This document shows, one piece after another, positions 1 through 64,000 of a stretch of DNA of 64,000 nucleotides. A model generated the notes under the pieces. That model was not told the origin of the DNA, searched no databases, and saw nothing but the letters and a program-made list of their open reading frames with translations. Source of the DNA: Candidatus Hermodarchaeum yapensis. GTDB lineage: Archaea > Asgardarchaeota > Hermodarchaeia > Hermodarchaeales > Hermodarchaeaceae. The translations under genes were made by a program, and so were the position numbers. How positions within the stretch are numbered: position 1 is the stretch's first letter; every line of letters starts with the position of its first letter. The DNA lies in contig JAEOSK010000008.1 in the NCBI GenBank assembly GCA_016840405.1, positions 28,119-92,118 on the forward strand, given 5' to 3'.

Positions 1-155
1 TATTGATCTATTCCGAGTCCACACCGAATAATCACAATACTACGAGCTCTTTCCAAGGTGCACAATACTAAATGCGCTTAGGATGAGTGCACTTATGTTG
101 AGTTCTTTAACTTAGTTCTGAATGAAAAATTAGTTACAAGCACGGAGATTAACAA

Positions 156-970
156 TTGGCGCGTCCTCCGCAAACAACAAAGAACCGCACAGCAATCCAC
201 ATATGGCGCCCCATTATTAAAGGCGTCCAAATCACATCAAAAGAACAAATCCAAGAGATAATTAACACTGAATACCCTGGACTCAAACGTAACCCTGATT
301 TCTCAAATCTTCACCACGACGCCGAAATTCGCCTTGACCTCATTACTAAACTTGAAGGAAAAGCATATCTTGAAATCGAAACCCGTAATTTGTTAATCGA
401 CGAATTTGGCATTAGCTATCGGAAAATGACCACTTGGGCTCAAGCAGCTCGCCAACCTCGTTTATACTACCTCATCAAAAACAGTACTTCCAAAAAGGAA
501 GCCTGAAGGCTCCAAAGAAAATTCGTCTGAAATTCCTTCAAGGTCTTAATGATGGTGATGGAAGCGCCTGTGCTAAGAATATGAGACTAAGTATTGCTTG
601 TGGAGTTAATCATAACTTCGTACAGAACCTTCTAAACACGTTCAACGTTGAATCGAACTTTTTGACCGAAGGTCGAGGTGTAAGGATCGACAAAGTTGAA
701 AGCATTATTCGGGCATCAAAACTCCCCTTCTTCCTGCATGCCACAGGACGACAAGATACTGCTGAAACAATGGTTGAGATGATTATTGCACGAAGAGTAC
801 ATATGCACACACCTATCTCTGAAGAATTAATGGAATACATGATGAAACAACATCAAGATGGAATATCGTATGGAGAAATTGCTGTTCAGATTTTCGAAGA
901 ATTAGGAGTTTCATACTCTAAGGAAAGAGTGCGTATAAACATCAAAAAAAGAAGAATATTGAACATGTAA
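156..970 (+). pseudogene. Split/frameshifted HTH + LAGLIDADG-like protein remnant (ORFs 156-506 and 434-970)
   Basis: KFLQGLNDGDGS is a LAGLIDADG-type motif, followed by a C-terminal HTH (GISYGEIAVQIFEELG). The upstream ORF has an HTH-like FGISYRKMTTW..QPRL. The two ORFs overlap in different frames. Confidence 0.6.
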
Positions 971-1050
971 TTACAAAATGGGGCAATGGATAGATTCAAA
1001 AAAACAATAGATAGAAAAGAGAGATACAATCTTCTTAATAGGAGAATTCT

Positions 1051-1350
1051 ATGCCTTCAGGTATTAAAAGACTCGTTCTCGATGTCCTCAAGCCTCACGT
1101 CCCGAACCTTGTTGATATAGCAACGTTGGTAGGAAAGGTTGAGGGTGTTGTTGGTGTCAACGTCGCCCTTGTTGAAGTCGACTCTCATACAGAGTCTATT
1201 AAGGTAACAGTTGAAGGTGATAATCTCGAATTTGAAGAGGTTAAAGCCGCACTCGAAGCCTGTGGAGCTTCTGTTCACTCAATCGATCAAGTTGTTGCTG
1301 GACGCACTGTTGTAGAAGAAGTAAAAACCCATATGGAAAACGGTGGCTAA
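1051..1350 (+). CDS. DUF211 (COG1888) family protein
   Basis: IKRLVLDVLKPH...VHSIDQV signature. Confidence 0.9.
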   Translation: MPSGIKRLVLDVLKPHVPNLVDIATLVGKVEGVVGVNVALVEVDSHTESIKVTVEGDNLEFEEVKAALEACGASVHSIDQVVAGRTVVEEVKTHMENGG

Positions 1351-2012
1351 ACGCCGATTGCCCATTTTGAATTTTCAATCAATGCTTCTACATGAGGTGC
1401 TAAATGTTCGTATAGCGAGTTGTAAAAGACCTTTGGAAGCAATTGCAATACTGAAAAAATACGATTCAACAATCCGCTTATTACGGGTTCAAGAAGCTCA
1501 CGACGATTAGCAATGTGCGAAGTTAAAACAGCATCAATCGCCGTTTCTTCTGCTAACGCATCAATTAGCCGATATATTGGTCCCATTTTTTCAAGAAAAT
1601 AGGGGAGCCCTCTTTCATCGTATAGAATGATTATCCCTAGCTTTTCGACAATTCGTTTAGTATACCAATCGATACTCGAATCTTTTGCGGCGAATGCATC
1701 TTGAAATAAAGGATCCGCGGGTTGTCGTTTTGTCCCCTCTGAAGTGTCAGATGAAAAATAGCTTCGCGGAACCAGATTCGGGTAGGTGTTAGGGTGTCGA
1801 AAAGCAATGTAAAGTGCTGCTGCAAACAGGGCCTCAGGTTCTCTTCCAAGGTCTTGGGTTCCTAAAAGGCTGGCAAGTATTCGTAGTGACGGAAGCATCA
1901 AATCCTGGCGAACTTGCTTAGACTGGTAAAGGCGATACGCATCTTTTAGATGAATGATAGGTGCTTTAACGTCCGACCTTGCTGCACCATTCACTCCAGT
2001 CTTCGACACCAA
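1347..2012 (-). CDS. Hypothetical protein with a TFIIB/TFB cyclin-repeat-like segment
   Basis: GREPEALFAAALYIAFRH resembles the TFB repeat consensus GRSxExxAAAALYIACR. No Zn ribbon. Confidence 0.55.
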   Translation of the reverse strand: MVSKTGVNGAARSDVKAPIIHLKDAYRLYQSKQVRQDLMLPSLRILASLLGTQDLGREPEALFAAALYIAFRHPNTYPNLVPRSYFSSDTSEGTKRQPADPLFQDAFAAKDSSIDWYTKRIVEKLGIIILYDERGLPYFLEKMGPIYRLIDALAEETAIDAVLTSHIANRRELLEPVISGLLNRIFSVLQLLPKVFYNSLYEHLAPHVEALIENSKWAIGV

Positions 2013-2197
2013 TTGTACTAAGCTCCGTAGAGAATAACTCTCTCATTTAAGATAAGTAGTCCTAAATATACTTTAGGCGAGTCTAGTTAGTTTCTATGGC
2101 ATTCGCTTGAACGACCAAGCTAACATTTCTTTAATTCGCTGGAAATGTGTTTTCGTTCAGTAATTTTCTATCAAGAGCCCATATTAAACCAATTTTC

Positions 2198-2575
2198 TTA
2201 GGTCATATGACCCGAATCTTCTAAGAATTGCAATGATTCAGGTGAAAGTTCATTCTGAATGAATTCAGCTCCTTTTTCAGTAAGCGCGATTTGTGTTGCG
2301 AATTGGTGTTCTCCATAGATGACTACAAACCCTTTATCTTTCAATCGTTGGAGAGACGAAAATACAATCTGATTAAGTTCTTCGTCAGTAACATTGGGCT
2401 GTCCATCGGGTCGTTGGAACTCAGGAGTATGTTTGAGGACATGACGCAAAGATGCCATAGATCGGCGCCGTGTCTCATGAGGATTCGAGTAGAGCCATAA
2501 CAATAGGATGAAATCTATAAGCTCTCCAGAAAGATGACGTTGCATTTGGCGCGCAATATAATAGACGGCTGGCAA
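2198..2575 (-). CDS. Winged-helix protein
   Basis: SLQRLKDKGFV...IALTEKG wHTH wing pattern. Confidence 0.65.
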   Translation of the reverse strand: MPAVYYIARQMQRHLSGELIDFILLLWLYSNPHETRRRSMASLRHVLKHTPEFQRPDGQPNVTDEELNQIVFSSLQRLKDKGFVVIYGEHQFATQIALTEKGAEFIQNELSPESLQFLEDSGHMT

Positions 2576-2635
2576 TCTCTTCGCTCCATCTAATTGAGAA
2601 TAGTTGTTTAAAACTTATCAATAGTTGCTCTCCGA

Positions 2636-3391
2636 TTAATCGCCAGTCCATTGGTAATTTCCTTTAGGTGTTTTAATCACATATCCTTGACTTCGAAGTA
2701 ACGTAAGAGCTTCTTCACTATCCACTTCTGAAATTGATTCGTTCTCAAGTTGTTCAATTAGCTGAGTGTGATTAATCAGCGTGGACGATTTTCGGATGAT
2801 ATCAGCAATCTTACGGGCTAGCTTAGTAGGGCTCATTCTCGGTGTTGCCACTTCGTCAGTTTTGGCTTCATCTCCTACTAGACATATTTGCCAAGGTTTG
2901 GGAGATATGAGATGACCTGAACGGATGAGTCCTTCGATTTGTCGCACCGTCCAATCCCAGGGAATCCCTGCCTTTTGACACTCCTGCTCTAGGTTCTGTA
3001 AATCAAGTGTTTTTGTCCGTGCATGTTGGTAAAGTATTTTTTCCAGTTCACGGCGTCTGGTTGAGACCGGTTGGTGAGGCGCTTCTTTTTCTTGAATTTG
3101 GTTCAAATCTACTTGCTCTTGGGGAATTAGCGGCTTAATATGTGCTCGTGCTTTCTCTACAGCAGCCATGAATTCCTGATGGTGTTTTCCGGTTTGATAT
3201 AATTTAACACGAGTTCTAGCTGTTTTGGCGTCCTCGACAAAAATAGCATTTAGCGGATTTATTTTGAAGATACGTTGGCAGTAGACACAAAGTCGCGTTT
3301 TTTGGCTCGTTGGTGCATAAGTATATCGTCCACATTTTGGACATCGGATGATATAAAATCCGGATCGAGGCATCAGCACATTCACTGCCAC
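2636..3391 (-). CDS. DUF1922-like Zn-ribbon protein with C-terminal wHTH repeats
   Basis: CPKCGR...CVYC at the N-terminus; LIRSGHL and LRSQGYV wHTH-like segments. Confidence 0.7.
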   Translation of the reverse strand: MAVNVLMPRSGFYIIRCPKCGRYTYAPTSQKTRLCVYCQRIFKINPLNAIFVEDAKTARTRVKLYQTGKHHQEFMAAVEKARAHIKPLIPQEQVDLNQIQEKEAPHQPVSTRRRELEKILYQHARTKTLDLQNLEQECQKAGIPWDWTVRQIEGLIRSGHLISPKPWQICLVGDEAKTDEVATPRMSPTKLARKIADIIRKSSTLINHTQLIEQLENESISEVDSEEALTLLRSQGYVIKTPKGNYQWTGD

Positions 3392-3440
3392 AAGCCTAAT
3401 TAGCCTTTCCTGTTTAAAGTCCTCAGTTGGGAATCACCAA

Positions 3441-3752
3441 ATGACCTTTGGATTAGATCGGTTTTTCCAGAAGGAAAAAGAAAAGAAAAAACCCGAAGAA
3501 AAAAAGGACGCACCAGAAGTGGAGATTAAGGAAGTGGAAACCGCTGAATCTCGTGATTGGCACTCAATCTTAGAAGAAACCGTCAAATCCATGGTTCTTT
3601 ATCCTCACTTGTTGGATTATACGCGAACCAACATTCTCCCCAAACGGCCCTCCATTACACCTGAAGAATTAGCAGTTCAACTTCGGGTCCCCCTAGGCGT
3701 TGCCATGATCCTTCTTGATAAGCTTCAGAGTGAGACAAAAGAAACAAAATAA
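3441..3752 (+). CDS. Small hypothetical protein with C-terminal HTH and N-terminal PIP-box-like motif
   Basis: TFGLDRFF, a K/E-rich linker, then ITPEELAVQLRVPLGVA. Confidence 0.65.
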   Translation: MTFGLDRFFQKEKEKKKPEEKKDAPEVEIKEVETAESRDWHSILEETVKSMVLYPHLLDYTRTNILPKRPSITPEELAVQLRVPLGVAMILLDKLQSETKETK

Positions 3753-3764
3753 CATATCAGAAAA

Positions 3765-4529
3765 TCATGTTAGGGGCTGTGCTGAATTATAGAGATATAA
3801 AAAGTAAATTTTTGCTAGTTCCACCAGTTCTGTATGGCTTGACCAAATTGCTAGCGGTTCAGCAGGTTCAGATGTCAACATGATGACGGCTTGTTTATCA
3901 TCAATAATTGCTCCCCCGCCATAGATCTCTTTCCTTTTACGACCTTCACCTACAGCTAGAATAAGACGATTCACTTTATCTGTCAATGTCTGTTCAGACG
4001 CAAGAATCTGGATTTTCACCCCCCGGTCCCGGAGATGTAACAAAGTGGGGCTAATGAAGTCAATATCGCTTTTACTCACAATTCCCCAGGAAAGCAAGAC
4101 ATGCCGTTCTGCCTGACCTAATGCAATATTCAACTTAGCGCGAACGTTATTTGATCCGTGGAGAATATGAACTTCAGGCGCAGAAATCCGAGTCTTATCA
4201 TCAAAAGAAGGTTGTAGGTCATCGACGACACGTTGTTCCCATTCAGTTAGACGTTCTTGGGCGTTAAGCACAGCCGCTTTTGATGTTTCGCGGGGACTTT
4301 TCGGTACATATCGCTTTGGGCGTCCTTGTTCAATAGTTATCCAGCCTCCTCGCTCCAAAGCTGCTAAAACATCGTATACTCTGCTAAAGGGAATTCTTGA
4401 CTGAGAACTAACTTCACTCGCAGTTAGTGCTCCACTTCGGACCAAGGTGACATAGACTCGCGCTTCATAACTACTCAGGCCAAGGTTTCTGAGAGCCCGC
4501 ATAGTTCTTTCGTCCATTCGTTCGCTCAT
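3765..4529 (-). CDS. TrmB family transcriptional regulator (likely start MSERM at 4529)
   Basis: LGLSSYEARVY...SRVYDVLAALE..GW...GRPKRY TrmB wHTH plus PLD-like effector domain. Confidence 0.9.
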   Translation of the reverse strand: MSERMDERTMRALRNLGLSSYEARVYVTLVRSGALTASEVSSQSRIPFSRVYDVLAALERGGWITIEQGRPKRYVPKSPRETSKAAVLNAQERLTEWEQRVVDDLQPSFDDKTRISAPEVHILHGSNNVRAKLNIALGQAERHVLLSWGIVSKSDIDFISPTLLHLRDRGVKIQILASEQTLTDKVNRLILAVGEGRKRKEIYGGGAIIDDKQAVIMLTSEPAEPLAIWSSHTELVELAKIYFLYLYNSAQPLT

Positions 4530-4608
4530 ATCAACACCACTTCGAACGCTCATAGCACTCGGAAAAATCTTTTTGGTTACCATGTGAATGTAATAACGGT
4601 GTGACATT

Positions 4609-5532
4609 ATGGGAAATGTCCGACAACCTTCAGCCTTTGGGTTCTATCCACCTGATAAAACTTCGCTAGAAAACGCAATCAAGGACGCTTTTTCCGATAC
4701 ACATGGTGCTGGCGATATCCCAACGGTGAGTTCAGAAAGATCTGAAAAAATCGTCGCTGGCATATCACCCCATGCCGGCTTCGTATATTCAGGTCCGATA
4801 GCCTCACATCTCTACAACGCTATCGCACAAGATGGGTTTCCTGAAACTTTCGTTCTTATTGGTCCAAAGCACGGTTACATGCGGTTTCAAGGTGCAGCTC
4901 TAATGGTAGAAGGAATGTGGGAAACACCACTTGGAAAGGTTCCCATTGATAATTCACTTGCGAAATCTCTACTCAAGGAAAGTGAAGAATCCAAAACCAA
5001 CTGTATGATGGCTAGTTCCGAAGCTCATCTAGATGAACACTCATTAGAAGTCCAGTTACCATTTCTACAATTCTTGGCTGGGAAGCGACCATTTCAAATC
5101 GTACCCCTGGTTATCTCCTCACCCAATTATGCGATCTGCGAAAAAATTGGTAACATAATCGCGAACTCTATTCAAAAAAACAAACGTGATGTAATCATAA
5201 TTGCGAGTACAGACTTTACACATTATGGCAAATATTTCTACAATTACGCACCCGTAGGAAGCGGACCCGTTGAAAAAGTGGTAAAATGGGTTCATGAAAC
5301 CGATGGAGATCTTATTCACAAGATTGAACAATTGGATGGTAATGCACTTTTGGGTACTGTTGTGAATGAGCGCCGAACGATGTGTGGTGCAAGTGCAGTT
5401 GCTTCGTCTATTGTAGCTGCACAACGACTTGGGGCTGAAAAAGGCCAATTGCTCAAGTATGCAACAAGTTATGATGTTCGAGGTAGCTCAGAAGCAATAG
5501 TAGGATATGCATCGATTGCTCTTCAACGCTAA
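4609..5532 (+). CDS. MEMO1 family protein (AmmeMemoRadiSam protein B)
   Basis: PHAGFVYSG, EHSLEVQLPFLQ, STDFTHYG, TMCG, VGYASI. Confidence 0.95.
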   Translation: MGNVRQPSAFGFYPPDKTSLENAIKDAFSDTHGAGDIPTVSSERSEKIVAGISPHAGFVYSGPIASHLYNAIAQDGFPETFVLIGPKHGYMRFQGAALMVEGMWETPLGKVPIDNSLAKSLLKESEESKTNCMMASSEAHLDEHSLEVQLPFLQFLAGKRPFQIVPLVISSPNYAICEKIGNIIANSIQKNKRDVIIIASTDFTHYGKYFYNYAPVGSGPVEKVVKWVHETDGDLIHKIEQLDGNALLGTVVNERRTMCGASAVASSIVAAQRLGAEKGQLLKYATSYDVRGSSEAIVGYASIALQR

Positions 5533-6131
5533 TCTGTTATTATCATTTTTTGAACTGTCATTCCCTTTTTGAAGGCTGTGATATTCATCTCATGGTAGCG
5601 AGCTGGTAATACGTCCTTAATTGCTTCAATAATTGAGCTCTCCTTCATAGGGATAAGGTCTAAATCGAATGCCGCACCAACCAACACGGTATTCATAGTC
5701 ATTATTCCTCCAGCTTGTCGGGCCATACGTTCAGCATTAAACGTGATGACTCTTGCGAATTTACTCAATTCGTCAAAAATCTCATCTACAGTCGGATATT
5801 CGGATCGACCTAACATCACTGCTGTCGGTGTAATCTTATATTCACCAACGATTATCGTCCCGTTTGGCGAAATGAGATTGGCTTGTCGAAGGGCTTCAAC
5901 GGGTTCAATGCTTAAGAGTAAATCAGCTTCTCCAATTGGGATAATCGGACCATAAACGGATTCTCCAATTCGAATCGCACAGTTCACAATTCCCCCACGT
6001 TGTGCCATTCCATGAATTTCTCCCATCCTGACTTTTTGTCCCTCAATAAGGGCTGCGGTTGCTAATACTCGAGCTGCAGTTAAGACACCGGATCCGCCGA
6101 CACCGGTGAACATGATATTATGCGCTTTCAT
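5529..6131 (-). CDS. iorB: Indolepyruvate:ferredoxin oxidoreductase beta subunit
   Basis: GVGGSG, EIHGMAQRGG; coupled to iorA. Confidence 0.93.
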   Translation of the reverse strand: MKAHNIMFTGVGGSGVLTAARVLATAALIEGQKVRMGEIHGMAQRGGIVNCAIRIGESVYGPIIPIGEADLLLSIEPVEALRQANLISPNGTIIVGEYKITPTAVMLGRSEYPTVDEIFDELSKFARVITFNAERMARQAGGIMTMNTVLVGAAFDLDLIPMKESSIIEAIKDVLPARYHEMNITAFKKGMTVQKMIITD

Positions 6132-8010
6132 TGGGCTCTACCTCTCGAATAGCTTTGTAAGGGCAAATTTGTGCACAAACTCCACATCCTGAGCAAAGGG
6201 CTAAATCAATTGATGCATGCTCTCCTTCCCAAATGGTTGCTGCACAGCCCAATTTATCTGTACAAACCCTGCAACCTTGGCATACCTCAGGATCTACCTG
6301 ATAAGGAACAAGGGGCTCCTTTTCACGCCGTTTTCTAGCTCTTTCTATCAGAGCACATGGACTTTTTGAAATCACGACTGCAGGACCATCAAAAGCTACA
6401 GCTTCCCGGATTGTTCGGATTGATTCTTTGACCTGAAGAGGATCAATAGTTTTGATAAAAGGAACACCAATACCTCGAGCTACTTCCTCAATGCTTATGG
6501 GTTTCCCTTCAACACCCATTCCAGTAATTCCAGTTCCTGGGTGTGGTTGGTGCCCTGTCATTGCGGTGGTTTCATTATCGACTACAATGATTTTGACAGG
6601 GTGTTTATTGTAGACTGCATTCACTAAACCGGTTATTCCTGAGTGAAAGAATGTGGAATCTCCAATGGCTCCAATGATTGGTTTATCAAGAATTGCTGTT
6701 AGCCCGCAAGCTGTCCCAATACTTGATCCCATGCAAAGTAACAAATCTGCTAATTCGAGGGGAGGTTGAATTGCCAAAGTATAACAACCAATGTCTGTTG
6801 GGTAAATTCCCTTTCGACCGGTAGCAGTTGCAACTTCGTAAAACGTTGCTCGATGTGGGCATCCAGAACAAAGGATTGGAGGGCGGGGTGGTAATTCGGA
6901 CATTGGTTCGGATAGTTTCTCATTGATTTCAGTAAGATGTACAGGTATTTCTCTATCTAAGGCTCGGGCTATTCCCTCAGTAACTTTGTGTGGGGTTAGT
7001 TCACCAATTTCTGAGAAAAATTCCTGACTTTTTCCTAAAATCGGTGTAACGATTCCTGCTTCTTGAGCGTAAGCTCTGGCATGATATTCAAGGTAGGGCT
7101 TTAACTCTTCAACGATGACGACTTTTTCTTTTTGTGCAATGAACTTTTGAATTTTCTTCTTTGGAAGAGGATAACTCATACCGATCTTTAAGACCGCTGC
7201 CTTTACTTTCAGTGCCCTGATTACCTCTATTACATAGTTAAAACTAACACCAGATGTTATGATACCGATTTTCCCTTTTCCATGAATCTGGTTCCATTCA
7301 CTTTTTTCTGATATTGCAGTGGCTTGTTTAATTTTTTCAACTAAAATAGGGTGGCGTTTTCGTGCTACTGCTGGAATAGTAACAAATCGAAAAGGATCTC
7401 TCTCAAAATTCGGGTTATTTCGGGGTGGTCGGATGGGACCAAGTTCAACATCAGCACGAGTATGACTTACTCGGGTTGTCACACGCAGTAAAATTGGCTG
7501 TTCAAGTTTCTCTGAAAGCTCAAAGGCTGCTACGGTCATATCCTTGGCTTCTTGAGGGTCTGCGGGCTCAAGCATAATTGTATCACCAAGTAAAGCAAAT
7601 ATCCGGTTATCTTGCTCGTTTTGAGAACTCCAACAACCTGGATCATCTGCTGTCACAATGATCATACCGCCACGTACACCAATGTAATTTAGAGTCATGA
7701 ATGCATCTGAGGCTACATTAAGTCCAACATGCTTCATAGCAACAAGAGATCTTGCGTTTGCTATAGCTGCCGCACCAGCCACTTCCATTGCCACTTTCTC
7801 ATTTGTGCAATATTCGAAGTAGAACTTACCAACCTTAGCAGCTTGAAATAAACTATCACCAATCTCAGATGCTGGTGTGCCTGGATAAGTTGAAGCTAAT
7901 TCTAATCCTGCTTCGATTGCTCCACGAGCTATCGCTTCATTTCCGAGAAGAAGGTAGCGCTTGCCCGGGGCCTCTTTTGTGAGAATCTCAGCGATATCCA
8001 TTGAACTCAC
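6118..8010 (-). CDS. iorA: Indolepyruvate:ferredoxin oxidoreductase alpha subunit
   Basis: LLGNEAIARGA, YPGTP, NEKVA, RPPILCSGCPH, DIGCY, GDSTFFH, C-terminal 2x[4Fe-4S]. Confidence 0.96.
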   Translation of the reverse strand: MSSMDIAEILTKEAPGKRYLLLGNEAIARGAIEAGLELASTYPGTPASEIGDSLFQAAKVGKFYFEYCTNEKVAMEVAGAAAIANARSLVAMKHVGLNVASDAFMTLNYIGVRGGMIIVTADDPGCWSSQNEQDNRIFALLGDTIMLEPADPQEAKDMTVAAFELSEKLEQPILLRVTTRVSHTRADVELGPIRPPRNNPNFERDPFRFVTIPAVARKRHPILVEKIKQATAISEKSEWNQIHGKGKIGIITSGVSFNYVIEVIRALKVKAAVLKIGMSYPLPKKKIQKFIAQKEKVVIVEELKPYLEYHARAYAQEAGIVTPILGKSQEFFSEIGELTPHKVTEGIARALDREIPVHLTEINEKLSEPMSELPPRPPILCSGCPHRATFYEVATATGRKGIYPTDIGCYTLAIQPPLELADLLLCMGSSIGTACGLTAILDKPIIGAIGDSTFFHSGITGLVNAVYNKHPVKIIVVDNETTAMTGHQPHPGTGITGMGVEGKPISIEEVARGIGVPFIKTIDPLQVKESIRTIREAVAFDGPAVVISKSPCALIERARKRREKEPLVPYQVDPEVCQGCRVCTDKLGCAATIWEGEHASIDLALCSGCGVCAQICPYKAIREVEPNESA

Positions 8011-8076
8011 CGTATTTCCAAACGGTTTAAACGGAGTTACAATACACTATTTTACAGTTTGTAATTTTTAGAAAAG

Positions 8077-8466
8077 GTGAAACCAGTGGGTGAGTGGCGA
8101 CTTACGATCAAAGCCTCAGAGCGAGTTCTAACTGACGTTCTCGATAAAACTGGGGCATTAATGATTCGACCAAGGTACATCAACCAATTGAAGGATATTT
8201 CACAAACACAGAAGGTCAAATTTAAGGTAAAATCTCCTGAGGGTGTGAATAAACTCCCTTCCAGTTTTGTCGTCGTTGAGATGGATTATACTGATAATCA
8301 AGTGAAACAAGTGACTGGTTTATTTGAATATGCATACGGGGCAATACGGTTAGTAGCCGTAGATAATGAAAAACTGGCTGAAGGAAGTGGAGACGAATTA
8401 GTTGCTTTTTTTGAGGCTCCATTACAAAAGAGGACTGGAACCAATATTCGTGTCTATGAGTCATGA
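8077..8466 (+). CDS. Hypothetical protein
   Basis: 129-aa ORF filling the gap between iorA and cca; no motif recognised. Confidence 0.6.
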   Translation: MKPVGEWRLTIKASERVLTDVLDKTGALMIRPRYINQLKDISQTQKVKFKVKSPEGVNKLPSSFVVVEMDYTDNQVKQVTGLFEYAYGAIRLVAVDNEKLAEGSGDELVAFFEAPLQKRTGTNIRVYES

Positions 8467-8491
8467 CCAAATATTTTTAACTCCATTTCAT

Positions 8492-9913
8492 TTACGGAAT
8501 GAAGGGCTGAACTGCTTTCTTTAGAATCCACAGTGCTTGTTTTCCAATTAATGTACTTCCTTGGTTTGAAACACTAATTGGTGTTAGTTTTGGTGAAAGC
8601 GTATTATTCGCTAGAAAGTGTTGAATAGCATTGCCCACATTTTTGAATCTCCGTTGGATTTCAACATGGTATCGACCATTTCGCAAGTAAGCGTTAGGGT
8701 GCTTTTTGGTAAATTTATCAACCTCATCAGGAAAATCAGATGGAGGACCTATTCGTGTGTAGGATTTGCTAATCTCATTTTTTTCTACATTAAGTGCTAT
8801 AACAAATACGGGTGCTTCAAATACTTCTTCAAACACAATAGACCCAAATCGGGGTTCACCTGTGGCTTCCCGGCTCAAGAATTTTTGTAACTTAGTAAAA
8901 TATCGATAGAGTTTATCACGAGTCTTGGTATAATGCCACCCTGTCTCATCCTGAAACTCGATGACAAAATAATTATCACTCTCTATTTTGAGTTCATCTA
9001 AAGCTAAAACCGGAATTTGTGCCATTTTAAAAAACGCAAGTGAGGGCTCTCGCAATAACTGACATGCATTATGTTGAGCGAAACGATAAGCACGTTCGGA
9101 GATACTTGATGCGATATTCCGATTAGGATCAGTGGGATCGGTAATAATCAGTTCTTCTCTTCGAAATTTTTGTAGGAGTTCATCTGAGGGGCGAGAAAAA
9201 TAATCAAGTGGTTTGGGTGGGGCCTGAGAAAGAAATTCAAAAACAGAATCTAGGCTCTGATTGTGATAAACTATCATTTCTGTGCTAAAGCCTGTGAATC
9301 CACTTCGGCCAACAGGGCTGGTATCTCCATATACATATACCGAATGAAAGAATGCTTTCAAAAGACGGACATCATCTCGTTGATTTTTTGACAACTGAGA
9401 ATCAACAAATTGACTGTGATGCGGGGTACGATCAACCGCCGTTATTGGCCCGGTTTTGAAAATATACTCCGGAGATAGGTCAAATCCAAAAACGATGTCA
9501 ACTTTATAATTATCAAGTGTAGCTGAAGCATAGGGGTGTTCAGCATATTTTACTTGCCAAGAAGAGCACCCTGCTTCTTTAATCGCTTCAACTGCGATTT
9601 CTTCTACCAATTGTTTGAAGAGTTTACGAAGTTTCGGTTTCGATGGTTTTTCTTTGTCAATTGGTTTTGGTAGTATCGACGTAGGCAACCCTATGAATAT
9701 GTCCAACTCTCGCCAATTTCGTAGCTGAGTTTGTTTTCGTCCCGATGACCCTTCAAGGTTAATGAACGAGACTTCTACATTCTTCATCTCGGAAATGTGC
9801 AGGATTGCCCGTTTGATGCGGTTAAAGATCTGGAAACCTTCTTCAATTTCGGTTCGAGTTGGACGAATCTGATTGAGAATAGTACTCCGAATTTTACGTA
9901 ACGTAGACATCAT
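8492..9913 (-). CDS. cca: Archaeal class I CCA-adding enzyme
   Basis: GS...T.L...ELDIF, YAEHPY, AVDRTPHH, VRLLKAF, GFTGF, DPTDPNRN. Confidence 0.93.
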   Translation of the reverse strand: MMSTLRKIRSTILNQIRPTRTEIEEGFQIFNRIKRAILHISEMKNVEVSFINLEGSSGRKQTQLRNWRELDIFIGLPTSILPKPIDKEKPSKPKLRKLFKQLVEEIAVEAIKEAGCSSWQVKYAEHPYASATLDNYKVDIVFGFDLSPEYIFKTGPITAVDRTPHHSQFVDSQLSKNQRDDVRLLKAFFHSVYVYGDTSPVGRSGFTGFSTEMIVYHNQSLDSVFEFLSQAPPKPLDYFSRPSDELLQKFRREELIITDPTDPNRNIASSISERAYRFAQHNACQLLREPSLAFFKMAQIPVLALDELKIESDNYFVIEFQDETGWHYTKTRDKLYRYFTKLQKFLSREATGEPRFGSIVFEEVFEAPVFVIALNVEKNEISKSYTRIGPPSDFPDEVDKFTKKHPNAYLRNGRYHVEIQRRFKNVGNAIQHFLANNTLSPKLTPISVSNQGSTLIGKQALWILKKAVQPFIP

Positions 9914-9982
9914 CTGATTTCTGGGCGACTATGCTTTTAAGTCATAAAGCCTAAGCCCTAGTTTGAGGGAGCCCGAACTCCT

Positions 9983-10438
9983 ATGTTGGATGAAGTAGAT
10001 TTACAAATACTCCAAGTCTTGCAATCAAATTCTCGAATCTCATTTTCTGAGCTTGGTCGAAGTGTTGGGCTAAGCGCGACCGCCGCTCGAAATCGCATCA
10101 ATAATCTAGTCTCTCGTGGGATTGTAACAAAACTTGGAGCTGAATTAGATTGGGAAAAAATTGGTTGGTCGATTCAATCACTACTTCTAATTCGTACAGA
10201 GCATGGAAAAACAGAGGCGGTCACAAAGCAACTACATAAGCTACCACAAATTTTGTCAATCACGAAAACGGCTGGAACTGTGGATTTGGTTGTTCGCCTT
10301 ATTGCAAGTGACGTCGCTGATTTCACAAACCTCCTTCATAAATCCTTATCCAAAATTCCGGGCATAACTAGCATGAACACACTTATGGTACTTGACGAGG
10401 TCAATAATACGCCGCCCCTCTCTTCAAGTATGAAATGA
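9983..10438 (+). CDS. Lrp/AsnC family regulator
   Basis: LDEVDLQILQVLQSNSRISFSELG HTH plus RAM domain. Confidence 0.93.
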   Translation: MLDEVDLQILQVLQSNSRISFSELGRSVGLSATAARNRINNLVSRGIVTKLGAELDWEKIGWSIQSLLLIRTEHGKTEAVTKQLHKLPQILSITKTAGTVDLVVRLIASDVADFTNLLHKSLSKIPGITSMNTLMVLDEVNNTPPLSSSMK

Positions 10439-10440
10439 AA

Positions 10441-11091
10441 CTAGAAGATTCGCTCAATAATTTCTCCATTAACGCTAGTCTCTGAAAATATCTGAGCTTG
10501 GAATTTGTAGATTCTAACTTCTGATTTTAAGTAACTATCTGGAGGCAACCCTGCCTTTTGACAACATCCTTGTAGGAACTGCTCGGCATTCCAGCCTTGT
10601 TCTGGGGCTACTTGTGGAAGAAGAAGTCCTCGATGCCATCCTCGGCCTTCAATAATTAGTCCATCTTTTCCGACGGTAATGTGTTTTGCAAGTTTCTTCC
10701 GGTCCTGAACCTCAAGCTCTTCGGGAACCGTCAAAACACTGACTTCAACAAGGATTAATTCCAGCTCCTCTTCCTGAACAGGCGGGAATCTAGGGTCATC
10801 TAGGGCTGAACTCAAAGCGGCTTGACGTGTTGCTTCGAGAAGTGGAACAGGTTCAGCACGACTGATAGGACCTGGCGGTAATCGACCAATACAGCCACGA
10901 AGCATCCACTTGTCTGCCTCCTCTCCTTGGCGTTTTTTCAGAGTTACAAATACTCCCCGGTTTTCATGCAGTGATTCAGAGTTAGTAGTTGGAATATCTA
11001 GTTGCTGTTTGTTTCGAATATACGTTTCAATAGTTTGCCGGGCGAATTTTGTTAACATGACCCCCTCTTCAAGTGTAAGCAACCTAGACAT
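10441..11091 (-). CDS. AMMECR1 domain protein (TIGR00296-like)
   Basis: RGVFVTL, LRGCIG, DPRFPP, EVSVLT, GLLLPQV. Confidence 0.95.
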   Translation of the reverse strand: MSRLLTLEEGVMLTKFARQTIETYIRNKQQLDIPTTNSESLHENRGVFVTLKKRQGEEADKWMLRGCIGRLPPGPISRAEPVPLLEATRQAALSSALDDPRFPPVQEEELELILVEVSVLTVPEELEVQDRKKLAKHITVGKDGLIIEGRGWHRGLLLPQVAPEQGWNAEQFLQGCCQKAGLPPDSYLKSEVRIYKFQAQIFSETSVNGEIIERIF

Positions 11092-11109
11092 GGCTAAATC
11101 ACCCTAATT

Positions 11110-11943
11110 TCAATCAGCTTTTTTATTTACTTTGAATCGGTTCGCGACCAAATCTACCAAATTACGCCTTATCAGAATATTTTCCATGATCTCTTTTTTC
11201 ATAACTGGTAAGAGGTGTTGGCGTGGACGAAGAAGTAGCTCCGCGGCTTCGGCAACCGTTGAGTCTGGTGTAACCGTTAATTCAGTACTCGTCATAATAT
11301 TCATTACAAGAAAATCTCGTAATCGTGTGCTTTGATATTTTGCTGGGATTTCTCGACGAAACGCGGCGAAACCCAAAGCTAAACGTTTCTTTGTCACTAA
11401 ACCAATGACTTTTCTTTCCTCAAAGACAGGAAGCCCGGGCATATCTTCTGCTAGCATCAACTGACGGGCATGTACAACCCGATCTGTGGGGCTTAAACTA
11501 ATTGGCTCTTCCAATCTGAGATCACGAACAGAGAGATTATCAATATCTGTGCATTGCTTAACAAAATGAGTATTTGTGACAATCCCCACAATCTCATCAT
11601 TGTCCACAACAGGTAACGCGCGTTCTTTCCGCTTGTAGAGTAAATTTGCAGCTTCGAACATATCGGTTGACGGTGTAATAGTCTTGGGATTCAACTCCAT
11701 TACTGAACTGACATAGATGCTTGCAGGTGTTAGCTTCCCCGCTCGAGCTGATCCTAACTTATCAAAAATATCGACTTCGGTTATCAGGCCAATCAGCTTT
11801 TTTCCTTCTGTAACTGGAATCGCTGAGATTCCAAGTTTATCCATTATATCAAGCGCAACGGAGACAACTTGGTCTTTATCAATGGTCTTTACTGGGCTTG
11901 CCATGATTTTTTCAACATGCACCAACCTCACCTCGTCACACAA
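11110..11943 (-). CDS. Four-CBS-domain protein
   Basis: Repeated CBS motifs (IPVTEGKKLIGLITEVDI, LPVVDNDEIVGIVT). Confidence 0.9.
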   Translation of the reverse strand: MCDEVRLVHVEKIMASPVKTIDKDQVVSVALDIMDKLGISAIPVTEGKKLIGLITEVDIFDKLGSARAGKLTPASIYVSSVMELNPKTITPSTDMFEAANLLYKRKERALPVVDNDEIVGIVTNTHFVKQCTDIDNLSVRDLRLEEPISLSPTDRVVHARQLMLAEDMPGLPVFEERKVIGLVTKKRLALGFAAFRREIPAKYQSTRLRDFLVMNIMTSTELTVTPDSTVAEAAELLLRPRQHLLPVMKKEIMENILIRRNLVDLVANRFKVNKKAD

Positions 11944-12009
11944 CTGTTACCTCCAGGCTTCAAAATCCTTTGGCTCTTCCACTTCGACCCTAATCAGCTT
12001 AAGCAAAAG

Positions 12010-14019
12010 TCATTCGAGTAACAAATCAACTGGTCCTGGTGGTAATACAGCAATAATCTCGTCGATAGTTAGTGTCTTAACCATATCCTGTAACTCAGGT
12101 GACACGTTTTTTGCAAAATATGCACGTAATTGTTTTGCAGCATCAGAGACTTTCATTGTTCCAGGGATAATAGCTACCCAGCTCTGGGCTTTTTGTTGAA
12201 CTACTGATTCTGGTCCTGCAAAAACCAAAGGAAATTCATCTTCTAACAATAAACCAATTGCTAAACGGACTGGGGCGTTTCGAAGATAGTTTCTCTCACC
12301 TCTAACCATTACAGAACCCTTAGGCAGAAACTCTCCAGAAGGTGCACTTAAAGAAACTTGGTCGCTCGATACCCAATATGCATCTGCCGCAGGTCTTCCT
12401 GCTTTCCATGCTCGTGAATAACTCACAGCGAAAATGGCTATCTCTTCCAGCTCTTTTTCTGAAACTTCTCGTCCTTCAGTTTTTACCACAACAACTGGAG
12501 CCCCAGCGAAATCAGCGTGGAAAAATAAATCTGGGTCTTCTAGGTATTTCCGAATTAATTGTTGATTACTCCCAGCATCTCGTCCACCTATAACCATTAG
12601 ATCTTGGGATGTTCTAAACCATCGAAATTTCTCATACCAACGCTTCTTTCGGCGAGGCATAAGTCTATCCGACTCAGCTTTTACAAGAGCATCTTCATGT
12701 TTCTCTTCCAATTGGGTTATCTTTTGAAGAGTATCCTCGATGGCGATAGTTGCTCCTTTGACTTTCTTTTCAAGTTGCTTACTTCGTTGAAACATTTGGT
12801 TCGCGTTATCTGTAGCTCCCAATCGCACATCAAGCGATATGGATAGCTCATTCAAAATGATTTGAATTCTTCCCGCCTGAGGGTTGATACTTTCCAGAAT
12901 CATGGCTGCCGGGATCTGCTGTTTCTTTCCCTCCTCCAGGCGTTGAGAAATATCCTTCCAGGACACGCTTTGTTTCCTGGCATTTTGGATTGTGAACAGC
13001 AACTCTTCAACGATATCCAAGTGTTGGTAAATCGCATTAGCTGCTGTTCGACTTTGTTCAGCGCGTGATTGCATTGTTTCAAGATGTTCTTGTTGCTGTC
13101 CTTGTAATCGTCGAAGTTTTGCCAATTCACGTTGATACTTCTCGTCAATTTCCTCTGTAGCAGTCTCCTCTCGAGATGTTGAATAGAAGGTATCGAGAGC
13201 CTCATTGAAAGTTGAAAACTCACTTACCTTCACGTTCTGATATCGAACACTATTTGCAGGAAGTACTTGAATCGGTTCACCATTCTCATCCATTATAATC
13301 TGAGGTTTAAGCTGCCCTTCAGCAAGAGTATCAAAATATGAAATCAGTGTTTGGTGCAAGGTTTTTCTCTGCTTCGAAGTCAGCTTCTTGGCTAAAATAG
13401 TTGAATCAATTTCTACTTTGGAAAGAACCTCTTCGGCTGTAGTGCCACTCATGTTCAAACTGCGGACTAGCGTTCGAACAAGATCATGTTCAGAGCTATC
13501 AAGAATTGAATTCAAATCTTTCAGAGTAATCTCTCTCGGATCAGTTGCTCTTAAGGGTGGAAACTGAAAAGGAGCACCTCGGACAATATCACGGTCCCTC
13601 ATTCGACGATATGTCATTGCTGACACGATTCGATCCTTTGGATCGAGGAGAATTGCATTTCCGCCTCCAAACAACTCGATCACAATGGTAAATCGTTTTT
13701 CTGGCGGGCCCGCTCGTAAGTAGACGACACGATCAAAATCATGTTGTTCAAGGTCAGTAATTTTGTGATCACGAAGATGTTTTCGAAGAGCTTTACAAAA
13801 GGCACGGAGTTTTGCTTCTCGTTCATAAGTAAGTGATGTAAGGTGCATGTGTTTTCCTGGTTCAATTAGAAGCCAAACCTTATTCGGCGTATCACTACTA
13901 ATTTTAAAAAGCAGCGTACCGTTAAGTTGATAAATATTCAGAATCCATCTCCCGACTACAACGTCCTTTATCTCTCGTAGCATAACGAAAATCTCGGACG
14001 CTGTCATACTCCTATTCAC
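12010..14019 (-). CDS. rqcH: Ribosome quality control protein Rqc2/NEMF (NFACT)
   Basis: FDRVV, ELFGGGN, WYEKFRWF, GGRDA, FHAD, GEFLPKGS. Confidence 0.95.
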   Translation of the reverse strand: MNRSMTASEIFVMLREIKDVVVGRWILNIYQLNGTLLFKISSDTPNKVWLLIEPGKHMHLTSLTYEREAKLRAFCKALRKHLRDHKITDLEQHDFDRVVYLRAGPPEKRFTIVIELFGGGNAILLDPKDRIVSAMTYRRMRDRDIVRGAPFQFPPLRATDPREITLKDLNSILDSSEHDLVRTLVRSLNMSGTTAEEVLSKVEIDSTILAKKLTSKQRKTLHQTLISYFDTLAEGQLKPQIIMDENGEPIQVLPANSVRYQNVKVSEFSTFNEALDTFYSTSREETATEEIDEKYQRELAKLRRLQGQQQEHLETMQSRAEQSRTAANAIYQHLDIVEELLFTIQNARKQSVSWKDISQRLEEGKKQQIPAAMILESINPQAGRIQIILNELSISLDVRLGATDNANQMFQRSKQLEKKVKGATIAIEDTLQKITQLEEKHEDALVKAESDRLMPRRKKRWYEKFRWFRTSQDLMVIGGRDAGSNQQLIRKYLEDPDLFFHADFAGAPVVVVKTEGREVSEKELEEIAIFAVSYSRAWKAGRPAADAYWVSSDQVSLSAPSGEFLPKGSVMVRGERNYLRNAPVRLAIGLLLEDEFPLVFAGPESVVQQKAQSWVAIIPGTMKVSDAAKQLRAYFAKNVSPELQDMVKTLTIDEIIAVLPPGPVDLLLE

Positions 14020-14031
14020 GGGTGTTCACCA

Positions 14032-14361
14032 TTGTCAGATGAAACGAAATCTTGGTTTAATCGGCTCTCTCCTGAGGATTTGATTTATTATACGCGCCTA
14101 ATCTTCGCTCTTATTGCTGCAGCTATTGCCCTAGGTTTAAACCTTTCTGGTCCACTTGGCATATTCGGTTTTGTCATAGGGATAACGTTAGTAGTTATTT
14201 CTTACTTCATCGCTCTGTTCCTTTTTCGCATTTCTCCTGACCAGGTTGGCGGTCACCTGAGAGGGTTGATGAAGGGTTTGGGTACAGGCGTTCTCCTGTT
14301 TTTGGTTATCTGGCTGCTGGTGTATAACTTCATTTATTGGGCTACATTATCGATTCCCTAA
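14032..14361 (+). CDS. EMC6/RAB5IF-like three-TM membrane protein
   Basis: YYTR..A...A..LGLNLSG..G and GL.KGL...VL.F...W...YN match the EMC6/Rab5ip pattern. Confidence 0.75.
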   Translation: MSDETKSWFNRLSPEDLIYYTRLIFALIAAAIALGLNLSGPLGIFGFVIGITLVVISYFIALFLFRISPDQVGGHLRGLMKGLGTGVLLFLVIWLLVYNFIYWATLSIP

Positions 14362-14463
14362 CAGGATTGAAGAATCCTTTTAATAGCTGGGCGTTCTTTG
14401 AGAAAACCTTAATAGGGGACCTCTTCTAAAGTTGTTTTAGGATTTTTTCGTCGAGGGAGTTTA

Positions 14464-14991
14464 GTGAAACTTGATGACAAGGATATGCGTATCCTCTCTT
14501 TACTTCAAAAGGATGGGCGTGCAAAGTACACACAAATCGCACGAACGTTATCGAAAGCTATGAATCAGAATATTCCAGATACAACCATTCTGTTTCGTAT
14601 TCGGAAACTTCAGCAAGCTGGAGTTATCAAACGGTTTACAGTCAGCATTGATCAAGAGATGTTAGGGTACACTGTGTATGGCGTGTTGGTTGTTGAAATT
14701 GGTGGGCATATCCTTCGCGATATCACAGTAGAGCATACCCAAAAAATTAAGGCAGATCTTGAAAGCCGGGCGAATGTCATTTTTCTTGCATTGAATGAGA
14801 ATGAAACCGGCATATTTGCGATAATTCTCGGTAAACAGCCATCAGACCTTGAAGAGATTTTTAACACGCTTAAAGACAACCCAGATGTTGTTGACGCAAA
14901 ATTATGGTTCCTTAAGCAACCGACGAAAGGTGACGGTCTTATTGGAACAGGCTTGCCAATCATTGAAATGGAGGAAATCGAAGATGTCTGA
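14464..14991 (+). CDS. Lrp/AsnC family regulator
   Basis: LDDKDMRILSLLQKDGR...RIRKLQQAGVIKRF. Confidence 0.9.
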   Translation: MKLDDKDMRILSLLQKDGRAKYTQIARTLSKAMNQNIPDTTILFRIRKLQQAGVIKRFTVSIDQEMLGYTVYGVLVVEIGGHILRDITVEHTQKIKADLESRANVIFLALNENETGIFAIILGKQPSDLEEIFNTLKDNPDVVDAKLWFLKQPTKGDGLIGTGLPIIEMEEIEDV

Positions 14992-15721
14992 AACATCAGA
15001 ACGCGTGAAAACAGGAATTCCAGGATTAGATGGAATCCTTCACGGAGGGTTTATTCCTGGTAGTAATGTGCTCGTCTCCGGCGGGGCAGGTACAGGGAAG
15101 ACCATTTTTTGTATGCAGTTTCTTCAATCTGGAGCAATGAAATTTGGAGATAACGGGGTCTTTGTTACGTTAGAAGAACGGCCAAAAGAGTTGCGACGCG
15201 AAGCCGAAAGGTTTGGGTGGAATTTTGAGAAGCTGCAAGAAGAAGAAAAGCTCATTATCGTGGATGCAGCTTCCAGTAAAGCAGGATTACCAACCACCGA
15301 ACCACATGCAATTCGCACAGGTTTGGATATTAATGCTCTTGCACAAGAAATCTATCGGGTCACCAAACGAATTAATGCACGACGCATTGTCATTGACTCT
15401 GTATCCGGTCTTGGTATTCGTTTCGAAGGAATAGCCGCGGTCAGGAACGCAATCTTCAAACTTTCAAGCCTTCTCCGAGAACTTGGCGCTACTTCGATTA
15501 TGACCTCGGAAGTTGCAGAGGGGTCAACGGGTTTTAGCCGATATGGAGTAGAGGAATTTATTGCCCAAGGGTTAATCATCCTCTCACTTACTGAGCAGGA
15601 TAGAGAACTCCGACGAAGTCTAGTTGTTCGGAAAATGCGTCAAACTGGTCATAGCTTGAAACGATTTCCCTTTGAAATCAGTAGTTCCGGGCTTGTAGTC
15701 ATGCCAGGTGGCGAACTATAG
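14984..15721 (+). CDS. KaiC-like/RecA-superfamily ATPase (single domain); start MSETS overlaps the Lrp stop
   Basis: TGIPGLD, GGAGTGKT, TLEE, IVIDS, VRKMR. Confidence 0.92.
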   Translation: MSETSERVKTGIPGLDGILHGGFIPGSNVLVSGGAGTGKTIFCMQFLQSGAMKFGDNGVFVTLEERPKELRREAERFGWNFEKLQEEEKLIIVDAASSKAGLPTTEPHAIRTGLDINALAQEIYRVTKRINARRIVIDSVSGLGIRFEGIAAVRNAIFKLSSLLRELGATSIMTSEVAEGSTGFSRYGVEEFIAQGLIILSLTEQDRELRRSLVVRKMRQTGHSLKRFPFEISSSGLVVMPGGEL

Positions 15722-15722
15722 T

Positions 15723-16322
15723 TTAGCTTGGGATAAATATTGGTCCGCTTACTAAAATTAACAAGACTAGATAAGATACAAAAAAATACAAAATCAATGG
15801 AACGACAACAGGTTTCCACGCAATAAAATCTGGTGTGGTTGGCTTTCTCTCTAGTCGCCTTGTAACCCAGAACACCTTCTTCTCCGATTTAATGGCATCA
15901 ATATGGTTAGGAGCAATATGCTTCCAAGTAATGAGATTCTGAATTAAGACAACTAGGCTATGTACTCCAACCAAGAGAAAACCTCCTAACAAAATGAAAA
16001 ACGGGACTAATAACAGCCAAACAATGTCAAGGATGATCCAAGGGTAGGTCAGAGAGATTATTAGGATGGCCTTACCATCGGCTCCGCCAATTATTCCGAT
16101 TCGAAATCCAACAATTACTAGGATGAAAATCAACAATGTTTGCAATACGTAGGGGAGAAGAAAACCAGTAACAATCATTCGGAAACTGGCGATGGGTATC
16201 CCAAACAATCCAATAATCCATACCCAGTTTGTGACGATGTTAGTTTGAACATCTTTTATTGACGCAAATAGAAGTACAAAGAAAATTAAAATTACAGTAA
16301 TAAAACCGAGAATGATCTCCAA
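15723..16322 (-). CDS. A24 prepilin peptidase-like protein
   Basis: ASIKD...VTN..W and IGGADGKA aspartates; multiple TM segments. Confidence 0.85.
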   Translation of the reverse strand: MEIILGFITVILIFFVLLFASIKDVQTNIVTNWVWIIGLFGIPIASFRMIVTGFLLPYVLQTLLIFILVIVGFRIGIIGGADGKAILIISLTYPWIILDIVWLLLVPFFILLGGFLLVGVHSLVVLIQNLITWKHIAPNHIDAIKSEKKVFWVTRRLERKPTTPDFIAWKPVVVPLILYFFVSYLVLLILVSGPIFIPS

Positions 16323-16517
16323 TAGCTACCCTCAAGTTAACCTGACATAACAGAATATTTTACGTAAATATCGAATCTGTTCACAAGTTGCTAAGAGAAC
16401 TAGTACATAAAGTTAACAAAGAGTTGCTATCCCCTTTAAGCTCCTACATATGTTATCAAACCACTTATCGCCCTCTCTCCTCTGCCCATAATCCCCTTTA
16501 TTACAAATAACTAATGG

Positions 16518-16680
16518 AAATCTCTAAACGAGGTATCCTATCGATCACTTGACCCAAAGTGGTCGAAAAGCAGTCCCGGAAGCCTTCGCAGTGGACGGGA
16601 TAGAGGGTGTGGGGTTACACCCAGATTCGGTGACCGTTTGATGCAAATCGGTGATAGAATCAAATGAAAATTGTAGATTT
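16518..16680 (+). ncRNA. Candidate structured ncRNA of unknown family
   Basis: Four consecutive hairpins enclosed by AAATCT/AGATTT in an ORF-free gap. G-U pairs favour the + strand. Confidence 0.4.
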
Positions 16681-16724
16681 ACACTATTCTCGATAACCTA
16701 AAGGTCCTAGAAAGTATCTGAGCA

Positions 16725-16985
16725 TTAGGTGTCAGCTACATTTCTTTGTCGAAGAAATCGGAAGTAGGCATAAAGGCCTATAATTAATAGGCCGATGACT
16801 TCGACGCTGACACCGATTATGAGCAATAGCCATGTTGGTCCAATTTGTCCTGTGATTGTTCCCACGAAAATAACACCTACGCCACTAAATAGCAGGATGA
16901 AAATCAGTAGTGCTTCAAGGAAAGTTCCTAAACGGCTAACTATTGATCGAATACGGGTTCTTCCTGTTGACATAGTGGTCACCAC
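16725..16985 (-). CDS. Small two-TM membrane protein
   Basis: Two hydrophobic helices, basic ends. Confidence 0.65.
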   Translation of the reverse strand: MVTTMSTGRTRIRSIVSRLGTFLEALLIFILLFSGVGVIFVGTITGQIGPTWLLLIIGVSVEVIGLLIIGLYAYFRFLRQRNVADT

Positions 16986-17119
16986 ATATGATTATCAGGT
17001 TAAGTTTTCGGGTTGGAAAAGAGCAGTATAAAGAATGGCATATAAATGTACTTTTAGGGCTAGGACTTGTTTTTTTCTTGGCATGACTTGTTAGTAACAA
17101 ATACGGTGAACGAATTATA

Positions 17120-17416
17120 TTATATGGCTTTAATTATGACTTGTTTAACAGCCAGCTCGCAAACCTTTCTGACACCATGCTCGCCTGGTTCATAGTGACT
17201 TTTAAGAAGACCTGCCTGTTCAAGGATTTTAACCTGAGCGCTAATATTCGCCTCCGTTTGTTTTAACGCTTCAGCAATTCGGCTAACATCCATACTCTTA
17301 TCCCGAAGAAGAGAAATGATGCGCCATCTTGTTTGACTTGAAAGCGCTTTAGCCACACGAGGAACTTCTTCATCTGGAACTTCAAATCGTTCTTTCAAAT
17401 TAACAGAACCTGCCAC
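17120..17416 (-). CDS. ArsR family HTH regulator
   Basis: KALSSQTRWRII..L...IAEAL......SAQVKILEQAGL. Confidence 0.88.
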   Translation of the reverse strand: MAGSVNLKERFEVPDEEVPRVAKALSSQTRWRIISLLRDKSMDVSRIAEALKQTEANISAQVKILEQAGLLKSHYEPGEHGVRKVCELAVKQVIIKAI

Positions 17417-17584
17417 AATAAATCAATTAGATAGCCCTTCTCATAGGCTCTCCTTAATATACGTTTCCCAGTGAAATAGTTCACTAAGGTTTTTACCAAT
17501 AATTTGGCTTTTTATTCAAAAAGGGGTTGACTCAATTGGCGACTTACTCCCAATAGGTTTTTGTCGGCATAACACAGATTTCAC

Positions 17585-18493
17585 ATGATTGATTTGCATC
17601 GACTAGCAAAAATTCTAAGGGAGCTCAAGCCGGATGAAGTATCAGTTCTTCAAACCATTGAAGCATTAGTACATCGGTTTGAATATGTTCCAATTGAAGA
17701 ACTTGAAAAGAAGATAGATCTTGAAGCGGATGACATATTGTTTCTTCTCGGGCAACTTAACAAAGTGCGTTTGGTGAAACGTCAAAAGGAACATTACTTG
17801 GGATACAGCATAACTCAGGCGGGATATGATGCTTTAGTTCTTTATGATTTAGCGATAAAAGATGTCATCGTTTCTTTAGGACAACCTTACGGTGTTGGCA
17901 AGGAATCAACAGTATATCGTGCTCTTGATCCTAAAGAAACAGAAGTTGCCGTGAAATTTCTACGGTGGGGACGTTCAAGTTTTAAAAAAGTACGTCGACT
18001 TCGACGGCTTAAGGATGATACCATCTCTTCGTGGATGAATGTCAGTAAACAAGCGGCTGAACGAGAATTCAAAGCTTTGCGAGTTATGCACCGTTTAGGA
18101 GGTCTAGTGCCAGAACCAATAGCAATTAATCGGCATGTAATTGTGATGTCTCAGATGACTGGTGATCTCCTGCTTGATATGATTGAATTAGAGCGCCCAG
18201 GAGTTATATTAGATCAGATATTATCCCAAGTTCAGCTAGCATACCATAAAGCAGAGCTAGTCCATGGAGATCTCAGTGAATACAATATCTTTGTTGAAGA
18301 AAACGAACAGATCATAATTTTTGATTGGCCGCAGTGGCAACCAATTACTCATCCTAATGCTCATTGGTTACTCAAACGTGATATCACAAATATTCTTACA
18401 TTTTTCAAACGCCGATTCAGAATTACTTATGATGTTGATGAAACACTAGAAAAATTAACGGCTGGGACGGATAGGAAGAACAAGAATGAATGA
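17585..18493 (+). CDS. rio2: RIO2-type Ser/Thr kinase
   Basis: N-terminal wHTH (GYDAL), GVGKES, HGDLSEYNI, FDWPQ. Confidence 0.93.
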   Translation: MIDLHRLAKILRELKPDEVSVLQTIEALVHRFEYVPIEELEKKIDLEADDILFLLGQLNKVRLVKRQKEHYLGYSITQAGYDALVLYDLAIKDVIVSLGQPYGVGKESTVYRALDPKETEVAVKFLRWGRSSFKKVRRLRRLKDDTISSWMNVSKQAAEREFKALRVMHRLGGLVPEPIAINRHVIVMSQMTGDLLLDMIELERPGVILDQILSQVQLAYHKAELVHGDLSEYNIFVEENEQIIIFDWPQWQPITHPNAHWLLKRDITNILTFFKRRFRITYDVDETLEKLTAGTDRKNKNE

Positions 18494-20558
18494 AACCCCT
18501 TTACTACGAATCATTGGTTTTGATATTCTACCTCAAAGTTCTCCTTCCTCTAAGAAATCCCCTCGATATGCTTCGGTACTAATGGAAGGAGAACTCCTTG
18601 AAACTAACAGTTCGATTCGACGAAGTGAATTATTAAAGATGGTTCGTAGAGTTGAACCTGATATTATTGCAACCGATAATTTATTTGAGCTATCTGCCAC
18701 CGAGAAGGGCGTTATTGAATTTTTATCTAGAATCCCATCAAAAACACGCGTGATCCAAGTCACGGGTTCCCCTGTTCACGGAATGACATCTCTCACAAAA
18801 CTGGCACGAAGGCATGGCTTTCCTGTGAAGAAACATCCAATTCCAGTTGAGACAGCTATTCTGATCTCCCAACTAGCTTCATTAGGTGTGGGTACTGAAA
18901 TATCGGTTTTAGCCCGTGAAACTCGAATTGTTGTTTCCAGAGCCCGTAATGTCGGACCTGGTGGCTTTTCGCAAGCACGATTTCAACGACGAATGCATGG
19001 TTCAATTCAACAAACGGCTCGTAACATATTAGACAAATTGACCAAGGCTGAAATCGATTACGATCAGTATGAAACCCGAACCCAACATGGTTGGTCACGG
19101 TGTATGATTCATGTGTACGAATCCTATGACACTGTTTGCACTGTTGTCCAATCGGAAGTTAACCGAATCGCTGGCGTAGCCGTTAGAATAGCTCCTGTAA
19201 AACATCGATCAATTCTTTATCTTCCCCGGGATGACAAAAAAGAAGAAATCGGTCAACGACGATTACTGGTTGTAGGGATTGACGCAGGAACTACAATAGG
19301 GATTGCAATAACAGATATTTCCGGAAACCTAGTAGCTCTTCGAAGTAGTCGAGGATTATCTCGTGGTGATGTTATCCGATATATCGTCGAGTTTGGGAAA
19401 CCAATTCTACTCGCATCAGATGTATTTCCAGCACCCAGTTTTATCGAAAAACTAAGCACTACACTTCAAACACAGCTTTTTACTCCAGACAAATTGATGG
19501 CCGTCGTTGAAAAAAGGAAATTGGCAAAATCCTTTACGGCAGACTCGCAATTTCGTTCAAGTAATGCTCATCAACGAGATGCCCTTGCGGCCGTTGCTAA
19601 GGTCTTCCAAGTTTATAGTAAGAAGCTTGAATTACTTAACAAGCGTTTGCAAGAAAGTGAACAACGCCATTCGGTTTCTGAAGCTACCGTCTTAGTCTTA
19701 CAAGGCGGTTCAGTACATGATGCTCTTAGTCAATCTATAATACCTACAGAAATTGAAAAATTTCCATCGAAGCCCAGCAAACCCATTGAACCGACTGAAA
19801 AACCCCGAACCCCGCAGGAACTTCAACAAATCGTTGATCGTTTAACACGCCAAGTTGAATCACTTCAACGTCAACTGGAATCTGAACGAAATCAACACCA
19901 ACAGAGTGTAGAACACCAGAAAAAGCTTGAAAAGGAAATTCAGCAAATCCAGCGTCAATTGAATCGTTCGTTAAGCGCAGAACAACGAGAACACCGTCGC
20001 GATGAACGAATTCTCCGGAAGGAAGCAGAGATTCACCGTCTTGAAAAGAAAATACGTACGCAAAGTTTTGAACTTGAACGAATTAAACGCAATATAACAA
20101 ATCTCAAATTAATGCGTCGACTGGAAATGCTCGGAGAAGTACAACCGGTAATCGTACTCTCACATTTTTCGCAAGAAGAAATTCGACAGTTGGGTGAAAG
20201 GTATCCTCAGGATAAAAAACGCAAAGTCGTGTTCATTCAGGATCCTAGTGGGGGTGGAAGCTCAACCGCAAACCAACTTGTACAGTTTGGTGTTCAAATT
20301 GTAATTACTCAAGGGACGATGTCCCATTTAGCGCTCCAGAAATTCAGTGCTGCACATATTCCAGTACTAGACGCAAAATCTCTGCGAATCACTATTGTTG
20401 ATGAATTTGCAGTTGTCGATGTTGAACAATTGAGTTTAGAAATCACAAAATGGCAAGAACGTCATCAGGTTTCTGAACGTGAGGCCGCCGCCGACAATCT
20501 AGAACGCCTAATTGAAGAATATCGACAAGAGCGACGGAATAAAACCTCGGATAAATGA
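18486..20558 (+). CDS. DUF460 (COG2433) RNase H-fold/coiled-coil protein
   Basis: ATDNLFEL, GGFSQARF, VGIDAGTTIG, HQRDALAA, long coiled coil. Confidence 0.9.
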   Translation: MNETPLLRIIGFDILPQSSPSSKKSPRYASVLMEGELLETNSSIRRSELLKMVRRVEPDIIATDNLFELSATEKGVIEFLSRIPSKTRVIQVTGSPVHGMTSLTKLARRHGFPVKKHPIPVETAILISQLASLGVGTEISVLARETRIVVSRARNVGPGGFSQARFQRRMHGSIQQTARNILDKLTKAEIDYDQYETRTQHGWSRCMIHVYESYDTVCTVVQSEVNRIAGVAVRIAPVKHRSILYLPRDDKKEEIGQRRLLVVGIDAGTTIGIAITDISGNLVALRSSRGLSRGDVIRYIVEFGKPILLASDVFPAPSFIEKLSTTLQTQLFTPDKLMAVVEKRKLAKSFTADSQFRSSNAHQRDALAAVAKVFQVYSKKLELLNKRLQESEQRHSVSEATVLVLQGGSVHDALSQSIIPTEIEKFPSKPSKPIEPTEKPRTPQELQQIVDRLTRQVESLQRQLESERNQHQQSVEHQKKLEKEIQQIQRQLNRSLSAEQREHRRDERILRKEAEIHRLEKKIRTQSFELERIKRNITNLKLMRRLEMLGEVQPVIVLSHFSQEEIRQLGERYPQDKKRKVVFIQDPSGGGSSTANQLVQFGVQIVITQGTMSHLALQKFSAAHIPVLDAKSLRITIVDEFAVVDVEQLSLEITKWQERHQVSEREAAADNLERLIEEYRQERRNKTSDK

Positions 20559-20597
20559 TATATTCCTTCTAAAGGGCATTTTCCCTGAAATTTTGTA

Positions 20598-20882
20598 CTA
20601 TTCTTTATTATCCCAAATAATCTGGGTTAAATCCGGTTTTATGTACAAGATGTTGTTACCCCGAATTAAGACTTCACCGAACTTTGCTGTGGGGTTACCC
20701 TCCATCAGTTCTTCGGCCCCCTCTAACACAAGGTTCATGTACACATCAATTTCTTTAAGGCGACCTCGGTATTCCTTACCATCCTTGAGCTTAATCAACA
20801 CTAAGTTGCTTGTAGCCTTTTGAAGAATTTTTATAGGCTGATTTTCCACGATATTCGACCTCGGGGGTACACCTGCTAACAA
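20598..20882 (-). CDS. Sm-like archaeal protein (Lsm/SmAP)
   Basis: Sm1 (GRL..ID.YMNLVL) and Sm2 (IRGNNI) motifs; true start may be a few codons downstream. Confidence 0.93.
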   Translation of the reverse strand: MLAGVPPRSNIVENQPIKILQKATSNLVLIKLKDGKEYRGRLKEIDVYMNLVLEGAEELMEGNPTAKFGEVLIRGNNILYIKPDLTQIIWDNKE

Positions 20883-20935
20883 TGAAATGCCACTTAAAGA
20901 TAACGGTCAAAGGGATAGCTAAGGGGAAAAACGAA

Positions 20936-21475
20936 TTACTCTTTCAAGACTTTGATGATTAGTCCGTTATCTTCGTTGGCAAGATTGTGAAAACGAGTCA
21001 GGATGGCAAACTCCAGGTGAAGCATTTCTTCAATTTCTTGGAGTGAAAGGGTTTTTGCCAAGGTGGTTACTGCCAGTATTCCATCAGCTTGAATGGCTCG
21101 TTCTAGTTCTTGAATGCCCTGTGAAATATCAGTCAAGTTTTGTAATACTGTAATACTAACAACGGTTGGAAACACATGATTTCGAAATGGTAACATTTCC
21201 GCTGAAGCAACTACTAACATAATTGATTCATCTCTGGGTTTGAAGTCTTTGATTAGTTCTAAAGCGATTCGCAGCATCTCAACGGACCCATCAACACCAA
21301 TTACCGGGCGAAAATCGAATAACGCTGACAGACCAATACCTGTTCCAATCCCTACATCCAAAACTGGGCTCTCAATTAGGTAGGTCACTATCGCTTGGTA
21401 TTTTGTTTGCTGGATTTGTAGATATCGATTATGGTAACTTTTCGCTGATTCATCATACAGGCGAATTTTTTTCAC
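20936..21475 (-). CDS. Class I SAM-dependent methyltransferase
   Basis: VLDVGIGTG, GVDGS..ML. Confidence 0.9.
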   Translation of the reverse strand: MKKIRLYDESAKSYHNRYLQIQQTKYQAIVTYLIESPVLDVGIGTGIGLSALFDFRPVIGVDGSVEMLRIALELIKDFKPRDESIMLVVASAEMLPFRNHVFPTVVSITVLQNLTDISQGIQELERAIQADGILAVTTLAKTLSLQEIEEMLHLEFAILTRFHNLANEDNGLIIKVLKE

Positions 21476-21537
21476 AATTCCATACTACGAGTAAATACTT
21501 ATTTAGAATTACGGGCTGACTTCGAAGGGAATCTAAG

Positions 21538-22341
21538 TTGTCATCTAGCAAATTCTCAGCCAGAAAAAAAATTTGGCTGCTCCAATCCCCAACCTTTGAA
21601 CAAGCCCTTCAGCTGCTAGATAAAGCAATTTCCCAAAAACGACTTATCCAGATGCTTGGAAGCTGCTATGTTGAATATCACGGACGGGCACGATCAGTAC
21701 TAACAGAGGGAGAACGGCTCATCATCATGAAACGGGATGGCGCCATTCTTGTTCACAAAGAAAGCGGCGTAGAACCTGTCAATTGGCAACCACCCGGCGC
21801 AACCCTAAAAGTTACACAAGAAAATGATAAACTCGTTCTTTCCGCTAATCGTGCGAAACCGCGTGAAACTGTCCGCATTGATTTTTCTGCCATTACCATG
21901 ATCAGTGCAAGCCTTATTGATGACACTGGCGAGCTTAGCATGTACTTAACAGAAGATGAAATGCAACGTGTTCTAAGTGCAAATCCTGACCTCATCGAGC
22001 TTGGTCTCCGAACCATACGGCGAGAACGTCATGTTGCTCCCGGGTTCATCGACATCTTTGCTCGCGACACCCAAGGACGGCTCGTTATTATCGAAGTCAA
22101 ACGACGCCGGGCTGATAATGAAGCAGCCCAACAACTCCATCGTTACATTAAGAGTCTGCAAGGTGATGAAACCGCTGATCTCCGAGGAATATTAGTTGCT
22201 CCCAGCCTTACAAAGGGCACTCATGCGCTCCTTCAACAGTTGGGCTTAGAATACCGGAAAATTGAACCCCAACAATGTGCTATTTATCTACAAGAATCGG
22301 ATTCGCGAAAACTTACTGATTATTTTCCCGAATCACAATAA
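21538..22341 (+). CDS. nucS: Endonuclease NucS/EndoMS
   Basis: PVNWQPPG, IDI...IIEVKR, QL.RY; C-terminal PIP-like RKLTDYF. Confidence 0.95.
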   Translation: MSSSKFSARKKIWLLQSPTFEQALQLLDKAISQKRLIQMLGSCYVEYHGRARSVLTEGERLIIMKRDGAILVHKESGVEPVNWQPPGATLKVTQENDKLVLSANRAKPRETVRIDFSAITMISASLIDDTGELSMYLTEDEMQRVLSANPDLIELGLRTIRRERHVAPGFIDIFARDTQGRLVIIEVKRRRADNEAAQQLHRYIKSLQGDETADLRGILVAPSLTKGTHALLQQLGLEYRKIEPQQCAIYLQESDSRKLTDYFPESQ

Positions 22342-22349
22342 TAAGACAA

Positions 22350-22865
22350 CTAGCCGATGCAAGACCAAGCTATTTGACGAAATCCTTCTGTAACGCCTTG
22401 GCCTTCTTTTGCGCTAGTCTCAAAATATCCCCAGCCCAGCTGTTGTGCATATCTCATTGCATCCTCTGATGAAACTTGACGTTGATCCACTAAATCGACC
22501 TTATTTGCTATCAACACTGATGGAATCGCACCAGTTACTTGAGCAACTTCGTCATACCATCCTGGAATATTATCAAAGGTATGACGTCTTGTCACATCAA
22601 AAACTAAGATAATCCCTGCGGCTCCTCGATAAAAGACAGGACGTACCGAACTAAAATGCGGTTGACCTGCTAAGTCCCAAAGTTGTAATCGGACTAATGT
22701 ATCACCAAAATTCAGTTCTTTCACCGCAAACGAAGTACCAACAGTCATGATGTATGATTCGCGGAAATGCCCCTCAGTGTAACGGATAATGAGACTAGTT
22801 TTGCCGACGGCACCATCGCCAACGACGCAGACTTTGAGAACATACTGGCGTTGCGGTGTACTCAT
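22350..22865 (-). CDS. Rab-like small GTPase (Asgard eukaryotic signature protein); likely start MSTPQ
   Basis: G1 GDGAVGKT, G2 TVG, G3 WDLAGQ, G4 NKVD, G5 ETSAK; RabF-like RLQLW, FYRGA, LVFDVT. Confidence 0.93.
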   Translation of the reverse strand: MSTPQRQYVLKVCVVGDGAVGKTSLIIRYTEGHFRESYIMTVGTSFAVKELNFGDTLVRLQLWDLAGQPHFSSVRPVFYRGAAGIILVFDVTRRHTFDNIPGWYDEVAQVTGAIPSVLIANKVDLVDQRQVSSEDAMRYAQQLGWGYFETSAKEGQGVTEGFRQIAWSCIG

Positions 22866-23014
22866 GTAGCCTTTCTCCTCGAGGGTTCGGTTTGTCTGAC
22901 TTACGTTTGTGGCAATATATTGGTTTCGTTCATCCATGGGTTTTCTTTCAGTTAATTAATTTCGCCCAATGATTTTTATGGACTTGAAGGATGTTAGGGG
23001 CAAGCTAGTCTAAC

Positions 23015-26005
23015 ATGGAGTGCGAATACGCAATGACGGTAACAGAGCTACCGAAGCAGTTCGATTTACCTTCTTTAGAAGAGGAAGTGCTACTCTTCTG
23101 GAAAAAGAATAAAGTGTATGAAAAGGTAACAGAACAGCTTTCGGGTCAACCAGTATTCAGGTTCTTAGATGGGCCCCCATACACTACCGGTGCAATCCAC
23201 CTGGGAACGGCGTGGAACAAAATTCTGAAAGACATGGTATTACGTTTTCGTCGGATGCAGGGGTTCCGCGTTTTGGACACACCTGGTTTTGATATGCACG
23301 GACTACCAATTGAAGTGCACGTAGAAAAAGCTCTGGGCATTAAATCGAAATTAGATATTGAAAGCAAGATTGGTGTTGATAAATTCATAAAACAATGCCA
23401 GGATTTCGCCCTTTCTAACTTAGACCAGATGACAGAACAGTTCAAACGCACAGGAGTGTGGATGAACTGGAATCGCCCATATCGCACGATTGATAATCCC
23501 TACATTGAAGGCACTTGGCACTTGATGAAACGAGCCTCTGAACGGGGATTGCTCTATCGCGGGTTACGATCAATAGATTGCTGCGTACGCTGTGAGACTG
23601 CAATTGCCAAACGAGAGCATGAATACAGAACAGTTGAGGATTATTCGATTTGGGTAAAGTTTCCAATAATCGGGAAAACTAACGAGTATGTTGTGATTTG
23701 GACTACAACGCCATGGACACTTCCTGCTAATATGGCAGTGATGGTCAATCCCGAATTTGAATACCTTCGCGTGAAGGTTGATAAGGAAGTGTGGATTCTA
23801 GCCAAAGGGCTAGCCAATATCATATTACAAGGGCTACTCAACAAACAATACGAAGTGGTTGAAGAGGTCAAAGGCACAAAGCTTCTGGGAATCCGTTATG
23901 AACATCCGTTGCTAGATGAGGTGCCCCGACAGGCAAAATTCCATGATGCTTCTGAGAAAGTTCATTCCGTCGTCTTAAGTGAGGAGCATGTGACCTTAGA
24001 GCAAGGAACAGGTCTGGTACATATGGCTCCTGGTCATGGTCCTCAGGACTTCGAGGTGGGTGAGCGTGAGGAAATTCCCATTTTTTGCCCAGTTACGCTT
24101 TCTGGCTCATTCTCGGAAGAGGGTGGAAAATATGCAGGAATGAAAGTTCAAGATGCAAATGAAGTTATTCTACAAGACTTACGCCGAAAGAAGCTCCTAG
24201 TTCATCAAGATACAATTGAACATGAATATGCTCACTGTTGGCGGTGTGGTAGTCCTCTTGTATACCTTGCTACTGATCAGTGGTTCCTTCGCGTTAGCGA
24301 AATTCGAGAAGAAATTATTAAAAAGAACGAAGATGTCTACTGGGTACCTGATTGGGCGGGTCATACTTGGTTCCGCAATTGGGTACAAAATCTTCGGGAT
24401 TGGTGTATTTCCAGGCAACGCTATTGGGGTGCTCCTCTACCAATCTGGAAATGTGAAAAATGTGAGGAAATTGAAGTCATAGGAAGCATAAACGAACTAA
24501 AAAAGAAATCAGGAAAAATCCCTGAGAACCTTCATCGACCCTGGATTGACGAACTCTCATGGCCCTGTTCGAAATGCAAAGACACAATGAAACGGGTCTC
24601 TGATGTGTTAGATGTCTGGCTAGATAGCGGCGTAGCTCCATGGGCAAGTCGCTGGGCAACTTATGGCACAACAGACTTTGATAATTGGGAAACAGCTGAC
24701 TTCGTAATGGAAGGCAAAGATCAGATTAGCAGCTGGTTCAACACCCTCTTTAACTCAACAATGCTTGCAGATAACCGAGAACCTTACAAAAGTGTCTATA
24801 TGCATGGATTTACAGCTGATGAGCAAGGTCGACCAATGTCAAAATCAAAAGGCATTGGTGTCTTTCCCGAAGAGGTGGTGGAGAAATTTGGTGCTGAGAC
24901 ACTACGAATGTATTGTATCAAAAGCACCGGGCCCGGTGAAGATATGCATTTTCTCTGGAAAGATGTCGAAGATACCCGCCGTTCACTTTCAATTCTCTGG
25001 AACGTCTACGTCTTTGCAACAACTTTCATGAAAGCCGCGGGATATGATCCACAGGCTCATAAATTAAAACCTCAATCCTTACAAAATGAAGATCGATGGA
25101 TTCTCTCCCAGTTGCATCTATTAATCAAACAAGTTGGCGAGCGTCTTGAAAAATACGAACTACCATTTATACCACGGTTGATGGAGTCCTTCATCGTCAA
25201 AGATTTGAGTCGTTGGTATATCAAGCTGATAAGACCACGAACTTGGGTGAGCTCTCAAGACGAAACAAAAACACAGGCATTTACAACGCTTTACTACGTC
25301 TTACGAACCCTCTTAGCGGTACTAGCTCCCGTTCTACCTTTTCAGACAGAAAAAATGTATAAAGCCCTCGTTCGTTCTGCTGAGCCTGATGCCCCATTAA
25401 GCGTTCACATGCTTCCATGGCCCAAGGTCAACGAAAAGCTAATTGATCCTGAGCGGAGCCAAGAAATGGAATGGGTTTCTGATATAGTAGAAGCAACTCA
25501 ATTCATTCGCCAAGAGGAAGGTTTGAAGCTGCGTTGGCCCTGTCAACGTTTAGTCATTGTACCTTCAAAGAAAGAGTTCCAACTTGAACATTTCAGCGAC
25601 GTTGTAGCAAGTCAGACCAATGTAAAAACAGTTGAAATCCAAAAGAAAGCTAAAGGTGATTTACTCAAAAACAAAGAATTACCTTTTGCTACGATATACC
25701 TCGACATCAGTGAAACTCCTGAAATTCGTGCTGAACGCCTTTCACGCGATCTTATTCGACAAATACAAGCAACCCGAAAGAAACAAGGACTTCATGTTAC
25801 GCAACGCATCAAACTGTATGTGGCGGCTAAATCATTGGAACTACGAAAAGCCGTAGAAATGACTCGAGATAGCATTGCTTCAAAAGTTGGTGCTATAACA
25901 CTCGAAGTAGAGGAGAAAATACCTACCGTAAAGGGGCTTGCGGTTGGAAAACTCACATTTGCCAATAAGGAAGTTCAATTCGGCTTTATCGTCCAAGAGA
26001 AATAG
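23015..26005 (+). CDS. ileS: Isoleucyl-tRNA synthetase (archaeal/eukaryote type)
   Basis: DGPPY, HLGT (HIGH), WTTTPWTLP, GTGLVH, DWCISRQRYWG, PMSKS. Confidence 0.97.
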   Translation: MECEYAMTVTELPKQFDLPSLEEEVLLFWKKNKVYEKVTEQLSGQPVFRFLDGPPYTTGAIHLGTAWNKILKDMVLRFRRMQGFRVLDTPGFDMHGLPIEVHVEKALGIKSKLDIESKIGVDKFIKQCQDFALSNLDQMTEQFKRTGVWMNWNRPYRTIDNPYIEGTWHLMKRASERGLLYRGLRSIDCCVRCETAIAKREHEYRTVEDYSIWVKFPIIGKTNEYVVIWTTTPWTLPANMAVMVNPEFEYLRVKVDKEVWILAKGLANIILQGLLNKQYEVVEEVKGTKLLGIRYEHPLLDEVPRQAKFHDASEKVHSVVLSEEHVTLEQGTGLVHMAPGHGPQDFEVGEREEIPIFCPVTLSGSFSEEGGKYAGMKVQDANEVILQDLRRKKLLVHQDTIEHEYAHCWRCGSPLVYLATDQWFLRVSEIREEIIKKNEDVYWVPDWAGHTWFRNWVQNLRDWCISRQRYWGAPLPIWKCEKCEEIEVIGSINELKKKSGKIPENLHRPWIDELSWPCSKCKDTMKRVSDVLDVWLDSGVAPWASRWATYGTTDFDNWETADFVMEGKDQISSWFNTLFNSTMLADNREPYKSVYMHGFTADEQGRPMSKSKGIGVFPEEVVEKFGAETLRMYCIKSTGPGEDMHFLWKDVEDTRRSLSILWNVYVFATTFMKAAGYDPQAHKLKPQSLQNEDRWILSQLHLLIKQVGERLEKYELPFIPRLMESFIVKDLSRWYIKLIRPRTWVSSQDETKTQAFTTLYYVLRTLLAVLAPVLPFQTEKMYKALVRSAEPDAPLSVHMLPWPKVNEKLIDPERSQEMEWVSDIVEATQFIRQEEGLKLRWPCQRLVIVPSKKEFQLEHFSDVVASQTNVKTVEIQKKAKGDLLKNKELPFATIYLDISETPEIRAERLSRDLIRQIQATRKKQGLHVTQRIKLYVAAKSLELRKAVEMTRDSIASKVGAITLEVEEKIPTVKGLAVGKLTFANKEVQFGFIVQEK

Positions 26006-26052
26006 ACGCCCCAACACATTTAAGCCGCAGTAAAACATCACAAAATTCACAA

Positions 26053-26198
26053 GGGCACGTGGCTTAGCCTGATGGAGCGCCGAACTTCTGCGTCCTTGGC
26101 GCAGAGTGTGTATGCCTTATATGGTGTCGCTCCGAACATTCGATTGCGAAGCCTAGGTAAGCCGGAGGTCGCGGGTTTGAATCCCGCCGTGCCCACCA
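26053..26198 (+). tRNA. tRNA-Ile(UAU) with introns at 29/30 (26083-26113) and 37/38 (26122-26159), encoded CCA
   Basis: Acceptor stem GGGCACG/CGTGCCC-A-CCA, D stem GCTT/GAGC, T stem GCGGG/CCCGC. Splicing gives CCGGC-CT-TAT-AA-GCCGG. Intron 2 forms a strict BHB (CUUA/UAGG, 3-nt bulges); intron 1 forms a relaxed HBh' (GCGC/GUGU). Confidence 0.88.
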
Positions 26199-26209
26199 CT
26201 CTTCTACGG

Positions 26210-27736
26210 CTATTTCGATTGCCTTTTGTCATCAAATTTCTTTGCGGCAGTTTCGAAATCTATCCCAAATCCCGTTTCTTTTGTTAATCGAGTTCGTACC
26301 TGCATAAATACTGGAAACCGCGTAGCCTGACCGACAACAAGAGCTTCGCCTACAGTTAGACTTGAGATTGAAGTAAGAGTTGCCTTAGTAATTTTTTCTG
26401 ACGTAGCTCGGATATGATCTAAATCATAAGGATTTGTGATTCGAAGGAAGATATTCGTACCGCATTGAGACAGAACAGTTGTTGACAGACGAACAGGGCG
26501 CTGCGAAATAATACAAAGTGACAAATTGTACTTACGCCCTTCACGTGCTACTGTTTCAAGAACTCCTTTAGAAAACGCAAGCGTGCGGCGTGCCTGAGGG
26601 CAGAATTGGTGGGCCTCTTCAAGAAACACAATGGTGGGAGGAATCGTTCCGTCTCTTCGCAGATCAAATAGATAGCGAAGAACTGCATCAACAATAATCT
26701 GTTTCTTTTGTAAACTCACCGTTTCACTCATATCAAGAATGACCGCTTGTCCGGGTTTCATCAGTTTTGACCAATCAGGTGTAGGTGTTTTTCCAAAAAG
26801 TCGAAGACTTTGAAGATTATCTAACCAACCTAGAAGGGCATCGCGGGTCCTCACATTAATTGAAGGGTCTTGTTCGAGAGCAGTGATTAAATCCCCGATA
26901 TCGTATGGCTGTCCTTTTCGCGTGCTTCGAAGGGTGCGGATTACCCGAGTAAGCTCTCGAACCTGAATGGTGCCCATATCTGGGGCATACGTTGCAAATG
27001 CTTTTGCACTCATTCGAGGTGTAGCAATTTCAACTAGTGGACTTTGGATGACAGTTATTTGGTCTTCGAAACTTTTTCCCTTGGCTCCACGCGATTCTGC
27101 TAGCCCCGTATATTCACCATGCACATCAATCACAAGTAACGCCGGACGACCTTGACTGGATTTTCGTGCAAGAAGCTCTTCCAACATTACAGATGCAGCG
27201 TAACTTTTTCCTGCCCCACTCATCGCAAGAAGCGCCACATGCTTTTGATACATTTTCGTCAAATTAAAGGTTGCAGGAATATTATGGAATAATAACTGTC
27301 CGAGATGAACCCCATCTTTAGTAAAACCCAGAAATTCACCTAGAACCTTTGTATCTGGGGCCTTTACCTGAGTGCCAGGTGAAGGAGGGTAGGTAATCCT
27401 TCGAACATGGCCGTTTTCGAATATACCAAGGGGCTTAGCCTCAGCTAGCACATATTCCCATCGATCTATAGGAAAAATGGCGTTGAAAGCTTTCCCTGAG
27501 CGTGTAAACTCATGCACCGCATCAATTTGCGAAAAATACCGATTTGTCTTGTAAACTTGTTCAACATGAGCAAACACTGTCCCTTCCTCGGTCTCCATAG
27601 AGACATATTGTCCAACATGAATTGGGACTTGTTTATCCGATGGGGTATCATTGCGTTTTCCAATGACAAAGGAAACATTTTCCGTTGATGGACCATTTTC
27701 TGTGCAAACGACGGTTCCAATAGTTTCTGCTTTCAT
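26210..27736 (-). CDS. herA: HerA helicase/translocase
   Basis: HAS barrel, HVALLAMSGAGKS, IDVHGEY, LEEAHQF, REGRK, ISQRP. Confidence 0.93.
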   Translation of the reverse strand: MKAETIGTVVCTENGPSTENVSFVIGKRNDTPSDKQVPIHVGQYVSMETEEGTVFAHVEQVYKTNRYFSQIDAVHEFTRSGKAFNAIFPIDRWEYVLAEAKPLGIFENGHVRRITYPPSPGTQVKAPDTKVLGEFLGFTKDGVHLGQLLFHNIPATFNLTKMYQKHVALLAMSGAGKSYAASVMLEELLARKSSQGRPALLVIDVHGEYTGLAESRGAKGKSFEDQITVIQSPLVEIATPRMSAKAFATYAPDMGTIQVRELTRVIRTLRSTRKGQPYDIGDLITALEQDPSINVRTRDALLGWLDNLQSLRLFGKTPTPDWSKLMKPGQAVILDMSETVSLQKKQIIVDAVLRYLFDLRRDGTIPPTIVFLEEAHQFCPQARRTLAFSKGVLETVAREGRKYNLSLCIISQRPVRLSTTVLSQCGTNIFLRITNPYDLDHIRATSEKITKATLTSISSLTVGEALVVGQATRFPVFMQVRTRLTKETGFGIDFETAAKKFDDKRQSK

Positions 27737-27765
27737 TCAAGTTTCATCCTACAATCAAATCATTT

Positions 27766-28944
27766 CTACTGAAATGGCATTCTTTCACGGCGTAATTTCA
27801 ATACACTCTCCGGATAACCAATCCGGCTCGTCAGTTGGTTCAAGAGGAATTCTAGATCACGCTCGATTAACCGAGCTTGTGAATCTGCATCAATTAATAC
27901 AGAAGGAAGGGCAAATTCCTCGTTATCAGAAGACATAGGAAGCAACATTGCCCCAATTTTTTCAATTATACTCTTTGGGTCATAAGATCCTGTAAATACC
28001 TCAACACGGAGCGGATAATCATATTCTGCCGTTCGTAAGTAAAAACAAACAAGCCCATTTTCTTGTTGGTTGGGCCCTTCACCTTCAAGTGTATTTTCGA
28101 TATTAGAATTATCTAGTCGCAGTATGGGTGATCGCTCACCTACATCGAGAATTCGGAAAAAGAAGTCTGAATCATAACTAAGCTGCAACACAGAGCGATA
28201 ATCCAAATGAAGCATTGGTTCCAACTCAGGATGTCGAGTAATCAGATGTGGAAGTATCTCACCGAGAATGTGAATAAACCGTTGACTTCTGCTGTCTTTC
28301 ACAACACCTGCTAGGAGCGTCCCTGTTTCCTCGCTCTTCGTGTACAGTTTTTCGAATAATTCGATAATTTCACCGTACTTTCTTGAGAATATGGATTGTT
28401 GTGATGGTCGATCATTAAGATGGGGCCTTAGCGAGCCATCCAATAACAACAACTCAGCAGGGTGATGATCTTGTACTCGGATAGCCAATTCCAATTCGCC
28501 TTTCAATCGTTCAAGTGATGCATTAAGCTCTGCTTCTCGTCGAGATATTGGAGTTAGTTCTGCTTTCACAGTTGGCAGCGTTGTTTTTTCAGGAAAATAA
28601 ATTGCAGAAACCCGATTAGAAGGTGTATATTCAAAAATGGTAGCATTAGCCCGAGTTATAACTAATTCCACACCGCGCAATGTATTTTTCAACAGTCCAC
28701 CATCAACACCACACACGCGGAGACCGCTTAATTCCGTAGGAGTAACTTGACGGGCTAAATGATTATCAACAATGTATCGCTGAGCAAGCGGTAAGTCCGT
28801 TAAGAGATCAATCTTGTGGCGTTCACTTCGAAGAATAGAAGCAAAGGAATTTCTTTTCTCTTCTAACATTTGGATTTGTTGGACAATTTTTTCTAATGCC
28901 TCATCCAACGCCCATAACTCGCGAATAGTCTTCATTCCTATCAT
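27766..28944 (-). CDS. nurA: NurA nuclease
   Basis: CGVDGG, ERL..E, LLDGSL, GVVKDS, P.VL..AD; upstream of herA. Confidence 0.9.
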   Translation of the reverse strand: MIGMKTIRELWALDEALEKIVQQIQMLEEKRNSFASILRSERHKIDLLTDLPLAQRYIVDNHLARQVTPTELSGLRVCGVDGGLLKNTLRGVELVITRANATIFEYTPSNRVSAIYFPEKTTLPTVKAELTPISRREAELNASLERLKGELELAIRVQDHHPAELLLLDGSLRPHLNDRPSQQSIFSRKYGEIIELFEKLYTKSEETGTLLAGVVKDSRSQRFIHILGEILPHLITRHPELEPMLHLDYRSVLQLSYDSDFFFRILDVGERSPILRLDNSNIENTLEGEGPNQQENGLVCFYLRTAEYDYPLRVEVFTGSYDPKSIIEKIGAMLLPMSSDNEEFALPSVLIDADSQARLIERDLEFLLNQLTSRIGYPESVLKLRRERMPFQ

Positions 28945-29107
28945 CCAAACTGAGCTTTTCTAAGCTAGTTCCAAGCTTGGAATTAAAACTTGGTATAACG
29001 TTAGGTTATCGAGAATAGTGAAGGCATCCTTCTTTGTTACCTTTATGTACTAGTTCTCTTCGAAAATATCGAATACTACCAATATTTCAAGACTATAAAA
29101 GATACCA

Positions 29108-29674
29108 ATGCCGGAAATCAAACTTTCTCTCAAACAGGCGCATATCTTTCTGAAACAACACATCCACGAGTCCAACATAATAAGACACAGTGAGGCCACG
29201 AAGCAAAAGGCTGTGCAAATCGCTCACCTCATTGCTCCAAAAGAATCTGTGAACATACAACTGATTGAACTTGGGGCTTTACTCCACGATATTGGCCGAA
29301 CACGAACACATGATATTACACATGGGTATGTTGGAGGGCAACTACTGCATCAAAATGGTTATCCATCAAGTGTAGTGAAAATCGTTGAACGACACGTTCT
29401 TGGTGGGTTCACACCACAAGAAGCTCCTTTAGTCGGGCTTCCTAAACGAGATTTTGTTCCTCACTCTTGGGAAGAGATCATTGTATGTGTAGCTGACAAA
29501 TTGGGGTCCTATGAATGGAACGGTATCAATCAGCCACAAAAATGGTTATCCAAAATGGATGCTCGTTTCGCACAACTTAAGAAACGGTATGACATTAGTG
29601 CACCATATCGGGCATCTATGCAACGTGCTAGGAACTTCGTCCGAATATTAGTCAATCTTGCTTCACACGACTAA
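29108..29674 (+). CDS. HD domain protein (TIGR00295-like)
   Basis: H...GALLHDIGR..TH...HG..G, VERH, ADKL. Confidence 0.9.
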   Translation: MPEIKLSLKQAHIFLKQHIHESNIIRHSEATKQKAVQIAHLIAPKESVNIQLIELGALLHDIGRTRTHDITHGYVGGQLLHQNGYPSSVVKIVERHVLGGFTPQEAPLVGLPKRDFVPHSWEEIIVCVADKLGSYEWNGINQPQKWLSKMDARFAQLKKRYDISAPYRASMQRARNFVRILVNLASHD

Positions 29675-29680
29675 CGTCTG

Positions 29681-30466
29681 TTATGGCGTTAGTATTATTG
29701 CAAGCATTGCCGGGTAGATAACCATTGCTGACAAGAAGATAATCAATGTAGTTAGAAGCGGGACAGTGAGATTATCAAACCCCGAGGGACTTATTGCTTC
29801 GATTAATGTGGCGCTTATAGCACAAATCACACTAAGGATTGCGATTTGTGTTGCATTAAAGACAGACGTTCCAGCAGTCGCAAACACGTCCAGGAAAAGC
29901 CAACAAACCCATGCACCCAGCAGTGAACTGATGAATACACTTATCGACCCCTCGAGGCTTCGAGTTGCGTTGCGAATGGTATACTTGTGTTTACCATATT
30001 TTGTCCCAATGATTGGGGCAATCCCATCACCCAAATACATCGCAGTCAAACCAAGAGCTGGGATGACAAAGAACGGTATGAGGTTTGGGAAGAAGGTAAA
30101 TGTTGCGACTAATAAGTTAATAGAAATTGCATAAAGAAATGGACCCCAAATGTGACCCGACAGATAGTCTTCTTCTCTAGCCATAACACCAAACATAGTT
30201 CTGAGACTTTTTACTGGGCTTCTTGGTGATGCTAAGAATATCAGAATTAACATCGGGAAGGATACTAGAAGGGCTATCCACGCTTGTGAGTAAAACGGGA
30301 CTGTAAAAATGGAAAATCCTGCAAATAGATGAATGATTTTTCGTGTGACGGTGGTTGGAAGGTTCTGCCATCGACGTAGTAGTTCGCCCGTTACGATTAC
30401 TCCAAATACCCATGCGTAAGCTATTGCAAGAATGATGAAATCTTGAAGAGTAAGAATGAACTGCAA
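29681..30466 (-). CDS. Dolichol/phytol kinase family (CTP-dependent) membrane protein
   Basis: RKIIH, GDGIA..IG, RSLEGS, DNLTVP. Confidence 0.88.
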   Translation of the reverse strand: MQFILTLQDFIILAIAYAWVFGVIVTGELLRRWQNLPTTVTRKIIHLFAGFSIFTVPFYSQAWIALLVSFPMLILIFLASPRSPVKSLRTMFGVMAREEDYLSGHIWGPFLYAISINLLVATFTFFPNLIPFFVIPALGLTAMYLGDGIAPIIGTKYGKHKYTIRNATRSLEGSISVFISSLLGAWVCWLFLDVFATAGTSVFNATQIAILSVICAISATLIEAISPSGFDNLTVPLLTTLIIFLSAMVIYPAMLAIILTP

Positions 30467-30523
30467 TCTGTATTCACCCGAGTTTGTACTCGACGCTTTG
30501 TCTTATCATCTATTTATCTTAAT

Positions 30524-30740
30524 CCACGAGAAGACCCTACCCTTCAGGAAGATGAGGACTTGTCGAGTTTAAATACATTCCCGGCCTGCTAAGGAGTGAG
30601 TTCCTAGTCCGCGATCCGAGAACCAAGGAAACCCGCGACTGGGCAACATCGCTGGAACGGCGAGTAGAGCCTGTGAACCAGTCGACATTGGTCGATGGGG
30701 TGAACCAGGAAACTCCCTCACTCAGGACGGGGTAGTTCAC
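30524..30740 (+). mobile_element. Non-autonomous IS200/IS605-derived element with TnpB omegaRNA-like scaffold (E1)
   Basis: Degenerate left end CGAGAAGACCC..CTTCAGG and internal TTTAAATA. GCCTGTG...GAACCAGGAA plus a hairpin ends in GGGGTAGTTCAC; GTGAAC/GTTCAC complementarity. Confidence 0.75.
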
Positions 30741-30799
30741 ACTCGGTGGGTTATTCATCAAAGAGTCTTTAAGGAGTGGTTTAACTCTTTATTGCTACA

Positions 30800-31537
30800 A
30801 TGGATCAAACCGCTCGGGAAAATTTGCTCAGAAGTATCGCTGGAGAAATCACTCTTGCAGAGACTCCTGGTCGAGTGATGCGAAAATGGCGTGAGCAATT
30901 TGGGGTAGCACAACATGATCTTGCTAAACAGCTTGACATCTCTCCGTCTGTAATTAGTGATTATGAAAGTGGAAGACGGAAATCGCCACGGGTTGAGACG
31001 ATACGAAAGTTTGCTGAAAGTCTCATCGTTATTGACGAAAGCCGTGGGGGACAAATAGTCAACGCGTTTATTCGCCTTTTAGGACAAGAAATTCCGTCTG
31101 ATATTCTTCTGGATATTCGTGAGTTTCCTGCTTCTATTCCCGCAAAATTGTTGACAGATCATTTGGAGTGCAAAACAATTGTTGACGATGTTATTCCGGA
31201 TAGGGAGATTTTCGGGTACACAACAATCGATAGCCTGAGAGTAATTCTTCAGCTGTCACCAGAACAAATGCTCAAACTATATGGCGCTACACCAAATCGA
31301 GCTGCAATTTTTACTCATATCAGTACAGGGCGGTCGCCCATGGTAGCAATTCGAACATCTCAAATGGGCTTAGGTCCTGCTGTACGACCATCTGTTGTTA
31401 TTTTACATGGTCCAAAAAAGGTTGATTCAGTCGCATGTAAAATTGCTGAAGTTGAAAAGATTCCACTTTATCTATCGATGGTAAAGGAAACTGAAGCCTT
31501 GATTCGTAAGCTTCGAAATTTCAAACCTGAGGTGTAA
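30800..31537 (+). CDS. XRE-HTH archaeal regulator (COG1709-like)
   Basis: IAGEI, RKWRE.F, SVISDYESGRRKSP, STGRSPMVAIR. Confidence 0.92.
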   Translation: MDQTARENLLRSIAGEITLAETPGRVMRKWREQFGVAQHDLAKQLDISPSVISDYESGRRKSPRVETIRKFAESLIVIDESRGGQIVNAFIRLLGQEIPSDILLDIREFPASIPAKLLTDHLECKTIVDDVIPDREIFGYTTIDSLRVILQLSPEQMLKLYGATPNRAAIFTHISTGRSPMVAIRTSQMGLGPAVRPSVVILHGPKKVDSVACKIAEVEKIPLYLSMVKETEALIRKLRNFKPEV

Positions 31538-31545
31538 AGTTCACG

Positions 31546-32313
31546 GTGCATACCCTCTACTTTGTTGGTACTGCTGGCTCTGGTAAATCAACACTCACCC
31601 ATGCTTTTGCCAGTTGGTTAAAGAATGCTAACATCAGCGTGGGAACAGTAAATCTAGATCCTGGGGTTTTGCATCTTCCATATGGGCCAGATATCGATGT
31701 TCGAGATTTTGTCTCTTTACAAGGAATTATGGAAAAGTATAATCTCGGTCCCAATGGAGGATTAATAGCGGCTATAGATTTGATTAGCACACATCTTGAA
31801 ACGTTACAAGAAGAAATCACTGACTTGGGCGTTGATTTTCTTCTTATGGATACTCCAGGTCAAATTGAATTATTTGCCTTTAGAGAAACCGGACCTTTAA
31901 TCGTGTCTAGTCTTGGGGGAGAAAGCAGTATGTTAATCTATCTTGTAGATGCAGCCCTGGGAAAAACTCCCGCAGGATTAGTTTCTTCGCTTCTCCTTTC
32001 AGCTTCAGTGCTAGTCCGCTTTCATCTTTCTCAAGTCAATGTGCTATCAAGAGTCGATTTGCTGAGTGAGGAAGAATTAGAAAAAGTGAATAGTTGGCTG
32101 GATGATCCGATTCAACTGCTTCATGATCTCCAAGAGTCACGAAATGAATTACAGATTGAACTTTCAGGTGAGCTGTTCAATGCGATTCAGAACCTATTTT
32201 CAGGACTAGATCTTGTTCCTCTCTCTGCCGCGCGCCTGGAAACTCTTGAGTTACTATTTTCACATGTTTCGAATACACTGACAGGTGGTGAGGGGTTCGA
32301 AACCTTTCGATAA
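31546..32313 (+). CDS. GPN-loop GTPase
   Basis: GTAGSGKST, NLDPG, LGPNGG, DTPGQIE. Confidence 0.95.
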   Translation: MHTLYFVGTAGSGKSTLTHAFASWLKNANISVGTVNLDPGVLHLPYGPDIDVRDFVSLQGIMEKYNLGPNGGLIAAIDLISTHLETLQEEITDLGVDFLLMDTPGQIELFAFRETGPLIVSSLGGESSMLIYLVDAALGKTPAGLVSSLLLSASVLVRFHLSQVNVLSRVDLLSEEELEKVNSWLDDPIQLLHDLQESRNELQIELSGELFNAIQNLFSGLDLVPLSAARLETLELLFSHVSNTLTGGEGFETFR

Positions 32314-32376
32314 CCTTGTTTTACTAAAAGGTTTTAATTCAGACCTTCTTGTTGTATGACTCATTAGGTGAATTGA

Positions 32377-33081
32377 ATGCCCAAGGTCGATGATATAATA
32401 GCAACAGCCTGTTCCGAAAAACGAACCTATCTTTTGGAAAATGAATCCAAAACAATAATGCAGACCTATGAGATACCAGTAACCAAATTCACGGTAGCTG
32501 AGACAGAGGATGCTGCTGTCAAAGCCGCAGAGAAAATTGGCTATCCCGTTGTCCTAAAGATTTTGAGCCCTGATGTGATTCATAAAAGCGATGTCGGGGG
32601 AGTGCTAATCAACATTAATACTCCCGACGAAGTTCGAAAAGGGTATCAGTCAATCATTAACAATGTTCAAAAACACAAAACTAATGCGAGGATAAAGGGC
32701 ATTTTCGTTGAGGAATTTGCACCCAAGGGAATAGAAGTAATCATTGGAGCATTAAAGGATCCACAATTCGGACCAGCGCTGATGTTCGGATTGGGCGGAA
32801 TTTTCGTAGAAGTGTTAAAAGACGTCAGCTTTCGAGTTGCTCCGATAACCAAATTCGATGCTAAGGAAATGATTCAAGAAATCAAGGGTTACCCAATTCT
32901 CACTGGGATTCGTGGTCAAAAAGCATCAGATGTCACAGCACTAGAAAACATCCTTCTTCAAGTATCAAAATTAGTAATGGATTATCCGGTCATCAATCAG
33001 CTCGATCTTAATCCAGTTTTCTCCTATCCTAAGGGAGCAAAATGTGTTGATGCACGTATTATTTTGGAAGAAAAATCATAG
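32377..33081 (+). CDS. acdB: Acetate--CoA ligase (ADP-forming) beta subunit, ATP-grasp
   Basis: GYPVVLKI.S..HKSDVGGV, DPQFGP..FGLGG, DLNP, VDARI. Confidence 0.92.
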   Translation: MPKVDDIIATACSEKRTYLLENESKTIMQTYEIPVTKFTVAETEDAAVKAAEKIGYPVVLKILSPDVIHKSDVGGVLININTPDEVRKGYQSIINNVQKHKTNARIKGIFVEEFAPKGIEVIIGALKDPQFGPALMFGLGGIFVEVLKDVSFRVAPITKFDAKEMIQEIKGYPILTGIRGQKASDVTALENILLQVSKLVMDYPVINQLDLNPVFSYPKGAKCVDARIILEEKS

Positions 33082-33208
33082 ATTCTCTAACTTTAGTATG
33101 TTTTTTTCTTCAAGGAGGGTAAAGGTCCGTTAGTTTTAAAAATCCCTCTTCTATACACCTTTTTACTCCCGAAACCGCAATAGACGTTTTCTAGAATAAG
33201 GTGGTATA

Positions 33209-34078
33209 GTGGCCGAGGAATCAGTTCTCAGGCTTGCGGAAACAAGCCGACTTACTTCAACGTTACGAGAGAAACGGGACGAGCTTAATACTGAAGCCCA
33301 ACAGCTAGTCAAAGAAAGGGACAGTCTTAATGCCCAAGTAGCCGAATGGCTCTCTAAAGCTCGAGATCATCGTGAAAAACGTGATGAGTACAACCAAAAA
33401 GTATCTGAATTCAAGGCTGAACGAGATGAAATCTATTCTAAACTCAAGGGGAGAGTTGAGGATCATCAAGACACTGAGGGCGAAGCTGAAGAAATTCAGA
33501 AAAAAACTTCTGCTCCCTCTCATGTTCTTCGTCGAAAAGTTCGGGAGCTTGATTGGTCACTGCAAACTCAAGTGCTGGACTTAAAACGCGAGCGAGAGAT
33601 CATTGAACAAATTGCAGAACTAGAAGAAGAGCTCAAGATAGCAGAAGACGCAGCTGCAATGCGAAAAGAAAGTGCAAAAGCGCGGTCTGAAATTGAAGAC
33701 CTTCGGCTTCTCATGAATGCTCATCATAATTCAGTTCTTGAATTTGCTCGCCTCTCTCAAGAGGAAAATCAGCTTATGATTGAAGCCTATGCAGAAGTTG
33801 ACACTCTGCGAAAACGAGCAGATGAAGCCCATCGCCGGTATCTCGAAACACGTCGTGAAGCCGACGAAACCCATCGTCGATTCATAGAAGCTAAGCAAGA
33901 GAATAGCCGTTTAAGGAAGGAATTAGGAGAAATCCGCGTAAGAAGACGTGTAGAAAAACTTCAGGAATTAGAGGATCGCCTTGAAGAAAAGGTTGCAATA
34001 GCACTGGAAAAGTTCAAACGTGGCGAACGTCTTACCATGGAAGAATTTTCACTGTTAATGAAACGCGGGTTATTGTAA
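33209..34078 (+). CDS. Archaeal coiled-coil protein (COG1340-like)
   Basis: EKRDELN repeats, LQT..L...E, KFKRGERLT.EE. Confidence 0.85.
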   Translation: MAEESVLRLAETSRLTSTLREKRDELNTEAQQLVKERDSLNAQVAEWLSKARDHREKRDEYNQKVSEFKAERDEIYSKLKGRVEDHQDTEGEAEEIQKKTSAPSHVLRRKVRELDWSLQTQVLDLKREREIIEQIAELEEELKIAEDAAAMRKESAKARSEIEDLRLLMNAHHNSVLEFARLSQEENQLMIEAYAEVDTLRKRADEAHRRYLETRREADETHRRFIEAKQENSRLRKELGEIRVRRRVEKLQELEDRLEEKVAIALEKFKRGERLTMEEFSLLMKRGLL

Positions 34079-34084
34079 AGAATA

Positions 34085-34504
34085 TTACAAGCTCATTGGC
34101 AGAACAATATCTGCCGCATTTTGGAGTCCTCGATTAACATAATTTGCAGAGTGCAACAAAATGACTTCTTTTCCAATCTCTCTTGCTCGACTAAAAAGTG
34201 GTAATAATTTCTCATTTTCGGTGGCAAGAGCTAAGATTTCAATTTTCTCATTATAAATCAGTTCCATGGCTTCGAGGGCAAATTGAATATCAAGGTCATT
34301 ATGAACAATCACAGGAATGAATCCTTCTTGATTGATGTTGTTCGAATGTTCCAGTGCCTCTTGTTGTAGTAACACAATTTTAGCGACCTTAATGTCGCCT
34401 ATCTCTTCCAGCAAAGGTCGAATTCGGATTAGAATATCGGGAAGAGGAGTCGAAGTGCTACTATCAATTAACAATGCAATTGCCTTACTCTTTTTTCTTC
34501 GTAT
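34085..34504 (-). CDS. Degenerate NYN/PIN-like domain protein; probable ATA start at 34504
   Basis: IALLID, DLDIQFALEAME, LAT....LPL...ARE.GKEV, LQNAAD; GGAGG 8 nt upstream of ATA. Confidence 0.7.
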   Translation of the reverse strand: MRRKKSKAIALLIDSSTSTPLPDILIRIRPLLEEIGDIKVAKIVLLQQEALEHSNNINQEGFIPVIVHNDLDIQFALEAMELIYNEKIEILALATENEKLLPLFSRAREIGKEVILLHSANYVNRGLQNAADIVLPMSL

Positions 34505-34516
34505 TGTTGTTTCCTC

Positions 34517-35284
34517 CTAATTCCCAAATCGCCGTTCTCTTCGCTGAAATGTACGGAGTGCACGCCAGAAATCAATCTTTCGAATCTCAGGCCAATATAC
34601 ATCTGCAAAATAGAGTTCAGAATATGCTGATTGCCATAATAAAAATCCGGACAAGCGTTCTTCTCCGGATGTTCGAATAATGAGCTCCGGATCTGCAATG
34701 CCTGCGGTGTATAAATGCTGTTCGATTATTTCATCAGAAATTGCCATTGGATTAATATCGCCGGTTTGAACTTTTTCTGCAATACGTTTTACAGCATCTA
34801 CAATTTCAGTTCGCCCGCCATAACCGATGGCTACATTCAACTGAAATTTGTCATATCCCGCGGTTACCTCTTCTGCTTCACTTATAGCAGCTAATAATTT
34901 GGGTGGTAGTAATGATAGTTGACCAATCGCCCGAACCCTGACTTGGTGACGATGAACAACCTCTGACCGTGCAACGGTTTCAAACCTATCTTGGGCTATT
35001 TCCATGATGTGTTGAACTTCTTCCTTTTTTCGAGAAAAATTCTCGGTCGAAAAAGCATAGATTGTAACGACGTTTATCCCAGCATCAAAACACCAATCGA
35101 GAACTTCATCGATACGTTCTGCACCCATTGTGTGCCCAAAATCTGCTTCTTGACTGCGTTGCTTGGCATAGCGGCGGTTCCCATCTAGAATAATTCCTAC
35201 GTGATTTGGCATAGAATTATCTTTGATTTGGCGCCAAAGATACCAGGAATATAGGTGGTAGATGGGTCCCATCATGTTTGCCAC
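34517..35284 (-). CDS. uppS: cis-prenyltransferase (UppS family)
   Basis: HVGIILDGNRR, YAFSTENF, IRTSGEERLSGFLLWQ, RRFG. Confidence 0.97.
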   Translation of the reverse strand: MANMMGPIYHLYSWYLWRQIKDNSMPNHVGIILDGNRRYAKQRSQEADFGHTMGAERIDEVLDWCFDAGINVVTIYAFSTENFSRKKEEVQHIMEIAQDRFETVARSEVVHRHQVRVRAIGQLSLLPPKLLAAISEAEEVTAGYDKFQLNVAIGYGGRTEIVDAVKRIAEKVQTGDINPMAISDEIIEQHLYTAGIADPELIIRTSGEERLSGFLLWQSAYSELYFADVYWPEIRKIDFWRALRTFQRRERRFGN

Positions 35285-35361
35285 AGTCTAGTCCCCGGGT
35301 AGAGCCAAAAGGCAGCGATATTTAACCTTTCGTTTTACGAAGTATCTATTTAATTATGTTT

Positions 35362-35654
35362 GCGAGAAGTCCCTTGTCTTCGGGTAGAGAATGCCTCGTG
35401 GTGTTTATAAGACCTCTTGTATCAACTCTAGTATGCCCGACTGGAGCACTGTACACCAGGCATTACGTGGCAGGGCGGCATCTACGCAGATGAAGCCCCC
35501 TCCGGCATGTGCAAGAAATTCCCCTGCCTAAGGGGCCGGTGTGGGGCGGAACAACGTCAGAACCTAGCAAGTTACGGGCCAAACGCGCCTCGGCGACGAG
35601 CGTAACCCGAAGGAACAGTCCGAAACCCCTTCCTTCAGGGAGGGGAGGATGTCA
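35362..35654 (+). mobile_element. Non-autonomous IS200/IS605-derived element with structured RNA (E2)
   Basis: Left end GCGAGAAGTCCC..CTTCGGG, TTTATAA box, several GC hairpins; right end GAAACCCCTTCCTTCAGGGAGGGGAGGATGTCA. Confidence 0.75.
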
Positions 35655-35683
35655 TGCTCTCTCATCATTCCTAAAAGATTTGG

Positions 35684-36388
35684 TTAGAACACTTGGCGGG
35701 CAAATTGTAACGACAGTTGTATTTCTCGTTGACCACCTTTTAATGCAATACCCATGTGTCCGGGTAACAGCATTTCTACCGGCAGCTCTGCTAGTCTGGC
35801 AATTGATTGGGTCAGCTGCTTCCCATTACCTGTAGGTAAATCGGCACGACCAAAGGAGCCATGTCGAAATACTACATCACCCGAAATCAAAAGCTGATGA
35901 TTTGGTTCATAAAAGCACAAACTCCCAATACTATGACCAGGAGTATGCAAAACCTGGAAGGTGAAATCACCTACTTCGACAACATCACCGTCGTGAAGCT
36001 TCTTCGCTACTTCAATTGGGGGTAATCGATTGCCCAACATGCTCCCATAAACGACTGTATCATCACCTTGCTCCAGAAACGAACCTTCCTCTTCTGACAC
36101 CCAAATCTCTACATTTTTCGCATCCTTTTGAAACAGAGGTGTCGACCCAGAATGGTCTAAATGGGTATGAGTTAGAATGAGTCGGTTCAAATCACGTAAA
36201 TTTAAACCCAAGTCCCTGATGGCAAGAACTGTTTCCTGATAGAAATTTTGAAGCCCAGCATCAAACAACACAAAGCGATTACCATCAGCAACTAAGAAGA
36301 TATTACTATCCGGTAACATCGCTTCTCGAGCTAGGATCCAATAAAATCCATCCAACACTTTCTGCACAGCTTTCGGAGCCATAATCAT
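35684..36388 (-). CDS. MBL-fold metallo-hydrolase
   Basis: THTHLDH, HTPGHS, SGD, PGH. Confidence 0.95.
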   Translation of the reverse strand: MIMAPKAVQKVLDGFYWILAREAMLPDSNIFLVADGNRFVLFDAGLQNFYQETVLAIRDLGLNLRDLNRLILTHTHLDHSGSTPLFQKDAKNVEIWVSEEEGSFLEQGDDTVVYGSMLGNRLPPIEVAKKLHDGDVVEVGDFTFQVLHTPGHSIGSLCFYEPNHQLLISGDVVFRHGSFGRADLPTGNGKQLTQSIARLAELPVEMLLPGHMGIALKGGQREIQLSLQFARQVF

Positions 36389-36600
36389 TCAAGTCCGTAA
36401 CATCTAGTTCAATTCATTGGCGCTTCTTGAGAGAACTAGCGTTCCCACATACAACCACCATCAAAAGTTTTTTCCACAAACAGGCACGGTCAACCGCTCT
36501 TTTCTTTATATGCCCCCATGTTACACAGACCTAGAAGTGGATAATATCCTGACACATACGAAGGAAGTACCCACCCTTATACTCCAACACGTCGCAGAAA

Positions 36601-36698
36601 GGGCTTGAGCTCTCCCAAGACCTGTAAAAGGTCATGAAGAGACTAAAATCTCTTCGTCCCAGTCCCTAAGGCCCGCAAGGGCCTTAGTCACTTTTTTT
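36601..36698. other. Cluster of hairpins (structured RNA or terminator module)
   Basis: GACCT/AGGTC, GAAGAGA/TCTCTTC and CTAAGGCCC-GCAA-GGGCCTTAG followed by a T-run. Confidence 0.45.
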
Positions 36699-36705
36699 GA
36701 CTTTT

Positions 36706-37278
36706 CTAGCATTTAGCGAAGCGCTGGCTTTGCCAGGGATCTGCGTCTTGGTGGTATCCACGTTTTTCCCAGTACCCGAGTTCGAGGTCTTTAAGAAATG
36801 TGATACGGCGAACCCACTTGACACTTTTGTAGGCATAAAGGCGGGGAATGATGAGGCGGAGGGGCCAACCATCTTCGGCACGCATGGGTTCGCCGTTGCG
36901 ATTCCAAGCAAGGAGGACATCCTCTTCCATGAGAACAGGAAGCGCGATAGCAGAGGTGTATTCGTGTTCAGCATGAAAGAGTACATGCTTTGCCGAAGGT
37001 TTGGGTTTTACAAGGTTGGCAATTTCTTTGAAAAGCACTCCTTCCCATTGATTATCTTTAACAGACCAACCTTCGACACAATGGAAATCACTAGTTTGAG
37101 TAGTGATTGGAAGCTTGTGGATTTCTTGATAAGAAAGGACTAATTGTTTGCTAACTTCACCATCAATTGTGAGCGTCCAGGTTTCAGGGTCAAAAGAGTC
37201 AGGCATTTGCTCAGCTGTTCGTACTGGGAATCCGGTAATCCATCGCTGACCAGGAGGAAGGCGTGGTTTTTTTGTCAT
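36706..37278 (-). CDS. Molybdopterin-dependent oxidoreductase (sulfite oxidase/MsrP-like)
   Basis: LPPGQ, DFHCVEGWS, G.PLRL, YAYKSVKW, GYWE.RGY. Confidence 0.92.
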   Translation of the reverse strand: MTKKPRLPPGQRWITGFPVRTAEQMPDSFDPETWTLTIDGEVSKQLVLSYQEIHKLPITTQTSDFHCVEGWSVKDNQWEGVLFKEIANLVKPKPSAKHVLFHAEHEYTSAIALPVLMEEDVLLAWNRNGEPMRAEDGWPLRLIIPRLYAYKSVKWVRRITFLKDLELGYWEKRGYHQDADPWQSQRFAKC

Positions 37279-37331
37279 TTATCTACACCTGAGGAACATC
37301 CACACTAATCCCTTAGAAATAGATTTCGAAT

Positions 37332-40205
37332 CTAAAAGGCGATTCCACGTTTTCGACAGCCCCACTTAACGAGCTCCATCCCGAAGATAGCAGGACTGGC
37401 AAGAAGAAAAGCTACAAGCCAATCGAAGGGAACAAGAGGTACAATTTGGAAATCGATTCCGAAGCTGGCAAGGATTAGAGTGGCCTCAGGGACATACATC
37501 AATCCAATCAGCATGAGGAAGACTAACCCAATGAGGGCATAGATGAGCCAACTACTTTCATAGCGAATCGAACGCAACATGGATTGATTGATCCTGCGGA
37601 TACTCAGAATCATTAAGGACTCAGCAAAGAGAAGGACAAGAATAGTCATCACCAGTGCTTTTTCAACAGCTTCAGGGCTGAAGGGTTCTAAATGGGTACT
37701 CCCAGGTAGGAGCGCGACAGTAGAAAAGTAGTAGGCGCATGTAGCACCAATGAAAATGAGAAATGCGTTGAGGAGAAGATATCCCCCAAGACTTCGAGTG
37801 ATAATTGATTCAGTGTCGCGTGGTTTTTCTTCCATGACATATTTTGCCGATCGATCAAACACCAAGGCGAGCCCTGGCCAAGTATGGCTTGAGAGAGTGA
37901 GAAAGATGTGTTGAGCGGGTGTAAGAAGAGGAATGCCCAGTAGGAAAGTGCCGAAGAACAGTATTGATTCGCCAACGTTAATGCAAATGTAGAAGAATAT
38001 CATTACTCGAATTTTGTTGAAGAGCCCGCGACCCTGTCGGATACCTTCAACAATTGAGTTGTAGCTGTCATCAGCTATTATCATATCAGCGGCTTCTTTA
38101 GCTACATCAGTGCCTGTAATGCCCATTGCAACACCGACATCACCCATGCTTAATGCAAGGGCATCATTTACACCATCCCCCGTTACGGCAACCGCTCGCT
38201 TAGCTGCTTGATATCGTTGTACAATGACTTGTTTATCTTCGGGATCAACACGTGCGAAGACACCAATTTGATTGAATTTTATATCATCGATATTGAGAGC
38301 ATCCTTTCCTTCGACAACGAGATCATCTTTACCGATAATCGCAAGTTGACGACCAATGGTTTCCGCTGTTGCTGCCGCATCGCCTGTAATCATGACCGTT
38401 TTGACGCCCGCATTAGCCACCTCTAAAACAGCTTCGCGAACACCTTCACGGGGTGGATCGACGATACACACGAAACCCACATAGGTTAGGTCTTGCTCAA
38501 TTGTGTCTCGAAGAGCCTGACCACGCCCTGTTGGTAGTTCTTCAAAACGACGAATGGCAATTGAAAGGACCCTGTATCCCCCTGCTGCATACTCATTCGC
38601 ATATCGTTCGATTTCTTTTGCGTCCTTCTTTTTGAGCCGTTTCATATATCGATCGTCACCGATTTGACTACTCCTAGAAAGCAAGGTATCTGTTGCCCCT
38701 TTGACGAAGGCGACGTACCCACCTTCTGGATGAGTAAAGACGCGGGTCATTCGTTTTAACCGTGAATCAAAGGGATAATTTTGAACCATCTTATACGAGG
38801 CGTGAAGAGCGTCTTCGTTAATACCGCTTTTTCTAAGAAGAACAAGGAGAGCAGCCTCGGTGGGATCTCCAATTGCTCGCCATTGAGGGGTGTCTGTATC
38901 CAAATCAGTTTCTTCCAAAACGTGGGCATCGTTGTTTAGCGCTCCGACACGGACAAGTAAGGCGAGTTGATCATAGTCTTCGATATCTACCCTGGTTTCC
39001 TGTTTCGAATCCTCTTTAGATTGAGGATTTTGAGTAATTAGAATTTCACCTCGTGGATTGTAGCCTTCGCCCGTGACTTGGAAGAGACGAGATCCGTCCC
39101 AAATAAGGCTTACCATCATCTCACTACGCGTTAGTGTGCCTGTTTTATCGGTACAAATAACGCTGACACGCCCGAGACTTTCAACAGCGGAAAGGTCGCT
39201 GACAATGACACCAACACCGGCCATAGCCAAAACGCCTGTGAGCAGAATGATTGTAGTGAGAAGTGGTATGTTAATGGGCATGACAGTCATAGCGTTGATG
39301 ATGGCTTCAACCGCGAGTTGAGGTAGAGTTAGAATATGTCCATCAACTGGACGGGGAAATAGTATGAAGGAACCAAAACCTAGTATCGCGAGGAAAATGG
39401 CTGTACCTCCAAGGTAGAGCGCGAGACGGTTGACCTTACGTCGGAGTGGGATGTCACCTGTATTGAGAGTTTCCAGACCTTGACTGATATCTCCAATTTG
39501 GGTATTTTCCCCGGTTCCAGTTACCAGATACTGTCCAGAGCCCGTCGCTACGTAGGTTCCACAATAGACCATATTATTGCGCGAATGTAAAGGTGTATCT
39601 GGATTAAGGGGAGCTCTTGCATCGGTCTTTTCAACAGGTGTACTTTCACCGGTAAGGGAAGCTTCAACCACAGTGAGCTGATGAGCCTCTAAAAGCCGGC
39701 CATCAGCGGGAATTCGGTCTCCCTGAGCAAGAACAATGATATCTCCAGGAACCACTTGGTCTGCAGGAATTTCCCTTTTTATTCCCTCCCGGATCACCAT
39801 CGTAGTATCTGCAGTGAGAGATTGAAGAGCTTCTAACTTCTTTTGGGCGCGGTATTGTTGAACGATGGCTAAGATGGCGTTAAATGCAATAATAACAATC
39901 CAAACGACAATATTCGCAGTGCCTCCGGTATCATAGAAAAACACAATAACGACTAAAATGCCAATAACAATGAGGTAAATCAGAATTAGACCGTTTAGAA
40001 TAGGTGCCAGATAAACCTGCCAAAAGGATCCTCGAATTCGAGGAAGGATATTAGGTCCGTATTTGTCCAACCTTTGAATGGCTTCACCACTCATTAACCC
40101 GTGAGTAGCATCGGTTTCAAGATTCCTCTCAATTGTTGCCACGTTCTGAGCATGGGGATAAGGATCAACCATTTCTGAAGATTGAGTCTCTCCGCTGGAT
40201 GACAT
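37332..40205 (-). CDS. P-type II cation-transporting ATPase
   Basis: TGES, DKTGTLT, KGA, DPPR, TGD, GDGVND. Confidence 0.95.
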   Translation of the reverse strand: MSSSGETQSSEMVDPYPHAQNVATIERNLETDATHGLMSGEAIQRLDKYGPNILPRIRGSFWQVYLAPILNGLILIYLIVIGILVVIVFFYDTGGTANIVVWIVIIAFNAILAIVQQYRAQKKLEALQSLTADTTMVIREGIKREIPADQVVPGDIIVLAQGDRIPADGRLLEAHQLTVVEASLTGESTPVEKTDARAPLNPDTPLHSRNNMVYCGTYVATGSGQYLVTGTGENTQIGDISQGLETLNTGDIPLRRKVNRLALYLGGTAIFLAILGFGSFILFPRPVDGHILTLPQLAVEAIINAMTVMPINIPLLTTIILLTGVLAMAGVGVIVSDLSAVESLGRVSVICTDKTGTLTRSEMMVSLIWDGSRLFQVTGEGYNPRGEILITQNPQSKEDSKQETRVDIEDYDQLALLVRVGALNNDAHVLEETDLDTDTPQWRAIGDPTEAALLVLLRKSGINEDALHASYKMVQNYPFDSRLKRMTRVFTHPEGGYVAFVKGATDTLLSRSSQIGDDRYMKRLKKKDAKEIERYANEYAAGGYRVLSIAIRRFEELPTGRGQALRDTIEQDLTYVGFVCIVDPPREGVREAVLEVANAGVKTVMITGDAAATAETIGRQLAIIGKDDLVVEGKDALNIDDIKFNQIGVFARVDPEDKQVIVQRYQAAKRAVAVTGDGVNDALALSMGDVGVAMGITGTDVAKEAADMIIADDSYNSIVEGIRQGRGLFNKIRVMIFFYICINVGESILFFGTFLLGIPLLTPAQHIFLTLSSHTWPGLALVFDRSAKYVMEEKPRDTESIITRSLGGYLLLNAFLIFIGATCAYYFSTVALLPGSTHLEPFSPEAVEKALVMTILVLLFAESLMILSIRRINQSMLRSIRYESSWLIYALIGLVFLMLIGLMYVPEATLILASFGIDFQIVPLVPFDWLVAFLLASPAIFGMELVKWGCRKRGIAF

Positions 40206-40259
40206 CCGGCTTAACCTAGAAGGGTTTGTGTTGCCTTTGCTTAAAAGTGAATTGCGACG

Positions 40260-42662
40260 CTAGTTTGCCTCAGGAGGACGATTATGTTCCCGCATGATAT
40301 TGGCCATTTCTCGTAATCGTTTATCAACCAGACCAAATATTGTGTCTTCAGGGAAGGAACTATCTGCCCGTCGTTTGCCAGCGGGAACACCAGTTAACAA
40401 TTCTATTCCTTCTTCAATTGTTTCAACAGAATAGATATTGAATTTCCCAGCCTCCACAGCTTCGATCACTTCATCTTTGAGCATTAGGTTCTGTATATTA
40501 GATTTCGGTACTAGCACACCCTGTTCACCGGTTAGTCCCATTTCTTTGCAAACGGCAAAGTAACCCTCAATTTTCTGGTTCACTCCGCCAATTGCCTGTA
40601 CATGACCGTGTTGATTGACTGAACCCGTGACAGCAAATCGTTGTTGGATTGGAACTCCGGATAAGACGGAGAGCATGGCGTACAATTCAGTGCTACTCGC
40701 ACTATCGCCATCAACCCCACCGTAACTCTGCTCAAACGTGATCCGCGCAGACAAACTCAATGGTTTGTCTTGTCCAAAGGTTTCATGCAAGTAGCCAGTG
40801 AGAATCTGAACGCCTTTGATTTGGATAGGTCCACTAAGTTGGGCTTCACGTTCAATATCGATTACTTGACCGCGACCTGGGGCAACCGTGGCGGTGATGC
40901 GTGATGGTTGTCCGAAGGTAAAATCGCCAAGAGAGAGGACGGAAAGTCCGTTAATTTGTCCGACGGCTTCACCTTTGGTATCTATGAGGACCACGCCTTT
41001 CTTGATATATTCTCGGACTTTTTCTGCATACAGGCTGGATCGATAGTAGCGCTCATCGATGGTTTTCTTAATATGGAATAACCCGACCGCCTTCTTACGT
41101 TGCTTTTTCGCGTAAAAGTTTGCTTCGCGGATAATGTCAGAAACCACGTCGAATCTCGTGGAGAGTTTATTTTGGTCTGAAGCAAGACGAGAGCTGAAAT
41201 CAACGACTTCCGAAATCGCTTCGGCGGTTAGGGGAAGAAGATTCTCTTTCTCTGTGAGCGTGCAAACGAAATCGCCATAAATCGTGACAGCATTTTCATC
41301 ACGATCCATTGAGGTATCGAAATCGGCTTTCACTTTGAAGAGCTCCCGAAAATCAGGGTCCAACTGGTACAGTTGTTGGTACCAGAGAGGTTCACCGATA
41401 AGGATTACCTTCACCTTCAAAGGAATCGGATCAGGATGCAACGTTTTCACAGAAAGGAAGCCCAAAGCCGCAATCGGTTCCTCGATGACAATTTGATCGT
41501 TTTGAAGCGCCCGTTTCAAAGCCTGATAGGAGAGAGGAGCTATCAACATTTCACGTACTGGAATAACGATGAATCCACCATTTGCTAAATGCATGGCTCC
41601 CGCGCGAATCATGGTTGTATCAGTTACTAAGGCTCCAAACCGTGGTTCTTTTTCAATCCGTCCAAAAAGTCGATCATATGCAGCATTGGTGATGGTGATA
41701 ATGGGTGCACCCTCGGTTTCCGAATTGTCCACAATTAAGTTGACCATATATCGCTTCGCAAAGTCTTCAGGTGAAGGCACACGGGCAGCCAACAACGGCG
41801 GGAGTCCTTCGGGTTGCCGACCAATGAACTCATTCATGTTTTTAATCAGATCAGTGGCGAGTTCATCTATCCATTCAACTGCTTTTTCATTTCCTGCAAA
41901 GTCCTCTTCAATCTCAGAAATTAAGGGTTCAAGTGTGAATTGGACGGCATTTTCTTCCATCTGTTTTAGTTGATCACGTAGTTCCCTCTCAAGATTCCTT
42001 AACTTTCGAAATGTTGCACGTAATTCTGTTTCGAGTGCATTCCTGCGTGTTTCAATTTCTTTTCGCACAGCAGGTTTCAGTTTAGGAATCTGGTCAGGGG
42101 TAATGGGTTTTCCTCGGATAACTGGCACCATTAACAAACCAGTCTGGGTTCCTTGTAGGACAAATCCTGCTTCTTGCGCTTTACCCCGCATTTCCTCAGT
42201 AAGCTTGTCCCGTTGTGCTTCAAAGGACCGACTTAGCTCTTCCCGTTGTTGCGCGTACTCCTCGCTTTCCAACATCCGTTGAATGGATGTTCGGGCAACC
42301 TCAACAAATTGGTCAATTTTTGTGACAAAGAGTTTCCCTTTTCCTGCTGCAAATTCTAGAGCCTTCGGCTTGAATTGATTGGCAAAGTTTGTTACATAAC
42401 ACCAATCAGAAGGAACTTCCTTAATGGTCGCGGCAAGTTCTTCGAGGTATCGATTAGTAGCAGTATGACGCCCTGTTCCAGGTGAACCAGCTACATACAC
42501 GTTGAATCCCTTATCTGGGATTTCTAACCCAAATTTTAAGGCATTCAAAGCCCGAGGTTGTCCCACCACACCTTCTAAAGGAGACAAGTCGGCACTAGTT
42601 TCACAGGAGAACTCCTTTTTTTCACATCGTGCACGAAGTTGTTTCGAGGTTAATTTCGGCAT
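40260..42662 (-). CDS. Soluble Lon-family protease (LonC-like)
   Basis: GQPRA, atypical Walker A GTGRHT, long coiled coil, GDSAS catalytic Ser, KIEG Lys. Confidence 0.9.
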   Translation of the reverse strand: MPKLTSKQLRARCEKKEFSCETSADLSPLEGVVGQPRALNALKFGLEIPDKGFNVYVAGSPGTGRHTATNRYLEELAATIKEVPSDWCYVTNFANQFKPKALEFAAGKGKLFVTKIDQFVEVARTSIQRMLESEEYAQQREELSRSFEAQRDKLTEEMRGKAQEAGFVLQGTQTGLLMVPVIRGKPITPDQIPKLKPAVRKEIETRRNALETELRATFRKLRNLERELRDQLKQMEENAVQFTLEPLISEIEEDFAGNEKAVEWIDELATDLIKNMNEFIGRQPEGLPPLLAARVPSPEDFAKRYMVNLIVDNSETEGAPIITITNAAYDRLFGRIEKEPRFGALVTDTTMIRAGAMHLANGGFIVIPVREMLIAPLSYQALKRALQNDQIVIEEPIAALGFLSVKTLHPDPIPLKVKVILIGEPLWYQQLYQLDPDFRELFKVKADFDTSMDRDENAVTIYGDFVCTLTEKENLLPLTAEAISEVVDFSSRLASDQNKLSTRFDVVSDIIREANFYAKKQRKKAVGLFHIKKTIDERYYRSSLYAEKVREYIKKGVVLIDTKGEAVGQINGLSVLSLGDFTFGQPSRITATVAPGRGQVIDIEREAQLSGPIQIKGVQILTGYLHETFGQDKPLSLSARITFEQSYGGVDGDSASSTELYAMLSVLSGVPIQQRFAVTGSVNQHGHVQAIGGVNQKIEGYFAVCKEMGLTGEQGVLVPKSNIQNLMLKDEVIEAVEAGKFNIYSVETIEEGIELLTGVPAGKRRADSSFPEDTIFGLVDKRLREMANIMREHNRPPEAN

Positions 42663-42843
42663 CTGAAATCCTCCCTAAGGATTGGAAAATCATTGGGAGC
42701 ACTCCTATTTAAGACCGTTGAGATTTTCTGAAACCCACGCCTCACTAATGGCATCAAAAATTTTTGTGACTAGAAAAACGTAAGAGAATAAAAAAAGGAC
42801 AGCAACTATCGTTCTTTTTAATTAAAACTTGGAGGAGTAAATA

Positions 42844-43530
42844 ATGGCTCCTGAAGATGCCGAAAAGTACCGCTTCAACATCTTTGACATTACGAAAGTC
42901 TGGCCCCACGGTGACTATCCTCTCAACCCTCTGGGTCGAATGGTCCTTAATCGCAACCCCACCAATTACTTCGCCGACGTCGAACAATCAGCATTCTGCC
43001 CGGGTAACTTTGTACCTGGCATCGCCGCATCACCTGACAAGATGCTGCAAGGACGCCTATTCTCATACCATGACGCACACCGATACCGACTCGGAGCTAA
43101 CTATGAGCAACTCCCCGTCAACGCACCCCGGCATCCAACCCACACCTATCAACGGGATGGATTCATGCGACATGAAGAATCCAGTGGTCACCCCAACTAC
43201 TGGCCAAACAGTATGGGCGGACCTGAACCTGACCCAACCGTAGCAGACCCACAATTCGAAGTGTCTGGAAAAGCCGGACGCCACGCCTATAGTCATCCCA
43301 ATGATGACTTCATCCAACCTCGCGCCCTCTACGAGAAGGTGATGACTGACACTGACCGTGATCATCTTATCGGTAATATCGTCGACCACCTTGGAAACGC
43401 CAAAAAGGCAATTCAACTCCGTCAAACCGCCATCTTCTACCGTGTCCATCCAGAATACGGAACTCGAGTCGCCAAAGGCTTAGGACTTGATATCGCTGAA
43501 GTTAAACGGTTGGCAAAACAGTACACATAA
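42844..43530 (+). pseudogene. katA: C-terminal half of a monofunctional heme catalase
   Basis: FDITKVWPH, NYFADVEQ.AF, DKMLQGRLFSYHDAHRYRLG (proximal Tyr). The N-terminal distal-His half is absent. Confidence 0.8.
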
Positions 43531-43630
43531 CAACGAGTTAACGCCGTTAAAGGTTGATAAAACCAAAATCTCTTAAGGAAGAATAGGGCATGAATGACTA
43601 CTCTGAAAGCTTTCAGGTAGTTGACTCACT

Positions 43631-44836
43631 ATGGCTAAACCACCTACAACTCTGACCATCCCCATTGGTCCCCAACACCCTGCGCTCAAAGAGCCGGAAA
43701 ACTTCAGCATTACTCTTGATGGTGAAATCGTCGTCGACGTCGACGCCCGGATTGGTTACGTTCACCGTGGCATTGAAAAAGCCTTTGAGAGTCGAAGTTA
43801 TAGCCAAAACGTATACCTTGCTGAACGCATATGCGGCATCTGCTCCCAATCCCACACAACATGCTATGTACAAGCTGTTGAAGAGATTCTGGATTTGGAT
43901 GTGCCACCCCGTGGCTTATACATCAGAGGTATCATGAATGAACTAAACCGGATTCATAGCCACATCCTCTGGCTAGGTGTGGCAGGTCACGAGATTGGTT
44001 GGGATACGCTATTCCATTATTCATGGCGGGACCGCGAACTTTGCATGGATATTATCGAAGAAATTTGTGGGAATCGAGTCAACTACGCCAACAATGTCAT
44101 TGGAGGCGTCCGCCAAGACGTGGAAAAAAGCCAAGTTCCAAGTATGGTACAACGCTTAGAGAAAATCCGCGAACGAATGAATCACTACTTGACTTTGATT
44201 TTAAATGACCAAGCCATTCTTGACCGAGCACTCGGTGTCGGTATCCTCGAAACCGAAATCGGAAGAGCCTTATGTACCACTGGTCCCACCGCCCGAGCCT
44301 CCGACATCAAATGGGACGTCCGAGAAACTCAGCCTCGCACACCCTATAAAGAAAGTTTCAATAAGCACTGGGAGGTCCGCACCTCCGACCTCTGCGACGT
44401 AGCAGGTCGCGTTGTCGTACGCATTCTCGAAGTTGTCGACGCCTGCAACTGTTGCATCGACTGGCTCAAACACCTCCCCGCCGGCGACATCGCTGTCCGC
44501 GCTCCCCGCCGCGTCCCACCAGGCCACGCCCTCAGCACCTTCGAAGCCCCCCGCGGCGAAGTCCTCCACTACGTCGTCAGCAACGGCACCGACAAACCCG
44601 AACGCCACAAAGCCCGCGCCCCCACCCTCGGCAACATCCCCGGCGTCATCGAAATCCTCAAAGGCGGACGAATAGCCGACATCCCCATCGCCCTCGCATC
44701 GATAGACCCTTGCTTCTCATGCACTGATAGAATAATCTTAGTTGATGAGAAAGGTAATAATGAAGTAAAGCCCTGGTCTTGGTTCCAAAAAGTCAGTCGC
44801 GAGACGCGGGAGAAAGAGAAGAGTTGGCGACGTTAG
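43631..44836 (+). CDS. Group 4 (energy-converting) [NiFe]-hydrogenase large subunit
   Basis: GPQHP, HRGIEK, L1 ERICGICS, EAPRGE, L2 DPCFSCTDR. Confidence 0.95.
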   Translation: MAKPPTTLTIPIGPQHPALKEPENFSITLDGEIVVDVDARIGYVHRGIEKAFESRSYSQNVYLAERICGICSQSHTTCYVQAVEEILDLDVPPRGLYIRGIMNELNRIHSHILWLGVAGHEIGWDTLFHYSWRDRELCMDIIEEICGNRVNYANNVIGGVRQDVEKSQVPSMVQRLEKIRERMNHYLTLILNDQAILDRALGVGILETEIGRALCTTGPTARASDIKWDVRETQPRTPYKESFNKHWEVRTSDLCDVAGRVVVRILEVVDACNCCIDWLKHLPAGDIAVRAPRRVPPGHALSTFEAPRGEVLHYVVSNGTDKPERHKARAPTLGNIPGVIEILKGGRIADIPIALASIDPCFSCTDRIILVDEKGNNEVKPWSWFQKVSRETREKEKSWRR

Positions 44837-44928
44837 TCAACTAAGTAGTCAAATAAGTCCAAAAGTATCCAGTATTCTGTCTCTGATAGTGCATATTGTC
44901 ATTGCAATTACTATGACTCACTCTAATT

Positions 44929-47031
44929 CTATTGACTTAACCATTCTTGTACAGCAGCTTGTTTTTCTCCAGAAGAAGGTGGTGCGATATCAGCCCAGAA
45001 CCGAGTATCATTGTTTGAATCGATGTAGATTTCCCAGACAGCTGATACTCGTTCTGTTTCATATAAATGAATTTCTTTGAAAATATCCTGTATACTTATG
45101 CCAAGACTCTGAATTAGTTCTTGTTCGTCTTTGAGCAGTTGACAAGGATTACTATTGATAGTTTCGATCAATTCTTCCGCTAGTTTTTGATCTTGTTTTG
45201 TATTGGCTTCTGTTTTCAGTTGATCTAGACGTCCTTTTGTAAGTGTAATCTGTCTTCTGGGTTTATCGTCCCGAATAGTTTGGTATTGGCTTTCTCCATA
45301 TCGATAGATGAAATCCTTTTGTGTGTCTGTTATTTTTGGTTTGAAGCCGTATATTTCTGATTTAAGTCCTGCATCAAGAATCGTTGTGCGTTTAATTCCG
45401 AATTTCATTTGACCGTTTCTATTGACGAAGAAGCCGTCTTCGGGGATGACTTCAGCGATGTAGGCGCGTTTGACTTCGAGTGTTCCGTTGCGGATGGTTT
45501 TGGGTAGACGGAGGTTGGGATGAAGGTGTTTGTCACCTTGAGGTACACCCCAATTTTCGAGGAGGCGTCCGACGGGTGCAGAGACAGTTAGGCGGTAGCG
45601 TCCTCCTTGTAGTTGTTCGAGTTGGTAAGTGCAATCGCCGAGTTGGTGGAAGAGGTTTTGTCCGTAGACCATTCTGTCGAGGTCGTTTTTGTGGTAGGTG
45701 AGGATATGGGTATTTTTATTAATGTGGCAGTCGCTGATTGCAAGGGCTACGAGGCGGGCGCGGAGGTCGTTGAGTTGTTTGCCTTCAGGGAACCGTGGGT
45801 TTTGGATGCCGCCGCCTTTTTCAGGGTTGGCGATGCGTCCGATTTGGGTGATGTAGGGTTTGATGGTGGTGAAGGGTTGATGGGTGGTGTCGATGAGGAG
45901 GTGGAGGGTGTCGCCGTAGAGGTATTTGCTGTATTTGGTGGACCAGAGTTCGTAGGGAATGTTGCAGGTTTTTTCTAGATTTTCACGTGGGTGTTCGGTG
46001 AGTTGGTTGATGAGTTGTCCGAGTTGGGTTTTATTGACGTTGAGGCGGCGCTGGGCAGAGATGACGAGATTTTCTTTGACATCGGGTTTGAGATAGAGAA
46101 GTTCGCCTTTAAGGGCGTTGGGCCAGTAATCAGGGTCCTTGGTTTTTCGCCACAGGTAGAGGGTGTTATTTTCGACTGCGAGGCGGAGTTCTTCTTGGGT
46201 TGCTTCGAGGTTGAGCCGTTGATTTAGGAGATCTGTGATCTGGTTTTGGTGGTCTGTGATGGTATGAGCTATAGTGCAGAGTTCTTGGGGTCCCATTCGG
46301 TGGTAGGGTTTAAGTTCGGCGATGGTAAGGCGTTGGGTTGAGCCGTGGTGGTAAAGGGTTTCGATGGCGGATGCGAGGTTTTCTGTGGTTTGGTGGTTGG
46401 GGTGGTCGAGGAGGGATTTGAGGGTGTTGTAGACGAAGGAGGGGTCGAGGATGTGGTTTTTGGCTTCGTGGGGGAGTTGGGTTTCCCAGTGTTGGCGGGT
46501 GGCTTCATGGATGTTTAGGGTGCGTTCGAGGTGGGGGGTCTTTTCGCCGAGGGTCCAGTCGCGGATGCATCCCCAGGGGATGTTGGTGATATCCTCGAGG
46601 TCTTTGTAGGTGTAGTTGGTGAGAGTGTTGTCGTCTCGGGCTGCATTGAGGGTGCGGTGCCAGAGGGCATAAGTGTAGGCTTGGTTGAAGGTGTTGCGGG
46701 CTTGGAGGTAGGGGTGGCGGCGGAGGTCGTGTTCGAGGGATTCCCAGGCGGGTTTGCCGTAGGTGTCGAGGAGGTCGGCGGCTTCAGGGGTGTGGGCGAG
46801 GTCGTTGCGGAGGGTGTCCCAGTCTTTGATCGGTGTTCCACTGTCGTATTCTGATTCGTTGGGTTTGGATTTGTTAATGATGGAGCAGGGTGATGTTTTG
46901 TCAGTGTCCTGATTGGGATCTTCCCTGTGTGGTTTGTGGTCGGTGAGCATAAGTGGTTCAATGGGTATATTCTCAGTGGGGGCTTTATGCTCCTCAATTG
47001 TGGGGGGATATTCGTTGGGTGGAGGTTCCAA
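44929..47031 (-). CDS. Large HTH + double LAGLIDADG-like protein (likely TTG start at 47031)
   Basis: LVALAISDCHI and YIAEVIPEDGFF motifs about 100 aa apart, with a WGVPQGDK...LP linker; HTH YKDLEDITNIPWGCIRDW. Confidence 0.65.
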   Translation of the reverse strand: MEPPPNEYPPTIEEHKAPTENIPIEPLMLTDHKPHREDPNQDTDKTSPCSIINKSKPNESEYDSGTPIKDWDTLRNDLAHTPEAADLLDTYGKPAWESLEHDLRRHPYLQARNTFNQAYTYALWHRTLNAARDDNTLTNYTYKDLEDITNIPWGCIRDWTLGEKTPHLERTLNIHEATRQHWETQLPHEAKNHILDPSFVYNTLKSLLDHPNHQTTENLASAIETLYHHGSTQRLTIAELKPYHRMGPQELCTIAHTITDHQNQITDLLNQRLNLEATQEELRLAVENNTLYLWRKTKDPDYWPNALKGELLYLKPDVKENLVISAQRRLNVNKTQLGQLINQLTEHPRENLEKTCNIPYELWSTKYSKYLYGDTLHLLIDTTHQPFTTIKPYITQIGRIANPEKGGGIQNPRFPEGKQLNDLRARLVALAISDCHINKNTHILTYHKNDLDRMVYGQNLFHQLGDCTYQLEQLQGGRYRLTVSAPVGRLLENWGVPQGDKHLHPNLRLPKTIRNGTLEVKRAYIAEVIPEDGFFVNRNGQMKFGIKRTTILDAGLKSEIYGFKPKITDTQKDFIYRYGESQYQTIRDDKPRRQITLTKGRLDQLKTEANTKQDQKLAEELIETINSNPCQLLKDEQELIQSLGISIQDIFKEIHLYETERVSAVWEIYIDSNNDTRFWADIAPPSSGEKQAAVQEWLSQ

Positions 47032-47033
47032 TT

Positions 47034-47540
47034 TCAAGATTTGAAATTCCACCAATAGAGCTGAAGTAAGAGCCCTATAATGATGAGGATGATTCCAAAT
47101 CCAATGATAATGGTAGTTGTATGAATGTAAATTAGGATCCCACCAGGATCTGAGAAGGGAGACAAGGTGAGTGTGATGAAGCCATAGCCTGCAGAGAGGA
47201 TACCCATGAGTATGAGGGTGATAGGGATCAAAGGTTTCCAACGTGTTTCAGCTGTCATTTCATACCAGATGCTCCCTAGGATGCTGAGGCTGATGATTGT
47301 GTTGATAACAGTTTGAATCTGAATGAAGGTGCTGGAGCCTCCGCGATAGGTGAGGAGGGAGAGGATAAAGAAAAGTGCGTAGCTGCTGAACCAGTATCCT
47401 ATGATGCGTATTCCAAGTCGTAGAAGAGAACCCTTCTTTGTCCTTAAACTCCGGATTACTTCTATAACGATTATGAAGACCACTGAGAGCAGGATGAAAA
47501 TCAAAGGATATAATGGCCCCAGGAGCAGTATCGAATTCAT
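47034..47540 (-). CDS. Hypothetical multi-TM membrane protein
   Basis: About five hydrophobic helices. Confidence 0.65.
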   Translation of the reverse strand: MNSILLLGPLYPLIFILLSVVFIIVIEVIRSLRTKKGSLLRLGIRIIGYWFSSYALFFILSLLTYRGGSSTFIQIQTVINTIISLSILGSIWYEMTAETRWKPLIPITLILMGILSAGYGFITLTLSPFSDPGGILIYIHTTTIIIGFGIILIIIGLLLQLYWWNFKS

Positions 47541-47594
47541 ATTTTTTCCCTATTATTTTCTGATCCATATTTGTACAGTGTCTTATTTCTCCTA

Positions 47595-48071
47595 TTAGCG
47601 ACCGGGTATCATGACTTCTGCGGGAATTGAAACGTCAGGTGCATTCCACATTCGAAGGCGGAAGCCGATGATGAATTGGACGAGTATGGAGATGAGGGTC
47701 AGCAGGAATATTAAGTAGATTGAACCGAATGCCAGGGTGAAGGGCAGGCTGATTATTGCGAGAACGATGAGAATGGTTCCGCTTTTTTTCGTCCGGTGGG
47801 TGAGGTTTTGTTGGTTGATTTTGGTTTTCACTGTTTTGATTTGGTAGTTAAATTGCCGGTAGCCCAAGCCTATGAGGATCCATCCTATTGGGAAGATAAT
47901 TAAGAAGAGATTGAAATATCCGATGAATATGATGTGTAAGTTCCATCCCAACACCGTTTGCATAAAGTATAGCATAGGCAAGACAAACAGCATCATAGCT
48001 CCAGCGGAAATCAGGTGGCCAGCCCGGATCATGGGGTTGGGTGGATTTGCTGAATTATCTTTGATATTCAC
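47595..48071 (-). CDS. Hypothetical four-TM membrane protein
   Basis: Hydrophobic helices. Confidence 0.65.
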   Translation of the reverse strand: MNIKDNSANPPNPMIRAGHLISAGAMMLFVLPMLYFMQTVLGWNLHIIFIGYFNLFLIIFPIGWILIGLGYRQFNYQIKTVKTKINQQNLTHRTKKSGTILIVLAIISLPFTLAFGSIYLIFLLTLISILVQFIIGFRLRMWNAPDVSIPAEVMIPGR

Positions 48072-48268
48072 CTCACACTCCCTCGATTAAAGCTAATCGT
48101 TGGCGTTCTAAATATCTTGTGAAAATGGCGAAAAATCTGCCGACAGGATGCAAGTTGATCAGCATTTGAAAATCAAAAGAGCCTAAGTCCCAATTAGATT
48201 ATATATCAAATAGTCCTTTCATCTACTGACGGGGGGCGTAAGGAGTCTTGGATGGTGCAAAGGATTAG

Positions 48269-48655
48269 GTGTTCATTGCTGTTGTTCTTGTGATTTTAGG
48301 GTATATCTTGCCAATGCTCTATATCACACTGTTTCCAGTAGTTACAATTCATTGGATAGATTCACTTCTCTTCACTTTTTTAAAAACGCCAAGCATTGGA
48401 TCTGTCAGCTTTGTTTGGTTGCTGCTACCCCTACCTCTCATTTTGGCCATTATTGGCTGGGCTGGCTTCTCCTATCGACCTCGCCTTGCGTTTCTCAGAA
48501 TCGGCTTTTATCCCACGAGCCTTCTCGCTATTCTCCTTCTCATATTCTTAGTCTATATTGCAACATTTCGTATAATCATAATTCCCATTAACGGAATCGC
48601 TTTCACCTGTGCAGCTCTGGCAGCACATCAAGCCAGAAAAAGACTCCCAAAATGA
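48269..48655 (+). CDS. Hypothetical four-TM membrane protein
   Basis: Hydrophobic helices, basic C-terminus. Confidence 0.6.
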   Translation: MFIAVVLVILGYILPMLYITLFPVVTIHWIDSLLFTFLKTPSIGSVSFVWLLLPLPLILAIIGWAGFSYRPRLAFLRIGFYPTSLLAILLLIFLVYIATFRIIIIPINGIAFTCAALAAHQARKRLPK

Positions 48656-48844
48656 AAAGCCGTTTTTCTCTTCGCCAAGGAAGCGCTTCGCAATCAACTT
48701 GCTTTAGCCCGTGACGCGGAAGGTACCGATGAAGCCAGATGTGCCTAAACCCAATAGTAGGAGCAAATTACTAAGTAGTTAGAGTTAGTGCTAGTAATTG
48801 CGATAAGCAATTAGTGGTTTGTCACACTTAATTAGTCGGTTGAA

Positions 48845-49246
48845 ATGAAGAAAGCTGGAGAAGTAAAGGACGAAGAATGGAAGAGGAAACTGTCAGAAGA
48901 AGAGTATCGTGTGTTGCGCGAGAAGGGAACCGAACGTCCCTTCACGGGAAAATATTGGAAACATAAAGAGAAGGGTAACTACAAGTGTGCTGGGTGTGGT
49001 GTGGACCTTTTTTCTTCTGATACGAAATTTGATTCGGGTTGCGGTTGGCCGAGTTTTTATGCTGCTCTGGATAAGGACAAAATTGAGGAGAAACTGGATC
49101 TTTCGCATGGGATGCGGCGAATAGAAGTCCTTTGTAAGAATTGTGGGGGACATCTTGGGCATGTGTTTGATGATGGACCTCGAGATAAGACGGGGTTACG
49201 CTACTGTATTAATTCCGTCTCACTAAATTTTGTAAAAGGCCTGTGA
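48845..49246 (+). CDS. msrB: Peptide-methionine (R)-S-oxide reductase
   Basis: [32 protein letters not shown]. Confidence 0.97.
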
Positions 49247-49294
49247 TGTATTGTATACATAATACTAATTTGAAATTCCGCCAATGTACTCTGT

Positions 49295-50650
49295 ATGTCG
49301 AAAAAGTACATGTATGGTTTTATCAACACCCAGGGTAAAATTGCAATTGGAGCGCGATTTGACGATGCTAAGGATTTTCATAATGGACTAGCGGCTGTTA
49401 AGCTTGGCGAGAAGTGGGGGTATATTGATAAAACCGGACAATTTGTTACTGAAAAAGTATTTGATTGGGTCCCTGAGAAACTAGATGAAGATCTTAATTG
49501 CGTGCAGATAGGAACGAAATGGGGGTATGTCAACAAAACGGGAAATGTAGTTATCCAACCCCAATTTGATAAAGCATTTCCATTCAGTGAAGGATTAGCA
49601 GCAGTATATTTTGATGACGGATGGGGATATATCAACACTACTGGGAAATTCCATATTTGGGGCTTTAATGCGCCGAAATTTCCTGCTGGAACAGGAATGG
49701 AATTCAATAGGTTTCGAGTGAAGGGGTTGGGTAAGTTTTCTGAAGAATGGGCGACCATTGAAGCATGGATGCAAGTAGTTCAAGAGGACAAAATCTTGTA
49801 TTCAGGTCAATTTATGGGGTACATCGACAAGAGGGGTGATTACGTTTTCCCTCCATTGTACAAAGAAGCTTTACCCATTCACAAGGATTTGATTGTAGTA
49901 AAAACAGCTAGAGAAGATCAAAAGGAGAGGTTTTGCATTTTTAATAGAAATGTTCTATCCAAGGGTTCAAGTGAAATGCCATATCGAATTCCACCGATTT
50001 TTGAAAAGGTCTATAGGCCTGTGGAAGATTTTTTCAAAGTTACTGTTACCAAACAAGAATTAGAGATTGACATTGATCTTGAAAACAATGTGAGAGTTAA
50101 TCTTGAAAACAATGCGTTCCATAGAAGCATTAACTCATCAGATATTTGCTTTTCAATATATCTATCCGCAATAGGTCGATTTAGAAATCCAACGAAATTC
50201 CCCTATGTTCGTGTTAATAGAGGACATGAACCACTCTACAACTTTATTGATGATTCGGGGAAACTAGTGTCACATTTATGGTTCGAAAGCGCATTTGAAT
50301 TCTCAGAAGGTTTAGCTGTTGTAAAAGCTAATGGTAAATGGGGAGCTATAGATAAAACGGGAGATTTTGTTATCAAACCACAACACGAATTTCTATCTAG
50401 TTTTCATCAGAATCGAGCAGCCTTTCTAAAAGATGGCAAAATGGGTTTTATTGATAAATCTGGTGCTGTTGTTATCCTCCCAACATATCTGAAGGTCGAC
50501 AATTTCAGTGATGGACTTGCATCGGTTGCATTGGGAAATGGATTTTTTGGTTATATTGATCTCAATGGGGAGATGGTTATAAAACCCGAAGTTTGGCTCG
50601 GATACTTTGCCTTTCACGATGGCATGGCAAAATATTGTAGGTTAGAATGA
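49295..50650 (+). CDS. WG-repeat (KWG) protein
   Basis: Repeated F.EGLA.V...KWGYIDK.G units. Confidence 0.92.
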   Translation: MSKKYMYGFINTQGKIAIGARFDDAKDFHNGLAAVKLGEKWGYIDKTGQFVTEKVFDWVPEKLDEDLNCVQIGTKWGYVNKTGNVVIQPQFDKAFPFSEGLAAVYFDDGWGYINTTGKFHIWGFNAPKFPAGTGMEFNRFRVKGLGKFSEEWATIEAWMQVVQEDKILYSGQFMGYIDKRGDYVFPPLYKEALPIHKDLIVVKTAREDQKERFCIFNRNVLSKGSSEMPYRIPPIFEKVYRPVEDFFKVTVTKQELEIDIDLENNVRVNLENNAFHRSINSSDICFSIYLSAIGRFRNPTKFPYVRVNRGHEPLYNFIDDSGKLVSHLWFESAFEFSEGLAVVKANGKWGAIDKTGDFVIKPQHEFLSSFHQNRAAFLKDGKMGFIDKSGAVVILPTYLKVDNFSDGLASVALGNGFFGYIDLNGEMVIKPEVWLGYFAFHDGMAKYCRLE

Positions 50651-50743
50651 AAAATCAATTTATCCAGATGTCATTGTCATTCACATGCTCTTATACTCCT
50701 GTATTTGCTTCAGTGCGTTATTTCATCTCGAATCGATTTGATT

Positions 50744-50959
50744 TCAGAGAAAATTTCTTACTATTTGTAGGCAAATCCGATGAAGTCGTCCGCTAGCCAG
50801 AAGTAGGGTTGTTTGCCGAGGGCTTTTTGACCCGCACTGTTTGCAGACAAGTTTGCCTTTCGGAAAGAGGGAGCGTTCAATCTTGGTATTCACGTAATCT
50901 TTTTGAAGTAGGATTCTTCGTGTTCTTCTACAACGATGACAAGGACTTCCATTTGCCAA
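50744..50959 (-). CDS. Possible small Zn-finger protein or remnant
   Basis: GGAGG then TTG; CHRC and CKQC. Confidence 0.35.
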   Translation of the reverse strand: MANGSPCHRCRRTRRILLQKDYVNTKIERSLFPKGKLVCKQCGSKSPRQTTLLLASGRLHRICLQIVRNFL

Positions 50960-51130
50960 TATGCTCCTCCTCGAGTATTTTTTTAAACACACAGACAAAA
51001 ATATTCGTTAATAAAATTTGAAAGATGACAATGTGATATATGTGGTTAGAAGTGGGGTATGATTTCTGAAAATTTTGTGGGAGTAGAAGGCTTTTTTAGC
51101 AGAAGTGAATCATAATGGTGACCCACTGGA

Positions 51131-52258
51131 GTGTGCCCTAACGTGGTGCTGGAAACAATCGTTACTATTGTTATGATCATAATATTCCCTGGGTTCCTTT
51201 TTCTGATGGGCTATGCGTTTTACCTTGAATGGGTTGATCGCAAATTCTATGCTGATCAACAACATCGCATCGGACCGACCCATACGGGTTGGCGGGGTAT
51301 TTTGCAGCCCTTTGCGGACTTTGTTAAACTCATGGCCAAGGAGGATGTAACCCCTGCGGCTGCTGATAAGGTTGCGTTCACTTTGACACCCATTCTAGCC
51401 TTGGCAATTCCACTCTCTGTGCTCATGCTTGTGCCCATTTCTGGCTTTTCGGGCATCATGTTCTTTGAAGGTGATCTCCTAGTGATCGGTTTCTTCAGCA
51501 CAATGTTCACGTTGATGCTGTTCATGGCAGGGTGGGCTTCATCGAACCGCTTTGGTTATACTGGGGCTGTCCGAGGCATCATTCAGATGCTCGCCTTCGA
51601 AATTCCTTTGCTCCTTGCCCTCTTCGTCGGCGGGATGGTCGCCGGAAGCCTAAGCCTCACGGGCGTTGTCTGGTATCAGGCGAACCTGGGCCTCCCCCTC
51701 ATTCTGAACCCTGCATTCTTCGCTCTATTCATCATCTTTCTATTTGCCGCTCAGGCAGAAGCAGAGCGCATCCCCTTTGACGCCCCCATCGCTGAAACCG
51801 AAATTGTGGGCGGTTGGGAAACTGAATTTTCTGGAAAGAAACTGGCTTTCTTCCGGCTCTCCAACGATTTTGAAGTCCTGCTTGGTGCAGCTCTGGGAGC
51901 GGCAATCTTTCTTGCCGGACCTCTCGGACCTGAAATTTTCTTTGTCTTTCTGAATAATCCATGGGCACACGTAACTATCGCTTCTGGCGAATACTGGGCG
52001 TTCATCTCAGCTTCACCAATCTTTAGTTTCCTAACAATCCCGGCTCTAGCAGCTATCTACTACACCTTCTGGTTTATCTTGAAAACCACGTTTATTGTAC
52101 TCCTCCTCTCGAACATCAAAGCCCTCTTCGCCCGCTATCGCATTGACCAAATTGCCCACATCAGCTGGACCTGGGTCATCCCCATCAGCTTACTCTTGGT
52201 CGGCGTCGTCATCGTCTGGCCATGGATAATGAACTGGTTCCTAATCCTAATCCCCTAA
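51131..52258 (+). CDS. NuoH/HyfC-like hydrogenase membrane subunit
   Basis: DRK..A..Q.R.GP, QPFADFVKL..KE, RIPFD...AE.E. Confidence 0.95.
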   Translation: MCPNVVLETIVTIVMIIIFPGFLFLMGYAFYLEWVDRKFYADQQHRIGPTHTGWRGILQPFADFVKLMAKEDVTPAAADKVAFTLTPILALAIPLSVLMLVPISGFSGIMFFEGDLLVIGFFSTMFTLMLFMAGWASSNRFGYTGAVRGIIQMLAFEIPLLLALFVGGMVAGSLSLTGVVWYQANLGLPLILNPAFFALFIIFLFAAQAEAERIPFDAPIAETEIVGGWETEFSGKKLAFFRLSNDFEVLLGAALGAAIFLAGPLGPEIFFVFLNNPWAHVTIASGEYWAFISASPIFSFLTIPALAAIYYTFWFILKTTFIVLLLSNIKALFARYRIDQIAHISWTWVIPISLLLVGVVIVWPWIMNWFLILIP

Positions 52259-52276
52259 GGAGTGTGAAAAGAAAAT

Positions 52277-52672
52277 ATGCCACGACCTGGAGCAATGGAA
52301 GGCGAAATCCTCGGCACCGTTCTCAGACGGAAAACTGCGACCATCCGCTACCCATTCCAAGAGGCTGTCCGTCCCGAACGCCTCCGCGGCAAAATCGAAC
52401 ACGACATCGAAAAATGCACGGGCTGCGGACTATGCAGCCGCGACTGTCCCGCCACTGCCATCACTATGGTTGAGTCAACCAAGACAAAAACCAAAAAGAA
52501 ACCAGAGTTTCGCTTTGATCGTTGTATATTTTGTGGAACGTGTGAAGCTGTCTGCCCAAAGAAGGCAATTACCATGTCCACCGCGTTCGAGATGGCGGCT
52601 TTCACGCTGGAGGATGAGCATTTGGTTGTGGTGTCGGAGGATCCAGAGCCCTCAGAGAAAGCCGAAGATTAG
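52277..52672 (+). CDS. NuoI-like 2x[4Fe-4S] hydrogenase subunit
   Basis: T..YP, RG, CTGCGLCSRDCP, CIFCGTCEAVCP. Confidence 0.93.
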   Translation: MPRPGAMEGEILGTVLRRKTATIRYPFQEAVRPERLRGKIEHDIEKCTGCGLCSRDCPATAITMVESTKTKTKKKPEFRFDRCIFCGTCEAVCPKKAITMSTAFEMAAFTLEDEHLVVVSEDPEPSEKAED

Positions 52673-52761
52673 CCTTTAACAAGTTCTTTGAATTGCTGGA
52701 TTATTTTATTATCTAGTTGGTTTTGGGTGTAACAGCTTTGGTGGTTTTTGCACTTTCTCGA

Positions 52762-53628
52762 TTAGTGTTGATGTTTGATGCGGGTAATGAGGCGTTCAAC
52801 GGCTTTCTGGAATGCTTGGGCAACAGGAGTTTTTGATTCCGTGACGATAAAGGGTTTTCCTTCGTCGGAGAGGAGCATGACGCGATGATCAAAGGGGAGA
52901 TCACCGAGGAAAAAGAGGTTGAGTTCTTTCGCTGCGTTTTTTCCCCCACCTTTTCCAAAAATGTTTGTAACTTCGCCACAGTGGGGGCAGTGGAAGCCAG
53001 ACATGTTTTCAATGAGTCCTAGAATTGGGACGTTCATTTGCCGCACCATGCTGGCAGCTTTGCGGGAGTCAAGGAGCGCGACTTCTTGGGGAGTGGTCAC
53101 GATGATGACGCCATCAAGGTCAGGGAGCAGTTGCATGATACTGAGGGATTCGTCGCCAGTACCGGGTGGTAGGTCAATGATGAGATAGTCAAGGCTACCC
53201 CAGTTGACTTTAGAAAGAAATTCACTGATAACCCGCATTTTGAGAGGGCCACGCCAAATAACTGGTGTGTCAGCACTTTGGAGAAGGAACTCCATGGAGA
53301 CCGTGAGGATATTGAGGGGTCCAATTACGGGTTCTAGACCTTTGTCACCGCCAACCATGCGAGCGCCTTCTAAGCCTAACATTTTGGGGACGTCGGGTCC
53401 GTGAATATCAGCATCGAGGATGCCGATGGTGTGTCCTTGCCATGCTAGAGATGTGGCGAGATTTATGGCTACAGTAGTTTTACCTACTCCGCCTTTTCCG
53501 GAAAGGATGATGATTTTATGTTTGATGTGACGCATCCGTTCAGCAATTTCTTGTTGCTCACTCGTCTGGGTTCCTACCATGAGGTCTTTCGGGATTTTCT
53601 CCTTTGGTTCAGAAGGATGTTTGGTCAT
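52762..53628 (-). CDS. mrp: Mrp/NBP35 Fe-S cluster carrier ATPase
   Basis: SGKGGVGKT, DADIHGP, WRGP, DLPPGTGD, ENMS, CPHC. Confidence 0.96.
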   Translation of the reverse strand: MTKHPSEPKEKIPKDLMVGTQTSEQQEIAERMRHIKHKIIILSGKGGVGKTTVAINLATSLAWQGHTIGILDADIHGPDVPKMLGLEGARMVGGDKGLEPVIGPLNILTVSMEFLLQSADTPVIWRGPLKMRVISEFLSKVNWGSLDYLIIDLPPGTGDESLSIMQLLPDLDGVIIVTTPQEVALLDSRKAASMVRQMNVPILGLIENMSGFHCPHCGEVTNIFGKGGGKNAAKELNLFFLGDLPFDHRVMLLSDEGKPFIVTESKTPVAQAFQKAVERLITRIKHQH

Positions 53629-53769
53629 CTTACGGCTTCACGCTCTGAGAATCAAAGTGATTTAGGTGCACCTTAATTTGTTACACCTTTAATTTACCGC
53701 ATCCGCCAACGTGGCGTAAGGCTGAAAAAGAACAACCGTTCGTATTGAATACCGACCAGTGATCATGAA

Positions 53770-54477
53770 GTGTTTAGAGTGATGAAGGTAATTGCCCATC
53801 GAGGTAGCGGGGTTGGTTCATTCGAGAACACGTTGTACGGGATGCAGATGGCAATCACATGGGGAGCGGATGGCATTGAATGTGATGTACAGAGTTCCCG
53901 TGATGGAGAGTTGGTTGTATTTCATGATGCCACTTTAGATCGGTTAACAAATGGCAATGGATTAGTGGCTGAGCACACACTGAAAGAATTGAAGCGGCTT
54001 CACGTGGGTCAGGGAGAGCAGATTCCAACTTTAGCAGAAGTGTTAACCTTGTTGAAAGCTCAGCCACAGTTTATCATAAATCTCGATGTTAAAGTGCAAG
54101 GAATTGGAGTTAAGATTCTGAAAGAAATTCGATCTCGAAATCTTCTTGATCGGACCCTAGTTTCATCGTTTGTGCCCCAAGTATTGATGAAATTCCGTGA
54201 ATTAGATGCGGACATTGCAACTGGCTGGATTTATAGTTACAATTATGAGAATCCGGTAAAGGAAGCGAAGAAAATTGGGTGCACGGCGCTTCATCCGAGA
54301 CTGGATTTGGTTTCAGAAGAGTTGCGCCAATCGAGTCGACGACAAGGTTTGATGTTGAATCCATGGAGCATTAATAGTGAGGTGGATATGCGTCGATTTA
54401 TCGAGTTAGGTGTTGATTGGATAATCACAGATAATCCGCGCCGGTTGCTTAGAATCCTTAACCGTACGGGAAGTTGA
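53770..54477 (+). CDS. Glycerophosphodiester phosphodiesterase
   Basis: AHRG, ENT, ECDV, HD, ITD. Confidence 0.95.
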   Translation: MFRVMKVIAHRGSGVGSFENTLYGMQMAITWGADGIECDVQSSRDGELVVFHDATLDRLTNGNGLVAEHTLKELKRLHVGQGEQIPTLAEVLTLLKAQPQFIINLDVKVQGIGVKILKEIRSRNLLDRTLVSSFVPQVLMKFRELDADIATGWIYSYNYENPVKEAKKIGCTALHPRLDLVSEELRQSSRRQGLMLNPWSINSEVDMRRFIELGVDWIITDNPRRLLRILNRTGS

Positions 54478-55547
54478 TGGGTATGCGTGAGTTACTCCGT
54501 GAGCTGGTTTTGGCGGATGCGCCTCCTGGTCGAGAACAAGATGTGCAGGAAATTGTTCTTCGAGAACTTGAACCACTTGTTGATGATATTCGTGTGGACA
54601 TAATGGGTAATGTCATTGCTCAGGTTAATGGTGCTAGTGACAAAACGTTCATGCTCATTGCCCATCAAGATGAAGACTGGGCATTATTGGTAACTCATAT
54701 TGATAAACAGGGGTATCTACGATTTACGCGACTAGTTGGTCATCGATGGAATCTCCTTGGACAGCGGGTGAATATTCATGGAGCGAAAGGGAAGCTAACT
54801 GGTGTGGTGGGCCTTCCTGCACCGCATCTCATCCCTGTGAAGGAACAACAGAAGGGTTATCGTCCCGAGTTTAATCGTATGTTTATTGATTGCGGAGCGA
54901 AAAGTGCAGAGGATGCCCGATTTATGGGGTTTGAAATCGGGCAGTATGTCACTGCGGAGAAGCATTTCAAGGAACTTGCTAATGGTAGATTGCTTGGAAA
55001 TTGTTTTGACAACCGAGTCGGCCTTATTACTATGATTGAGGCATTGCGACGCATTCACCAAAGGAAAGTCGAAATGAATGTTGTTGTGGTGGCTTCGGTT
55101 CAGGAAGAACTTGGTACGCGTGGTGCAAGTCCTGCAGCGTTTTCAGTAGAACCCGATTACGCGATTGCCTTAGATGTTTCTCCAACTGGTGATCATCCAA
55201 ATATTATGGAGGGTCTTGTTCCCGTTCGCTTGGGAGAAGGCCCTGTGCTCCTCATTGCAGATCAATATCACGTTACCTCACAGCAACTCAACACGTGGAT
55301 TCAAGAAGTGGCAAAGACCCATCAGCTACCGCTTCAATCGGTAGCATTACGTAGCCCTATACATTTTGGTACGGATGCGGCGGCTGTTGAATTGACAAAA
55401 TCTGGCAGTCGGGTATCTGCCCTTCTTGTGCCAACCCGGTATTTCCATACAACGAATTCACTGGTTCAATATTCGGACCTTGAAGAAAGTGTCCAGTTAT
55501 TGGTGAAATGCTTGGAATCGCTTGACCAAATTGGGAATAGTGGGTAG
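54474..55547 (+). CDS. M42 family aminopeptidase
   Basis: AHQDE, DNRVG, QEELG.RG, ALD, GTDA, RYFH. Confidence 0.93.
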   Translation: MMGMRELLRELVLADAPPGREQDVQEIVLRELEPLVDDIRVDIMGNVIAQVNGASDKTFMLIAHQDEDWALLVTHIDKQGYLRFTRLVGHRWNLLGQRVNIHGAKGKLTGVVGLPAPHLIPVKEQQKGYRPEFNRMFIDCGAKSAEDARFMGFEIGQYVTAEKHFKELANGRLLGNCFDNRVGLITMIEALRRIHQRKVEMNVVVVASVQEELGTRGASPAAFSVEPDYAIALDVSPTGDHPNIMEGLVPVRLGEGPVLLIADQYHVTSQQLNTWIQEVAKTHQLPLQSVALRSPIHFGTDAAAVELTKSGSRVSALLVPTRYFHTTNSLVQYSDLEESVQLLVKCLESLDQIGNSG

Positions 55548-55569
55548 GTTTCTGATTGTTATGGAGAGG

Positions 55570-56121
55570 TTACTCGATTAAACCAAGGTCTCGCATGTGG
55601 TCTGCAAGTAGGTAGATGGCTTTTCGAGTAATCGTTTCTTTATTTGTTCCAGCGCAGACGATTCGTCCGCTACTAAAGATAAGGAAAACGGCTTTGGGTG
55701 TTTTCATGCGGTAGATGAGACCAGGGAAAACCTCAGGTTCATAGAGACACCGTTCTAAAGCCATTTGTGCCATATCAAGGTCGACACGGCTGTGTAGATC
55801 TCCACTGGCTACAATGTTTTGAATAGTGATTTTGGGGGTCCCGGAGACTGTAATGCCAGCTTTCCGGATTTTCGCAATAACATTTTCAACGGCATTAGCA
55901 GCTTCGCTTTCACGACGTAGACCCGTGATTACCATCCGACCACTATTGAAGACAAGGATCGTAGCCTTCGGGTTTTTGACTCGGAGCATTAATCCTGGGA
56001 ATTGCTCAGGATTATATTCAGCATCTCGTTGTTTTCGGGCAAGAAGATTCAAATCTATTTTCGCATCGACTTCGACGCTAGCAACTACATTTTCAATTTT
56101 ATATTTGGGCCTCTTTGGCAC
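55570..56121 (-). CDS. tbp: TATA-box-binding protein
   Basis: IENVVAS, YNPEQFPGL, IQNIVAS, YEPEVFPGL repeats. Confidence 0.97.
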   Translation of the reverse strand: MPKRPKYKIENVVASVEVDAKIDLNLLARKQRDAEYNPEQFPGLMLRVKNPKATILVFNSGRMVITGLRRESEAANAVENVIAKIRKAGITVSGTPKITIQNIVASGDLHSRVDLDMAQMALERCLYEPEVFPGLIYRMKTPKAVFLIFSSGRIVCAGTNKETITRKAIYLLADHMRDLGLIE

Positions 56122-56232
56122 AAAAACACCTCACAGTCCGGCTGAGTGTGCATTTATAAACTTTTTAAAGCCGCTTTTATAAAGCAGCAGTTGCCCTTAT
56201 AAATTTTTTATACGCTGAATGGTGTCGCCGCA

Positions 56233-56277
56233 CCAAAAAAAGGGGTAAGCGATCCGGCTCTTTACAAGCCGGATTGC
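56233..56277 (-). terminator. Hairpin plus T-tract after cdc48
   Basis: ATCCGGCT/AGCCGGAT stem followed on the - strand by TTTTTTT. Confidence 0.55.
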
Positions 56278-56291
56278 GTGGGATGATGAAT

Positions 56292-58544
<2,253 letters not shown>

Positions 58545-58967
58545 TTAGTCTATTTCCTCCATAATTTCTGATAATCTTTTGCGAACAGATTGGAACTCGG
58601 CAGCCATCATCTGGAAGAGTGCATCATATGTGCTGAAGTAATGGTCGATCATTGCACTCAGGAGTTGATCCCCTTCAGATGTTAGGCGATAGTAGCGGCG
58701 CATCGGTCCGCGCCCCTGACTGCGAACCTTCACATCCCCTTTGATCCAGCCCTTCTCAGCAAGACGATTCAGCAAGGGATAGATGGTTCCTGGTTCCATT
58801 TGAATCCGACCGTCCGACATTTCATCAATTAGTTGTACAACACGAGCACCGTAAAGACTTTCTTGATGTAGTAGGTTGAGTACCCAAAACTCAAGAATAC
58901 CACGGTTTATTTCGCGAGTCCATTCGCGAAGTTTCGAGTCTGTTTTGTCGGTGGGTATTTCGGTCAT
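58545..58967 (-). CDS. PadR family regulator, coupled to cdc48
   Basis: RG.LE..VL.LL....YG, GTIYPLL.RL...G, RRYY.LT..G. Confidence 0.93.
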   Translation of the reverse strand: MTEIPTDKTDSKLREWTREINRGILEFWVLNLLHQESLYGARVVQLIDEMSDGRIQMEPGTIYPLLNRLAEKGWIKGDVKVRSQGRGPMRRYYRLTSEGDQLLSAMIDHYFSTYDALFQMMAAEFQSVRKRLSEIMEEID

Positions 58968-58982
58968 GTTCTATTCTCCAAT

Positions 58983-59036
58983 TATATAGCGTGACTATAT
59001 ATAGTCTGACAAAGCAGTAATACTATCCTATATAAA
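58983..59036 (-). promoter_or_regulatory. padR-cdc48 promoter with overlapping palindromic operator
   Basis: TATATAG-N5-CTATATA (58983-59001) and GACTATATATAGTC (58993-59006) lie downstream of TTTATATA (59036-59029). Confidence 0.6.
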
Positions 59037-59123
59037 CCTATCCCATTTTTATCAGAAAAAATTAGTTCCCCACGAAAAAGTCCATCAACTGGAGCGTATA
59101 CTTACATCCGATGCAGAAAGACT

Positions 59124-59593
59124 ATGAACTGCCCCTGCCTGCAAGCAGGAGCTTCCATCGAGTCCACTCCCCAGGGAATCTAGGGAGAGCTGTGTGTCGA
59201 TGCAAGCCACGCCAAAATGCTTGGACTGGCTCCCCGTTCACAGGGGGTTGCTGCAATAGGAACTACACCAACAGGGTGACCGCGGCCTTCGGATCCCTGT
59301 CCAAGGGGGGTTCCACGATTGCATTGAATAACCCGCTTCGATAACCGGCGAATCCTTAGTGCTCCACTTACACATCAGCTCGTGGTTTTTTATGTCTCGT
59401 CATTTCTTATTTTGTTTTTCCCTAGTTTTTTTGCTTTATAGGGTAAGAATTGGGCGAGATGCAGATGTTGCGGGTCAGCATCCACGGGTTCATGATACTG
59501 CAGGGAGGGGCGCAGAAGTTTATCAGCCTGTGGGAGGGGTGGGGATAACTGACGGGGCGATTCATCCCCGCCGTGAAAGACGGGGACGTCACG
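59124..59593 (-). mobile_element. Internally deleted IS200/IS605 element with tnpB 3' remnant and omegaRNA (E3)
   Basis: Left-end hairpin CCCCGTCTTTCACGGCGGGGATGAATCGC; frameshifted ADV-GALRIRR (TnpB ADxNGAxNI-like); right end GGAAGCTCCTGCTTGCAGGCAGGGGCAGTTCA. Confidence 0.78.
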
Positions 59594-59666
59594 ATAAAAA
59601 AGGTTAAAAGCTGCACTTGACATTGGCACAGCACCCCATGACCTGAATGAATAAGGTGAGCTTCGA

Positions 59667-60518
59667 GTGAAACGGACCTATGGCATTTGTGTCCTATTGA
59701 TTGCGGTGTTTCTCTTAACGTCAGTTATTAGTTTCACAACTGTTTCACCTGTTTTTGCACTACAGAATCCGATTGAAGTGACGGATGTTGTGGTCCCCGA
59801 TGAAGTTGCCCAAGCCGCCCACGGTCAAGTGCAAGCAATTGTCCACAATCGAGAAAACATTACTTTAGACGGCTGGGCGAGATTCTCGGATGATTTTGGA
59901 GAAATCATCAGTGAGGATCCTTCAGATCCCTATGATGAGTTTCTTAATTTCACAATAAGTCCATTTGAAGACTTGCCTATTGTACTTGGCTATTCGGTTG
60001 CGGACAACGCTACCATTGGGACTCACATCGCTACATTCGAGGTGAATGTAGGCACATTTTCATTTCTTTTTGAACAGTACGAGATTTCAGTTGTCTCAGC
60101 AGTTAGAATACTCTCAATTGTTCCAGGACAGGTTTCCCAACAAAACCAGCCAGGTTCACTTGTGGTATTCCTTGAAAATCGTGTAATACAAACCGTTACT
60201 GTTCGGTTAGAGGCTTCTGGACCCAAATTCACGAACAGTTCCGAAGAATATGTACTCTCATCCGGACAGAACACCGTTGTACTTCCCCTCATGAATAATA
60301 TGAGTCACGTCTACGATTTTGGGATGTTTCTTGTCAATGTCTCACTGTATTATTTAGATGAGCAAGTGGACAGCCAGGAAATTTTAGTTCCGGTGGATAT
60401 GACTTTCATTAACAAGCTGTTAGCTGTGATCTTACCGGTGGTTATATTCACCCTAATTGTGGTCTTCTATGCTTACCGAAAGCGACGAAGAATGCGGATG
60501 GCTGCTTCAAGCGAATAG
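59667..60518 (+). CDS. Secreted, C-terminally anchored beta-rich surface protein
   Basis: Signal peptide; sequons NIT, NFT, NAT, NSS, NMS, NVS; C-terminal TM plus RKRRR. Confidence 0.8.
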   Translation: MKRTYGICVLLIAVFLLTSVISFTTVSPVFALQNPIEVTDVVVPDEVAQAAHGQVQAIVHNRENITLDGWARFSDDFGEIISEDPSDPYDEFLNFTISPFEDLPIVLGYSVADNATIGTHIATFEVNVGTFSFLFEQYEISVVSAVRILSIVPGQVSQQNQPGSLVVFLENRVIQTVTVRLEASGPKFTNSSEEYVLSSGQNTVVLPLMNNMSHVYDFGMFLVNVSLYYLDEQVDSQEILVPVDMTFINKLLAVILPVVIFTLIVVFYAYRKRRRMRMAASSE

Positions 60519-60547
60519 CGTTAAGAGGAAGATAACCCCTCACTACT

Positions 60548-61207
60548 ATGCTATTCGTCAAAAGTGATGAACCTATGACTCAGGCGTCTGATAGGTGGGA
60601 GAAGCTTCGACAAGAGATTCTTGTTTGCCAAAGATGCCCTCTTGCTCAATCACGAACTCAAGCAGTCCCAGGAGTGGGTCCACCCACTGCGCGTCTTGTA
60701 ATAATTGGAGAAGCTCCAGGTTACAGGGAGGATGTCCAAGGAGAGCCCTTTGTTGGCTCTGCAGGTAAACTTCTAACTAAACTGCTTGAACAGGCTGGGA
60801 TTAAACGTGAATCGGTCTTCATCACAAATGTCGTTAAATGTCGTCCACCTGAAAACCGCCAACCTACTCAAAGTGAACGAAAGTCGTGTCACTCGTATCT
60901 AATTCGACAATTAGAACATATCCAACCAAAAGTCATTGCCCTTGTGGGTCGAGTGCCAACCGAAACCCTACTTGAAACACGGGGCAGTATGGGAGCATTA
61001 CATGGGAAAAGCTTTGAACGGAACGGGCGCACCTTTTTCGTTATGTACCATCCTGCTGCTGGCCTTTACAATCAGACTCTGGTTCCTATCATGGAAGAAG
61101 ACATGCGTAAACTGAAAAAACTCCTTGAGAAGACAGCGGATTCCGGAGATCAACAGGAGGAAGGTCAACTTCCCTTGAGTGACTTTTTTTCAAACCAAAA
61201 GAAATGA
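60548..61207 (+). CDS. udg: Family 4 uracil-DNA glycosylase with C-terminal PIP box
   Basis: CQRC, GEAPG, PFVG, NVVKCRPP.NR, HPAA, QLPLSDFF. Confidence 0.96.
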   Translation: MLFVKSDEPMTQASDRWEKLRQEILVCQRCPLAQSRTQAVPGVGPPTARLVIIGEAPGYREDVQGEPFVGSAGKLLTKLLEQAGIKRESVFITNVVKCRPPENRQPTQSERKSCHSYLIRQLEHIQPKVIALVGRVPTETLLETRGSMGALHGKSFERNGRTFFVMYHPAAGLYNQTLVPIMEEDMRKLKKLLEKTADSGDQQEEGQLPLSDFFSNQKK

Positions 61208-61225
61208 AATGCCCGGGATCAGTTA

Positions 61226-61690
61226 TTATTTTTCATCTTCAAGTGATGCTTCAAGGGCAGCTCGCCGACGGGCGAGAAAAGACTGTAATTCGCCTTGCAT
61301 TTGGGCTCGGATACCCATTCCACCTGTTGCTGCCATTGGTGATGTGGGAGTTTGTGGGGGAGGTGCAGCCATACCAGGAGCAGTAGGAGGAGCACTTAGA
61401 CTTGGAGGTGGTGTAATTCCAGGACTGGGCGGAGCAGAAGCCTGTGGAGTATGAGCATCGGCGATAGTAGCGGGAGCAGAAGGAGCACGGGTTCCACCCA
61501 TTTTGAGTACCGTATCGACTTGGGTTTCCAACGTGGATAGTCGTGTGCGTACTTCATTAAGCTGTTTTTCGAGAGAACCGACACCATTAAGGAATATCGT
61601 TGCTACCCGTTCGAGAACTTGGGCGAGTTCTTCGATTTTTTTGGCAGCATCCTTTTCTTCCGCTATGAAATCAAAACCACCGAGTGCCAT
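61226..61690 (-). CDS. Coiled-coil / proline-rich / LARRR-helix protein (WAVE/WASH/VASP-like architecture)
   Basis: SD-like AGGTGA upstream. Heptad region, Pro-rich linker, then MQGELQSFLARRRAALEASLEDEK. Confidence 0.7.
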   Translation of the reverse strand: MALGGFDFIAEEKDAAKKIEELAQVLERVATIFLNGVGSLEKQLNEVRTRLSTLETQVDTVLKMGGTRAPSAPATIADAHTPQASAPPSPGITPPPSLSAPPTAPGMAAPPPQTPTSPMAATGGMGIRAQMQGELQSFLARRRAALEASLEDEK

Positions 61691-61816
61691 TCTCTATCGA
61701 ACTCACCTTAGATACATTGGTTTAAAACCTTGTGGGCTGAGTGGCTGCCCCTAGCAGTTTTTACGGAAAACCAATGTTAAATCTCTTCTTGTTACATTAT
61801 CAGATAGGAACACACG

Positions 61817-62485
61817 ATGATGGTTTTTTCTCAAATTTATCCCCGACTGGTTGCCTGGATATTAGACCTTCTCCATCGTCGCACCAAACGGGTGTTTATT
61901 GTTGAGCTCAACGGACTACAGGTTCAAATTTGTCCGCACGTTTTTAATCCATTGACAGGGCGAACAACGAGATTTTTCATCCAACATATGCAGATTCTTC
62001 CTTCATCACGTGTTTTAGAAATTGGAACCGGTACTGGCGCAATTGCAGCAGCGGCAGCTCAAGCAGGAGGTCACGTGACTGCTACAGATATCAATCCATA
62101 TGCTGTCCAATGTGCAAGAACAACAATGAGATTGAATAACCTTCAGAATCGTGTCTCCGTGTTGTCAGGCGACCTTTTTGAGCCAGTTCAAAACCAGACC
62201 TTTGACGTGATTTTATTCAATCCTCCCTACTTTGCCAGCAAAGCTTCAAGTTGGATTGCACAGGCTTGGTTTGCAGGGCCACAGTGTGAGTTAGTTGCCA
62301 GATTCCTCTCGGGAGCGCACCAGGTTCTTGCTAAAGGAGGGCAAATTCAGATCCTAATTAGTTCAGCTACTGTACTTCCTGCGATTTTGCAGATGATTCG
62401 AAAAGAAAGTTATGATATTCAGGTTGTTGCCCAATGTCGATTATTAGGACTGCTAGAAACAGTGTATTTATTCCAGCTTCTCTGA
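61817..62485 (+). CDS. HemK2/PrmC-like methyltransferase
   Basis: VLEIGTGTG, DINP.A, FNPPY. Confidence 0.9.
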   Translation: MMVFSQIYPRLVAWILDLLHRRTKRVFIVELNGLQVQICPHVFNPLTGRTTRFFIQHMQILPSSRVLEIGTGTGAIAAAAAQAGGHVTATDINPYAVQCARTTMRLNNLQNRVSVLSGDLFEPVQNQTFDVILFNPPYFASKASSWIAQAWFAGPQCELVARFLSGAHQVLAKGGQIQILISSATVLPAILQMIRKESYDIQVVAQCRLLGLLETVYLFQLL

Positions 62486-63502
62486 TTGACCCCTCAATTT
62501 TCTCAAGAACTTTCCCCAAGGTAGAAAGAAGAGTCCAATCAAAGCAATACCAATAATGAGGTAAAGTGTATCCATCAGCGGGTTACCTGCTCCACCGAAC
62601 ATTGCATACAATAAATCATAGAAGAAAAATGCGCCAATAGTAATTAGGAGCGCTAATGCCACCTTGCCTAAGAAACAATAGAGAATAGCTTTCCATAGTG
62701 GGTATTTGGTGGCTCCAAGAGTAATGAGGAGAAGATCGTCAGGGAGAGGCGTAGCGGCATAAATGAATATAAACAGACCTCCATAACCGCTTTCAATCTG
62801 TTTTCGCATTGACATCATTTTTTGTCCAGCAGTTGACTCTTCCAAGCTTTGAGTTTGGGTTCGTCCTAAGAGCCAGGCAGTGGTTTCACCAATAGCGGCC
62901 CCAGCTCCAACAACGAGTCCGAGAATTAGTCCATCAATGATGGCGAAATTTGTCCAATTAACGACGACGAGGAGGAGGACGAATAAATACGGAACAGGAA
63001 AGATAACTGTGAAATTGCCGAAGATGCTAATGAGAAATACACCAATATAGATTCCAAGAGGTCCGAAAACGAGTAAGGACCACTGAATAATGGCGTTCAT
63101 AATGTCAATAACAGACAAGCCGATGAGAATAGGAATAACCAGGAGAACTACGAAGAAGGTGACAAAAACCAGAAATCGGGCAGTACGTTTAACATCATCG
63201 CGTTGGATTTTAGCCTGCCAAACCTGACTGAGGGTTAAATCTTTCCCCCGGAAGATTTTACCGAGTCCCCAAATGAAAAGGACGAGTCCCGGAATTAGAT
63301 AACCTAACCCAGCGATGAGAAATGATTGAGTGAGATTGAGAGGAAAGAAGAGGGGAAGAAATGCAAGAGCCAACAGGATTATGCCAACAAGAATGAATGC
63401 CCCACTGCCGATTGTGAGGAAGAATTTTGCATCTCCAGCGCGCACTTCAATTGCTTGTACATCTTCTGTTTGGGTTTGTGACGCATTAGACACGAAAGCC
63501 AC
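62468..63502 (-). CDS. VTT/DedA (SNARE-associated) membrane protein
   Basis: FPVPY, GAAIGE..AW..GR, AATPLPDD, GK. Confidence 0.85.
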   Translation of the reverse strand: MAFVSNASQTQTEDVQAIEVRAGDAKFFLTIGSGAFILVGIILLALAFLPLFFPLNLTQSFLIAGLGYLIPGLVLFIWGLGKIFRGKDLTLSQVWQAKIQRDDVKRTARFLVFVTFFVVLLVIPILIGLSVIDIMNAIIQWSLLVFGPLGIYIGVFLISIFGNFTVIFPVPYLFVLLLVVVNWTNFAIIDGLILGLVVGAGAAIGETTAWLLGRTQTQSLEESTAGQKMMSMRKQIESGYGGLFIFIYAATPLPDDLLLITLGATKYPLWKAILYCFLGKVALALLITIGAFFFYDLLYAMFGGAGNPLMDTLYLIIGIALIGLFFLPWGKFLRKLRGQSEKLE

Positions 63503-63615
63503 TCTCAGTCAAAGACCGCCTCAAGCTTATTCCAGAGATGTTTTGACTGGATATCCCCTTGAACTGCGTAATTAAAAATTGGATGGTTAGGAAGCAAGAT
63601 TTCCGAGGGCCTTAA

Positions 63616-63846
63616 TTATCTCGTAATGAGGGTGGAGGTACGCTCTACATTTCGAAGGGCGCGAATTCGTTCAACAAGAACGTAGAGAGCTTCCATTGAC
63701 TCAGATTCAACTGATGCAATAATATCCCAGGAGCCAAGGGTCGTCCGAGCTTCTTTGACCTGTTTGAATTCTTTCAGACTTTCGAGAATATCAAATTCTC
63801 GTCCGGATTTGGCTAAGATGAGAACGTACGCAAGAACAACAGCCAC
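63616..63846 (-). CDS. Stand-alone Lrp/AsnC ligand-binding domain protein
   Basis: AYVLI...G, G.WDII, IR....V..T.TLI. Confidence 0.9.
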   Translation of the reverse strand: MAVVLAYVLILAKSGREFDILESLKEFKQVKEARTTLGSWDIIASVESESMEALYVLVERIRALRNVERTSTLITR

Positions 63847-63883
63847 TCCGAGTCACCGAGAGGGACGGACAACTTTTGAGCCT

Positions 63884-64000
63884 TTAAGTCTTTTTCTCCT
63901 TTCCAGAGTCAAGAGCGCGGAACGCCACCTTGTGATGTGTACGTGCTTCGGTATTTGAGGGAACATCTTCAGAGAGAATGGCACCTGGAAGTACAACCGA
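63884..64000 (-). CDS. 3' end of a gene extending beyond the window (possible left-handed beta-helix tail)
   Basis: Open frame SVVLPGAILSEDVPSNT...KKT*. Confidence 0.45.
   Translation of the reverse strand, partial: SVVLPGAILSEDVPSNTEARTHHKVAFRALDSGKEKKT

What the first reader, a model, noticed from the sequence alone, without database searches (positions are those of the whole stretch)
26053..26198. Eukaryote-like intron-containing tRNA-Ile(UAU) with two introns, directly after ileS
Seen: removing a 31-nt intron at 29/30 and a 38-nt intron at 37/38 (strict BHB, CUUA/UAGG) gives a complete cloverleaf with anticodon UAU and discriminator A73, 47 nt downstream of ileS. Known: most archaea read AUA with agmatidine-modified tRNA-Ile(CAU) made by TiaS. 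UAU anticodons are rare in archaea, whereas yeast tRNA-Ile(UAU) carries an intron needed for pseudouridylation at positions 34/36. Inference: this lineage may have the eukaryotic solution to AUA decoding. Splicing may be ordered, because the outer helix of the 37/38 BHB needs the anticodon stem restored by removing intron 1. Standard scanners could miscall this gene.
Basis: partly seen in the sequence, partly recalled or inferred. Interest (0 to 1): 0.75.

Follow-up and report, generated by a model that had tools for sequence, protein, structure and literature searches.

The report
Two-intron Asgard tRNA-Ile(UAU) behind ileS
This is a real isoleucine tRNA gene with a UAU anticodon, hidden by two introns, in an Asgard archaeon that lacks TiaS, the usual archaeal enzyme for reading AUA; a few other archaea are known to do this, but here the anticodon intron also carries a deeply conserved, unexplained element.

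Summary
Observation confirmed. Window 26053-26198 (+) is a tRNA gene split 30 + 8 + 39 nt by introns of 31 nt (29/30) and 38 nt (37/38). Splicing gives a clean cloverleaf with anticodon UAU, A73 and encoded CCA, 47 nt after ileS. Rfam sees a tRNA, default ARAGORN sees nothing, and ARAGORN with introns miscalls it Met(CAU).

- **Junctions:** a sister-genus gene has no 29/30 intron and reads straight through that junction. The intron-1 hairpin covaries.
- **Host:** a Hermod-type Asgard MAG, 86% complete.
- **TiaS:** not found here or in 18 family relatives.
- **tRNA set:** the assembly holds all 46 expected anticodon species if UAU replaces Ile2(CAU), with only two CAU genes.
- **AUA use:** 11.6 per 1000 codons.

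UAU without TiaS is already published for Nanoarchaeum, Korarchaeum and ARMAN. I found no paper reporting it for Asgard. This scan has noted it in at least 43 other Asgard genomes.

New here: the ileS–tRNA-Ile(UAU) cassette recurs in five TiaS-less Asgard families. Their 37/38 intron shares an indel-free 17-nt 5' part. Its nt 7-12 pair with tRNA positions 26-21, with two compensatory changes, and an invariant ACA follows 2 nt later. The function of this element is unknown. Pseudouridylation and ordered splicing remain untested.

The parts
23015..26005 (+). ileS (isoleucine--tRNA ligase, 996 aa), immediately upstream of the tRNA
   Evidence: NCBIfam TIGR00392, 906 bits. The ileS-tRNA linkage is kept in both genera of the family and in families f2, f12, f15 and f20.
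26014..26025 (+). Conserved promoter-like motif ACACATTTAAGC. The TATA-like TTTAAG lies about 30 nt before the tRNA 5' end (inferred).
   Evidence: Read directly. The same motif stands at the same distance in L006 and L012. No promoter test was run.
26053..26082 (+). Exon 1: tRNA positions 1-29 (acceptor 5' strand, D arm, G26, C27-G29)
   Evidence: Invariant in genus g1. Acceptor pair 5:68 changes from A-U to C-G in genus g2.
26083..26113 (+). Intron 1, 31 nt, non-canonical position 29/30, relaxed BHB
   Evidence: Central helix 26077-26080 with 26108-26111 is paired in 100% of cells. The inner helix has double changes at 7 of 8 pairs. The intron is absent from G114 (L045), whose sequence reads straight through the junction.
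26114..26121 (+). Exon 2, 8 nt: G30 C31 C32 U33 U34 A35 U36 A37. Anticodon UAU at 26118-26120.
   Evidence: Invariant in all relatives.
26122..26159 (+). Intron 2, 38 nt, canonical position 37/38. The BHB is strict once intron 1 is removed.
   Evidence: Central helix 26116-26119 with 26154-26157, bulges 26120-26122 and 26158-26160, inner helix 26123-26130 with 26146-26153.
26128..26133 (+). Intron-2 nt 7-12 (CGCTCC), complementary to tRNA positions 26-21 at 26074-26079 (GGAGCG)
   Evidence: 98% of cells paired across five families. Compensatory changes at 23:i10 (family f15) and 21:i12 (family f2). Slid controls pair in 40-70% of cells. None of the other 10 canonical introns of the genome shows this.
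26136..26138 (+). Invariant ACA at intron-2 nt 15-17, 2 nt after the complementary segment
   Evidence: Invariant in 26 sequences from five families, with no indel in intron nt 1-17.
26160..26198 (+). Exon 3: positions 38-76 (anticodon-stem 3' strand, variable loop, T arm with U56, acceptor 3' strand, A73, encoded CCA)
   Evidence: Invariant in g1.
26210..27736 (-). Convergent HerA-like ATPase gene; bounds the tRNA on its 3' side
   Evidence: NCBIfam HerA models give partial hits. Its stop lies 12 nt after the tRNA's CCA.

Best explanation
The locus is a functional gene for tRNA-Ile(UAU). It has its own promoter-like motif just after ileS. The precursor carries two BHB introns, which the archaeal splicing endonuclease removes; the genome has two EndA paralogs. 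The mature 76-nt tRNA is charged by IleRS and reads the AUA codon. In this lineage it replaces the usual archaeal pair of tRNA-Ile2(CAU) and the agmatidine synthase TiaS.

Shown: gene structure, splice junctions, conservation, the absence of TiaS from the assembly and from family relatives, a complete tRNA set, and use of AUA.

Inferred: expression, splicing, charging by IleRS, and whatever modification of U34 stops the tRNA reading AUG.
For: - tRNA model hit of 40 bits.
- A unique UAU solution from an independent BHB resolver.
- A natural allele without intron 1 (G114) fixes junction 29/30.
- Covariation in the intron-1 hairpin and in acceptor pair 5:68.
- Gene present in 17 of 19 family genomes with identical exons.
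- ileS linkage in five families.
- TiaS_FLD was not found in G000 or in 0/18 relatives, while four archaeal controls ring. tblastn with four Asgard TiaS proteins gives a best E of 0.18.
- G000 holds all 46 anticodon species with UAU in the Ile2 slot, and only two CAU genes: the initiator at C3:52046-52123 and an elongator type at C36:7588-7768.
- ATA makes up 11.6 per 1000 codons.
- Two EndA genes are present.
- The UAU-plus-intron-element probe hits 27 genomes, all in TiaS-less families, and 0 of 172 TiaS-positive genomes.
Against: - The assembly is only 86% complete, so TiaS or a third CAU tRNA could lie in unassembled DNA. One tRNA-like 3' half at a contig end (C53:5111-5312) could not be resolved.
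- The elongator-type CAU gene is called Met by exclusion, not by a test.
- BHB 1 has a weak outer helix and uses D-stem bases.
- RNAfold does not predict either BHB as the minimum-energy structure.
- There are no expression, splicing or modification data.
Confidence: 0.9

Rival explanations
1. ARAGORN's reading with introns allowed: a tRNA-Met(CAU) with one 49-nt intron, the anticodon assembled across the splice junction, and a 97-nt mature RNA.
For: ARAGORN -i reports it.
Against: - The anticodon stem has an A·A mismatch and the roughly 25-nt 'variable arm' has no stem.
- There is no BHB at those junctions.
- The BHB resolver finds no CAU solution under strict or relaxed rules.
- Relatives without intron 1 read ...CCGGCCTTATA... 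contiguously.
Confidence: 0.01
2. The UAU tRNA is an extra or minor decoder. The normal TiaS plus tRNA-Ile2(CAU) pair exists in the unassembled 14% of the genome.
For: Completeness is 86%. One tRNA-like fragment is unresolved.
Against: - TiaS is 0/18 in the family and 0/110 across nine families, against 172/190 in the other families.
- A complete 46-species tRNA set has already been found, with only two CAU genes.
- G001, a one-contig genome 98% complete from family f2, also lacks TiaS and has the same cassette.
Confidence: 0.04
3. The conserved intron segment (nt 7-12 pairing with positions 21-26) is a folding switch or chaperone. It holds the D-stem 3' strand until splicing and so sets the processing order, or keeps the precursor out of aminoacylation. 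It has no role in modification.
For: - The pairing has two compensatory changes.
- It cannot coexist with the D stem or with the inner helix of BHB 2, by geometry argued from the sequence.
- It is specific to this tRNA.
Against: It does not explain the invariant ACA 2 nt downstream, or the fixed 6-nt spacing from the splice site.
Confidence: 0.35
4. The gene is a decaying pseudogene or a chance tRNA-like sequence.
For: None beyond the default scanner's failure.
Against: Exons are 100% identical across a genus whose IleRS is 78-96% identical. There are compensatory changes, a conserved promoter-like motif and an encoded CCA.
Confidence: 0.01

Closest known systems
tRNA-Ile3(UAU) of Nanoarchaeum equitans, Ca. 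Korarchaeum cryptofilum and ARMAN-2/-4/-5, all archaea without TiaS and tRNA-Ile2(CAU) (PMC8450103, PMC6000648, PMC3919564, PMC3239211)
   Same: UAU anticodon in place of agmatidine-modified CAU, and no TiaS. The Korarchaeum and ARMAN genes also carry a 37/38 intron. The ARMAN-2 precursor was cleaved in vitro at a strict BHB.
   Different: - The host is an Asgard (Hermod-type) lineage.
- There is a second intron at 29/30.
- The gene is fixed directly behind ileS in five Asgard families.
- The anticodon intron carries a conserved D-arm-complementary segment plus ACA. I found none of these three features in the papers I read.
Eukaryotic cytosolic tRNA-Ile(UAU), with pseudouridine at 34 and 36 made by Pus1 (PMC5699540). 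That this step needs the intron is from my own knowledge (Szweykowska-Kulinska et al. 1994).
   Same: UAU anticodon, an intron at 37/38 whose sequence is under constraint, and a host related to the eukaryotic ancestor.
   Different: - The intron is an archaeal BHB intron.
- No TruA/Pus1-family gene was found in the assembly.
- Pseudouridines are untested.
- TiaS is present in 172 of 301 sampled Asgard genomes, so the trait is not phylum-wide.
Multi-intron tRNA genes of Thermoproteales and other Crenarchaeota, with non-canonical BHB introns cut by heterotetrameric EndA (own knowledge: Marck & Grosjean 2003; Sugahara et al. 2008)
   Same: Several introns per gene, non-canonical positions, relaxed BHB motifs, and two EndA paralogs in the genome.
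   Different: A different phylum. Here 33 of 46 genes carry introns, including nine with a T-loop intron.
Intron-borne modification guides: the C/D-box guide in the archaeal pre-tRNA-Trp intron; H/ACA guides and guide-independent Cbf5 on tRNA (PMC2584109; the rest from own knowledge)
   Same: A conserved intron element that pairs with the tRNA's own exon, and an ACA just 3' of a helix.
   Different: - No C/D boxes, no K-turn, no upper stem or two-sided pocket.
- The intron is only 29-50 nt long.
- No Rfam guide family matches.
It is not a member of either guide family.

Membership tests
tRNA (Rfam RF00005) | Cloverleaf with a score above the gathering threshold | tested here: met
   40 bits against 29, model positions 1-71. 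The spliced sequence folds as a cloverleaf.
Archaeal BHB tRNA intron | Two 3-nt bulges separated by a 4-bp helix, with cleavage after the second bulge base at both sites | tested here: met
   Both introns fit. Intron 2 has CUUA/UAGG and intron 1 has GCGC/GUGU.
Archaeal BHB tRNA intron | Flanking outer and inner helices (strict hBHBh') | tested here: inconclusive
   Intron 2 is strict only after intron 1 is removed. The outer helix of intron 1 is weak, so that motif is relaxed (hand pairing).
Archaeal BHB tRNA intron | Cleaved by the host splicing endonuclease | not testable with these tools
   Two EndA catalytic-domain genes are present. No assay was possible.
tRNA-Ile3(UAU) of TiaS-less archaea | Anticodon UAU in an Ile-type body (A73, A37, A38) | tested here: met
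   The nearest paralog by BLAST is tRNA-Ile(GAU).
tRNA-Ile3(UAU) of TiaS-less archaea | No TiaS in the genome | tested here: met
   PF08489 was not found in G000 or in 18 relatives, with positive controls ringing. tblastn was negative. Caveat: 86% completeness.
tRNA-Ile3(UAU) of TiaS-less archaea | No tRNA-Ile2(CAU) | tested here: met
   Only two CAU genes stand in a complete 46-species set. The second is called Met by exclusion.
tRNA-Ile3(UAU) of TiaS-less archaea | Charged with isoleucine and reads AUA | not testable with these tools
   Indirect only: the ileS linkage, and ATA at 11.6 per 1000 codons.
Eukaryote-type tRNA-Ile(pseudoU-A-pseudoU) | Pus1 (TruA-family) enzyme | tested here: not met
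   PF01416 was not found in G000, while it rings in 13 of 14 controls. The genome is incomplete.
Eukaryote-type tRNA-Ile(pseudoU-A-pseudoU) | Pseudouridine at positions 34 and 36, formed on the intron-containing precursor | not testable with these tools
   Needs CMC or bisulfite mapping, or mass spectrometry.
H/ACA guide RNA | Hairpin with a two-sided pocket, an upper stem with K-turn or K-loop, and ACA 3' of the lower stem | tested here: not met
   Only a 6-bp helix followed by NN-ACA is present. There is no upper stem, K-turn or Rfam hit.

The most novel reading that the evidence does not exclude
The conserved 5' part of the anticodon intron is a built-in handle for an intron-dependent modification of the anticodon. 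Intron nt 7-12 pair with tRNA positions 26-21, and an invariant ACA follows 2 nt later.

If that helix stacks on the anticodon stem (5 bp) and the BHB central helix (4 bp), it forms a stack of about 15 bp. ACA sits at one end and the unpaired U36-A37 at the other. That matches the 14-16 spacing between the ACA box and the target U in H/ACA RNPs (spacing from my own knowledge). It also resembles the acceptor/T minihelix plus ACCA that the PUA domain of Cbf5 binds.

An enzyme such as Cbf5-Nop10 could then make pseudouridine at 36 (or 34) on the precursor without a separate guide. That would give TiaS-less Asgard archaea a functional analogue of the eukaryotic pseudoU-A-pseudoU anticodon.
Probability: 0.15. 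Interest if true: 0.85.

Novelty: new member of a known kind. Interest (0 to 1): 0.58.

Why it matters
AUA and AUG differ only at the wobble base. Bacteria solve this with lysidine, archaea with agmatidine, and eukaryotes with inosine and pseudoU-A-pseudoU.

Nine of 30 sampled Asgard families showed no TiaS. At least five of them carry one ileS-linked, intron-bearing tRNA-Ile(UAU) cassette. That places a UAU-based, intron-associated way of reading AUA inside the archaeal group closest to eukaryotes. It makes the origin of the eukaryotic system directly testable.

The conserved intron element gives a concrete target for mutagenesis. Practically, these genes are missed or miscalled by common tRNA finders. 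Asgard MAG annotations will therefore wrongly show AUA as having no decoder, or show an extra tRNA-Met.

Tried and rejected
- **ARAGORN:** the default run found nothing in the window. Its Met(CAU) call with introns allowed was rejected.
- **The genome search with RF00005 on G000:** listed 24 tRNAs and missed this one. I therefore built my own finder.
- **Loose scans for CAU/UAU anticodon arms:** swamped by false hits.
- **BLAST of the whole gene across the phylum:** outside the family it found only 3' halves of other tRNAs (Thr, Ala, Arg, Pro), so it gave no information.
- **Two gapped patterns for UAU plus T arm:** hits at background level in families f2, f9, f12 and f15. One candidate in G001 proved to be tRNA-Thr with CTTATA inside an intron.
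- **Families f9 (0/68 TiaS) and f23 (0/7):** neither the 13-mer nor the intron-element probe hit them. How they read AUA was not established here.
- **Intron 2 as a mimic of the 5' splice site of intron 1 (CCG|AAC):** dropped, because genus g2 and the other families lack that junction yet keep the element.
- **Small hairpin inside the intron-2 loop:** no covariation. RNAalifold gave no consensus structure across families.
- **C/D or H/ACA guide:** no Rfam match and no boxes.
- **RNAfold:** predicts neither BHB as the minimum-energy structure, so it cannot settle the splicing order.
- **Contig-end fragment C53:5111-5312:** only a T arm and acceptor 3' strand are recognisable.

Full report
**Observation.** The stretch 26053-26198 on the + strand begins 47 nt after the stop codon of a 996-aa ileS gene (TIGR00392, 906 bits). 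Rfam's tRNA model matches 26053-26195 at 40 bits (gathering 29). Both acceptor strands, the D arm and the T arm align, and 80 nt stand in place of 11 model positions. Read by hand, exon 1 (26053-26082) ends at G29. A 31-nt intron follows (26083-26113). Next comes an 8-nt exon (26114-26121: G30 C31 C32 U33 U34 A35 U36 A37), then a 38-nt intron (26122-26159), then exon 3 (26160-26198) with A38, the rest of the tRNA, A73 and an encoded CCA. The junctions cannot slide, because the bases on either side of each differ.

Default ARAGORN finds no tRNA in the whole window. With introns allowed it calls a 97-nt tRNA-Met(CAU) with a mismatched anticodon stem and an unstructured extra arm.

**Are the introns real?** I wrote a resolver that removes up to three bulge-helix-bulge introns and then demands a cloverleaf. 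For this gene it returns one solution only, UAU with introns of 31 and 38 nt. This holds under strict and relaxed rules.

Intron 2 has the central helix CUUA/UAGG, two 3-nt bulges and an inner helix of 3 + 4 bp. Its outer helix is 2 bp while intron 1 is present and 5 bp afterwards. Intron 1 has the central helix GCGC/GUGU and a good inner hairpin. Its outer helix is weak, and the central helix uses G24-C27, so the D stem must open. It is a relaxed motif.

Relatives give the decisive evidence. IleRS-anchored loci and a phylum-wide BLAST recover the same gene behind ileS in 17 of 19 genomes of the family. Exons are identical within the genus. The intron-1 inner helix shows double changes at 7 of 8 pairs, and both central helices stay paired. 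In the sister genus, acceptor pair 5:68 changes from A-U to C-G. One genome there (G114, L045) has no intron at 29/30 and reads GCGCCGGCCTTATA straight through. It carries a D-loop intron and a T-loop intron instead. That natural allele fixes the 29/30 junction.

**Organism and context.** Named relatives are Hermodarchaeota/Promethearchaeota MAGs. The assembly is 2.7 Mb in 77 contigs and 86% complete.

- The TiaS ferredoxin-like domain (PF08489) is not found in it or in 18 family relatives, while it rings in the four archaeal control genomes.
- Four full-length Asgard TiaS proteins give no tblastn hit better than E = 0.18.
- With my finder plus hand parsing, the assembly yields all 46 anticodon species expected of an archaeon, provided UAU fills the slot of Ile2(CAU).
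- There are only two CAU genes: the initiator (C3:52046-52123) and a three-intron elongator type (C36:7588-7768). I call the second Met by exclusion.
- Thirty-three of the 46 genes carry introns, nine of them in the T loop, and nearly all encode CCA.
- Two EndA catalytic-domain genes are present. From my own knowledge, that fits the broad-specificity heteromeric enzyme type.
- ATA makes up 11.6 per 1000 codons in long open frames, or 15.5% of Ile codons, so a decoder is needed.

**Comparison with what is known.** Papers report tRNA-Ile(UAU) together with loss of TiaS and tRNA-Ile2 in Nanoarchaeum equitans, Korarchaeum cryptofilum (with an intron) and the three ARMAN lineages. The ARMAN-2 precursor, which has a 37/38 intron, was cleaved in vitro (PMC8450103, PMC6000648, PMC3919564, PMC3239211).

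Full-text searches combining Asgard with TiaS, agmatidine or UAU found no report of this in Asgard archaea. Earlier notes of this scan describe the same thing in at least 43 other Asgard genomes. I used them as leads only. The gene is therefore a new member of a known kind.

The 'eukaryote-like' label is only partly earned. 37/38 is the normal archaeal intron site. No TruA/Pus1-family gene was detected. TiaS is present in 172 of 301 sampled Asgard genomes.

**Distribution.** TiaS is bimodal by family. It is 0/110 in nine families (f1, f2, f9, f12, f15, f20, f23, f28, f30) and 172/190 in the rest.

- The exact 13-mer spanning positions 25-37 occurs in 10 genomes, all from TiaS-less families.
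- All but one stray coding hit among them lie in a multi-intron tRNA-Ile(UAU) directly behind ileS. This includes the one-contig, 98%-complete genome G001.
- A probe joining CTTATA to the conserved intron motif hits once each in 27 genomes. All are in f1, f2, f12, f15 or f20, and none is among the 172 TiaS-positive genomes. The reversed control pattern gives 10 scattered hits.
- Families f9 and f23 match neither probe. How they read AUA is open.

**The conserved intron element.** Intron 1 drifts freely, but the first 17 nt of intron 2 align without a single indel across five families. Their IleRS C-terminal halves are only 39-48% identical to the window's. G2, C7, G8, A15, C16 and A17 are invariant, and positions 9-12 are pyrimidines.

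Intron nt 7-12 (26128-26133) are complementary to tRNA positions 26-21 (26074-26079), that is G26, the 3' strand of the D stem, and nt 21. Pairing holds in 98% of cells, against 40-70% when the partner is slid. There are compensatory changes at 23:i10 (A-U to G-C in f15) and 21:i12 (G-C to A-U in f2), and G-C/G-U alternation at two more pairs. These are two independent events, so the covariation evidence is modest. None of the other ten canonical introns of this genome reaches 6 of 6.

Nt 26|27 are contiguous, and so are intron nt 6|7. The helix therefore cannot coexist with the D stem or with the inner helix of BHB 2. It is either an alternative conformer or part of a pseudoknot. In the pseudoknot, intron nt 1-6 run back along the anticodon stem. 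That version gives a stack of about 15 bp (6 + 5 + 4), with NN-ACA at one end and the unpaired U36-A37 at the other.

This recalls the ACA-to-target spacing of H/ACA RNPs and the minihelix plus ACCA bound by the Cbf5 PUA domain (own knowledge; guide-independent Cbf5 activity is cited in PMC2584109). A Cbf5-type gene is present. However, the element lacks the pocket, upper stem and K-turn of a guide RNA, and no Rfam guide family matches it. It is not a member of that family. I rate an intron-dependent anticodon modification at about 15% and a folding or ordering switch at about 35%. Otherwise the function is open.

**Splicing order.** In RNAfold ensembles the upper anticodon-stem pairs have p = 0.01 in the full precursor and 0.86 once intron 1 is removed. 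The intron-2 inner helix rises from 0.35 to 0.85. But the program predicts neither BHB register, and relatives without intron 1 need no order. The idea remains untested.

**Verdict.** The gene is the AUA decoder of a TiaS-less Asgard lineage. The strategy is known from other archaea, the lineage is new, and the gene carries a conserved, unexplained intron element worth an experiment.

Noticed in passing
window 26072 and 26178: The tertiary elbow pair G19-C56 is replaced by A19-U56 (D loop ...CUGAUGG..., T loop UUUGAAU). This is the only tRNA of the genome with U56. The pair is kept in both genera of the family but not in families f2, f12 or f15.
   Followed up: partly
G000 whole genome: Thirty-three of 46 tRNA genes carry one to three introns, nine of them a T-loop (about 59/60) intron, and nearly all genes encode CCA. 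ARAGORN miscalls several: Phe(GAA) as His, Asn(GUU) as Cys, and Glu(UUC) as Ala.
   Followed up: partly
G000:C53:5111-5312 and G000:C36:2717-3144: Two tRNA-like 3' halves (T arm + acceptor 3' strand + CCA) have no matching 5' acceptor strand within 400 nt. One sits at a contig end. The other is identical to the 3' half of tRNA-Leu(UAA). They may be split or fragmentary tRNA genes.
   Followed up: partly
G000:C14:43413-43667 and G000:C36:10730-10990: Two separate genes carry the tRNA splicing-endonuclease catalytic domain (open frames of 188 and 202 aa). This suggests a heteromeric, broad-specificity enzyme.
   Followed up: no
G000:C30:49534-49875: The only TruB/Cbf5-type pseudouridine synthase domain lies in an 836-aa open frame, far longer than a normal Cbf5. 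It may be a fusion, an intein or a read-through of neighbouring genes. No TruA-family domain was found in the assembly.
   Followed up: no
L098 (G001:C1, about 153900-154050) and L107-L109: The Odin-type (family f2) tRNA-Ile(UAU) has the T loop UCCGAAU, with C at position 55 where nearly all tRNAs have the U that becomes pseudouridine 55.
   Followed up: no
window 26210-28944 (-): A HerA-like ATPase gene (508 aa) is followed by a 392-aa gene with no NCBIfam hit. Earlier scan notes call the second NurA. No mre11 or rad50 lies nearby. NucS (21538-22341) and a small GTPase (22350-22937) lie upstream of ileS.
   Followed up: no
window 44001-56000: GC skew jumps to +0.22 and stays positive, and G+C rises to 0.47-0.49. 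The region has a different composition from the rest of the window.
   Followed up: no

Follow-up and report, generated by a model that had tools for sequence, protein, structure and literature searches.

A widespread, Asgard-specific family of small coiled-coil proteins with a VASP FAB-like C-terminal helix

The gene P0001 encodes a Thor-type member of a widespread, Asgard-specific and uncharacterised family of proteins of about 150 aa. We tentatively read this family as an oligomeric adaptor or assembly factor associated with actin and predict from sequence comparison that it may bind actin. The gene lies at 61226-61690 on the minus strand of the window, the stretch of 64,000 nucleotides from Candidatus Hermodarchaeum yapensis that was analysed here, and is delimited by its translation and its homologues; the open reading frame comprises 465 nt, that is, 154 codons plus the stop. 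Its translation includes all segments quoted in the initial annotation, namely ATIFLNGVGSLEKQLNEVRTRLSTLETQVDTV, APPSP, TPPPS, APPPQ and GGMG...MQGELQSFLARRRAALEASLEDEK. The sequence TTTTAAA, read 31-37 nt upstream of the ATG (61721-61727, minus strand), could be an archaeal TATA box. The gene is solitary, with a convergent gene on one side (60548-61207, plus strand) and a divergent gene on the other (61817-62485, plus strand). Judged from their translations only, the former resembles a family-4 uracil-DNA glycosylase with a GEAPG motif and the latter a methyltransferase with an NPPY motif; in other lineages the family gene has no link with either of them.

The protein was initially described as three modules, a coil, a linker and a C-terminal helix, and this description is borne out by an AlphaFold2 model, by the heptads and by conservation; together these indicate that the layout is real and under selection. 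The model, built from a 23-sequence alignment, places helices at residues 5-64 and 125-153 (pLDDT about 90 in both) and leaves residues 65-124 disordered (pLDDT <50). The protein begins with an acidic and aromatic motif, MALGGFDFIAEEKD (residues 1-14, 61649-61690, minus strand, from alignments), in which G5, F6, D7 and F8 are almost invariant across the Thor-type subfamily, and whose Loki-type counterpart is MAEEFANFM. The coiled-coil helix that follows (residues 15-64, 61499-61648, minus strand) is supported by the model, the heptads and PDB sequence matches, and contains the stretches VATIFLNG.G.LE and ETQ, which are invariant in the Thor-type alignment. The disordered linker (residues 65-124, 61319-61498, minus strand) is rich in P, S, A and T and carries the APPSP, TPPPS and APPPQ segments; its mean identity within the subfamily is 36%. 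Conservation rises to a mean identity of 79% in the TPTSPM motif that precedes the C-terminal helix (residues 113-119, 61334-61354, minus strand), with P115 and S117 present in at least 90% of the subfamily and P118 invariant; the Loki-type equivalent is RPASPV. The C-terminal helix itself, MGIRAQMQGELQSFLARRRAAL (residues 125-146, 61253-61318, minus strand), is delimited by the model, the alignment and its score against the VASP FAB, and is followed by an acidic tail, EASLEDEK (residues 147-154, 61229-61252, minus strand), that varies between members in the alignments.

A word-indexed search with P0001 returned 64 near-full-length homologues of about 150 aa, of which the few with a named source are labelled Promethearchaeota or Thorarchaeota. 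A profile search of 5.8 billion proteins extended the family to at least 236 proteins, including some labelled Loki- or Hodarchaeota; every named match is Asgard, and none of the 236 proteins carries a Pfam domain. With a profile built from 38 diverse members, matches at E <= 1e-5 appear in 293 of 400 Asgard genomes, or 72 of 85 genera, mostly in single copy, and the P0001 gene is found in 17 of the 18 genomes of the family to which the window's genome belongs. At the same threshold the family is sparse in some actin-bearing genome families (5/31 genomes in f7, 4/22 in f10 and 0/12 in f12). Exhaustive phmmer comparison of P0001 with 1.84 billion representatives gave 12 matches and no convincing new relatives; in the only two matches of non-family length (336 and 468 aa) the alignment is confined to the coil and low-complexity sequence. 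A search of a protein atlas with P0001 found unnamed clusters of the same family and nothing else, and sequence searches of Pfam, NCBIfam and the PDB (E <= 10) produced sub-threshold coiled-coil or proline-rich matches alone. All named matches of the family are thus Asgard, and 119 of 121 Asgard genomes carry actin; this restriction to actin-bearing archaea agrees with the initial annotation.

Four parts are common to all family members: an acidic and aromatic N-terminal motif (MALGGFDF, MAEEFANFM and DDIEFMIDF are variants), the coil, a disordered linker rich in P, S, A and G, and a closing helix that follows the pattern h-h-x-E-L-K/Q-x-h-h-x-[KR]-x-[KR]. The Thor-type subfamily keeps VATIFLNG.G.LE, ETQ, TPTSP and A.M..EL..FL.RRR without change or almost so. 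The expected conservation of the FLN and LARRR motifs therefore holds within the Thor type, but it does not extend to the family as a whole, where E134 and L135 are the only invariant residues. The majority of members are of the Loki/Hod type, with the sequence ...PPGGPPPPPGGPPGGPG.ARPASPVSLRGAIMGELKxLFAKRK, and most of these have proline runs of P5-P8; the member in genome G137 has three poly-proline tracts. The polyproline character initially ascribed to P0001 is present in the APPSP, TPPPS and APPPQ segments but is weak, the longest run being PPP, which occurs twice, and members of the f13 and f14 types have no proline runs. Given P5-P8 in the Loki/Hod type, PPP in the Thor type and none in f13/f14, the proline tracts are a lineage feature and not a family constant. 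The suggestion that P0001 recruits profilin through its prolines is doubtful with runs of three residues, and profilin recruitment would not be universal to the family, because P0001 has PPP only and the f13/f14 types have none.

The coil of P0001 consists of heptads without a break from residue 15 to residue 64, with hydrophobic residues at all 14 of the 14 a and d positions, a pattern kept across the family. In its second half Ile or Val occupies a as well as d. The PDB sequence matches of P0001, of its distant relative P0072 and of the family profile are trimeric coiled coils, namely autotransporter stalks, GCN4-pII fusions, reovirus sigma-1, Lpp and fibritin, and this suggests a trimer-like coil. 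The earlier proposal that the coil oligomerises is accordingly retained as probable on the strength of these sequence features.

The resemblance of the C-terminal helix to the VASP FAB, also proposed initially, turned out to be well beyond chance. Human VASP FAB is printed as residues 259-278 and the GAB as 223-APGLAAAIAGAKLRKVS-239 (PMC10340426). We took the 14 helix columns from the alignment of 38 members, picked after the resemblance was noticed, turned them into a weighted profile and scored both peptides against it. The FAB core scored 14.9 bits, a value equalled by 7 of 728,197 windows from the ORFs of at least 120 aa of the genome, one of which is the P0001 gene itself (a window frequency of 1e-5), and by 3 of 10,000 shuffles; the GAB scored -9 bits, which is matched by about one in ten windows and about half of the shuffles. 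The FAB aligns with no shift of register (I/L, M, x, E, L/M, x, x, L/M, F/L, A, K/R, R, K/R), so that the core pairs residue for residue with QMQGELQSFLARRR in P0001 and with AIMGELKSLFAKRK in the Loki type. Allowing for the many comparable motifs, we estimate the chance of such a resemblance at about 1e-3, which is unusual; a match of 14 residues can nevertheless be the product of convergence. The hydrophobic moment of the helix is 0.08-0.20 in the family, compared with 0.15 for the FAB, and this low moment together with the invariant Glu favours protein recognition over lipid binding.

Like Ena/VASP proteins, P0001 brings together a coiled coil that probably oligomerises, a proline-rich stretch and a FAB-type helix. 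VASP, however, has an EVH1 domain, a GAB and a C-terminal tetramerisation coil, whereas P0001 has none of these: no EVH1 domain is found in Pfam or NCBIfam searches (E <= 10), neither VASP_tetra nor another C-terminal tetramerisation coil is present, and the sole coil (residues 15-64) is N-terminal and of the left-handed heptad type, unlike the VASP tetramerisation motif. P0001 is also just 154 aa long and lacks long proline runs, and homology to VASP outside the 14-residue motif is undetectable by PDB sequence search or phmmer. The initial annotation correctly excluded an LKKT-type WH2 motif and a terminal Trp. The WH2 model PF02205 does not match the family gene in the five genomes compared (G000, G260, G116, G142 and G114; E <= 10), P0001 contains neither LKK[TV] nor any Trp, and with its variable acidic tail it does not qualify as a WASP-family VCA region. 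On these comparisons P0001 is neither an Ena/VASP member nor a WH2 domain. Actin assembly factors that combine WH2 with polyproline, among them bacterial mimics like the trimeric autotransporter BimA, share the logic of a coil, probably trimeric in P0001, that would cluster flexible proline-rich arms ending in a short helix, but P0001 has no WH2 model match and no LKKT/V motif; the sole match between BimA and P0001 covers the proline-rich stretch (E 0.57), and P0001 is intracellular and archaeal.

Gelsolin domains bind actin directly. A search for longer relatives uncovered two metagenomic proteins, P0134 and P0133, in which the family coil is joined to gelsolin domains. P0134 (L093:280-1323) consists of a gelsolin domain, the family coil, a linker and PVNLKGAILGEL (LKGAILGEL); its gelsolin domain matches the Thor gelsolin of PDB 7c2f (E 1.4e-6) as well as Heimdall and Loki 2DGel, and its coil is recognised by hhalign with a probability of 98%. 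P0133 (L094:973-2289) comprises a Ras/Arf-like GTPase, the family coil (62 bits) and a gelsolin domain that matches horse gelsolin (E 1.9e-11) and Loki 2DGel (E 4e-11). The two genes sit on two short metagenome contigs from different samples, and because they share junction and tail sequences they probably go back to one fusion event. Both end in a common acidic tail and a zinc-finger region, as in extended Loki gelsolins, and so share this Loki-type end with Asgard gelsolins (2DGel, Gel, GelX). P0001 differs from these gelsolins in lacking a gelsolin domain, the link being the fusion in the two metagenomic proteins only. The family coil was absent from six more gelsolin-domain genes, in which the P0134 alignment extends beyond the gelsolin domain. 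At the level of sequence, the fusions tie the family independently to regulators of actin.

No actin, profilin or gelsolin gene adjoins the family gene in any of 39 loci. The genome from which the window is taken has both actin and profilin. Its profilin-like gene (G000:C76:19845-20123; PF00235, 24.7 bits; L004) shares a contig with the family gene; it lies some 8 kb ahead of the window and about 69 kb from the family gene. The actin gene of this genome (C30:2-826) is interrupted by a contig end, and a full-length copy in G099 (L035) is identical to it over the 275 shared residues. In several f31 genomes (G312, G316, G317, G318 and G325) the match to actin extends over about 30 nt more and runs through one in-frame stop codon (TAA or TGA), which may point to a small insertion, an intron-like element or recoding within the actin gene.

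In the genome family f20 the family gene is always directly downstream of P0132, a gene of 207 aa (L061:7251-7871; also in L054, L056, L058 and L109-L138) whose product is all-helical and belongs to no Pfam family. The pairing is kept across f20 genera in which P0132 identity falls to 44%. The model of P0132 (pLDDT 91) has three long helices and matches almost only BAR, F-BAR and I-BAR domains (arfaptin at TM 0.58-0.62, IRSp53 at 0.59), with weak E-values of 0.008-0.07. The predicted structure thus looks like that of an undescribed Asgard BAR-like family. P0132 occurs in 89 of 93 f20 genomes and in 6 of 7 f19 genomes; its pairing with the family gene is absent in f19, and the window's genome has no P0132 homologue. 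We considered whether the BAR-like orthologue in G137 (23.9 kDa, near 3.02 Mb) is Bar1 (24.73 kDa) or Bar2 (51.36 kDa) of bioRxiv 10.1101/2025.11.30.690169; it fits neither. Other genes recur near the family gene. One that is often found beside it in f19 and f20 (L054, L056, L058 and L061) encodes an Elf1-type zinc-ribbon protein whose acidic tail is long. In several f20 genomes the family gene is followed by a protein of 570-580 aa without a Pfam match (L054:8567-10303, L056 and L058), beyond which lie conserved unknowns of 366, 319, 379 and 438 aa and an AAA ATPase.

The family is probably expressed, as judged from the proteome detection of a putative orthologue. The G137 assembly, a single contig of 6,035,313 bp, is probably that of Lokiarchaeum ossiferum. 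Its family member has 152 aa and, besides its three poly-proline tracts, contains SLRGSIMDELKTLFSKRRT and a DDDDDD tail; an exact-sequence look-up of this protein gave no match. The gene upstream of it is Elf1-like (L151:2037-2657, monoisotopic mass 24.01 kDa) and probably corresponds to the entry GNAMCCOK_02218 of the proteomics tables that accompany bioRxiv 10.1101/2025.11.30.690169. Because the mass and gene index of this neighbour fit GNAMCCOK_02218 in the listed entries of these tables, we infer that the family member is GNAMCCOK_02219. In the listed rows, GNAMCCOK_02219 has values in every proteome column, with a mean log2 of 18.47, compared with 21.69 for actin and 18.55 for Bar2. It is not among the rows listed for the Lokiactin co-IP, and the listed co-IP rows with a log2 ratio of at least about 1.13 contain no entry of 16.13-16.14 kDa, the mass sought for the orthologue. 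Since the mapping to GNAMCCOK_02219 is indirect and the comparison covers the listed rows, this absence is weak evidence against a stable actin complex. GNAMCCOK_02218, the probable Elf1-like neighbour, is itself enriched in the listed co-IP rows (log2 1.36, adjusted p 0.034). For P0001, three RNA-library runs from different studies contain contigs of 180-287 nt that are 92-97% identical to sequence inside the ORF; they cover 61377-61686 and, DNA carry-over being possible, lend weak support to transcription.

The initial annotation likened the coil to those of BRK1 and CCDC53. WASHC3/CCDC53 and BRK1/HSPC300 are, like P0001, small proteins dominated by an N-terminal coil, and they form trimeric bundles; WASHC3 consists of a coil, a proline-rich stretch and then a short C-terminal helix, an order that P0001 resembles, and the FLN...E..L..R...ET pattern of the P0001 family recalls the CCDC53 helix. 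If the family were a true homologue of these WASH or WAVE subunits, one would point to the distant member P0072, whose CCDC53 match (24.6 bits, E 3.7e-5) is exactly at the Pfam gathering cut-off of PF10152 (24.6 bits), to the weak CCDC53 matches of 6 of the 38 members and to G113, in which the family gene is the top CCDC53 match of the genome. However, the P0072 match spans the coil and the proline-rich region and so takes in compositionally biased sequence, and PF10152 does not match P0001 at all. None of the 400 Asgard genomes has a match above the cut-off; 49 genomes are matched at E <= 0.1, none of them among the 18 of the window's own family, and only about 5 of the 52 matches in Asgard genomes fall on the P0001 family. 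PF10152 also finds matches in 5 of the 14 bacterial and archaeal genomes used as controls; by the standard set in the initial annotation, the coil therefore scores no better than generic coiled coils. Furthermore, BRK1 and WASHC3 chains are absent both from the PDB sequence matches of P0001 and P0072 (E <= 10) and from the best 60 PDB matches of the family profile, and we know of no further WASH or WAVE subunit, and hence of no partner for such a subunit, in Asgard archaea. The likeness to BRK1 and CCDC53 is thus not upheld, and common descent with these subunits appears very improbable.

Two further explanations concern the helix and the partners of the coil. The protein may be a membrane-tethered coiled coil of the DivIVA or the MinD/FtsA targeting type, in which the helix inserts into the membrane and the coil recruits proteins. 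The position of the helix at or near the C-terminus, the K/R cluster beside its hydrophobic residues and the presence of a DivIVA cluster among the weak structural look-alikes in the protein atlas (TM 0.45) would agree with this; however, the DivIVA match is that of a generic long helix, the hydrophobic moment is low, an invariant Glu occupies the helix core, many members have acidic tails after the helix, and in P0134 the helix is internal. We consider a membrane tether improbable. An alternative that we regard as unlikely, if less so, is that the family is a scaffold of membrane-remodelling or GTPase signalling machinery without direct contact to actin; the coil would oligomerise, and the N-terminal motif, the Ser-Pro motif and the C-terminal helix would dock the BAR-like neighbour, small GTPases and gelsolin-domain proteins. 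The pairing with the BAR-like gene throughout f20, the Ras/Arf-like GTPase in P0133, the null result with the WH2 model, the restricted distribution of the proline tracts and the finding that the probable orthologue of L. ossiferum is seen in the proteome yet is missing from the listed Lokiactin co-IP rows all speak for such a scaffold. Nevertheless, it leaves the specific match to the FAB core unexplained, both fusions contain gelsolin domains, which are direct actin binders, and the BAR-like pairing is limited to f20 and missing from the window.

The actin-linked adaptor or assembly factor that we tentatively prefer as a reading would work as follows. The N-terminal heptad coil would assemble several parallel chains, probably three, each with a flexible linker rich in P, S and A and, at its C-terminus, a helix that bears a basic patch. 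This helix would contact actin in the manner of the VASP FAB or of WH2-like helices, and the clustering of actin-binding sites could lead to filament bundling, tethering or faster elongation. In the Loki/Hod type the poly-proline tracts could additionally deliver profilin-actin.

Asgard archaea crawl and form dynamic actin-filled protrusions. The actin regulators described from them are profilins and gelsolins only, and recent papers state that machinery for nucleating or elongating their actin is still missing (PMC9433394, PMC13716822). The most far-reaching version of our preferred reading, which as a whole we think rather unlikely, is that the family is the missing Asgard actin assembly factor. 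It would then be a minimal oligomeric polymerase or bundler that binds filaments through its FAB/WH2-like helix and operates at protrusions in concert with BAR-like proteins and small GTPases; in the Loki/Hod types its poly-proline tracts would also feed profilin-actin, and its helix would be ancestral to, or early convergent with, the helices of Ena/VASP and WASP-family proteins. The family is small, abundant and widespread in Asgard archaea, which makes it a concrete candidate for the missing actin machinery. If it does not bind actin, it would still be a widespread Asgard-specific adaptor tied to gelsolin-domain, GTPase and BAR-like proteins. If it does, the principle on which eukaryotic actin polymerases work, clustered prolines combined with a short helix, would be older than eukaryotes.
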